The notes beneath the pieces are model-generated. The model made no database searches and was not told the DNA's origin. It worked only from the letters and a program-made list of their open reading frames with translations. The position numbers and the translations under genes were made by a program. Positions 1 to 64,000 of a DNA stretch of 64,000 nucleotides are shown one piece after another (position 1 is the stretch's first letter; every line of letters starts with the position of its first letter). Origin of the DNA: Glycera tridactyla (taxonomy: Eukaryota); contig OZ286473.1 in the NCBI GenBank assembly GCA_965644265.1, positions 22,382,001 through 22,446,000 on the forward strand, given 5' to 3'.

Positions 1-14400: not shown

Positions 14401-17400
14401 CTCCCATCCAATATAACAGCAGTGCTTCCTAATAGTGTTTTCACCAAGGCCTAGGATCTGCCGGGATATGGATTTGACCCTACTCAGTTCAGTCAGAGTT
14501 ACATGTCATCATATATGACCTTGATTGTAGTGCGAGGAATTAGTCCTCACTTATTAAATCGATTTTTGGAAATGATTTCAATCAATTATCAAGTGTTGGC
14601 TCTGGGGTATGTCTAAAGTGAGACATTTGTCTCACCACTATTCAAAATGTGAGACAGTTTACCCAAATATGAATCAAGTGTTTGCTCTGGGGTTGGGACT
14701 GAATTGAGACATTTGTCTCGCCACTCTTCAAAATGTGAGACATTACACTCAAATGCAAGACAAATGTCTCACAATCTCCCCTCATATCCAACACTGATTA
14801 TTTGACCATGATAGATGTTAGCTGTTACTTAAAGAACACAGATTTTGTGACAAGGGGATGGGGGGTAATACAGCTTTAGATGCGGGAAGGCGTGATTTCA
14901 TCTGTGAAAAGAGTCACAAGAAACTTGAGAGTGAAATGCAGACAGATCTTTGTAAGAAAATGACAGACATGCATCATCAGGGTTTGACATTAAGGGTTTT
15001 CCCATTGCCCAGGACAGGTAGAAATCCATTGCGGAAAAAAGTATATTCTCCAACCAACTTGTCCGCTGGACAACTTCTTCATGAACTATATCCAATATTT
15101 AGTTGGACAAGTGAATTTCGTGGGCGGACAAATCATTCTATGTCACTTGTCTGGATGCACAGGTGGCTGAAAGCCTTAATGTCAAGCCCTGATCATGAGT
15201 TCTGTCTGGCTAGAATCGAATGCATTAATATTGATTCCAATGAAGTAACTAGAATCTGCACTCATTGCGATACGGTTAAATCAATTTCCGAAGGATTCAT
15301 CTCACCACCACTTGATTCGTTCTCATTTGATTTGATAATTATGGTGATCTAGATTTACCCCCGGTAATGACCAGCACACCTGGCATGAAAAATCTGCTTC
15401 GAAAACCAATATTTATTCAACATTTCCTGAAAGATGAAATATTTGTCTGTGATGGCGCTCTCAGGCATTGATCGGTGCAATGGGTTAAAGCCGACTTCAA
15501 TACTAGTCACATACATATGCCCTGGTATTTGCATGATCTCGTTCAGGCCCAGTACTTCCATAACAGTGTTGATCTGTTCATTATGTTGTGATACTACTTT
15601 GCATGCATATTGAATGATTTGTCTGTATGAGTCAGTGCTTGTTCATTGCTAATAAAAAATAACAGCATGGAATTCTTTTATGCAAGACCAACATTTTGTG
15701 TGGAAGGTCATGGAGAAGGGCAATTGAAAATGTTGAGGTGGTGAGATGAAAATTCTACCTTCATTACAGTAAAACCTGTCTATAGTGAAAAGTCACACGC
15801 CAGATTTTTCTTTTCACTGTAGACAGGATTTCACTATATACAGGTCAATTATAGTGAGAAAAAAACCGTTAGGGCCAGATTTTTCTTTTCACTGTTGACA
15901 GGATTTCACTGTGGACAGGATTTCACTATAGCAGGTTTTACTGTACTTAGGAGTAGGCCTAGTTTAGCTGACTAATCCAGTGTCCAACCCAATGAAGAAT
16001 CTGCCGTGGGTGAAATGACAAGATGTCCTGAAAAAGTGCTGATGGCACAAATGTCTTAGATTTGTCCTGGAAATACCTCTAGTGGAATAGACTGATTCCT
16101 GTTGCAGGGATAATTTTACGCTGTGCCCTGTGGCAAATGACACATACAGTTGTGAAATGGCACATTAAAACCATATATATTGTGCCCAGAAGGCACATGG
16201 AATTATCCATACTTCAATATGACTACATGGTTTGAGGCACACGTAAATCCGAAATGGCACATGAAATCTGCATCAATGTGCCCGGAAGACCCATACATAT
16301 TCCCAAGCAAGAAAATCCCTGCTGTTGCTTTGGACATGTTCTTGCTCACAAGTCTTGTTTGGGACAAGTTTGACTGTAGGTTTGACAGAGTCGCCACTTA
16401 TTGCAATTCCAGAGTCGTGATTATTCTTTTGGGGCCCAAATCTGGGCATTTCACGTGTACATGTAGTATTACTCCCCAGAACTTGGATCTTCTCATTCGA
16501 TCATTTATATTGCAATCATTAGTCTTAAAAGTTAGCATCCTTGGTATTGGCATCATGGACTGAACACGGAATATGGATGAGATGATGATTGATGTTTATC
16601 TTTTTATAGCATGGATGGTGTTTGGGATGATCGGTGCCTTCCTCTTCATCCTCATCCAGCTCATCCTCATCGTGGACTTCGCTCACGCATGGAACGAGAG
16701 ATGGGTCGAGAACTTCGAGGAATCTCAGAACAAGATGTGGTATTGCGGTGAGTAAATTCGATGACTGTCAACCAAGAGTTAGTTGGTCGCATGTCAATCA
16801 TCAGATAAGAATCTGGTGATCGAAACTTGGAAAAGCTCTTGAATCGTAAAGTGAATTTTAGGAAAATCAAAATCAAGATCGTTCTACTAATCCATTGGAG
16901 ATACTGGCGCTGCTTTTGTTTGAGCAAGCTGTCTTGTATGCTGAGCTATGTGGACTGCATCAGAAAAGCAGCTACACTTCCCACCAGTAGCTTACTCCAC
17001 TCCCCTATACAGAGAACCCAGTTGATCATGTGGCCATGCTCATGTTCGATTAATTTTGAGAAACTTTCATGTAACCGGAGATGGTCAAAATGAAACTATG
17101 TTTAACAATACACCACTGGAATGTTGAAATTACATCCTCTGTATGGAGCCCTGTGTCATCAAATGCGAATAAAACTACAAACCAACCAACTGTCCTGGAT
17201 TTTTTGCAGGTTTGTTGTTCTTCACCATCTTCTTCTACCTGGTGGCTATCACTCTGGTTGTCCTCTTCTACGTCTTCTACACCGATGGAAATGGGGTGAG
17301 TAAAATTACGTCAGTCAAACTCGCTTTCTTCTGGTCATCTCGGGTAAAATTCACCCACACAAAATTTACATGATTTCTTATGCCTTGCGGTTTCTTACAT

Positions 17401-20400
17401 GGCAAGGCATTATCAGTGTTTGAAATATGAAGGGCCCGAGATCCCACAGCAACCAGAAATGTGTCGGGGACTGATCACTATATATTGGGGCTTCATTGGG
17501 CCACCAGCTGTGTGGTACTCCTGTTTGGTTGTCATGGAAACTGCCTGCATCCATGATGTCAATCACCATCTGAAATAAAATTTGATCGATGACGTATACC
17601 TTTTTCACACAAATAAGCTCTTGAGGGGGCAATTCACAATGTTTTCTCTCATCAGTGAGGTCTAGATACTCAATTCAGTGTTGAAATAGCATGATTGTCC
17701 AGTACCCCAAATTCCCTCGAAATTTTCATGCTAATGAAATATCTATTTGGGCGACCAAACTTGAAATCTCTTAGCCTGGTAGGTAATTTTGGGCTTCTGA
17801 AATATCTATTCAGGCCACCAGCACTAGAAATCTGGTGGCCCGGTGGGCAACCATGGTTCTAAGATCATTTTGAACACTGATTATGTTCATAATTGACCAC
17901 ATTGCGGATGAGAACATGGATACTCACTTGATTTCTGGATGGATTAAAATCGAGCAATGAACATGGTTGTCATGGTATACAGAATATGTTTGACCAATGG
18001 ATATTGTCATTATGTTTGACCAATGGATATCATCATTATATTGTGGATTTGTTCATATTTTGTATTCAACTTGCAGGAGAGCCAGTGCCATATTCCCAAG
18101 TTCTTCATCAGCTTCAACCTGATCCTGTGTGTCATCGTCTCCGTCATCTCCATCCTCCCCAAGATCCAGGAAGGTGAGAATTGCCAGGCTATACCAAAGC
18201 TATACCCAGGGATGTGATTCTTCCGCGGACCCGCGGATTTCCGTGTTTCTGCTCAGAACCAGCAAGACATGCACATGCCAGCAAGACATTCTTTGCTGAT
18301 TATTCGGACCATTATTAGTGGAGATAGAGCACAGTGTTTGTATGGAGTTCCAGTAGCCTTCAGTCACCAGTTGCTTGGGTTTGTTGACCAACAAAATCTT
18401 GGTGCTCCCGGTCAGGTTTTCATTGTTTTTCTTTGTGAGCCAATCACATCCCAGTATACCATTTAGAGTTCAATATGAGTCTTGAAAATTCATTGGTGAT
18501 TATGGTGAAAACTACTTTCATTTCTGTGTGAGGATTCATTTTGAGGAACTCCTTGAATTTGGATGGACTCTTTGAAATCATCTTGTTGGATATGGTGATT
18601 TTGGTGAAATACTCCTTTAAAACTGCTTTAATGTCTACAAGATGATTCATTTTGAGAAACTCCTTGAATGCAGATGGACTCTGGGAATACGGTGAAATGA
18701 ACTGTAAAACATGAAGCACAGATTTATTTGTTTTTCTGACCTTTTCCTTGAATGCTGAGGGACTCTACAAGAACCCTTTGAATTTTCAAGTCTGTGGATA
18801 AGGTGAAATTAGTGGTAAAACATGTAGCACTGATTTATTTGTTTTTCTGACCTTTTTTCATGAAGAAAATGGCACATGTTAACCTTTGTATTTATCATAG
18901 ATACTTGAATTAGATATTGGCAAAATAGCATGAACCCTTATGCCAAAGTGGTGGTGGTTAGTGGGGGGGGGGGGGGGGGGTTATGAAACTGGTTATGGAA
19001 ATTAGGGTTAAGGAGTCTGGCTTCATTTTGGGTTGGGGTGGGGGTGCTGGAAAATTTCAGAACTCCGGCACATGCAATCCAACATACAGTCGGACCATCC
19101 TCTAAAGACCACCTCTCTATGAAGACCATTCTGAGCTGTGACCATGGTAGTATTTTCAATAGTAAATGACCACTTTAAAAGGCCACTTATTGTGAACTGT
19201 ACCTCCATGGTCATAGCTCAGGGTGGCCTTTATAGAGAGGTGGTCTTTATATAGAGGTGGTATTTAGAAGAGGTTCCCAGGGCTTATGTTTCTTTTCAAT
19301 TGACATTGCAGGAAATCCGCGCTCTGGTCTGCTGCAGTCCTCCATCATCACTCTGTACACGCTCTATCTGACATGGTCCGCTCTTATCAACAACACAGGT
19401 AAGTCCACTGAGATCCCGCTCTCTAACCCAGTGCATGCTGACTGGGATATCAAAAGCTGGCTGGGTGTATGGACGTCTATGCCCACATGCACGTAAAAGA
19501 AACACTGTTGTCCTTTGCAAAGGGTAGAGGATTGCCCCAAGCAGTGTTACTGCATCTCTTCAGCAGTTTCAGTTTTTCAGTCTGATATGACCCAAGAAGG
19601 TTGAAAGGATGTTACACCTAAGGGCTATTCCATTTAAAAAGGGGTGGGGGGGGGGGCGGTCAGGAGAAAATTTTCACCCTCCCCCACCCCCGCTTTTTGA
19701 TTATTCTGACCCTCCCCCACCCCCGCTTTCTAATTTTTCACCCTGCTTTCGGAAAGCGGTGACCCCCCACCCCCCGCTTTCAGCCCCTCACCCCCCCCCC
19801 CCCCCCCCCGCTTTCGATGTTAACACCCGAGAAGCAAGGTGAGAGGTGACAAATACGTCCAATTTCTTGATGATTGACATTATTCTAATGGTCAATCGCC
19901 ATTTCCAAGAATTACCGGGAATCTGTTGCCATTTTATCCCAAGAATCCATGATTAACGAAAAAATTCGCGCCAGAATTGAACTTTCATTCAAGATGGCGG
20001 CCGAATCCGGCAGTGCCCGTGATACAAATCAGACGTGCCCACCAGCATATCAAACGATTGCCGGTTTCGTCCTCGGGTTCTTAGTACTATATTCGCTGCG
20101 GAGCTGTCATTCACGATGCCATCTTGGAACGCATCGAACACGATGGAGAGTCCTCATTGGCCATAATAGTTGCAAGTTCCAACTAATGGACCTACGAGCG
20201 AGTGAATCCTGTAGAATTCTGGTGAAAACATCACGAAGAATATATAGAACAATAATTGAACTGAAAAATTCAAAGGGCAGGTCTCGCGCGATCAAATAAT
20301 GCTCGTCATCAGCGCCACCTAGCGTCATCAGCGAGAACCAGACTAATGACGGAAATTGCCGAAGATAGCTGAAGTTCACGAATGTCCGGGTCCTACAAAT

Positions 20401-22556
20401 TTTTCATGCGGCTTGCCGCAGTTCTTGTTCTGTCAATCAATCGCCATTTACGAGAGAAACCGGCATTTTTGGGGACATTTTATCGTATTAATCGTGTATC
20501 TATCGAAAAAGTTCACGCAGTTTGTTTACGTTGAGGCTGGTAACCAAGATGGCGGTGTCCATGATGTACGCGAGCCAGGTCGAACAGTCAACAATTTATT
20601 GACTAATCACTGCTAATAGTGGCCAGATTCAATGTTTTAGGTCGGTTTTCAACATGAAAATTCTGACTCCCGCCCCTCCCCCGCTTTTCGATTTTCCGAT
20701 CATCATACACCCCCCGCTTTTCGATTTTTCCCTAATATCGCCTTCCCCCCCCCCCCCCACCCGCGCTTTCAATTTCTCAGAGATTCCCCCACCCCCGCTT
20801 TTTCATTTCGTATCCAGACAGGCCCCCCCCCGTACGTTAATAAATGGAATAGCCCTAAACAAAGATACGATATCCTGCTCTCCTCTGCCGACTGGGTTGT
20901 CAAAGGTTGGAGCTGTCAGATAGTGTCATGCTCCTTCTAATTTTGCGAAGAGTAAGGAAAGTTCCCCGACAGGATTGCTCTATTCTTTAGCCAATAGTTA
21001 TTCTTATGAAGAAAAATTAAAAAATACCAAAAAATTGTAACAAGTCCATGGGATGAACCTCAAGTAGGAGATGCACCATTCTAAACTTATAGGATTATAA
21101 AACATCCTCATGAGATACCAGCCAATTACTGTTGAACCTGCCATAAACATACGCTTCTCTACTAAGAACCTTCCTTAAGGTACCATGCTGTATTTGACCC
21201 CACCAGAGTATTTTCACCTATTCACTTGTACTAAGCATGTACCTGTTGTAAACATGGACTTTTGGTTGATTTCAGACAAGAACTGCAACCCATCCCTGGA
21301 GGAGATCTTTGAAGGAAGTGACGGCACACAAACAACAACAACCAGCGGGAACTTTGACGCAACATCGATCGTTGGACTTGTCATCTTCATCATCTGTGTC
21401 CTCTACGCCAGGTAGGTTTCCACTCAATCTTACAGGGATGTGATTGTTCAGCGGATCTCCGGGTTTTGCAGCAGCAATCCATGCATATGGCAGAAAAGAG
21501 CATTTTATGCTGATTATTTTTAGCCAATCACATCCCTGATCTTCAACTCATCTGGAATTCTTGACCATCTGAGATGCCAACTGCTACTATTTGGGAGTAG
21601 CAACTACTCTTTTCAGGCCCTCTATTCTTGCAGTTCACGAGTGATGCTACTCTACAAAATCAAAATTTTCCTTGTTGAAAATTAGTTCACTGATACTCAC
21701 AGCTTGCTAGTCTGATGAGATGCTTCCAAGATCCATTTGCATCGCATCATCAGCTCCTGGCAATTGCGACTTCGCTGTTGCTTGACCACGTGACTTAAAT
21801 TTTTCTTATCATTCCATTTACTCTCTCAAATTGGCACTGCTACTATTTTTGTCTATCAGTGGTTGGCATCCCAGGACCATACAGATTTGAATTTAATGAC
21901 ATGAAGTATATTCTAGTCCTCTTCCACACCAAGAAAGCATGAAGAAAGAAACCAACAGAAGATCATTTGATTGAGACGATGAATAATATTTGTACTATTC
22001 GATGGTCTGTGATATGCATTCATTTACAGTGCAAAGATGGAATATGAAGGTGAATGCTTTCTTCATCATACTTTCAGTCACTGGTGATTCATTCCATGCA
22101 CAAGTGAAAAGCTATCCATCACATTTGGATTTGACAAACTTTACCTGAGCCAGCAAGCACGTGTTATAATAATGCTGTGCTCTGATCAGTGGTCTGCATC
22201 AAATCATCCCAAGTACAGGCTTTCTACAGGTCTCCATGAATATTGACAGACTCTTGATAACCACTTGAATTTGTACAAATTGCCAAAGTGGAAAACGCAC
22301 TGGAAATGGACACAACTCCTTTAATTTATCTCTGTGATGTATGAGATCACACCAGTGTGAGGCATGTCATCACATGCAAACATAAGTTTGCAGTGTCAAA
22401 TTATATATGAAGCACTGATGTATTAAATTTCTATGCTTTTGGAAGAGAAACAAATTTGCATTTCTATTTTTCTTGCAAATGATCCAAATTGCTCGGACAG
22501 TCCTTGGCTCTAATATTGATGAAGAACTCAGTAATACCTCATAACCAGGGATGCAT

Positions 22557-22595
<39 letters not shown>

Positions 22596-24205
22596 TGGGG
22601 GCATTTCACACAATTTGTCCAGTGTGGGCCCCTTTCCAAGGCAATCAGGGGCCATGATACCCCCTAAATCAACAAAAGGGTTCCACTCAGCCATGTTGAG
22701 TGAACTCAATTTGGGACATTCTGTGAACAAATGCCCCCTTTTCTCAAATTTAAAGGGCCCAATGCTCCCATTAAAAAATCCTGGATGCAACTCTGCATAA
22801 CCGACATGTACATGCAAACACTTCTATCTCAAATGACACAAACATATCGATGTGTGCTTGACATGGTATAGGGCTGCCAAGTATTCTGCATTTCCCGTAA
22901 CCATTACGATTTTTGCGGCAAACTCCGCAAGTTCCGATTTGCCGTCGCTGGTTACGATTTTTACATCCGCCGGCTAAAAATCCTGATAAATCGTTAAAAA
23001 CTGTGTAGAAATCCGGCTTTATTGCGCGAAAACACATAATCTGAGGGCGCCGCCATCTTGCGATGTTGTGGAGGTAGACTCGCGCGAGACTTCGAGGTGA
23101 TCCGATCGCAGTTCAGCGAATTAGCGAGAGATGGCGGGGTTTCATGAAAGATGCGAGTTTTGCAGCGCCACCCGTGTTGGTAGCGGAAATAATCCGAACT
23201 ATCGTAATTTGTCAAATTTGCGATAGATGGCGGGGTTCCACGCAAATTGTGAGTTTTACAGCGCCACACGTGGCGGCGACGGTATTTATCGGAACTATTA
23301 GACATAGGCCACTTTCCCACGGCATCATACAGTTTAATGTCATAATACCACTTCTATACATTGAGAAAGGTTACTGAAAATTGGTTACTGAAAATGGGCC
23401 CAGGTTACTGAAAATGGGGTCTCCGGGTACTGAAACCGATTTTCGGAGGTTGGCAGCCCTGATGGTATCATGATACATTATTGATGAATTTGACTGGTGC
23501 TGATGTAATTGACTGTGTCTGATGTTCGAAAAATGATGTGATTCATGATACACATTGCTGACTGAATGTACATGTCCTTATCAGAGCAGTTTGGTGTTTT
23601 AATGCTAATATTTGACGACATTGTATCTGTATATTGTATCGATATATCCAACTCATTCTCTTCTGATTGATCATTGGGAACAAAAGAGAGCTGATATTGT
23701 ACTTGTTTATATCGATCATGTAGGCAGCTGCAGTGATGTTTCCAGCCAAAAAATCGAGCGGGCCATTGGCCCGCTCAGCAGAAAAACAATGGGCCATTTT
23801 CAGGATTCAATGGGCCATTTTCAATATTTTGTGAGCCATTTCCAGGTTTGTAAAAAACAACTGTTTTTCCACAATATGACACACCCACCACCACCTACAC
23901 CTATCAACCACCACCCCCACATGGACCAACCACCAAGCACCCACACCATCCTCTCAGCATCAACTCCCCCCCCCACCACCACCACCAACCTGACTGTTTC
24001 TTTTATTTTGTGAAATCCTTATTCATACACTGAGTTGACAGCAGGAATTGAATGAGCTGATTTTAGTTGGCTCACTACATTTCTTGAGTAATGACACAAA
24101 ATAAAAGAGAATTCTGGAATACATATGAAGCCCATATCGAAGGTTAATGGTAATTTCTTTGTAGGCACACACAAACATGGACACACACACACACACACAC
24201 ACACA

Positions 24206-24245
<40 letters not shown>

Positions 24246-27200
24246 ACAGACACACAAGGGATGGACCCCAACATCTGGTTACCCAAGGATTACCCTCTCA
24301 TCAGGCGAGGGCCAACAGGAAATGTCTGTTGATGTTGTGGTAACATCCCAGTCATCAGCCCAGTCAACATTATCCCTGAGTATAGCCACTGTTAGTTTAT
24401 TGAGGAATTAATGGTGCGCCCAAGGAGGCACATGGAACTATTTGTTAGTGCGCCCATATCAACATGTAATACGCCATTGGCGCAATGGCGCTGCAAATAA
24501 ACTTCGCTGCAGCTGGTATGGTCAAATCAAATCAACTTTATTTAACCTTGTAAATTTAACATCTTTACAGATATGCATTTTATCCAAACATGGACATTTC
24601 CTGGTTGTCACTTGGAGGCTTTTATGTCTCAAAAAGGGGAGGGGGGGGGGGGTTTGGGGTTGCAAGGTGGAAGTAATTCTGTGTCCACTCTTGAATTCTG
24701 AGTGATACCTTGAACGGGCTATTCTAAATTGCCCCATGTCCTTCTTTTTGCTCATCTATACCAACTAATAGGATCTTTGCTCGACTTTCTTCGAGGTCCT
24801 CTAAATTCTATCTTCCCCTGTGAATACTGGATGTTGGGGAATGGGGGTTGACATTGACCCCCCTACCTGGTAATACTGTTTTCTTTTCCAGCGGCCCTCT
24901 CCCACTCAATTCCAAATTCCCTTCCAGTCCACACTGCCCCCCCCCCCCCCCAAGAAAATAATAATAATAATATTTCTTTAGGGTTCACAGAGTCATGAAG
25001 ATGTCTTGGAAATGTCTTGGAAACTAATTATACCTGACCACTATGACCCATGCTTTTAAAATAAATTAAATAGCACTTAACAGTGATGCCAATATTTTCT
25101 GAAAATTTCTCGGAATTCCGAAAATTGGGTACAAAATTGAAATTTTGAAATTGCAGCATTCTAGCTGGAAGTTTCAGAATACATACTTTTGAGGATATGA
25201 AGTGTAAGAAAATCCAACTACAGTCGAACCTGTCTATGAAGACCGCCTTCGGTCGCATAAAAAAAGCGGTCTTTATGGGCAGGTGGTCTTTATAGAGAGG
25301 TCATTTACTGGTGAAAATACTAACACGGTCGCAGCTCAGGCAGTCTTTAGAGAGGTGGTCTTTATAGAGAGGTGGTCTTTAGAGCAGGTTCGACTGTATA
25401 TTTCCAAAAAAAATTCTTCACCTTGTTGGCATCACTGACTTAATAGTGCACACAGTGAATATTGCATACTGTACGATACTGAAGAAGTAAAATAAAGTAA
25501 TGAACAGAGAAATGTATCGTAATAGAAATGACCAGCTGCCTTCATTAATATGTTTGTATCATATGAGCTGCTTCACATCTCTGTATCTTATCTATGTTTT
25601 TCTTCATGGAATCACAAATATATGGGATATATGTACCCCTTCGTTAGCCTTCTAGCTGGGCTGTAACATTCAGCTAGCTGTCACCTGTCTCGTCGGTGAA
25701 TTCACACTTTGTGTATCATTTGCCCTTGAAGCATTCGCTCGTCATCGCACACCCAGGTGGGTAAGATGACGCTCTCCTCCTCGCAGGAGCAAACTATCAT
25801 GGAGTCCAGCTCTGGTGAGTCGGCCAATATCGCCGCCGTCATCATTATCATAATCATCGATAGCTCGTTAACGCATCGTGACACGCCTAGCTCCATTCTT
25901 CTGCACCCCCACAGCAGCATCCCAGTGTGATACTGGTACGCGATGATACCAATTTTCCGAAAATATTTGGAATTCTGAAAAATTGGGTGAAAAGTTTGAA
26001 TCAAGAAATTGATGAAATCCGGATAAATGTTTCAGAACAGATACTGTTGGGAACGTGTTGGGGTAGCTTCAGGAAATCCAACCATATTTTACTCTTTAGA
26101 TAGACAGATATTCTATAGGTTGTCATTATGGCAGTTCATGAATGAAGCTACTCTGCAAAGTTTGGAATTTACTTCGATAATTTATCGCATATACTGGCAC
26201 AACCGCTCTTTGAAATCCCTTTTTTTGTCTTGATACGAAGCTCGATGGGAAGTATGGAATCCAACTTAGGGGTCAGCTGGCTCCTAAATATTTTGGCTCG
26301 GATTTAGTCCTGAAACCATTTGGAACATGCTGTGGTGGTCCAGGATAGTGGAGTTTGAATTTGAGGTTTTGCTTACCCACCTCGTGACATGTTGTGCATC
26401 CTCGTTGCCTTTGAATCGGCATATTACACCTCAGTACTTACAGTAATATATAGTTCTTAAGTTTTACATCCTAATATGGCATGCTGCATTTAATGTGATC
26501 CACCCTGTTTTTGTGTTCTCTAGGTATGTGTTTATATTGTACCAGTTTCTACTCTCATTGAACCTGAATGCTTCATCACGAGATTGAAATAGCGTTCACG
26601 GAACTCGGAAAACTCAGAAACGATTCAGATTTCAAATAGATCTAAAAAAATTATCGATTTTGGATCCACCTCAGTATTGCCATCAGTGTTCTGTCCATTT
26701 TATCACTGCATGTACAGTGAAACCTGCTCGAGAGTAAACCTGCGCTAGGCAAAATCCTGTCTTAAGCACATACCCCACAATCAGCCCGGTTGTTTTTTTC
26801 TCACTATAATTGTCCTGCGCTAAGCAAAATCCTGTCTTAAGTGAAAGAAAAATTTGGTCCCGTGACTTTTCACTTAAGACAGGTTTCACTGTATTCTATT
26901 TTGATCGTGGCCTCATGATTTATTTATCCATATATTATAATCAAGAATCTAATTATTCAGTTTGGTCATGGATGAGATTCGCTACATGCATGATTGAATG
27001 GTTGGGTATACGTATCCTCATATTACAGTGATGAAATTCCACAGAAATCATTAGAGTTTGAATTTGTTCATCTCAACCCATAAATTGTATAGTTGCCAAA
27101 TTTGGCCTCAGCTGCCAAAGTGTATACAACTTCTAGAGGCATGTAGAGGTCCTTCTGGAAAATTTACGAAAATATTTGCGGAAATGGTCAGTTTCTCACT

Positions 27201-30200
27201 TTTATAACTGGAATTCACTGACCTTGTTCCCAGCTCCTGAAATCATTGTACCCTGAGTACTTCCCACAGTAAGTGTTTAATGTGACAAAAAAATGACATC
27301 GTTAAGAAGATAATTGAACTCTCCAAATTATTGCAAATTGAAAACAGTTTTTCTCTCAATAATCACACAATCTTTCTGATGACATTCAGGTTTGATGCTT
27401 TTGTGTATTCATTGTCATCTTCAAGGTTTCAAGTCGCAGGTTTTGTTTTCAAGCTATATATCATTCCGCTTTCTTTTGCCATTATTGGCTTCTTTTGTGT
27501 GTAGCATTCGTTCAAGCACGCATGGCGAAATGAGCCGAATGGGAATTAAGAGTAATAGACCCGAATCAACTACAATAGAGCCATCTGGTGAGTTTTGGAG
27601 GTACCGATATACCGGAATCATCAGGCGTGGGCTTCTCTCTCCCGTTCACGACCTCTGCGTGACTTTCAGCTGTGCTTTTGGAGCGCCATCTGGCGGGGGT
27701 GACATCCATCAATGCTGCATGCTTGCTCAGTCGAACTAACTGTTTCACTTTTGACGGGCATAATTGTACAACTGGTTGCCATGGAAACCCGTAGGGTAGC
27801 AGTCGAGGTGAAAGATGTGCAGAGTTGTCAATGTGACCTTGAGGATATATCAGTATCAATTGGCTGATGTATATTATGGCATCTAGATTCATCGAGAACA
27901 CTATGAGAAATTGGTAAATCATATCAGAATTCGACTAATTTTGCAAGCAGGGCTTGACATCAAGGTTTTCGGCCAGCTGTGCATCTGGACAAGTAACATA
28001 GAATGATTGGTTATCCACCCTTGAAATTCACTTGTCCAACAAAATATTAGATATACTTTATGAAGAAAATAGCAGTTGTCCGGCGGACAAGTTGGTCAAA
28101 GAATTTACTTTTTTCCGCCATGGATTTCTACCTGTCCCGGACAAAGGGAACAATCCTTAATGTCAGGCCCTGGCAAGCAGAACTTTAGGTCAGCAATTGT
28201 CTTGACTGTTGCCACGTTGATGCACTATGTCTTCAAGGTCATGACAACTTTCCACGGGACTAGTACCCTAGTTTTTTTCTTTACAGGAACATTATATCAT
28301 TACTCTGGCTGTGGAGAAAAAAAAAATCATACTCGATTCCATATTTTTTATTTTTGTGTAACCTTTGCCTCCTGTACAGCATCCGATCTAGCTCAAAGAG
28401 CACCGTGAGCAAGTTAAGTTTGTCTAAGGAGCCAATATATCTGGCATCGGATGCGGCTGAATCGAGCCCCAGTGGTGAGTGAGCGTGCGGGAAATCGGGA
28501 GAATGGCATGAACACGCCATCGAGTTCACTAATATCTGCATGCTTCGCTCAAGAACACCCCAACACACACCGTAATCCAGCATGCTCATCGCTTATCATT
28601 GTATTGCCGACCTTCGCAGGTGTAGCACTAATGAGTACTGACCCCCCCCCCCCCCCCCCCATTAAATATGCTTCAAACAAAAATAGGTTCAGCTGTGTAT
28701 CAAATTGTTACAATCAATCAGTCTGAGGTGGGGCATAACTTTTAGTGTGTTCAGTTGCATGATGTTAACAAAATTCCTATTCATTCCCATGCCCAAGATG
28801 AAGAATATTCGGTAGAGATGCAGTGAATTTATTGAGGCATAAGTGTCAGCCCCCCACCAGATACATAGTTGCCGGGCACAGCATAGGGATATCCTCAAAT
28901 GCCCTTGGTCTCTGGCTGCAGATCAAACAATAATCTGAATATAATTTGCTAAAGGATGTTTGGGACGTAGCATTGAAGCAGTTATACTTTTTGAGAAGAT
29001 AAACAGTGTATCTGGTATTTTTCATTCAGATACAATTTACATGTACAGTAAAACCTGTCTTAAGTGAAAAGTCACGGGACCAAATTTTTCTTCCACTTAA
29101 GACAGGATTTGGCTTAGTGCAGGACAATTATAGTGCAGGCAGACAGTGGGGTATGTGCTTAAGACAGGATTTTGCCTAGCACAGGTTTACACTCAAGCAG
29201 GTTTCACTGTATCTCAGGACGTGGATCATTTCTAATTGAGTTGTAAGTTTTCACTAATGCTGATGAAATTTTTACCTTCCATTGGGGTGTCTGAAGAAGG
29301 AGTCTTGAAAGATTCCCCCATGACCATTGCACGGCATCACAATATAGCACATATGGTGCTGCAGTGATGTTAAACCAGAACCAACAACAATGGTGCCAAT
29401 TTTCCGAAAATTTTCGGAAATCCAAAAATTGGGTAAACAATATCAATTTCAGAAATTGCTAAAATCCGGTTGGGAGTTTCAGAACAAATATTTTGATGAC
29501 ATGTGGGGGTCTATTCAGAGATTGATTCCATATTTCTGAAAATTTGGCTTCATTTCATTGACATCACTGGAACAAACCCTTGGTCCTGCAAAGTACGTCT
29601 TGCGTAGAAGGTGGCAAGAGTAGATGATGCATAGCAATGTGTTTGTGTTGAGTGTTCGTGGGGAGCATGCAGGCCACCTTCATCCTCTGTAGGCTAATTA
29701 CTTTCCTCGGGTTAGTTATGTGCTCGTCTTTTCTTATTACCTTTTCTATATTCAGCTCACGACTTTTGAAGATCACTTATGGACTTATTAAGGCAATCAC
29801 TGTCCAATCAATGGGCAAAGAGACATACTTTCACCAGATCGATTAATTTGATGGGAAGTTCTGGTTCCAGCATTTATTGTAAGAGATAAAAGAAAACTCT
29901 TGACCAATCAGTCAATCAATCCACATCACAGACCTAAGGAGAATCTAGTTGCTGTATAGGAATTTTCATATACAGTGATGCCAATTCATCAGGAAGTTTC
30001 TGAATTCAGGAAACTTATCACCAGAATTGAATTCCAAAAGTTTTCCCAAATAGAATTAAAAGTGTAAAATCAGTAGCTTTTGGAAGTATATGGGGGTATT
30101 TTCAGGAAATTTTGCCAAAATTGCAGGAAATTCCACCAGTGCAGATGAATCTGGGTTATTGCTGTCTTGGGTACGGTTCATATGTGGTCTTCATCTTTCA

Positions 30201-33200
30201 AGTGTTTCCACTTTACATCTTCTCGAGTGCTCTAGAGTTTTTTTAACCACTAACCAGAACTTTGTACCTCTCCCATCTTCCATTCTGTATGTGTGTGTGT
30301 CTGCTAGCGTGAGGAGTAGCTCCGATGTGGACAAGCTAACCCTCAAGTCAAATAGCGCCCCTGATGATGAGACGGTGCATTTCTCCACCCCAACGGGAGG
30401 TATGGCGGGTAAGAATGGGTAAAGGCTGCCGCAGCTGCTGAATGGAACATTTTACATTAAAAAAGATGGCAAAGTCTAAGCCGCTTCTGTGATACAGGGC
30501 AGGAGTAGAAAACAACAGATTATCTCAACAGATCATGGGGATCGGTAGATTTCAATTTAGCCACCCATCCCAGAAAACCATCAGCCCTGTCAATTCTTGC
30601 AGAGTGATTATGATCATTTTTTGCATTCACCTTTTCGGCCTGTGCAATTTAAACCAGCCTATCCACTAGGAGAATTTTATTTCATGTGTAGAAAAGAACT
30701 TGGGTATGATAGTACCAGAGCTGTCACTCATTACAATTTTGGAGAATTAATCACCCTTTTTGAGCCAGATTTTTTTCGGCTTTTTACGCGCAGCATTTCT
30801 GCAAGAAATTTATGATCTAAAATTTTCATCATTGCAAACATACAACATACTGCTTTCATCACTTATGAAAATTGGCATCATTATTATTTTGCTCATCATA
30901 TGTCAGCTTCCCTGTAATACATGAAAATTTGCATCAGTTCATCAGCTAGTCTGAAGATCATTTATTTTTGCCATTGGGGCAGGTCTTAGTGTAGAGCCCT
31001 GTCCAGTGTTTTGAACTTTGCCAATTTATCGACCTCCAGAGGACCTAGTATATTACCGTGTATTTGATTTTGCCACTTCAGATGTAAAGTGGAACCATTT
31101 CAGGATGGCAGTATTGTGTTGTCACACTTGCTGACACACTCGTAGTGATCCGTCTATTGATATTCTACAAATTCCAGGTTGTGGCACATACTTCCTACAC
31201 ATTTCACAACCACCTGTTCCAACTCATGATGAAATAGCACCTCGTACATGAGCAATCCCTTGGTTGTTTTAATCTCATTTCTGGCTCGTCCACCATGTGA
31301 CTGGCTACTGTTCAATCCTATCAGATACTTTCAAAAATATCTGATATATTCCAAAAAGTTTACCTACATCTTACAGGGCTTGATGTTAAGGGTTGCCCTA
31401 TTTCCCGGGGCAAGTAAAATCTGTGTTCGGGCAAGTGAATTACCATCACTACTTGCCCAAAGGGCAAGTTCATTTCAGGGATAAGTGTATACATCAAATA
31501 AGTGGGGCAAGTACATTTGGTATTCAGGCAAGTTCATCTCAATGAGTACTTGCCCAAAGGGCAATTAAGCTGAAAACCTTAGTGTCAAGCCCTGTCTTAT
31601 TGGCATGACTCTACAGTTGAACCTGTATAAAGCAACCACCTGTCTCAAGCAGCTATGTTTGGACTTTTTGCCAGAGGCAACAACCCGTCTTTGAGCAAGT
31701 TCTCAGTTTCCCAACGGTGGTGGCCTCATACAAGTTCTACTGTGTATGAATCACTGAGTCACAGCACTTGGTCGACGTCAGAATGAGTAGCTCCTTATAT
31801 GCATGTAAGTGACACGTGATAGAGATAGATTTCGGTGGATGGCTTACCAAGGTATGGTGTCAATTGCCAAACTGTACAAGAAATGTCACCTAACCCTCAC
31901 TACCGGTGTCCTCAACAGTAAATTTTGCCAGGTGGACCTAAACCGAAATATCTCATGTCATTTACTCTAGTCATGTGTTTGTTGAGCATGGGAATGGTCA
32001 TGAATTATTGGTACATGTATTAAGGAATCTGTATTGAGCAACCACTGTAGTATCAAACAGCCACTTCCTGATTCTCTGCTGGATTATTTTTCTCCATTGG
32101 ATAGGTGGCCTCTGTAAGGAGGTGGTCTCACAAAGGTTTGACTGTAGATAAGACCAAGTCAGTTTGGCCTGAGATCAAGTCATTGTTTCGAGCCAACCTG
32201 CTGTCATGGGCGTACAGATGGGGCCACACTTTAGTATCATGGGGTACAGTGAGGGGCAAAGCTTCTGTGTCATGGGGTACAGATGGGGCCGATCTGCTTT
32301 CATGGGATACAGATGGGGCCAGGCTGCAGTAATGGTGTACAGATGGGGCCAGGCTGCAGTAATGGGATACAGATGGGGCCAGGCTGCAGTAATGGGGTAC
32401 AAATGGGGCCAGGCTGCAGTAATGGGATACAGATGGGGCCAGGCTACAGTAATGGGGTACAGATGGAGCCAGGCTGCAGTAATGGGGTACAGATGGGGCC
32501 AGGCTGCAGTAATGGGGTACAGATGGGGCCAGGCTGCAGTAATGTGATACAGATGGGGCCAGGCTGCAGTAATGAGGTACAGATGGGGCCAGGCTGCAGT
32601 AATGGTGTACAGATGGGGCCAGGCTGCAGTAATGGGATACAGATGGGGCCAGGCTGCAGTAATGGGGTACAAATGGGGCCAGGCTGCAGTAATGGGATAC
32701 AGATGGGGCCAGGCTACAGTAATGGGGTACAGATGGAGCCAGGCTGCAGTAATGGGGTACAGATGGGGCCAGGCTGCAGTAATGGGGTACAGATGGGGCC
32801 AGGCTGCAGTAATGTGATACAGATGGGGCCAGGCTGCAGTAATGTGATACAGATGGGGCCAGGCTGCAGTAATGGGGTACAGATGGGGTCCAAATTGCTG
32901 TCATGGGGTACAGATGGGGCCAGGCTGCAGTAATGGGGTACAGATGGGGCCAGGCTACAGTAATGAGATACAGATGGGGCCAGGCTGCAGTAATGGGATA
33001 CAGATGGGGTCCAAATTGCTGTCATGGGATACAGATGGGGTCCAAATTGTTGTCATGGGGTACAGATGGGTGCCAGACTGCTGTCATGGGGTACAGATGG
33101 GGCCAAGCTGCAGTAATGGGATACAGATGAGGCCAGGCTGCAGTAATGGGGTACAGATGGGGTCCAAATTGCTGTCATTGGGTACAGATGGGGCCAGGCT

Positions 33201-36200
33201 GCAGTAATGGGATACAGATGGCAGTCTGCGAAGTTAGCCACTAGCCCGAAGCCCGGGGCTAGAAGAAATCGAATCGGGCTACCAATACAAGCCAAGATGG
33301 TAGCACGACCGGGCTAGTAATAATTTTGGGGAACTATCGGTAATATAACGCTTTATTCCATGTGAAAATCCGTCTTTATTGTGCAGAAAAACGTGATCCG
33401 TGGGCGCCACCATCTTGGTATTCTCGTGGGGCTAGATGATCGTGCCCGAGAGAGATGACGATCGCAGTTCGCCAATTTTGCGACAGATGGCGGTGTTTCG
33501 ATTGCGAGCCGCAGCGCCACACTGTGGCGTGAATCGGGACTATCGAACTCGTCAAATTTGCGATAGATGGCGGGGTTCGAGATGCGAGTTACACTGCACA
33601 ACACGTGCATTCATGGTGATAATCGGAACCAGCTCGCGCCTTTTTCAATGAGTGAAAACAACTGAGATTTGTTGAAAGGAATCTTCACAAGGCTTTACAA
33701 GAAAACACTGCCTAGTGTCAGCATAGGTTAATTTCACCTCCCACCCTCCCCCTCATTCTACACCCACCCTCCCCCTCACTCAACACCCGCCCTCCCCCTC
33801 ACTCAACACCCAATCTCACCCCCACCCAACACCACACTCACCACCATGTTGATCAACAGTCAGTCAGTCAACACTCAGTTAGTTGATCAACACTCAATCA
33901 GTCAGTCAGTCAACAGTTAAGTCACTCAAGCCCCCCCCCCCCCCCCCCCCCCATACTGAGATGACTGCATTTTATGTATCTTCGCGGGGATTCGCTATTT
34001 TATTTCATCCTGTGTTCATCAGTCCATGGATTGGTGATTCTTGCAAAGCTGTTTCACCGAAAACAGGAGCAAAACAATAGGCCCCTGGGCCTTCAAATAG
34101 TTCGGGCTAGTAAATTGGTGTTCGGGCTAGTAGAACTGCCCATCTACTAGCCCGACCGGGCTAGTGCTGCCATTTTTTTTGGCACAGACTGAGATGGGGC
34201 CAGGTTACAGTAATATGATACAGATGGGGCCAGGCTGCAGTAATGGGGTACTGATGGGTCCAGGCTGCAGTAATGGGATACAGATGGGGTCCAAATTGCT
34301 GCCATGGGGTACAGATGGGGTCCAAATTGCTGTCATGGGGTACAGATGGTTGCCAGACTGCTGTCATGGGGTACAGATGGGGCCAAGCTGCTGTCATGGA
34401 GCACAGATATCACCAAAAATGCTGTCATTGGTTGCAGATGGGCCTAGCTGCTATTATGGGGTACAGATGGGGCCAAGCTGCTGTCGCGGGGTAAAGATGG
34501 GGCCAAAATGCTGCCATGGGTTACAGATGGGGTCTAGCAGCTGTTATGACGTTGGGCCATGCTGACGTGTTATTTGGCACATATAGGGCCAAGTTTCTGT
34601 GTCATTGTTTACATTTCGAACACTGTATCGTTAGGAGATATGAGATTCGTGTCATGTGGTCTTCATTAGAGTTACCTCTTAATTTGGTGTGACTCAGCCG
34701 TACTTTCATGAGACATTTTGACTGTGAATTCTTTTAATTGCACCCAACATTTAGTCAGACAATATTCAAGACATTGGAGAATTTTCCTTTGACATGTTAT
34801 GGCAGATTAATCCTCTGATAAAATGTTCCAACATGGATGAGAACAAAAAATTGTATGAGGTATGGACAACGTTTGTTGACCGAGCCAGATTGTGATTTCG
34901 GTCACCCAAAACATGTTGTTCTATGATTTTTTCAGATTCTGCCCAACTTGTACCTTCCGACGAAACTGGTATAGACCATCTCTCCACATTGATTTCCCCG
35001 ACTTACTCTTGTGCCTTCTCTAATACTGCACAACTGCATGTCTGTTTTGCTTTCTTCCTGCTCTATCTGTCGTTTTGTCTAACTTCCTGTGTGACCTAGG
35101 TCATAAGTCGGCATTAGCCAGGGTTTGTACAGGACTTGAAAACTCTTTGTACTTGGATGGACTCTTTGAAAAGTCCTTCAATTTGTGAAGTTGGTACAGT
35201 CCTTTAAAAGTAGTGAAATACTATTTTACATTGAATTGTCATAGTCAACATACAAATAGAATGAAGTGACTGACATTTGAATGTCAAGAAATGCACAATC
35301 TATCCAAGTTGCTTCATTTGAACGGCAAATGAGTTTGGTATCTGAATGTTGAATTATGATAGATTAAGTATTCTACTCTCTCTCTGCTTTCTGTGAGGAA
35401 ATTGTCACATATTGACATTCATATTTTTTCTTGAGAAAATTTTGCAACTCCTTGATAAGTCCTTGAATTTGAGGGCAGCGGAAGAGTACGAACCCTGATT
35501 AGCATTTGTATTCATGTGTGTCCTAATCTTTTTTTGAGCATGACAATTGCATTATTGAGTCCATAGTCGGATTAGTCATCCTCTAGAATTGGGAATGTGA
35601 CGGCAGCAAGGCCCCGCGTTGTGTGGGACAGTTTCTGTGACGTTAGGCGCGTATGGCTCTAGGGTTTTGTGTCAAGTCTGTGTTGCGCGATTGCATGAAA
35701 GCATCGCTTGTATTAGATGCTGCATGCATCTATGTGATGTTGGCATGTGCTAATTTATGATGAGTTTACCTTATTCTGTGGCATGCAATTTTTGGCTGCA
35801 GATGTGTGAGCTTCCTCGGCCAAATGAAAATGCTTAAACCGTTTGTTATCTGACTGATGACTAATGCTCTGAGTTTATTTATTTATAAAGAAATATTTTG
35901 GCTGGACGAATACATTGGTTGCTCAAGACAGGATCTCTCTTAGTATAGGCCATGCTTAAGGGGATTTTGATTTCTTCTCGTTATTTCATCTCAGGTGGAG
36001 GTCCTCATAACTCATAGTTCCTTGTACAGTCGAACCTGTCTATAAAGACCGCCTTCGGTCGCATCAAAATTTACTGTTGAAAATACTACCTGGTCTTTAT
36101 AGAGAGGTGGTCTTTAGAGCAGGTTCGACTGTACATATATATGTAGGATATCAGTTCCAAGTACCATCATAGCTGCAAAAATGATACCACCTTGATAGTA

Positions 36201-39200
36201 TAGCTTTCCTTCTTGTTCCATGGATGCAAAGTGCATGCTTTTGGAGATTGTTGAATGGCAACTAGTTCCGAGGAAATTTCAGTAAAATCTGCAGTGAGAG
36301 ACTGCTTTGATTAGCACCCAAACTAGACTTTTCGAGAGAAAAAAAGTGGTCACGCGTTCTAGGTATATTTGACTATGTCAATTAGGAGGACTGTCCTGTG
36401 AAGGTCATCTTAGACAGAGATATTCTCTCGTCACAGGTTTCACTGTATATTCATGTTTCTTTTTTTTGCTAACTGTTTTTGAGTCGTTGGCTGTTCAATT
36501 GTTACTTTGCCATCCCTTCATGAAATGTCATTTTTGATATTTCAGGGCAACTCATGGGTAGGTCACGCATGAGTGATTGCTCATCAACTGCTAACCATAT
36601 GTGAGCAGTTTCAGTGCTCATTGAGCAACTTATACACTATTTTCCTCAAAATAAGTAATCAAAGTAATTCAAATAGTTCATAAGTGAGGTTTTTTAAGTA
36701 CCATTAACATTTAGACCTGCAATTGTCCTGTGTCATGATGAACTTGCCTGGATATGTCATCCAAGATGGCTGCCAAGGGCAAACCCCCAAATCTAGGTCA
36801 TCTTTCATGATGTTATCACAGGTGACCTGATTGCGTCATTTTTGACTCGATTACAATGACCAACCAATGTCAATCATAACACATGCAGAGGTATGATTTT
36901 CCTGATGATCATTCCCTTCTCTGGATCCTAATCAAAAGTTTAGTGTAAAAAGCTGAAAAAATTGGATGATTTCTGAATTTCTCTTTTGGTCAGTCATATT
37001 CAAGTGCATGGGTTCTCTGATGAATAAACTATTGTCATGTGTTATACAGTCAAACCTGCTTGAGAGATCACATTCATTCAAAAACTACCTGCCTACGGAA
37101 ACCATGAGGGCATTGACTCTAATAGTATTTTCAACGGTAAATGGGTCTGATTGGGTGTCATATTGCATAAAATCTACTAGGATGATTCCAAACCGATTTA
37201 TGATGAATACAAAATTTGCTTACCCGGTACTTTGGATCACATGTAACATTGCTTGCAACATCACATGATCAAGACTCCTAGGCGGAGTCGAAAAGTCGTC
37301 AAAATCGTTTCAACAATCGTTCCAAAGTAAGCGAAGATGATGTTTCAGTGCCCTTAGTGCCTGTGACATTAATTGCAGTCTAACCTATCCTAAACAGCCA
37401 CTGAACTAAGCAGCCACTTCTAAATTTATGACCGGTGGTTCTTACTATAATTCACCTGCCGTTTCAGCAGCCACTTTTTGCCCTGCCCCAGGTGGATAAA
37501 TGCCATCAAAGTCATACTAAACCAAAGCAGAGTGGCTGTTTAGAACACCATGCTCCAATGCCCATATATTACCGGGAGAGATGAGTAGTACAGTGGAACC
37601 TGTGACAAGAGATTACTCTAAATGTCAGTAAAAAAGAGATGCATAAAAAGGTGATTTCTCAACAGAGGTACTGTCAAACATTCTAAAGACCACCTCGCTA
37701 TAAAGGCCACCCTGAGCTGTGCCTGTGGTAGTATTTTCAACAGTGAATTACCTCTCTATAAAGACCACCCTATGAAGGCCACTTTTTGATTCGACTTAAG
37801 GGGGTCTTTTTAGAAAGGTTCGACTGTATTACCAGGAGAGATGAGTAGTACAGTGAAACCTGTGACAAGATATCTTACTAAATGTCAGTAAAAAAAAAGT
37901 CACCCAGAAAGGTGATCTCTTAACAAAGGTATATTTGATTATGGTATGTCAAATAGAAAAGCTGACCTGAAGAATTGGTCTCCCATTGAAGGTGGTCTCT
38001 CATAGCAGGTATCACTGTACCTTTATATAGGCAAGTTAAGGGGGTGAAGATAAGGGTACAGCATGTTAAGGTCAATATAAATTATAAGGGAGGTCTCACA
38101 TCAGATATGACGGCTAACATTCAACCTTCGGGTTTGCTCTCTGATGTTTTGATGTATTTTTCCTGCTCCGATTTGTTCTGTCACTGCTGGCATTGGTGAT
38201 TGCAGAAGAAGCGATCGTGATGCGCGGTCCATCCGATCAGAACGGCAGCGTCTTCATCAGTATGTTACTGTACATGCATATTATCAGTTACTCAACGTTA
38301 GAATTCTGAAACCAGATCCAGGGACTCGATCGCACCCGCCAGAAACCTTGCCAGTCATCAGTGAATCTTGGGATAGTTTTCTTGAAACTTCAGTCTTTGG
38401 ACTTAGTACATTGAGATTTTGATGAGTTTTAAGGAAAAACGCTCGATGAAGTACATGTATGTGCATCAATAAAATCAATATGACCATTCCTCAAGAAAGG
38501 ATTGAGTTGTGATTTTAGTTTTACGGGCAAAAATTCTGTGTTGAAAGTCATGGTTCGAGCTGTTGTTTTCTCTTGGAAAAACAAATTTGATTTCGATATG
38601 TGTTGGATCACCGAAACATGGCTAGCTTCTACCTTGGCTATATTTCTTGGGTAGCACACTGTACTGGTATATCCTGGGAGTGCTGCTATTGTCTTTAATG
38701 ATATCTCACCATTGGAAATTCACATTCATAAATTCATCCCGTATCAGAGGCTTGTAGTAATATGTCATGTGAATCAATACTTGGTAAAATACTGATGAAT
38801 AGATGTTCGGCTGAACAGTGTTCATGCATTATCCCGGACTTGAAAGTGGCCCAAAATCTGGATCAGACTTGTGAAAGAAATTTCCCTGGATTTGAAAAAT
38901 ATACTTTGCCATTCTCAGGAAGCCTCAAATATCTTATCAACCTCCCGGTAGGTCCTGAAAATTGGGTTTGTCGAGTCCTATGATTCCGAGAAAAAAATTG
39001 ATTAATTGCAACCTAAAAGCCAGTTGTGAGATGTGGTTATTCCTGTTGTCATGAATATTAATCTCTTAATTAGGTATTGGCTCAGAATTCTAACATTCGT
39101 CTTCCGTTTAGTGTGGATAGTCGTAATTTTGGTGTCTTTTCCTTTAATTGTCCCCCGCAGGAACACCGGAAGGGGGACTATAAAATAGTGGGCGTCTGTC

Positions 39201-42200
39201 CGTCTGTCCGTCCGTCCGTCCGTCCGTCCGTCCGTGCGTCCCTTGTCCGTCCGGTGTCCGTCCGGTGTCTGTCCGCGCACGCCAACTTTGCGGAACCTGT
39301 ATCTCTGGAACCGCTGCACCGATTCACACCAAATCAAGTTTCCTGGAAGCGTCTTGATGTGTAGGTGTGCACTGGCATGTTTATTCTGAATTTGGGCATG
39401 TGATAGCCTGCCCACGGGCAGGTGAAATGTGAAAAACTTCAGGATGTCATCAGGATTTTGCGGAACTCATATCTCCACCATGGCTGCACCGATTCACACC
39501 AAATCAAGTTTTCTGGAAGCGTCTTGATGTGTAGGTGTGCACTGGCACGTTTATTCTGAATTTTGGCATGTGATTGCCTGCCCACGGGCAGGTGAAATGT
39601 TAAAAACTTCAGGATGTCATCAGGATTTTGCGGAACTCATATCTCCACTATGGCTGCACCGATTCACACCATATCAAGTTTCCTGGAAGCGTCTTGATGT
39701 GTAGGTGTGCACTGGCATGTTTATTCTGAATTTGGGCATGTGATAGCCTGCCCACGGGCAGGTGTAATGTGAAAAACTTCAGGATGTCATCAGGATTTTG
39801 CGGAACTCATATCTCCACCATGGCTGCACCGATTCACACCAAATCAAGTTTTCTGGAAGCGTCTTGATGTGTAGGTGTGCACTGGCACGTTTATTCTGGA
39901 ATTGGGCATGTGATAGCCTGTCCACGGGCAGGTGAAATGTGAAAAACTTCAGGATGTCATCAAGATTTTGCTGAATTCATATCGATTCACACCAACTCAA
40001 GTTTCCTAGAAGTGCCGTGATGTGTAGGTGTGCACTGGCCCATTTATTCTGGCTTCTGCCATGTGATGGGCTGCCCATGGGCAGGTGAAATGTCTGAATG
40101 CTAGGCACTCCCATCCACACTTTGCAGAACTCATATCTCCACAACCGCTCCACCGATTCACACAAAATAAAGTTTTCCTGAAGCGTCCTGATGTGTAGGT
40201 ATGCACTGGCAGATTTATTACAGATTTGTACATGCAATGGGCTGCACATGGGCAGTTGAAATATCTGAAGGACTTCAATATGGCATGCACTCTTATTTGG
40301 ACTTAATGGAACTCATCTCTCTAAAACGGCTTCACCGATCCACATCGAATGAACTTTCCCTGAAGTGTCTTGATGTGTAGCTGTGCACTGACATCTTTAT
40401 CATGGGTTTGGGCAAGTGATGGGTAGCATAGGCTGCCCATTGACATTTAAAATGGTCGATGGTATGGACTTATGGGAACCCATGTAGTGTGGACTGCTGC
40501 ACCAATCCACACTGAATCAACCTTTCTGGAAGCATCTTCTTGATGGTATGCGCTGTGCAGAACCCATGCATTCAAAACAAATGCACTGATTCATACCAAA
40601 TCATATCTTATTGATCTTTCTCATTGTTCATATGTGCACTGGCACATTTATTCTGAGCTTGGGCAAGTGCTGTGCTGCCCATGGGCATACTTGAAACACT
40701 CCATAATGGCATGCACATTGTCGACCCCATATGAAGAAAACCAACACATTTTTTCTGCGCAGTTCAAGAAGCAGAGGTGCTCACTGTCATAGTCCCACAT
40801 CGGCGGGGGACCCCGCATCACTGATGCCTTGTTTGTTGTACTTGAGTGCCTCGTCATTGGTATTCGACGCACGATTCTCACTGATCTTCCTATATCATCT
40901 ACACGGAGAACATCCCGTGCTCATTTGTGCTCATTTGTTTCATTTGTGTGCCATAATCAGAGGTGCCAACTGTTATGATTTTGGATTAGTAAATACTCTT
41001 TTCAAGCCAAAATTTTGGCATTTTACTCATGATATTACTAAGATAAATAGAAATCGTTATCATTTTTGGTCATCAAAGGCTGGCATCCCTGTCTAAAGTG
41101 AAACCTGCGAGGAGAGACCACACTTGATGTCACTGAAAAGTGGTCTCCCAAAGAGGCAGTCTCTCATCGGAGGTATTATTCGACAATGTCAAGTAGAAAA
41201 GCTGTCCTGCAAAAGCGGTCTCCCGTCAGAGGTGGTCTATCGTCACAGGTTTCACTGTAATTGATAAATAGGTAACAACAATAATAATAATGGAAACATA
41301 TTTGTGCAAGGATAATCAATATTGTGTAATTATATATGTATTTTAATTTGAGAATTGAACAAATACTGGGACATCTGATGAGGGTTGATATAGCATCTTC
41401 AAATGCTCAAGATAGAGTCTACCTTTGCCTGGCAGAAAACAGTTATCGGTCAGAATCAAGTCTCCATTTTTATGGAATTGGTTTCTGGAATTCCCAGAAT
41501 TACCTCAGTTGCTCTCTAGATTCTATCAACTGTGTGAGGTTGATAGCTGCATTGATAACGATTGAAGTTTGGTTCGTTGTATTCTGCTTGAAATATTAGC
41601 TTTTATCAAGTCACAGTTCCACATATGACTTGCCATTTGAATGTTCATGGGCAGTGCCCTCACTATGTTTACAACACTTGACAGGGCTCTATGCTAGGGT
41701 TGCCCTACTGGCACAGGCAGGTGGATTTGTTGATAGTATATCTGAGCAGAAAAGCCACTCCAAAAAACAGCCTCTCATCATAGGTGGTCTCTCGTTGGGG
41801 TTATTGTTGCAGGTTCTACTGTATTGTATGAAGAAATTAATCAAATAACTGGAAAGTTGATCATAACGATCGTAACATTGTGGCTAGAAGCTCTAGCTTT
41901 CGACAGAAAATGAACTCTTGTAGCAGTCACATTCTACTGTATTGATTATGGGCCCAACACTACTGTGAAAGCTGCACACCCTTGAGTTCACCCAAAAGCA
42001 TCGGATGTCTTTCTGCAGGTTTTATTGTACAGTATTGATTATTGACTCACCACTACTACATAGATCACTTTTATTATGTTCATGTTGTGTAGTTAGAGGT
42101 GTGTCTGAACTGTCAGCTACAGTGAAACCTGCGAAGAGAGACCGCCCTAAATGCTACCAAAAGGCGGTCTCTCAAAAGAGGTGGTCTCTCGTCGGAGGTA

Positions 42201-45200
42201 AATTTGACTATGTCAAATAGAAAAGCTGCCCTGGAAAAGCGGTCTCCAGTCGGAGGTGGTCTATCATCGGGGGTCTCGCGTCGCAGGTTCCACTGTACTT
42301 CCACTTGACAGCCATTCAGGTTCCCCATCATCTTGTGTTTGGGGTTTGTGAGAGTGATGTCTGCAGGGGAGAGAAGATCTAGCTCTCATTGACCAGGGAC
42401 ACACGGCATACATACACCTTTCGGTTGATACATGCCGTTAACCATCGACCAATCAATCAATCACTTTCCAAGCTTCTGTTTCAATGGTGGAGAGTTGACC
42501 GCTTGACATCCAGTCAGCATAAGTACACAGATATACTGACCACACGGATAAATGGCCATGGTTGTATGCGGTCAAACCTGCACCAGAGACCACCCCTATA
42601 CAAAGACCACCCTGGCCAGTGACAGCTGTAGTATTTTCATCTTCGAAAATTGGACTACCTGCAGGTGGTTGCTTTAGAGAGGTGATGTTCAGTGAAAATA
42701 CTGTCATAGTCAGTATGTTCAGTGGTCTTTGCAGACTGGGGGTCTCATTTATATGAGTTTGGCTGGTAATACAGTCGAACCTCCTCTGAAGACCTCCTCT
42801 CTATAAAGACCACCCTGAGCTGCGGCCGTGGTAGAATTTTCAACAGGAAATGACCTCCCTATAGAAACCACCTCCCTATGAAGGCCACTTTTTTATGCGA
42901 CCGGAAGCGGTCTTTATAGAGAGGTTCAACTGTACTGCCATAGTCATTATGTTCAGTGATCTTTGCAGACAGGCGGTCTATCCACAGAGAATAGAAGGCA
43001 TTTATATGAGTTTGGCTGGTTATGTATTCCCAATACACAGCCTGACACTTGTAGACACTTAGGTAACAATGTTGGTGATTTTGGATATGTTTCCATAGCA
43101 ACCAGATCTTGATAGCATTGATGGATGGCACCAGATTCCCAGTTACACTCTACTTGCTCATGTCTATTTATTTTTGCCTCTGTCTCCATGTAGCTTTTTA
43201 TATTATTGTACCAAAATGCACGGGTGGTGGTGAAGATGAATGTTTCACAATACGCACAATTTATGTATTTCTTTTTCTGTGAAAAATCTGTTGTGATTCC
43301 TAATATGCCTTCTTGCTTATTCATTCAATAATCAATTGTGGGGACCATCTACCCCCGTTTTTTTTTTTTTGCAACTCCATAATGCAGTCTGAAAATTACC
43401 ATAATCGCCTTGAAAAAGATCCGATGTCAAGAACAAAATACCCATGCTTTAGCAAGCTTCAGTTCCCCCTGTGATGGCAACTCTTTTGTGGTACCCAGCT
43501 TTGCAAATCTGCTCCCATTTCTTTATCGAGGTCATCGCAAATGTAAGTTCTTAGGTTTGCATGTTTACATGGTTTCTATATACAGCCTCATGAACCCTTT
43601 GAAACCTTGGAAATGCCCTTGCATTTGAAAACTGCAATTTCAACTCTAGAAAAGCCTATCAATTTGATTCACATCCCTGGTTAATGCCACAGTTTCCCTA
43701 TTTGCCGCAGAAAATTCATTGTAAATGAATATCAAGATGATATCATGTGTCATAGCAAGAAGTGTTTTCTTCATGAATTGGCAGAGGAAAGGTGTGGGCG
43801 ATGAAGAAGTTCTAGGTGGGCTTACGAAGACTTCTATAGCAAAAAAACTCTGGTATCAACGCTCGATACCTCAAATATCCTTGAGAATGATAAATATGGA
43901 ATATTTGAGCACAGCAGCTGCACCTTATTTTCTGATGAATACGAACCTATCTCATGTTATTCACCCTATTCATTTAGCTGAATTCAAGTTTGATATTTAA
44001 GAGTGTTCAAACCCATATCTCTTGTCATGAAACTGTCTCCCAATGTAGCACTTGAATGAATCTTTTGGTTAGCCTCATAGTTGCTATTCAAGTACAAGCT
44101 TAGGCAAGTCGTCACTTTGTACCTGTAATTATGGATGAAAAACTGTCCGACAAATCAACAAACTGGCTTCAGATGAAGTTCCTGTACTGGCCATCATAGT
44201 TCTGTATTCGTTTTTCTTCTACATTGTGAGCTTGATGAAATGTTTTGCTTCAAATTTGGAGGTAACGAATAGATACATGTATAGCTGATTATAATGAGAT
44301 CATCTGCAGTTATTCCATACAAAACATCCTTCAATTTTTGATCAGTTATCAACTTGCATGATCGATTGATCGAATTGGACCTCTTAACAAGGCAATAATC
44401 GATATAATCAGGTAATCTTCAAAGCACTACAGTGCCTTTATTGCGCTGTAATTTCCTTTAATTAGATGATTTTGGGATTTGTATCTCCAAAAACTGCGCT
44501 TTACACAGGTTTTCAGTGTTTTGTGGACAAATCACATTCCTGAGCTATACAGTCAAACCTGTCTATAAAGGCCACCTTCGGTCGCTTTAAAAAGTAGCCT
44601 TGATAGGCAGGTGGCCTTCACGGAGAGGTAATTTCCTGTTGGAAATACTATCATGGTCACAGCTCAGGATGACCCTGAAAGAGAAGTGGTCTCTCAAGTA
44701 GGTCCGACTGCACAGTCAAACCTCTCCAAAAAGATTGCATAAAAAAGTGGCCTTTGTAGACAGGTGTTATTTATAGAGAGGTCATTTCCTTTCAGAAAAT
44801 ACTATCATGGTCACAGCTTAGAGTGGCCTTTATAGGCAGGTGGTCTTTATAAAGAGGTGGTCTATCGAGCAGGTGCGACTGTACTTGTTTTCATCCTCTA
44901 TAAAGATCGCATCAAAGCGTGACCTTTATAGGCAGGTGGCCAACTGTTGAAAATACTACCACAGTCATCAGCTCAGGATGGCCTTCATTTAGGCAGGTGG
45001 ACTTCATAAAGAGGTGGTCTCTCGAGCAGGTTCGACTACTTGTTTTCATCATGCTAGCGTGATCTCTTAACGCTGATGTTGTTGATTTCCGATGTTGTAG
45101 GAGATGACAAAGATGCGGAGGGACAGAATGTGTGGGATAACGAGGAGGAAGGCGTCGCCTACAGCTACAGCTTCTTCCACTTCATGTTTGCTCTCGCTTC

Positions 45201-46299
45201 TCTCTACGTCATGATGACCCTCACCAACTGGTTCAAGTAAGTGTGTGTGGGGAAGGGGGGAGGNNNNNNNNNNNNNNNNNNNNNNNNNNNNNNNNNNNNN
45301 NNNNNNNNNNNNNNNNNNNNNNNNNNNNNNNNNNNNNNNNNNNNNNNNNNNNNNNNNNNNNNNNNNNNNNNNNNNNNNNNNNNNNNNNNNNNNNNNNNNN
45401 NNNNNNNNNNNNNNNNNNNNNNNNNNNNNNNNNNNNNNNNNNNNNNNNNNNNNNNNNNNNNNNNNNNNNNNNNNNNNNNNNNNNNNNTATTTAGGAGCCA
45501 GCTGTTGATATTTCTGGTAGCAGCTGGCAAATGTTGGGAGCTAGTAAATACATTGCCAATTACAAACTCTGCGGTTTGCTCACTAACCTTCAGAGTATGG
45601 TAGGTAGCCAGAGGGTAAATTTGGCAGCCATTTTCTACCCACNNNNNNNNNNNNNNNNNNNNNNNNNNNNNNNNNNNNNNNNNNNNNNNNNNNNNNNNNN
45701 NNNNNNNNNNNNNNNNNNNNNNNNNNNNNNNNNNNNNNNNNNNNNNNNNNNNNNNNNNNNNNNNNNNNNNNNNNNNNCAGAGGACATGGGTCAGACACCC
45801 ATAAGAAACACAATGTTGCCATGAAAAGTGTGTGTGTGTGGGGGGGGGGGGGAGAATGTGAGTTTGTATGAATTTTGTGGGATGTGGGTATGTATTGATG
45901 AACAGTCAAACCTGTTCCAAGCAGGCAAAAAGCGGCTGCTCAGAGCAGCTGAATTATAGTGGAGGAACCTCTGATGGGAAATTCAAAAGTGGCTGCTTAG
46001 GACAGGTGGCTGCTTAGGACAGGTTAGACTGTAATTCTTCATTACACAATGTTCATGTCTCGATGCGAGAGGTTCATGAAGAGTTGTGAAATCATATGGC
46101 GCTTAGATTCACCTTTAGCGATGAATCAAACTCAAAAATCGATATGAATTTGAATTGCAGGCCAAGCAGTGACCTGCAGACCATGACTGCAAACGAGCCG
46201 GCGATGTGGGTGAAGATCTCGTCCAGCTGGGCCTGTATCGCCATCTACATGTGGACCCTCATCGCGCCAGTCGTGCTCAGCGACCGTGACTTCGATTAA
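8439..46299 (+). CDS. SERINC: SERINC/TMS1 family serine incorporator (lipid scramblase-like multi-pass membrane protein), complete multi-exon gene: 9 constitutive 5' exons, one of 4 mutually exclusive exons, 2 constitutive 3' exons; about 457-463 aa
   Basis: Exons splice with consistent phases into one ORF: 1016 nt + 83 + 136 + 139 = 1374 nt, i.e. 457 aa plus stop. It carries hallmark SERINC motifs: [81 protein letters not shown] and a C-terminal RDFD*. The paralogue (SERINC1/3-like) cannot be assigned. Confidence 0.97.
8699..8775. repeat. 27-bp tandem repeat x3 in SERINC intron 1
   Basis: ggtgttgaatatacacctgtcaYactg at 8701, 8728 and 8755. Confidence 0.9.
10352..10516 (+). CDS. SERINC: SERINC exon 2 ([55 protein letters not shown])
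   Basis: tttttatttggcag acceptor, GTAAGT donor, 165 nt, Cys-rich SERINC N-terminal motif. Confidence 0.96.
10948..11141 (+). CDS. SERINC: SERINC exon 3 (IPGLCKG...[13 protein letters not shown]...[10 protein letters not shown])
   Basis: tttatttccag acceptor, GTAAGC donor, 194 nt, ends in phase 2. Confidence 0.96.
11147..11367. mobile_element. MITE of the CAGGGCTTGAC family (5-bp TSD); other copies at 14978-15191, 27948-28172, 31374-31594
   Basis: TIR cagggcttgac/gtcaagccctg. TSDs: ATCAT (14978), GCAAG (27948), TCTTA (31374), GTAAG/ATAAG (this copy). Confidence 0.82.
12016..12095 (+). CDS. SERINC: SERINC exon 4 ([26 protein letters not shown])
   Basis: ttcag acceptor, GTAAGT donor, 80 nt, phase 2 to 1. 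Confidence 0.96.
12225..12731. mobile_element. hAT-like MITE with 6-bp TSD; related copy at 35119-35497
   Basis: TIR cagggttc(a/g)tac / gtacgaac(a/c)ctg; TSD GCAGGT here and ATTAGC at 35119. Confidence 0.8.
16610..16747 (+). CDS. SERINC: SERINC exon 5 ([45 protein letters not shown])
   Basis: tttttatag acceptor, GTGAGT donor, 138 nt, phase 1 to 1. Confidence 0.97.
17210..17295 (+). CDS. SERINC: SERINC exon 6 ([28 protein letters not shown])
   Basis: tttttgcag acceptor, GTGAGT donor, 86 nt, phase 1 to 0, TM helix. Confidence 0.95.
18077..18173 (+). CDS. SERINC: SERINC exon 7 ([32 protein letters not shown])
   Basis: ttgcag acceptor, GTGAGA donor, 97 nt, phase 0 to 1. Confidence 0.96.
19312..19398 (+). 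CDS. SERINC: SERINC exon 8 ([28 protein letters not shown])
   Basis: ttgcag acceptor, GTAAGT donor, 87 nt, phase 1 to 1. Confidence 0.96.
19622..20855. mobile_element. PIF/Harbinger-like non-autonomous element with a CpG-rich core
   Basis: TIR gggctattccattta / taaatggaatagccc, TAA TSD on both sides, C-rich subterminal repeats. Confidence 0.8.
21276..21411 (+). CDS. SERINC: SERINC exon 9 ([11 protein letters not shown]...[19 protein letters not shown]), ends phase 2
   Basis: ttcag acceptor, GTAGGT donor, 136 nt. Confidence 0.96.
22869..23461. mobile_element. MITE with TIR (t/c)agggctgccaa and 6-bp TSD ATGGTA
   Basis: atggta|tagggctgccaa...ttggcagccctg|atggta. Confidence 0.82.
25221..25336. 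mobile_element. Tc1/mariner-like MITE (TA TSD, TIR CAGTCGAACC); abundant family with relatives at about 217-480, 10713-10874, 15768-15945, 19088, 36027-36131, 37590-37830, 42120-42296, 42772-42932, 44550-45040, 50963-51140
   Basis: ta|cagtcgaacc...ggttcgactg|ta with internal agaggtggtctttata repeats. Confidence 0.82.
25732..25814 (+). CDS. SERINC: SERINC mutually exclusive exon 10A ([27 protein letters not shown])
   Basis: tttgcccttgaag acceptor, GTGAGT donor, 83 nt, phase 2 to 1. Closest to the vertebrate IRTSNNSQVNKLTL segment as I recall it. Confidence 0.9.
26715..26891 (+). mobile_element. Tc1/mariner-like MITE; inverted near-identical copy at 29046-29209
   Basis: ta|cagtgaaacctg...caggtttcactg|ta; the reverse complement of 29046-29209 aligns along nearly its whole length. 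Confidence 0.85.
27505..27587 (+). CDS. SERINC: SERINC mutually exclusive exon 10B ([27 protein letters not shown])
   Basis: ttcttttgtgtgtag acceptor, GTGAGT donor, 83 nt, phase 2 to 1. Confidence 0.87.
28380..28474 (+). CDS. SERINC: SERINC mutually exclusive exon 10C ([31 protein letters not shown])
   Basis: cctttgcctcctgtacag acceptor, GTGAGT donor, 95 nt, phase 2 to 1. Confidence 0.88.
30308..30399 (+). CDS. SERINC: SERINC mutually exclusive exon 10D ([30 protein letters not shown]); alternative end at 30408
   Basis: ACTAAC branch-like motif near 30249, pyrimidine tract, ctgctag acceptor. Donor GTATGG at 30400 or GTAAGA at 30409. 92 or 101 nt, phase 2 to 1. Confidence 0.86.
32270..34560. 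repeat. 30-bp GC-rich minisatellite (gggtacagatggggccaggctgcagtaatg)n, split by the 33222-34191 insertion
   Basis: About 30 copies to the left of the insertion and a more degenerate block at 34192-34560. Confidence 0.95.
33222..34191. mobile_element. 970-bp DNA-transposon derivative inserted in the minisatellite, 6-bp TSD AGATGG
   Basis: agatgg|cagtctgcg...cacagactg|agatgg; subterminal cgggctag repeats. Confidence 0.8.
34936..34968 (+). CDS. Candidate SERINC cassette exon, 33 nt ((D)[10 protein letters not shown])
   Basis: gattttttcag acceptor, open in the phase-1 frame, length 3n; the GTATAG donor is weak. Confidence 0.4.
36546..36557 (+). CDS. Candidate SERINC 12-nt micro-exon ((G)QLM)
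   Basis: tttttgatatttcag|GGCAACTCATGG|gtaggt; phase 1 to 1; upstream GCTAAC and a U-rich tract. Confidence 0.55.
37282..37326 (+). CDS. Candidate SERINC cassette exon, 45 nt ((G)[14 protein letters not shown])
   Basis: ctcctag acceptor with a weak pyrimidine tract, GTAAGC donor, phase 1 to 1, open, Ser/Lys-rich and CpG-rich like the real exons. Confidence 0.5.
38206..38259 (+). CDS. Candidate SERINC cassette exon, 54 nt ([17 protein letters not shown])
   Basis: About 100-nt AG-free zone with GCTAAC near 38110, tgcag acceptor, GTATGT donor, phase 1 to 1, C-ending codons like the constitutive exons. Confidence 0.68.
39148..40815 (+). mobile_element. Helentron-associated (HINE / DINE-1 / pearl-like) element containing 170-bp tandem repeats
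   Basis: 5' gtccccc...gggggactata hairpin/subTIR, (CCGT)n microsatellite, core repeats at 39314/39484/39654/39824 (period 170) then degenerate copies, 3' atagtccc...gggggac hairpin. Confidence 0.75.
45101..45236 (+). CDS. SERINC: SERINC exon 11 ([45 protein letters not shown])
   Basis: gttgtag acceptor, GTAAGT donor, 136 nt, phase 1 to 2. Confidence 0.97.
46161..46299 (+). CDS. SERINC: SERINC last coding exon ([45 protein letters not shown])
   Basis: ttgcag acceptor, TAA stop, canonical SERINC C-terminus. Confidence 0.97.
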
Positions 46300-47899
46300 C
46301 ACGGCAGGAAGTCGAGGCAGGAGTCCCACGAATATTTGCGGATCGACCGGATCAAGACCGAAGCACTCAGACAGGAAACGCGTGGGATTATTCTACAACA
46401 GTATAAAGCCTGGCTCCACCCGACCAGCCGGATTTGAAGAAGAATGCCTAAATGAAGCTAGTTTTGTACTAACACTCTGTCCTTGAGACACCCAGAAAGT
46501 CTATGCTATGTGACCACAGTGAATATCACAGTGAATGTGTGCAGAGATGCCAACTGCTACGGTTTTGGAGTAGCAACTACTCTTTTAAGGCCAGGATGTT
46601 TGCATTTAACGAGTTATGCTACTCTGTAAAATCAGGATTTTTCTTGTTATCCCAGTGGCATTTCACTGCTACTCTTTAAAATTGGCACTGCTGCTATGGG
46701 AGGTTGGCATTTATGTGTGTGATATGATGGCTCTTTGAGAAGGAGGAATTGCCCCTAACCACTCAAGGATTCAATGCTGTGAAGTTGCTGAAATGAATTG
46801 ATAACTGATGTTTGGCTAACTGACTCATGGGTGTTGAGAGGTTGATCTCCCATAACCATGGTACATCTGTTCGATATCTTGCATTTGTAAAGCAAGTAAT
46901 GGTGTGGGTCTCGAGGATAAAGACCAGCAAGGAGAGTGTAGATCAAAATGGGCACTAGTGTTCACATAGGCGTACTTGTATGACATCAAAAGTATTTCAC
47001 TGTACAGTCAAACCTGACACGAGCTGACCATATGCCTACTGTGATTCTCTTTGATAAGGTGAATCTAATTAATGCCTTTAGCTTCTCCACCTTATGTGAA
47101 AAGCATAGCAATTGAGAGCATGTCTTCTCATCTGTCGACCACAGGGTAGAGTGAATATGAGAAAAAAATCTATGAATAACGCTCATGACCTTTCATAATT
47201 TGATTTCATAAAGATCATAGTTATGAATGTTGAAAAAAAATTGGACCAGCTAAACCAGTTATCGGATGGAATATAACTGGACCGATGGACATATACGTAC
47301 AGATGTACAGACATCGGATGTGAAACTATAATACTTTTTCTGAGTATAACAGGCTTGGTGCTTGTGACAGGATACCTTTATTAGGATTCTCGATTTCCAA
47401 GCCTAAATTCAGCAAATATATTTTGCTGTTCAATTTTGCCTAGTATGGCTGATGGTCATGCTAGATAAATCCATTGAGCCCAGCAGAATTAATGATGTCC
47501 CGGTACCGGTACATGAACCCTGGCATTGTGTAAGCGGTCATCAAGACAGGTTTGACTGTACACCTGTATTCATACATACATGAGTGGCATTTCACTGATG
47601 ATAACTGTTGTGCTATTTTTCATTGTGATGACTATTTATATATACAGTAAGAATAATGTCACATGTACGTGTAATATATTGCCATTTATATAGAAGTATC
47701 AACAGGAGAAACACCAAGAAAGATTCAGACCAAATGGTAGGAAGAATTCTGTGTGTGGTATATACTGTGAATGGTTGAATGGCTGGTATACTGACCTTGA
47801 AGAATGCCGTGAAGGTGACAGGCATTAGGATGTGATACTCCAATCTTGTCATCAGAATAGCTGTCCGAGATGCAGATGCAGAGACTTCCACAGTTTTAC

Positions 47900-48870
47900 T
47901 TCTATCTGGAAGTTGAGGATGGTCGACCATGTAGTGAGCCGCTCACAGGAGTGAAACGATCTTTGCCACCTGTATCTGAAATTCCTTGATTATAGGAAGT
48001 TTTCTTTGAAGGAAAAACAGTATTTTACCATACAGTGTATTTGAAGTTGGCTGCAAGTCTTTAATCATAAGTTCACCGAAGTTTCAGTTAGAGGAATTTA
48101 TGGTTGCAATTTTTGGCGGGGACTTCATCCTCCACCATTTTGAAGTTGATTCACTGCTATATATTCCATTATCGGTGAGACCCAAGTACTGGAAGAGTCC
48201 CGTCGTTCTGGAGTCCAGCGAGAAGGGCCTTCAGCATTTTGGTCGGTGTTTTGTTGGTGTTTCTCCTTCTCATCCCTTGTTTGTGAGTAGGGATATTTTG
48301 TAGATTGACGAGAGATGATAGTCAATTTGTATCTAATCATGCTGCTTGAGAGAATTCACCTCCGTTAAAATGTTTGCGTCCACATTAGTGCAAATGTATG
48401 ATATTCCACCTGCTGCATGGAAATCTTAATTTGATGCCAGAAGAGTCTTTATTGAATCGTTTCAAGCTTGTAGATGTACATCAAGTATTTTCCGCTAGAT
48501 TTGTGGAAAGCTCACCAACGAACTGAACGTTCGCATGATCAAGCTCTTGATTTGTTTACCTGATGTGAATTACAGGAACTAACTGATACGTCATCTGCAT
48601 TTATTTGATGCTCAATCGTCCATTGCTTGTGCTTCATCAAAGTAACGTCAAGGGACAGCAATCCATTTCCTGTCAATGTCAGCAACAATTGAAGGCTACT
48701 GCATCCAACACTTTCTCTCTCATCATCCTTATGAGATTATCCCTTTGAAATGGTATCTGTATTTGAAAGCAGAACTCTTGATGGGAAGAGTCAAGTTTCT
48801 CTTGTTGCCGCTGAAGATAGTTGTGGCGCAGTCTTTCAATTGTGAAATGAGAAGACATCTCAGTTGAAAT
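47900..48870 (-). mobile_element. Possible highly decayed LINE RT remnant
   Basis: Minus-strand VSPIMEY resembles the VRPILEY motif of CR1/L2 RT C-termini; many stops. Confidence 0.35.
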
Positions 48871-51800
48871 CCAGAATCGATGATTGATTGATTGATTGAG
48901 ACAGGGCACCAGGTATGTATGTTCGTAGAAACCTTTAAAGTATGGATCACCCTCAGGATATGGGCATGTCTTATCATGTACATGTATTACATTTGTATTC
49001 AAAAAGGTTTGATGGAACTGTTGGAAAAGATTGTTTCTTCGGGTGGTCTCATTCCGGGGTGGTCTCTTACTACAGGTTTTATCGTACTTATATACAGGAT
49101 GCTGGTGGTCTGATACAGTAAAACCGCTAGTGGATGGCATTTGGGTGGTCTCACAAGAGAGGTTTTACTGTATACATGTACTGCATCTCATTGCAGTCTG
49201 CTTGATGCAGTCTTTCTGTTGTATGTAAATTGAAAACCCTGGCGACCCCACCTTAGTAGATATCTTAGACAAGAGCTGGACTCAACCTAGCATATATGTT
49301 ACATTTCTTAATTCCTTGACCAATTGCTGTAGTCACTAGTGGTGGGAATCTGCGGCATAGGGTTTCATCCAGAGAGGGCATATTTGAATCTTGCACATGT
49401 CATTGAATGTGTGTCAGTTAAATCAGCAAGATGGTTTGTACTCAGTAATTGAGTGAACCCATTTTGAAAGATTTTGTGGAGAAATGTTCCTTTCTCTCAA
49501 ACTTTAAGAGAATATACGCCCAAGAACACACATGATACATAATCAGGGTTGCATCCAGAGAGAGGAAGCATTGGGGCATTCCACACTTTATCAAGTGTGG
49601 GCCCCTTCTCAAGGGAATTAGGGGCCACAAGAGTCTTGCACTTATTCCATACTGAGTGCACCCATTTTGAGATATTTCTTAAGAAATGCCCTCTTTTCTC
49701 AAATTCTAGGGGGCAATTGCTCCCCAATTAATTAAATCCTGGATGCAACCCTGATCATGATCCTCTGGTTTGAGACATGCTGTTCAACCTCAGCCATACC
49801 AGAGACTCCCGATTCTAGAAACACTGGTTGCAACCCCAGGTAGCATTTTTCCAGGTGATGATAGTTTTGGCTATTTCGGCCTACCTGCTACAATTCATCG
49901 AGAGCCCACCACTAGCTGTCACCTCATGTATCGTTCACTGTTATTTGCCATTGTTACTAAATGAATTACCATGTGATTTTGTTACCCACGCAGTGAAACT
50001 AATCGTCAGAATTTTGAACAAGAAAAAGTCAAGCATCACTGGGGAAAAAGGAGGACCTTGCTAATGATTATTCTAATTGTTGCTCTATAATATTGTTGTC
50101 CTTGTTATTTTTCACTTGGAATTCATACTCAACTTGCAGGGTCGCATCCAGAGGGGGGCATGGGGGCATTTAACACATTTTTCCAGTGTGGGCCCCTTTT
50201 TCGACAGAATCAGGGGCCACAATGCCCCCTAAAACAACAAATGGGTTGCACTATTCCGTGTTGAGTGAACCCATTTTGGGAAATTGTGTGTAGAAATGCC
50301 CCCATTTCTCAAATTTATGGGGCCCAATGCCCCCATTTTAGAAAATCCTGGATGCAACCCTGCTCAACTGATTTATGTGCACCGGCAGTTATTGGCATTT
50401 GTATGTGAGTCTCCATGCATAGATATGTGCAAACGTCACCCACAAGAACACAGACACACGCATGCACACAAACACACGCACACACGCACACACATCGCCT
50501 GAATATCATCCTCAGTTAATTGCACAATCTATATTACTCCTCATTCTGAATTCACTCTTATCAGGCTGTCTTGAAATAGATGTTTTTAAAACTAAAATTC
50601 AAATTTGGGGTTCGTTATTGTATATTTCTCATGTAAATCATGTAACGGTCAAATGATTTCAGAACTGATTCCTCTGAACTATGATGATTTGGATCACCAA
50701 TCATAGGCGATTGCTTTGAGATATTGAAAATGAATTGGGCTTCAAAATCATGCTAAGCGTAAACCTCAACTGACCCTCCAATGCCCTATCTCTATCTGCA
50801 GTGTGCCATGGGATATTGTGGATATGCCATGGGTTCATATCTCTTAGATTTGATCATTTGTGTTGCATGATGTTGAAGTTGTGTTTAATAGCATCATTGT
50901 ACATGTGTATTTTTGTGAAAGGCCATCTTGCACAGTTATAAAAGTTGACCTTCATTTGTATACAGTCGAACCTCCTCTAAAGACCACCTCTCTATAAAGA
51001 CCACCTCCCTATAAAGACCACCCTGAGCTGCGACCGTGGTTAGTATTTTCAATAGTAAATGACCTCTCTATAAAGACCACCTCCCTATAAAGACCCCTTT
51101 TTGGTGCGACTGAAGGCGGTCTTTATAGAGAGGTTCGACTATTTTGTGCAGTGTGCGTCTTCACAAGTGTTGCACAGTTACCCTTGTAAATAGAGTGAGA
51201 GTAGTGTTTTGCAAACATCTTCAAAATCATTCAATCGTTCCTTATTTGAACATAATAGTGAACTTTACACAGCATCTGTGGGATACATGATCCTCCGGTT
51301 TGATACATGCCATTAAATCTCAACCGAATCAGGAATTCAAATGATCAGCATTTCAAAATTCAAGAATACGGGATGTGCTGTCACGATGTGATGATAGCTG
51401 TTAAAGCACCCTATTTCTGAAATGAAATGTGTCAGGGCTACAGTCAACCTTGTCTTGAGCATGAAGCTGAAGGAAGGCAGAAGCAGTGTGCCTAGGACAG
51501 ATCAATTATAGTGATAATTGTTCTGGTGGGACTAACAGCGACCTGTTGCTTAGGGCAAGTTCCTGCTCAGTAAAAGTCTTGCTTAGAACAAGTTTGACTG
51601 TATTAGCTCCTTCCACTTGAAAAGCTGTCTGGTTCTCTGTCATCCTGTGTTCAGGGTGTGTGAGAGTTATGCATGCAGGGGACAGAGTATGTAGCTTTCA
51701 TAGAGACCAGAAGGCATGTAACACCCTCTTGGTTGTTGTATACTAAACTAATCAATTAAATAAGATTGAATGCTTCTTTAACTTGTATGAGTAGAAAAAC

Positions 51801-52519
51801 ATTCTACCTATCGTCCATCTGGATGAGGATGAAAAGAAAATGCTAGCTGTGCAGGTACATATTCGTCCACAAATCCATGTCTATTATATTCAGCCAAAAC
51901 CACATTATGTGCTCCTGTATGTTAATACCAAGATGATGTAATCACAGTCCCCAATAAATATGGTTCAGCAAACACAGCTGTGTATCAGTGGGTAATAAAA
52001 ATTGTGAAAATAACAAATATTGTCTTGTTGTTATTTTTAGGTTAGCTTTGTGCAAACAGGAAAGCATCTGCAGCTATATATACTAAGTCTAAGACCTACT
52101 AATGTATGTTATCTGGTTGGTCAACAATATTCTCAGTAGCTGATGGCTTAACTACTAGTTTTCAAACACCTATCAGCGATCCTATGGTTCCGCAAAACCA
52201 TGCACATGGCAGCAAAGAGCAATCTCTGCTGATTATTTTGGACATTAGATCATGAAAATCGGATCAGTATTAGTAGAGGTAGAGCACAATGTTCTTATGG
52301 AGTTCTAGTAGCCTTCAGTCACCAGTTGTTTGGGTTTGTTGATCGACAAAATGTTGGTAGAAGTGCTCCCGGTAAGGTTGTCCAGTGTTTTTGGTTGTGA
52401 GTCAGTCATAACCCTGACCTATCGAGATCAGGGGAGCAAAGTTCATAATCCTCATAGATTGGCTATCATCATCACAGGCCTGGCAGGTAAATTTTGAGGA
52501 TTGTATACCTTTGCATATC

Positions 52520-52880
52520 TTGGAAGGATATCCAATAATCAAAGATCATCGGAACACAGTCCAACTGCTGGATTCCATGTCGTATTGGAATTCCTGGAAA
52601 TGAGTCCGCTGATGATGCAGTCCAAACTGCTTTAGATCTACCAATCACTAAGATGGAAATCCATTATTCAGACTTCACACCGAGGATAAAGGATAAATAT
52701 GGGCAATGAAACAGCGAAGATAAACTGTATTCAATTAGGCCAGAATTGGAAGAGAAATTCCCAATAAAAGCAATAGATAGAGATAGTTCTTCCCCAGTTT
52801 TTTTCTGAGAATAGGACACGTATCTCACCCACGCATACCTGGGAAAAGAGGCAATTCTAATTGCCCATCATCTTTCCATT
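52520..52880 (+). mobile_element. Fragment of an RNase H-encoding LINE (I/Nimb/Loa-like)
   Basis: WIPCRIGIPGNESADDAVQTALDLPITKMEIHYSDF read from 52569; matches the RNase H WIPxHxGIxGNExAD motif; stops nearby. Confidence 0.75.
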
Positions 52881-53247
52881 GTTATTGAAATAAAAATGAC
52901 ACCTTGAGTGTCCGTGAATTTCACCTTCCGTTAGGGACCTGGGAGGACTCATGAACGATCCCAATCATGCCCATTGCATTGGCTGTATCAATATAGCCCA
53001 TGCAAACCAGAACCAACCCAACTGATGGGTCGGTGCACATCGTCATCCTCCGAAACCAGTAATCAATAAATTCCACAATGATCTGTTGTATTGAATTGTA
53101 TTGTAAACTTTATTTCAAAAACGAAAAATACAATTAGCTGCAAAACGCAGCCCTCTCCAGTATATCGTTATAAAAGTAAAGTGTGTTAGAGGTAATAACA
53201 TAATGGTTAGTACAGATGTCGAAACTTACATGTTTTCAATAATACTA

Positions 53248-53310
<63 letters not shown>

Positions 53311-53559
53311 ATAATTAAGATTTCGAAGATAGAACATCAAAATGACAATACCAAGTTGGATTGAAGTGTGCGGAAATATAAGAGTGTTATTCCAGAAATA
53401 TATGAACTATAAAAGTGTGGATATGAAGGTAAATTTTGATAAAGTACTTATTTCGATTAATTTGGATTCAAATGCAATAACAATTTCAATTTCGATTTGA
53501 AGGTATCAATAGGCATGATGTCAAAGTCGTCATGTCTTACACTATATATGAATTCCACA

Positions 53560-53911
53560 TATGTCAATCAGCGGCCCTGCACGGGAAATTTCCTCCTTTG
53601 AGCTTCAACCTAGTTCTTGGTTTATCCAGTTTAGTACCTGCTTAACAGATCGATGCCTTTCACGAGATTCGTGGCAGATGTGTGCCGTAGTGGACCTTCA
53701 TCTGAACAAACATGTAGAAAAATGTTTCACAGCCTTCCTTGTTTGTTCTTTGTGTAATACCCAGTCAGTGATGCATTTCACCAAAATAATGATGCACCGA
53801 AGAAAGACACCGGCTGCACCAACACCACATAGCTACAGACTGCCATGGTCAATAGGGATGTTTGGAGAAGGATCATTAAAGGCATCCGAGCTGCAGACCC
53901 TGCCTCGACCA

Positions 53912-53987
<76 letters not shown>

Positions 53988-54400
53988 CAATATTTGAGTC
54001 CCCACAAGTCAGTAGATATGGAATAAGTAGGTTGGCAAAAGTAGAGTCGGCTAGATCAGATAAGACATCTCTAATTTTGGCCGTCAAACACAATTTTCCA
54101 GACAAACTTGAGCTTCCATGTCAACTCGACCGGGATAGACTGGTTTAATTGAGTTTAGATACATGGTCTTTTATTCTGGTCAGATTCTTCTAATCAATGT
54201 TAAATTTCTCTGCTATCTCCAGTATTGCATGGGGTTTCAATATAGCCCAGGATCAACGCATGATCTGAAACTCCGTGGTCCGATACACAACTTTCTATTT
54301 CCATGTTAGATACATCGAGGATCAAATGACCCTGAAATGTCGAGAAAGTGATGCTTTTCGTTCTTTTACCGACTGTGCTGATCTTTGCGATTTTATGATG
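53560..54400 (-). mobile_element. Decayed LINE ORF2 fragment (endonuclease C-terminus and linker) interrupted by (GAT)n
   Basis: Minus-strand SDHGVSDHALI (APE SDH motif) followed by degenerate linker-like sequence. Confidence 0.5.
53912..53986. repeat. (GAT)25 microsatellite; other microsatellites: (AC)n 1-32 and 24182-24243, (TA)n about 53253-53307
   Basis: Direct reading of the sequence. Confidence 0.95.
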
Positions 54401-54469
54401 CCAAAAATATAGCTCAATGCATGGGTGAGCGGTCTTGTGAATGTGAAAGTGAAAACTTTGACTCGGGTT

Positions 54470-55061
54470 TGTGTACCGCCACGTGCTCGCGATTTGCTCG
54501 CCATCTAGTGTCATCAGTTACAATTCGTTTTCTACCATCTAGTGGATTCAATCTGAACTACACCAAATAAACATTTTGTTGAGGTGGTCCACGACAACAA
54601 CCAGAATTTGGGATTCTACGTCGTACAAGGTATGCCATCGCATCTCCCTCGGTAGAGAAACAAATTAGACGATGAGCTAACAATTCATGTATGCGGAATT
54701 CAGCTTGGATCGATGGGAAATCGTGCAGGCACTCAGGTTCTTGATTATCGCCCATATTTGACAGGTCACTTTCTGGTCAGTACTACCTGTCTCACTCACT
54801 CACTCACTCACTCTATTCTCACTCTATACTCACTCTACACCCACTCACTCTTTGTTGTGGTTGTTGTACTGTTCACTCAATCCATTCTCAATCAATCAAT
54901 CACAAATTTGAGGATGTTGATACTTTTCCTGTTGGTAGCACTGATATCCAATGACTCTGTTTTTGTTTGTTGTAGGATGGCATCGCTGAAGAATGCAAGA
55001 TAGTTGTAATTTCCTCATTCATCATAGAACGTGAGGCAGCTGTGTTTTCGGCTGCTGCCCG
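54470..55061 (+). promoter_or_regulatory. Probable KICS2 promoter, non-coding first exon (ending 54629), intron 54630-54975 and 5'UTR with a uORF
   Basis: CACGTG E-box at 54480-54485 in a CpG-rich patch; AAG|GTATGC donor; ttttgtttgttgtag acceptor at 54975; ATG 54977 to TAG 55003. Confidence 0.5.
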
Positions 55062-58000
55062 ATGATGGCCTCCATTACGCAGGAGGAGACGTTTCTTGAG
55101 ACATACTTCACGTGTATCAGCCAGTTCTCTTACGATAAAGCTAAGGACCTATGTGTATGTAGTTCATTCATCAACCAAAGCTTGGAAAAAAAAATGGTGT
55201 TGCAGATTGATAATAAGTTGTGGGGGAATACTTATACATGTACGGTTGACACTGCCTATAGAGGACATCTTAGATTGCATCAATAATTGGCTTTTATAGG
55301 CAGGTGGCCTTTATCGGCAGCTCAGGGTGGCTTTCTGGGTAGGTGACCATTATAGAGAGGTTGTCTCATGAGCAGGTTCAACTGTTTTCTATTCCCCCCC
55401 CCCCCCCCCTGGGAAATGTTTGTTCCTGCAGAAAAGTCTTAACATTCACCAGTGATCGCGCTAGGAATTTGTGAAATGGGGTCCTGGGACCCAATCATAT
55501 TGCAAAAATGGGGTCCCCACTGACATTTTGCGGTCCCATTTTCACCTCACCTCAGCAAAGTTTGAAGGGGCATTGTGGTTGCACCGGCATCAGCATAGTC
55601 ATCGGCATTGCTGCCTTGAGGTCATGTTTAAGTCCCTTTGCTCAGCAACTAGCCCCAAGAAACTTGGCATGTTTATTTTTCAATAGATTCACTAATGCGT
55701 GCAAAGCATGATGGAACTTTGCCATCAGGGTGGTATTTCTAATGATCCAATTGATTCTTGTCCAGATTGGGGTTTCACCTCCATAGATATCTTTATGCCC
55801 AGAATTTGTATCTGCCCACAAGGGACAATCTTGGTATATACACTCAAATGCCTGTCTATAAGACTAGAAAACATTTCACTTCAATCTGCGGACCTCTAGC
55901 GAGGCAGCAATAGTGAAATTCAGGATCACAGCTGTTGGTGAAATGATCCAGCAGTGACATATGTAAGGTATTTGAAACATGACCTCTCTGAGAGCAAAGG
56001 TCGGAGGGGAGTTGCTAGCCCCCTGCCTTGGAGGGGGATGGGGTGTTACATGGGAGGGGATGGGTTGTTACATGGGAAATGCAACCTGTTTCCTCAGTGG
56101 CATGATAATTGCATCCCTAGGACGCAAGCAGGATGTTATTTTTGCGTCCTTGCCAATATAATTGCGTAGGGACGCAGGTTTTTTGCGTTAACGCGATCAC
56201 TGATTCACTATTACTTCGTATTGGAACCTTCAATGAGAAACCCCAGTTGGAAGATGACCTCTGATGGTCCAGAGAAAGGACGAGTTTTCCGTTCGGCAGA
56301 GTCAAATGTACTTGGATGAGGGACCACCTCTTCTCAGAGACCACTTCTTGGTGACATTTAAGGCTCTTATTGCAGGTTCACTTTATACCACTGTCAGACA
56401 GTTTGACCTCAGGATGGACATCTGATTCTACTGAAACTTTTCCAGTAATGAAGTGATTGAAAACATAAATATTATATCCAGATATCTTGGAGAATAGGTC
56501 ACAGCATATCACAGCGTATTGTATTTTATTACTCTGTACCTATATTCAGAATGAAACAGTCACTTTTATCAATATTTTTACCGGCCCTCCTCCCTAAAAT
56601 CATAGGCAGAATCATGGTCCAGTACCTGCCTTTATGGCAGGCACTCTTATCAATTCAGCTTCTTACACAATCACCCAGTGATATCAAAGGCCAGCCATGT
56701 CTATGGGAGTCTGTTCCTTTATGCATGTAAAAGAACCTGCACTGGCCTTCGCAAAGAGTAGGGGTTGCCCACTGGAGAGGTGCCTCTTTTCTCCAATATT
56801 TTCAGTTTTTTGATCCGATATAATCTGAGAAGGTTGAAAGGACGTTGAACTCAAATAAATGAACAAACTTCTTAAACAATTATGCTGTAGATGAATGAAC
56901 TATTTGAAGTGTTTGGGAAAAACTTGACCTTTTCTTTTGAATTCCAATATTTTCCTGTTGAAGGACAGGGAGCGGGAGTCACACAAGACTGCCCCACCGA
57001 CAGCAACATGGTCATCGATGGTATCAGTACTCGGCCACCTGGTGACAGCGGAGAAGACTTACTCCTCGCTGCTCTTCCTCGGACAGAAATGGTTTGGCCG
57101 AAAAGATGTAGGTTCATTCATTATTATTTCAGTTACCATCATGTGGTTTCATAATGTACTCACATCTTATTGAATTTGGATGATATTGTTTGACATGTTG
57201 TTTCTTACAATACCTTTTCTCATGAGTCAGAAACCATACCATTTAGATTCATGCATGAAATCCTGTCAGTTGAGAAATTTAGTGTTGTTTGTTTGTTTGA
57301 CTGTTTTGACTGATCTCAGTCCAGTCTCACTGTCATAGCCTAAGGGTTCTTATCTTCCCAGTGCTGCCGGTCTAATCTTGGCGAGGCGCAACCCTCTACC
57401 TGTGATCGAATTTTGAACAGCTTGCATGTGTGTGTATACTGAGAAGGTTTATCGGTGTAGCTGGTGTTTGTAGTCACTTATTATAGCGCCACTGCTAACA
57501 TAGTTGAACACTGAAATTCTTTCCCACTGTCACTTCATTGGAACTACATGTACATGTGCATGTATGTGATGTGCCGGCTGTACGACTGTCTGTGCAGAGA
57601 CATTACTTTTATGGTGCAAAATGACGATTGATGTTAATATTACAATGATGCAAATAACCTTCCAGATGAATGATTGTGTTTGAGTATTTATTCCTGTTAA
57701 TAGATAACTGATGGTACTGTATATGTGATGACTATGCTATACCTGAGTAATATTTTCAATGTTTTTTTAAGGCAGAATTGAAATGAATACTCAAGTGCCA
57801 ATGGTGATCATTCAACTCTATTGAGGTTGGGGAAGCATTGAATGTTTGGTTGGGAGTCTCATACAGTAGAGCAATAGAGGAGGCAGATAGTAAGGAGAGA
57901 GAGAGATACGGAAGGGAAGGAGAGAGAAGTAGGGGAAGGAGTGAGAGATAGAGAGAGACGGGAGAGAGAGAGGGAAATGGGAGAGAGAAAGAGAGGGTGG

Positions 58001-61000
58001 GAGGGAGAGAGAGCATTATTTCATGAGATAAAGCATGACCTATTGAATGTTAACAGAACCTGAGGACTTCATACAGCCAGATGTTGACTGAGTTAAAAAA
58101 GATCGAAGAAACGACAACTGGGAGACTTCCGATGGCATCGTCGCGGTCCGAACAGCTGGACGAAGTGTTTGAAGGATTGATGGGACATCTGAGTGGACAA
58201 ATCATTCAGTTCCTGACAGCAAGAGCCAAAGCAATGGACTTGTATCCTCTTATCTATTCACCTAAAAGCTAAAGTACCGGTAAAGCCAGTGAAAAGAGAT
58301 CAGGCTGAATGTAGGTTTAGCATTAGTCCTCGAAAATTGAAAAAGCTCTTGAATTTTTTAACTGCACTTTCTGTCCTGGAAAATTCATTGAATCCCTGGA
58401 GAATATCAGAAATGTCAGATTTATCCTGAAAAAATCAATGGATACCAGATGGAAATAAATTAATTATTGTTGAGTCCCTTGGGTATCTCTTGGATAAATA
58501 TTGAAATCAAAAGCCAATGAACCTGTCCTTAAGATCAGCCTTGGAAAATAATTTCTTTGAGCCCTGGAAAATCCCTGGAATTTGTTTCCCCATCATGGGT
58601 GGAACCTGGGAAAATGATAAGCAAAGGTAGTCTCATTATGGAGAAGGTCTTCTCATTGGGATATTTGAAATATTTGACTATGTCAAAAAGTTTTGAAAGT
58701 CTTGATAAGTAGTCTTTTCAAAGAGGTATTCTCATCACCTAATGAGTTATCTTGTGACAAAATATGGGCTCTTGGATTGAGCAATAAAGTAATCTATATG
58801 ACCTTGACCTTGACTTTTACAAGCTATGAGCAGATGGCAGTGATGGGAACAAATCGTAACATGAACTACAACGACCTGCTGCAAGTGATCGTGGATATAA
58901 CACATTCAAATAATAAGAACTTCCATCATCCAATCCTTAGCCCACTCAAGCACAGTTTCAGGTGAGTTACTGGCTTCCATCTCATGTTTTTGTGTTACCA
59001 ATACTTGAAAGTACAAAACCTCCCAGGCAGATAATATACAGTCAGGGTTCCCTCTTTTGATCAGCATTTTAGCTATAGCTAATCAGTCAAATGAAATGCC
59101 AAATAAAATATCAATTTGCTAAAATGATTTGCTGTGGTAATTTTCATCTCTGATGGCAGAAAAGTGGTGGTAGTGGTGGTTCATTGTAGATGAACGTTGT
59201 TCTATTTTCATTTGTGCTGGTGAAGAAAATGCGATTGAGATTGATTTTGGAAGCGATTCATTGAAATGTTTTCTGATTTCTACAAAGTGCTTTCTAAATT
59301 GCAAAAATTATTTTTATCCGTTAAAACCCAGACAGTTGAACCTCTGTACAAAGGATGCCTGCCCTCAGAGGCAGAGATATTCTTTTTTGGCACGCATGCG
59401 GAGCAAAATGCATGTCTATGTAATGGCGCAGGTTCTGTCTGTCCGGCCGTGCGGCTGTGCGGCCGTTTGGCCGTGTGGCGTAAACTTCCTGGTTAAAGTT
59501 TTTGGTAAAAGTTTTTCTTCGAGCCACTACTCTGTAACTAATCAAGCAATATTTCTGAAATTTTGCAATCATAAAGATCATGGGCGGCAGAATTCTGGGT
59601 ATCAATATTGTTCCAATAACTTTCATGGAAGATGAGTTATTCAGGCTGGAATCCTGAATTTTAAAGCAACTTTCTACCAGCAGAATAGGAAAGAGTGGAG
59701 TATGTGATGTCTATTACCGAGGCTGTTATGTAATGACACTGCCGGTCCTCTGAATGGAGCCTTGTCACATTTCGTTCTCCGTTATATAACTGTCTTTGCA
59801 CCAAGCAGAGCTGTCTGATCTCTTAATTAAATTGTGGAGTGCAGGGCAGGAGGCAGGGGCAGCAGTGAGTGGCCATGGGATGGTGGGGATGGGGGGCAAT
59901 TGCAGCGGGATTGATTGCACCTGGGTTGGGGGGGGGGGTGCTAGGACAGTGAGAGGAGCAATGGCAGGGGCGGAAAGAGCCCATCAAATGCCTGTGACCT
60001 TAACCTTCATTTTGAAGGTCATGACCTTGACTTTGAAAACTTCAAGCTACATCCAACAAATTTTTGCCAGACATGCACCAATGAATGGGGGACAATCCCA
60101 TCGAATGTGATTGACCTCGACGTTCACCTCAAAGTCATGACCTTGACATTCAAAATATTTTGTTGCTCCAATAACATGAGAAGGCTTGGAGCTACATTCA
60201 CCAGATTTACACCATATATGCACCACTGAGAGCAAAAGAAGCCTATCAAATGTCAGTGACCTTGACCCTCATCTTTCAGGTCATGACCTTGACTTTGAAA
60301 ACTTTAAGCTACATCCAGTAAATTTCTACCAGATATGTACCAATGAATGGGGATAATCCCATCAAATGTGGTTGACCTCATCCTTCACCTTCGAGGTCAT
60401 GACCTTGACATTAAAGATACTTTGTTACTCCAATAACATGAGAACGCTTGGAGCTACATTGACCAGATTTACACCATATATGCACCATTGAAAGCAAAAG
60501 AAGCCCATCAAATGGCAAGTGACCTTAATCTCCATCTCCCAGGTCATGACCTTGTTACTGCAATAACTTGAGAATGCTTGGAGCAAAAGATTATGCTTGC
60601 TAGATTCAGCTGCTTGGATGAATTAGCGGCGCACATGCGTGCCATTTGTGCATTTATGCCTTGTTATCATGTGTCATGCAGTGACCGTAATTGCGGCGTT
60701 TATTTCAATTATTTGAATAGATTTAAGCAGTCTGAATTGTTTGTGATGCCATCTCAGTATTGATTTGTCTTTATGTCACAGTTTGGAGTGTGAAGTAATC
60801 CAGCATTTGCTGCACGCCCAGCTTCACATGCAGTATTACCAGTTCCTGGAAACCATCCTTCATCTCAACGATGCGCACGGCAAACTCGCCGTCTGGCAAG
60901 CGCTACTTCCTGCTAAAGAGGTAATCATGTCAATGCTATCACATCCGAAATCAGCCACGCCATTTTGACTGATGCAGGACTCTACATTAACTTTTGTCAT

Positions 61001-62726
61001 TACACCTGCCCTCCTCCATTATAGTGAAACCTCCGACGGGAGAACCCCTGATGGGAGACCACCTACGACAGGAGACTACTTCAGCAGGGCAGCATTTCTA
61101 TTTGACATAGTCAAATACACCTCTGATAAGAGACAACCTCTTTTAAGAGACCACTATTTGGTGACATTTAGGGTGGTCTCTTTTCGCAGGTTCCACTATA
61201 GTCATAGGCTAAACAATGGATAGGTACCTGCCCATCAGGCAGGCAGACTGATGAAATTCTGTCCTATCAACAGATCCACCTGCCTGGACCAGTAGGGCAG
61301 CCCTTAGTGTAGAGCCCTGTGATGACTATATACTATACTTATCAAGATGTCCCAAGTGCCTGGTGCATTGAGAGAGTACCATGCCGAGTAGCGAGCCCGA
61401 GTGCCAAGTGGCCGCAGGTCACGAGTGCTTTCCCGGGGTCACCACGAGGCGTGTGCGCTCTCAACGTACCAGACACGAGGGATATCTGATCTTATCATCC
61501 AATGAATCAATTTCTAATGCAGTTTAGCATGATTAGTGAGTGAATTTACTCTCGGCATTACTCACGGCGTTACTCTTCGCAGCGAAGAATAGGGTTTGTT
61601 TATTGCCACGATGCAAGAATCGAACATGGGATACTGCAAGTTGACCTTTGAACTTGATTATTATATGACCAATCAGCGTTGGCGAGCACGCATCACGTGA
61701 TCTAAGCGCAAAAAAAATGAAAATACCAGCTGGGAGGTGGTACGCTCTCAGATTACTGCCAAGCGCCGAGGTGCATGGGAAGACAACGCTTACCAACACG
61801 CTAGACTCAACATCGGATGATAAGTGTATATACGAACCTTAAAAAATTTCATTCTGAGATTGGATACAGTGAAATCTGTGATGAGGTACACCCTAAATGA
61901 TACCAGAAATGAGACCTTCAGTGTCTGTGAATTTCATAACCCTTCACTTTCCATTGGGGACCCAGAAGGAGGAGTCTTGAATGAACACACCAATGGCCAT
62001 TGCATTAGCATCTCAATATAGCACAGATGTTGCTCACAGGATGTAAAACAAACAACCAAATGACCAACCACCCTGAATGTCACCAGAATGGGTCCTCTCA
62101 AAAGAGGTGGTCTCTAGTTGAAGCCGGGCGAGAAGACATCAGGAAATTCAACCTGCCCTCCTTATATGTACAAGTCATTTATGATGAATTTCTACATGCC
62201 CACCTGGAAAATTTACCTGCCCCGGGCAGGTGGGCGGCTATCTCTTCTCACCCTGTGGAGGTATATTTGAATATGTTGACTTCAGGATACCTGAGGATGT
62301 CCTGAGAAAATGGTCTCCCATTGGAGGTGGTCTCTTTTTGGAGGGGTCTCTTTTTGCAAGTTCCAATTTGTATTAGGCAGCAGTGTGGTCTCTTCATTGC
62401 CGATTTCACTGTACCTTAATAATGATATCCATTGATACACTGCTGAAGGTCGCAGTAACTTTGAAAAATCTTATCTTAAAAATATGGTCAAAAAAGGATG
62501 ATAAAATAATGATAAGCATATAATGATCACTGATATGAATAATCGAGAAAAAATTGGTTACTTTTTGGCATTTTCATTCATGTATAGGTAAATGCCAGAA
62601 TATAAACTGTCCCATCATTCAGGATTCAGACAGATTTGAGCTGTGAATTTCATCTGAAAATTTCATCTGTGTTTTCTGCAGGTCCCTCCTCCCCCGACGA
62701 GCATATTTGGTGGTAGATTGTGCAAT
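55062..62726 (+). CDS. KICS2: KICSTOR complex subunit 2 (C12orf66 orthologue), 5' part; the gene continues beyond the window
   Basis: Exons: 55062-55154 (MMASITQEETFLETYFTCISQFSYDKAKDLC), 56964-57107 (DRERESHK...HLVTAEKTYSSLLFLGQKWFGRKD), 58057-58241 (NLRTSYSQMLTELKK...HLSGQIIQFLTARAKAMDF), 58824-58961 (YEQM...FHHPILSPLKHSF), 60782-60920 (LECEVIQHLLHAQ...LHLNDAHGKLAVW), 62682-62726 (VPPPPTSIFGGRLCN, less certain). Phases are consistent. They match human C12orf66 motifs as recalled: FSYDKAKD, AEKVYHSL, DFYEKM, FHHPILSPL, LFGG. Confidence 0.93.
59975..60570. repeat. About 262-bp tandem repeat (2.3 copies) in a KICS2 intron
   Basis: gccYatcaaatg...gtcatgaccttgac recurs near 59978, 60241 and 60503. 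Confidence 0.75.
61333..61830. mobile_element. TIR element with a CpG-rich, CCAAT/E-box-containing core in a KICS2 intron
   Basis: tatacttatcaagatg / catcggatgataagtgtata ends; gaccaatcagcg and tcacgtga inside. Confidence 0.55.
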
Positions 62727-64000
62727 GTGAGCATTCAGTCAATTTCACTCTTGTAATCCTTTGAAAAATGCTTACATTCCAAACTCTTGAGTTGCTGGTG
62801 TCCATTTCATATATATTTGCAACATCTTTAAATGTACCGCTATTGTATTCTGTTGATTTGGATTGAATTGAACTTGAAATGATAAAATGTCATCTTGTTG
62901 CAAGACAATTTTTCAATGCTCAAATGTATCGGGTACTCTAAGACAAACACACTACTTTATTACTGCAACCATAAAAAGTGAAGGAATCCATATTTACTGG
63001 CATATTGGTAAAATCTTTCACACAATCTTTCACACCGAACTACAAGATGACAACAAGGAGATTGTGTTGTATGCTAGAACAACTTGACAACTTTGTTGAC
63101 AACAATATGGGCATTCCTCACTACTCAGTTTCTGGCCTCATCAGGGGTCCAGGCATGCGCAGACAACCTGATAATTCTAGTTCCGGCGACAAGGCCTCCT
63201 TACTACCAATGGTAATCAATAGGGGTGATACTTGATATCTCATTTTGATCCATCACACATTGGCTCTTCAGAGCTTCCACACATATCAATTGGAAAACCA
63301 GTCACCATCATGCGGAATATGGGAATAAATGCTCAAGAGTGAACTAGGAAGATTTTGGTTTGAAATTAGCAACTTTTCTGGATGTGTGTTGTGAGTGATC
63401 ATATGCAGGGTGATGGCAGTTAGACAGCCCCTGCCACTCCTCCTGACAGGACCCCTGTGATGTTGGTGTGTAGTTATTACCTCACATCTCAGATCACTGG
63501 TCAGCTGGGTGAGAGTGAAATCAGATATATGACTTTGATTATCACAACTTCCAGTTAGATGACAGGGAGAGGTAAATGACCGCAGTACATTTTTACAAGG
63601 GGTCGGAACTAAATCACCAGGAGGTCATTGATTAAAGCTCCTCATCTGAGATAACTGAATTTTAATGAGATATCCCTGACTGCATCACACAAGTAGGCTT
63701 TCATCCTCGTCTCCGGAACTAGTATTATTGCCACTCATTTCACCCTCCCAAGTCTAGAGAAGAACTAGTGAGAAACACCGGTATTGGAAAATCATCGAAC
63801 AGCTTGAAGATCTGCCAAATTTAGACAAGGAGAACCAACAACTAAAATAACCATGATGCTTCTGTAGCAAATCACTATTGAAGAATGAACAACATTAATC
63901 ATCGCGGTGTGGAGACGCAACCAGCTCATCATTAGCATATTTTGAGATTGTGACTTCCATATTCAATCCATATTTGGCTTTTCACTGCAGTCGTAATTCT

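What the first reader, a model, noticed from the sequence alone, without database searches (positions are those of the whole stretch)
34936..38259. Second tier: run of frame-preserving phase-1 cassette/micro-exons downstream of the MXE array
Seen: four AG...GT segments in the 14.7-kb intron before exon 11 are open in the phase-1 frame with 3n lengths. They are 34936-34968 (33 nt, [10 protein letters not shown]), 36546-36557 (12 nt, QLM), 37282-37326 (45 nt, [14 protein letters not shown]) and 38206-38259 (54 nt, [17 protein letters not shown]). No junction among them, with any MXE, or with exon 11 creates a stop. Inference: ICL4 is assembled combinatorially, up to 4 x 2^4 = 64 loop variants as a theoretical ceiling, and more with the alternative donors. 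The individual exons range from likely (54 nt) to weak (33 nt).
Basis: partly seen in the sequence, partly recalled or inferred. Interest (0 to 1): 0.75.

Follow-up and report, generated by a model that had tools for sequence, protein, structure and literature searches.

The report
One probable extra exon in worm SERINC
Of four proposed small optional exons in a worm's SERINC membrane-protein gene, the 54-base one looks like a genuine coding piece matching a small exon that oysters and leeches carry at the same spot; two are no better than chance and one is a jumping-gene fragment.

Summary
The four AG...GT, 3n, phase-1-open segments are at the stated coordinates. That criterion means little alone: the 14.7-kb intron (30409-45100) holds 949 such segments. 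The splice-site scores of the 12-nt and 33-nt candidates equal what the reverse complement of the same intron yields.

- **45-nt candidate:** it lies in a dispersed repeat with over 1000 first-look copies, often in inverted pairs (MITE-like), and has a competing AG 6 nt upstream. Rejected.
- **54-nt candidate (38206-38259):**
  - It is unique in the genome.
  - A 99-nt AG-free zone precedes it, in the top 0.7% of intron AGs.
  - It is coding-like only in the required frame, and only between its AG and GT.
  - It starts with EEAIVM, which matches a motif that other SERINCs carry at this loop position. The score is 14.2 bits, the only 8-mer in six frames of the intron to reach it.
- **Precedent:** oyster (21 and 15 nt), leech (18 nt) and Dimorphilus (36 nt) have phase-1 small exons in the homologous intron. 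Only the oyster's differ between annotated isoforms.

No usable RNA was found, so inclusion or skipping is untested, and the 64-variant scheme is unsupported. The scan noted the upstream exon array before (s1-340386), not these segments.

The parts
38206..38259 (+). Candidate 4: 54-nt phase-1 exon encoding (E)[17 protein letters not shown]. Probably a real exon for SERINC intracellular loop 4. Three in-frame tandem acceptors (CAG|AAG|AAG) allow starts at 38206, 38209 or 38212.
   Evidence: Unique in the genome. The AG-free zone before the acceptor is 99 nt, top 0.7% of 865 intron AGs. Codon log-likelihood is 11.9 bits in the required frame against 0.7 and -5.1 in the other + frames, and the signal is confined between the AG and the GT. 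It holds 7 CpG in 54 nt, top 1% of intron windows. A motif matrix built from six other taxa scores it 14.2 bits, 1 of 19,528 8-mers, with the next best at 8.4. It is the top locus against 133 SERINC loops.
38105..38205 (+). Upstream region of candidate 4: a long AG-free zone with a pyrimidine-rich stretch about 15-50 nt before the AG, and three TGC triplets, one of them directly before the AG.
   Evidence: plus direct reading of the sequence.
34936..34968 (+). Candidate 1: 33 nt encoding (D)[10 protein letters not shown]. Unproven and at chance level.
   Evidence: Unique in the genome. AG-free zone 45 nt. Splice score 3.47, which controls match. Codon log-likelihood -5.5. The micro-exon matrix gives only 2.5 bits against 9-16 for real ones. 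A loose 4-residue pattern, chosen after seeing the data, is shared with other phyla's micro-exon.
36546..36557 (+). Candidate 2: 12 nt encoding (G)QLM. Unproven and at chance level.
   Evidence: Unique flanks. It has the best crude splice score in the intron (6.3), but the reverse complement of the intron also yields one score of 6.3 or more. AG-free zone 60 nt. It is too short for composition or homology tests.
37282..37326 (+). Candidate 3: 45 nt inside a dispersed repeat. Rejected.
   Evidence: Window 37248-37335 matches at least 1014 first-look places in the genome at 85-95% identity, several in close inverted pairs. Run contigs cross both putative splice sites in many unrelated contexts. 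A competing AG lies 6 nt upstream. Codon log-likelihood -11.3.
37248..37335 (.). Copy of a MITE-like repeat, probably a terminal inverted repeat, that contains candidate 3.
30308..30408 (+). Exon 10D, last of the mutually exclusive array. It leaves phase 1 (final G) at the donor after 30408; an alternative in-phase donor follows 30399.
   Evidence: Exons 10A-10C also end ...G|GTGAGT.
45101..45237 (+). Exon 11, 137 nt, entered in phase 1 (Pfam Serinc positions 348-392).
30409..45100 (+). The 14.7-kb intron holding the candidates. It is rich in repeats: 30-bp minisatellites, SINE-like and MITE-like copies, and a 170-bp tandem array.

Best explanation
The window carries a SERINC (serine incorporator) gene. 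In the long intron between its four-way mutually exclusive exon 10 array and exon 11, one of the four proposed segments, 38206-38259 (54 nt), is a genuine coding exon for the cytosolic loop ICL4.

It adds about 18 residues that begin with an acidic-hydrophobic motif (EEAIVM) followed by a polar stretch (GPSDQNGS). It is the counterpart of the small phase-1 exon that other protostomes carry in the same intron. By analogy with annotated oyster isoforms (checked on the genome) and decapod isoforms (protein level only), it is probably included in some transcripts and skipped in others. That would add or remove one short linear motif in the loop.

The other three segments are not supported. The 33-nt and 12-nt ones are what chance gives in 14.7 kb. 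The 45-nt one is part of a transposon-like repeat.

Shown: anatomy, phase, uniqueness, composition, motif match, and precedent in other genomes. Inferred: that the exon is spliced in at all, that inclusion is optional, and any effect on trafficking.
For: - **Host gene:** it is SERINC, with six exon matches to PF03348 in the window, up to 67 bits.
- **Phase:** exons 10A-D end in phase 1 and exon 11 starts in phase 1.
- **Candidate 4, anatomy:**
  - single copy in the 2.04-Gb genome
  - 99-nt AG-free zone before its acceptor, top 0.7%; real acceptors of this gene have 29-48 nt
- **Candidate 4, composition:**
  - codon usage trained on this gene's other exons gives 11.9 bits in the required frame and 0.7 and -5.1 in the other + frames
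  - positive codons stop at the AG and at the GT
  - CpG peak in the top 1% of intron windows
- **Candidate 4, homology:**
  - a matrix built only from the motif at the same loop position in six other taxa scores it 14.2 bits
  - the training sequences score 15.6-18.2, it is the only 8-mer of 19,528 in six frames of the intron to reach 14.2, and the next best is 8.4
  - it is the best locus among 783 decoys against 133 SERINC loops, with PSDQNGS matching PSDQNDS in P0094
- **Precedent on genomes:**
  - Oyster L011 has 21-nt (GDAPLVD) and 15-nt (ADSYR) phase-1 exons between exons 10 and 11. Isoforms P0158, P0164 and P0188 carry the first, the second or neither.
  - Leech L015 has an 18-nt exon, NLIINQ.
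  - Dimorphilus L016 has a 36-nt exon.
- **Precedent at protein level only:** decapod RefSeq isoforms differ by an 18-residue insert at the same site.
Against: - **No RNA evidence:** the only runs found (X1-X4) are contigs of unknown kind that cover just the repeats. They give zero depth on candidates 1 and 4, and no positive control was possible.
- **Species absent from other collections:** metagenome scans for candidate 4 and for exon 11 were both empty.
- **No close relative's genome was available,** so nucleotide conservation is untested.
- **The motif matrix was defined after I had noticed the resemblance.**
- **The codon score alone is weak.** About 11 non-SERINC clusters on 128 kb of strand in this window reach it, and the antisense frame of candidate 4 scores 10.8, though it contains a stop.
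- **The closest full-length relatives lack the motif.** The loops of P0178 and P0217 do not contain it, and the worm's loop is already of normal length without any extra exon.
- **Ungapped BLOSUM scoring is not significant.** Against distant micro-exons, candidate 4 ranks 85 of 670.
- **The polypyrimidine tract next to the AG is poor** (acceptor score -3.0).
Confidence: 0.65

Rival explanations
1. None of the four segments is an exon. The intron is spliced out whole, and the 54-nt segment is a chance island of GC- and CpG-rich sequence.
For: There are 949 segments of the same formal kind. Control sequences give equal splice scores. No RNA coverage was seen. The codon score is reached by about 11 other clusters in the window. 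The loop is complete without extra exons.
Against: Four partly independent features coincide on one 54-nt stretch: the required frame, the AG-free zone, the motif at the right loop position, and uniqueness. Three other protostome genomes have a small exon in this intron.
Confidence: 0.2
2. One reading: all four segments are independent cassette exons, used combinatorially with the exon 10 array to give dozens of loop variants.
For: All are frame-preserving and no junction gives a stop. The oyster has two alternative micro-exons in this intron.
Against: The 45-nt segment is a repeat copy with a competing AG 6 nt upstream. The 12-nt and 33-nt segments do not exceed controls. The 33-nt one has negative coding potential and a weak motif score.
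Confidence: 0.04
3. The 54-nt segment is a real exon but is constitutive, always included, so there is no second tier of alternative splicing.
For: The leech and Dimorphilus gene models, and several transcript-derived SERINCs (P0208, P0152, nematodes), include the homologous piece. It scores well as coding sequence.
Against: Annotated oyster and decapod isoforms differ by this piece. The long AG-free zone, the weak tract near the AG and the tandem acceptors are, from general knowledge, commoner at regulated exons. That is inference, not a test.
Confidence: 0.25
4. The 54-nt segment is a decaying relic of a former exon, or of a fifth exon 10 copy, that is no longer spliced.
For: It has a weak polypyrimidine tract at the AG and no RNA support.
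Against: It shows no DNA similarity to exons 10A-D or exon 11 beyond shuffled controls. The frame, AG, GT and CpGs are intact in a CpG-depleted intron with observed/expected 0.44.
Confidence: 0.07

Closest known systems
Alternative micro-exons of oyster SERINC (Crassostrea virginica isoforms X1/X2, X3 and a shorter X3; proteins P0158, P0157, P0164, P0188; locus L011)
   Same: Same intron (exon 10 to exon 11). Same phase 1, lengths a multiple of three, and canonical AG/GT. The product is inserted at the same point of ICL4. The 21-nt exon encodes an acidic-hydrophobic piece, GDAPLVD, comparable with EEAIVM.
   Different: The oyster exons are 21 and 15 nt and lie 0.15 and 0.9 kb after exon 10. 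Here the supported exon is 54 nt and lies 7.8 kb after the last exon 10 copy. The oyster has a single exon 10, not an array. Sequence similarity is limited to a short motif and is not significant by ungapped scoring.
Leech (Helobdella robusta) 18-nt exon NLIINQ and Dimorphilus gyrociliatus 36-nt exon DDGYDLDGQDDK in the same SERINC intron
   Same: Both are annelids, with the same intron, phase 1 and 3n length.
   Different: Each is present in the single annotated model, so alternative use is not documented. The sequences are not alignable with the 54-nt segment beyond their acidic and hydrophobic character.
18-residue insert in decapod SERINC isoforms (Penaeus, Eriocheir, Macrobrachium, Palaemon; for example P0308 against P0290)
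   Same: Same loop position and the same size, 18 residues or 54 nt. It contains a D-I-P-L-V hydrophobic core flanked by polar residues.
   Different: Seen only at protein level here; the genomic look-ups failed. The hydrophobic core sits in the middle of the insert, not at its start.
ICL4 of human SERINC5 and SERINC3
   Same: It is the same long cytosolic loop. In human SERINC5 it carries hydrophobic residues (L350, I352), an acidic cluster (EDTEE) and a regulated serine (S360). These govern Nef sensitivity and stability (PMC11788155). Nef binds ICL4 (PMC10359404).
   Different: No micro-exon at this position was found described for vertebrate SERINCs. The known human isoforms differ elsewhere (from my own knowledge). 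Any functional equivalence of the worm motif is inference.
MITE-type non-autonomous DNA transposons (for the 45-nt candidate)
   Same: A short unit, hundreds to thousands of dispersed copies at 85-95% identity, with copies in close inverted pairs.
   Different: Target-site duplications and the full element were not delimited here.

Membership tests
SERINC / TMS1 family (Pfam PF03348), host gene | Match to the Serinc profile along the protein | tested here: met
   Six exon-wise matches in the window cover profile positions 1-434, up to 67 bits against a cut-off of 24.
Cassette (optional) exon | Canonical AG and GT borders, frame-preserving length, no stop in the frame set by the neighbouring exons | tested here: met
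   All four meet it, but 949 segments in the intron also do.
Cassette (optional) exon | Transcripts both with and without the exon | not testable with these tools
   The only runs found are contigs of unknown kind that cover repeats alone. Metagenome scans were empty.
Cassette (optional) exon | Signals above intronic background (coding potential, acceptor context) | tested here: inconclusive
   Met for the 54-nt segment. Not met for the 45-nt segment. The 33-nt and 12-nt segments do not exceed controls.
Conserved protostome SERINC small exon of ICL4 (oyster, leech, Dimorphilus) | Lies in the intron between the exon 10 equivalent and the exon 11 equivalent, phase 1, 3n | tested here: met
Conserved protostome SERINC small exon of ICL4 (oyster, leech, Dimorphilus) | Encodes the acidic-hydrophobic motif found at that loop position in other taxa | tested here: met
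   The 54-nt segment scores 14.2 bits, unique in the intron. The 33-nt segment scores only 2.5 bits on the bivalve, decapod and leech version of the motif, so it is not met for that one. The matrices were defined after seeing the data.
MITE-like repeat (45-nt candidate) | Many dispersed near-identical short copies, with inverted pairing | tested here: met
   At least 1014 first-look places and 52 scored matches at 85-95% identity, with several inverted pairs within 100-300 bp. Contigs from unrelated contexts cross it.
MITE-like repeat (45-nt candidate) | Target-site duplication and defined element ends | not tested
   Not delimited.
Neural micro-exon of the SRRM4/eMIC-regulated kind | Length of at most about 27-51 nt, a UGC motif close to the 3' splice site, neural inclusion | tested here: inconclusive
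   The 54-nt segment is just over the usual length limit. TGC occurs directly before the AG and at about -21 and -44 (direct reading), which is common by chance. Tissue pattern is not testable.

The most novel reading that the evidence does not exclude
SERINC genes across protostomes (annelids, molluscs, arthropods) share an ancient, optionally included small exon. It inserts an acidic-hydrophobic, dileucine-like motif into ICL4, the loop that in human SERINC5 controls adaptor- and Nef-dependent removal from the membrane. In this worm it would act as a second switch layered on a four-way mutually exclusive exon array. The cell could then tune trafficking or turnover of a lipid scramblase by splicing.
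Probability: 0.3. Interest if true: 0.6.

Novelty: new member of a known kind. Interest (0 to 1): 0.4.

Why it matters
ICL4 is the part of SERINC proteins through which viral antagonists and host kinases control their surface level in humans (PMC11788155, PMC10359404). Little is known about how the loop is used in ordinary cell biology.

A small exon that adds or removes an acidic-hydrophobic motif in that loop would point to an old, splicing-based control of SERINC trafficking. Gene models of molluscs, crustaceans and annelids already show such an exon, yet two full-text searches found no description of it.

For genome annotation, the practical points are these:
- The 54-nt exon should be looked for in transcript data.
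- The three other segments should not enter gene models without reads.

Tried and rejected
- **RNA evidence:**
  - Laying them on 34600-39150 showed only multi-copy repeats, with zero depth on candidates 1 and 4.
  - No second call was available for a control on exon 11, so this is uninformative rather than negative.
- **Metagenome scans:** exact-match scans with 30-mers of candidate 4 and of exon 11 both returned nothing.
- **Paralogous copies:** the own genome holds no second copy of candidate 4.
- **Similarity of candidates 1 and 4 to mollusc and decapod micro-exons:** it looked good by eye, but ungapped BLOSUM scoring ranks them 85 and 91 of 670 decoys. Candidate sets from the oyster, Owenia, leech and Dimorphilus introns give nothing either.
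- **A better-scoring match to the bivalve/decapod/leech motif (41721-41786, KQPLIIG, 11.7 bits):** it abuts a repeat with over 1000 copies and is within chance expectation. Rejected.
- **Candidate 4 as a relic of an exon 10 copy:** there is no DNA similarity beyond shuffled controls.
- **Decapod loci:** they could not be fetched because those isoforms are not on record.
- **P0094 and P0208:** both are metatranscriptome mRNAs, so they give no exon structure.
- **Rfam:** no RNA family in the window.
- Exons were searched one by one by reference. In scripts, only the single base or residue needed to complete a split codon was supplied.
- **Third large protein search:** not used.
Full report
**Setting**

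The window is G000:C39:22382001-22446000 of a 2.04-Gb genome that earlier notes take for an annelid. It carries a SERINC gene on the + strand. Exon-wise matches to Pfam PF03348 fall at these window coordinates:
- 10355-10543
- 10936-11145
- 16582-16749
- 19314-19472
- 45109-45243
- 46165-46287

An earlier finding of this scan (s1-340386) described four mutually exclusive copies of exon 10 at 25732-30408. I confirmed their ends. Exons 10A, 10B and 10C end ...G|GTGAGT. Exon 10D ends ...G|GTAAGA at 30408, with an in-phase alternative donor after 30399. Exon 11 is 45101-45237 and begins with two bases that complete a codon.

**The observation**

The four segments are exactly as described. Being AG-bounded, GT-followed, a multiple of three and open in one given frame is very common, however. 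The intron holds 949 such segments of 9-150 nt.

It serves only for ranking against controls. The ranks were:

| Segment | Rank of 949 |
|---|---|
| 12 nt | 1 |
| 33 nt | 8 |
| 45 nt | 36 |
| 54 nt | 107 |

The reverse complement of the same intron gives one segment as good as the 12-nt one and four as good as the 33-nt one. Other parts of the window behave alike.

**Candidate 3 (37282-37326)**

It lies inside a dispersed repeat. Window 37248-37335 has at least 1014 first-look matches in the genome, with 52 scored at 85-95% identity. Several are in close inverted pairs, as expected for the terminal repeats of a MITE. Contigs of the public runs cross both putative splice sites in many unrelated contexts. 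An AG lies 6 nt before its acceptor, and its coding score is strongly negative. I reject it.

**Candidates 1 and 2 (34936-34968 and 36546-36557)**

Both lie in single-copy sequence. Their AG-free zones are 45 and 60 nt, similar to real acceptors of the gene, which have 29-48 nt.

Candidate 1 has a negative codon score. By eye, [12 protein letters not shown] resembles the bivalve micro-exon (DAQLID, DAPLVD), and only 3 of about 300 loci carry a loose 4-residue pattern. A weighted matrix built from nine groups of other taxa gives it just 2.5 bits, against 9-16 for the real ones.

Candidate 2 is too short to test. I put candidate 1 at about 0.15-0.2 and candidate 2 at about 0.1.

**Candidate 4 (38206-38259)**

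- **It is single-copy**.
- **Its acceptor context is unusual.** The acceptor is preceded by 99 nt without any AG, in the top 0.7% of the 865 AGs of the intron. A pyrimidine-rich stretch lies further upstream.
- **It is coding-like only in the required frame.**
  - Codon usage trained on the gene's other exons gives 11.9 bits over 17 codons in the frame required by phase 1.
  - The other two + frames give 0.7 and -5.1 bits.
  - The run of positive codons starts at the AG and ends at the GT.
- **This score alone would not suffice.**
  - About 11 non-SERINC clusters on the 128 kb of strand in the window reach it.
  - The antisense frame scores 10.8, though it contains a stop.
- **It is a CpG peak.** It holds 7 CpG in 54 nt, top 1% of windows, in an intron with CpG observed/expected 0.44.
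- **Its product matches a known loop motif.**
  - It begins with EEAIVM.
  - SERINC proteins of six other taxa carry EEALVL, EETLIM, REAIVN, RAIVS, DEAMLG or TEAILL. Each sits at the same place in the loop, between the conserved SEKTIL-type motif and the acidic stretch before DNEEEGVAY.
  - A matrix built from those six alone scores candidate 4 at 14.2 bits, while its own training sequences score 15.6-18.2.
  - Candidate 4 is the only one of 19,528 8-mers in all six frames of the intron to reach 14.2 bits. The next best is 8.4.
- **It is the best locus against SERINC loops.** In a search of 783 decoy peptides against 133 SERINC loops it comes first, through PSDQNGS matching PSDQNDS in P0094.

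The matrix was defined after I had noticed the resemblance, which inflates its weight. The other lines of evidence do not depend on it.

**Precedent**

Comparing loop sequences of some 330 SERINC proteins showed that annotated isoforms of molluscs and decapods differ by short inserts at exactly this point. I checked three genomes.

| Species and locus | Exon 10 ends | Small exon(s) | Exon 11 starts |
|---|---|---|---|
| Crassostrea virginica, L011 | 9024 | 21 nt at 9170-9190 (GDAPLVD); 15 nt at 9967-9981 (ADSYR) | 12839 |
| Helobdella, L015 | 4789 | 18 nt at 5343-5360 (NLIINQ) | about 6251 |
| Dimorphilus, L016 | 3262 | 36 nt at 3712-3747 | about 3892 |

All of these small exons are phase 1. 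The oyster isoforms P0158, P0164 and P0188 contain the first micro-exon, the second, or neither.

So a small frame-preserving exon in this intron is an established feature of protostome SERINC gene models. Two full-text searches found no paper describing it.

**What it probably does**

ICL4 is the loop through which HIV-1 Nef acts on human SERINC5 and SERINC3. In SERINC5 it holds hydrophobic residues L350 and I352, an acidic cluster and a regulated serine, all of which affect stability and removal from the membrane (PMC11788155, PMC10359404).

The worm exon would add an acidic-hydrophobic piece and a serine-rich polar piece to that loop. The most likely role is to add or remove a short linear motif for an adaptor or kinase, and so change trafficking or turnover. 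This is inference from analogy; nothing here tests it.

Whether the exon is optional or constitutive in this worm is open. I estimate about 60:40 for optional. That rests on the oyster and decapod isoforms, and on the long AG-free zone, weak proximal tract and three tandem acceptors (CAG|AAG|AAG).

**RNA**

The only runs offered (X1-X4) are Logan contigs of about 80 Mb each, of unknown kind. On 34600-39150 they cover only high-copy repeats, with depth in the tens of thousands at 35968-36271 and 37640-37791. Candidates 1 and 4 have zero depth.

That pattern fits low-coverage DNA as well as RNA, and I had no second call for a control on exon 11. It therefore says nothing either way. Metagenome scans for candidate 4 and for exon 11 were both empty.

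**Limits kept**

- The N stretches were left as they are.
Exons were searched singly by reference, and only the single base or residue completing a split codon was supplied in scripts.

**Verdict**

This is one probable new exon, with probability about 0.7-0.8 that it is real. It belongs to a kind already present in relatives' gene models.

Noticed in passing
G000:C26:102777700-102791830 (locus L017 covers 102776000-102785999): A second SERINC gene on another contig holds a tandem array with a 106-bp unit. There are at least 78 copies in 10 kb at 94% identity, and Pfam hits continue for about 14 kb. Read on the gene's strand, each unit is the 3' 100 nt of the exon 11 equivalent (...[33 protein letters not shown]) plus the first 6 nt of its intron (GTAAGT). 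It is an exon-derived satellite inside a gene.
   Followed up: partly
window 38204-38212: Three in-frame tandem acceptors (CAG|AAG|AAG) stand at the start of the 54-nt segment. They could give products differing by one or two residues (E, EE).
   Followed up: no
window 32198-33221 and 34219-34548: 30-bp minisatellites (34 and about 10 copies, 87% and 77% matches) lie inside the intron. They are open in several frames on both strands, giving long spurious ORFs.
   Followed up: no
window 35968-36271, 37640-37830, 37945-38003: Copies of very abundant short interspersed elements (core ...GGTGGTCTTTATAGAG...). Summed contig depth reaches 20,000-56,000 in runs X1-X4, and copies occur in both orientations within this intron.
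   Followed up: partly
window 39313-40262: A 170-bp tandem repeat (5.7 copies, 85% matches), preceded by a (CGTC)n simple repeat at 39193-39275.
   Followed up: no
L016 2429-3261 (Dimorphilus gyrociliatus, protein P0247): The annotated model strings three exon-10-like exons in series (SLRSTSKAGRMSL..., SLRSSGHSQAGKLTL..., ...LDKLTMTT...), giving a 551-residue protein. This looks like a mutually exclusive exon array annotated as consecutive exons.
   Followed up: no
window 53879-54010: A long GAT/GAC (poly-Asp on +, poly-His/Ser on -) triplet repeat that scores as coding on both strands.
   Followed up: no
window 34587-34658: A phase-1, 3n segment whose peptide (..[13 protein letters not shown]..) gives the best ungapped score of the intron against the decapod insert TNRRSLGDIPLVT (27). 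The rest of the peptide is hydrophobic and Cys-rich. I took it for chance.
   Followed up: no
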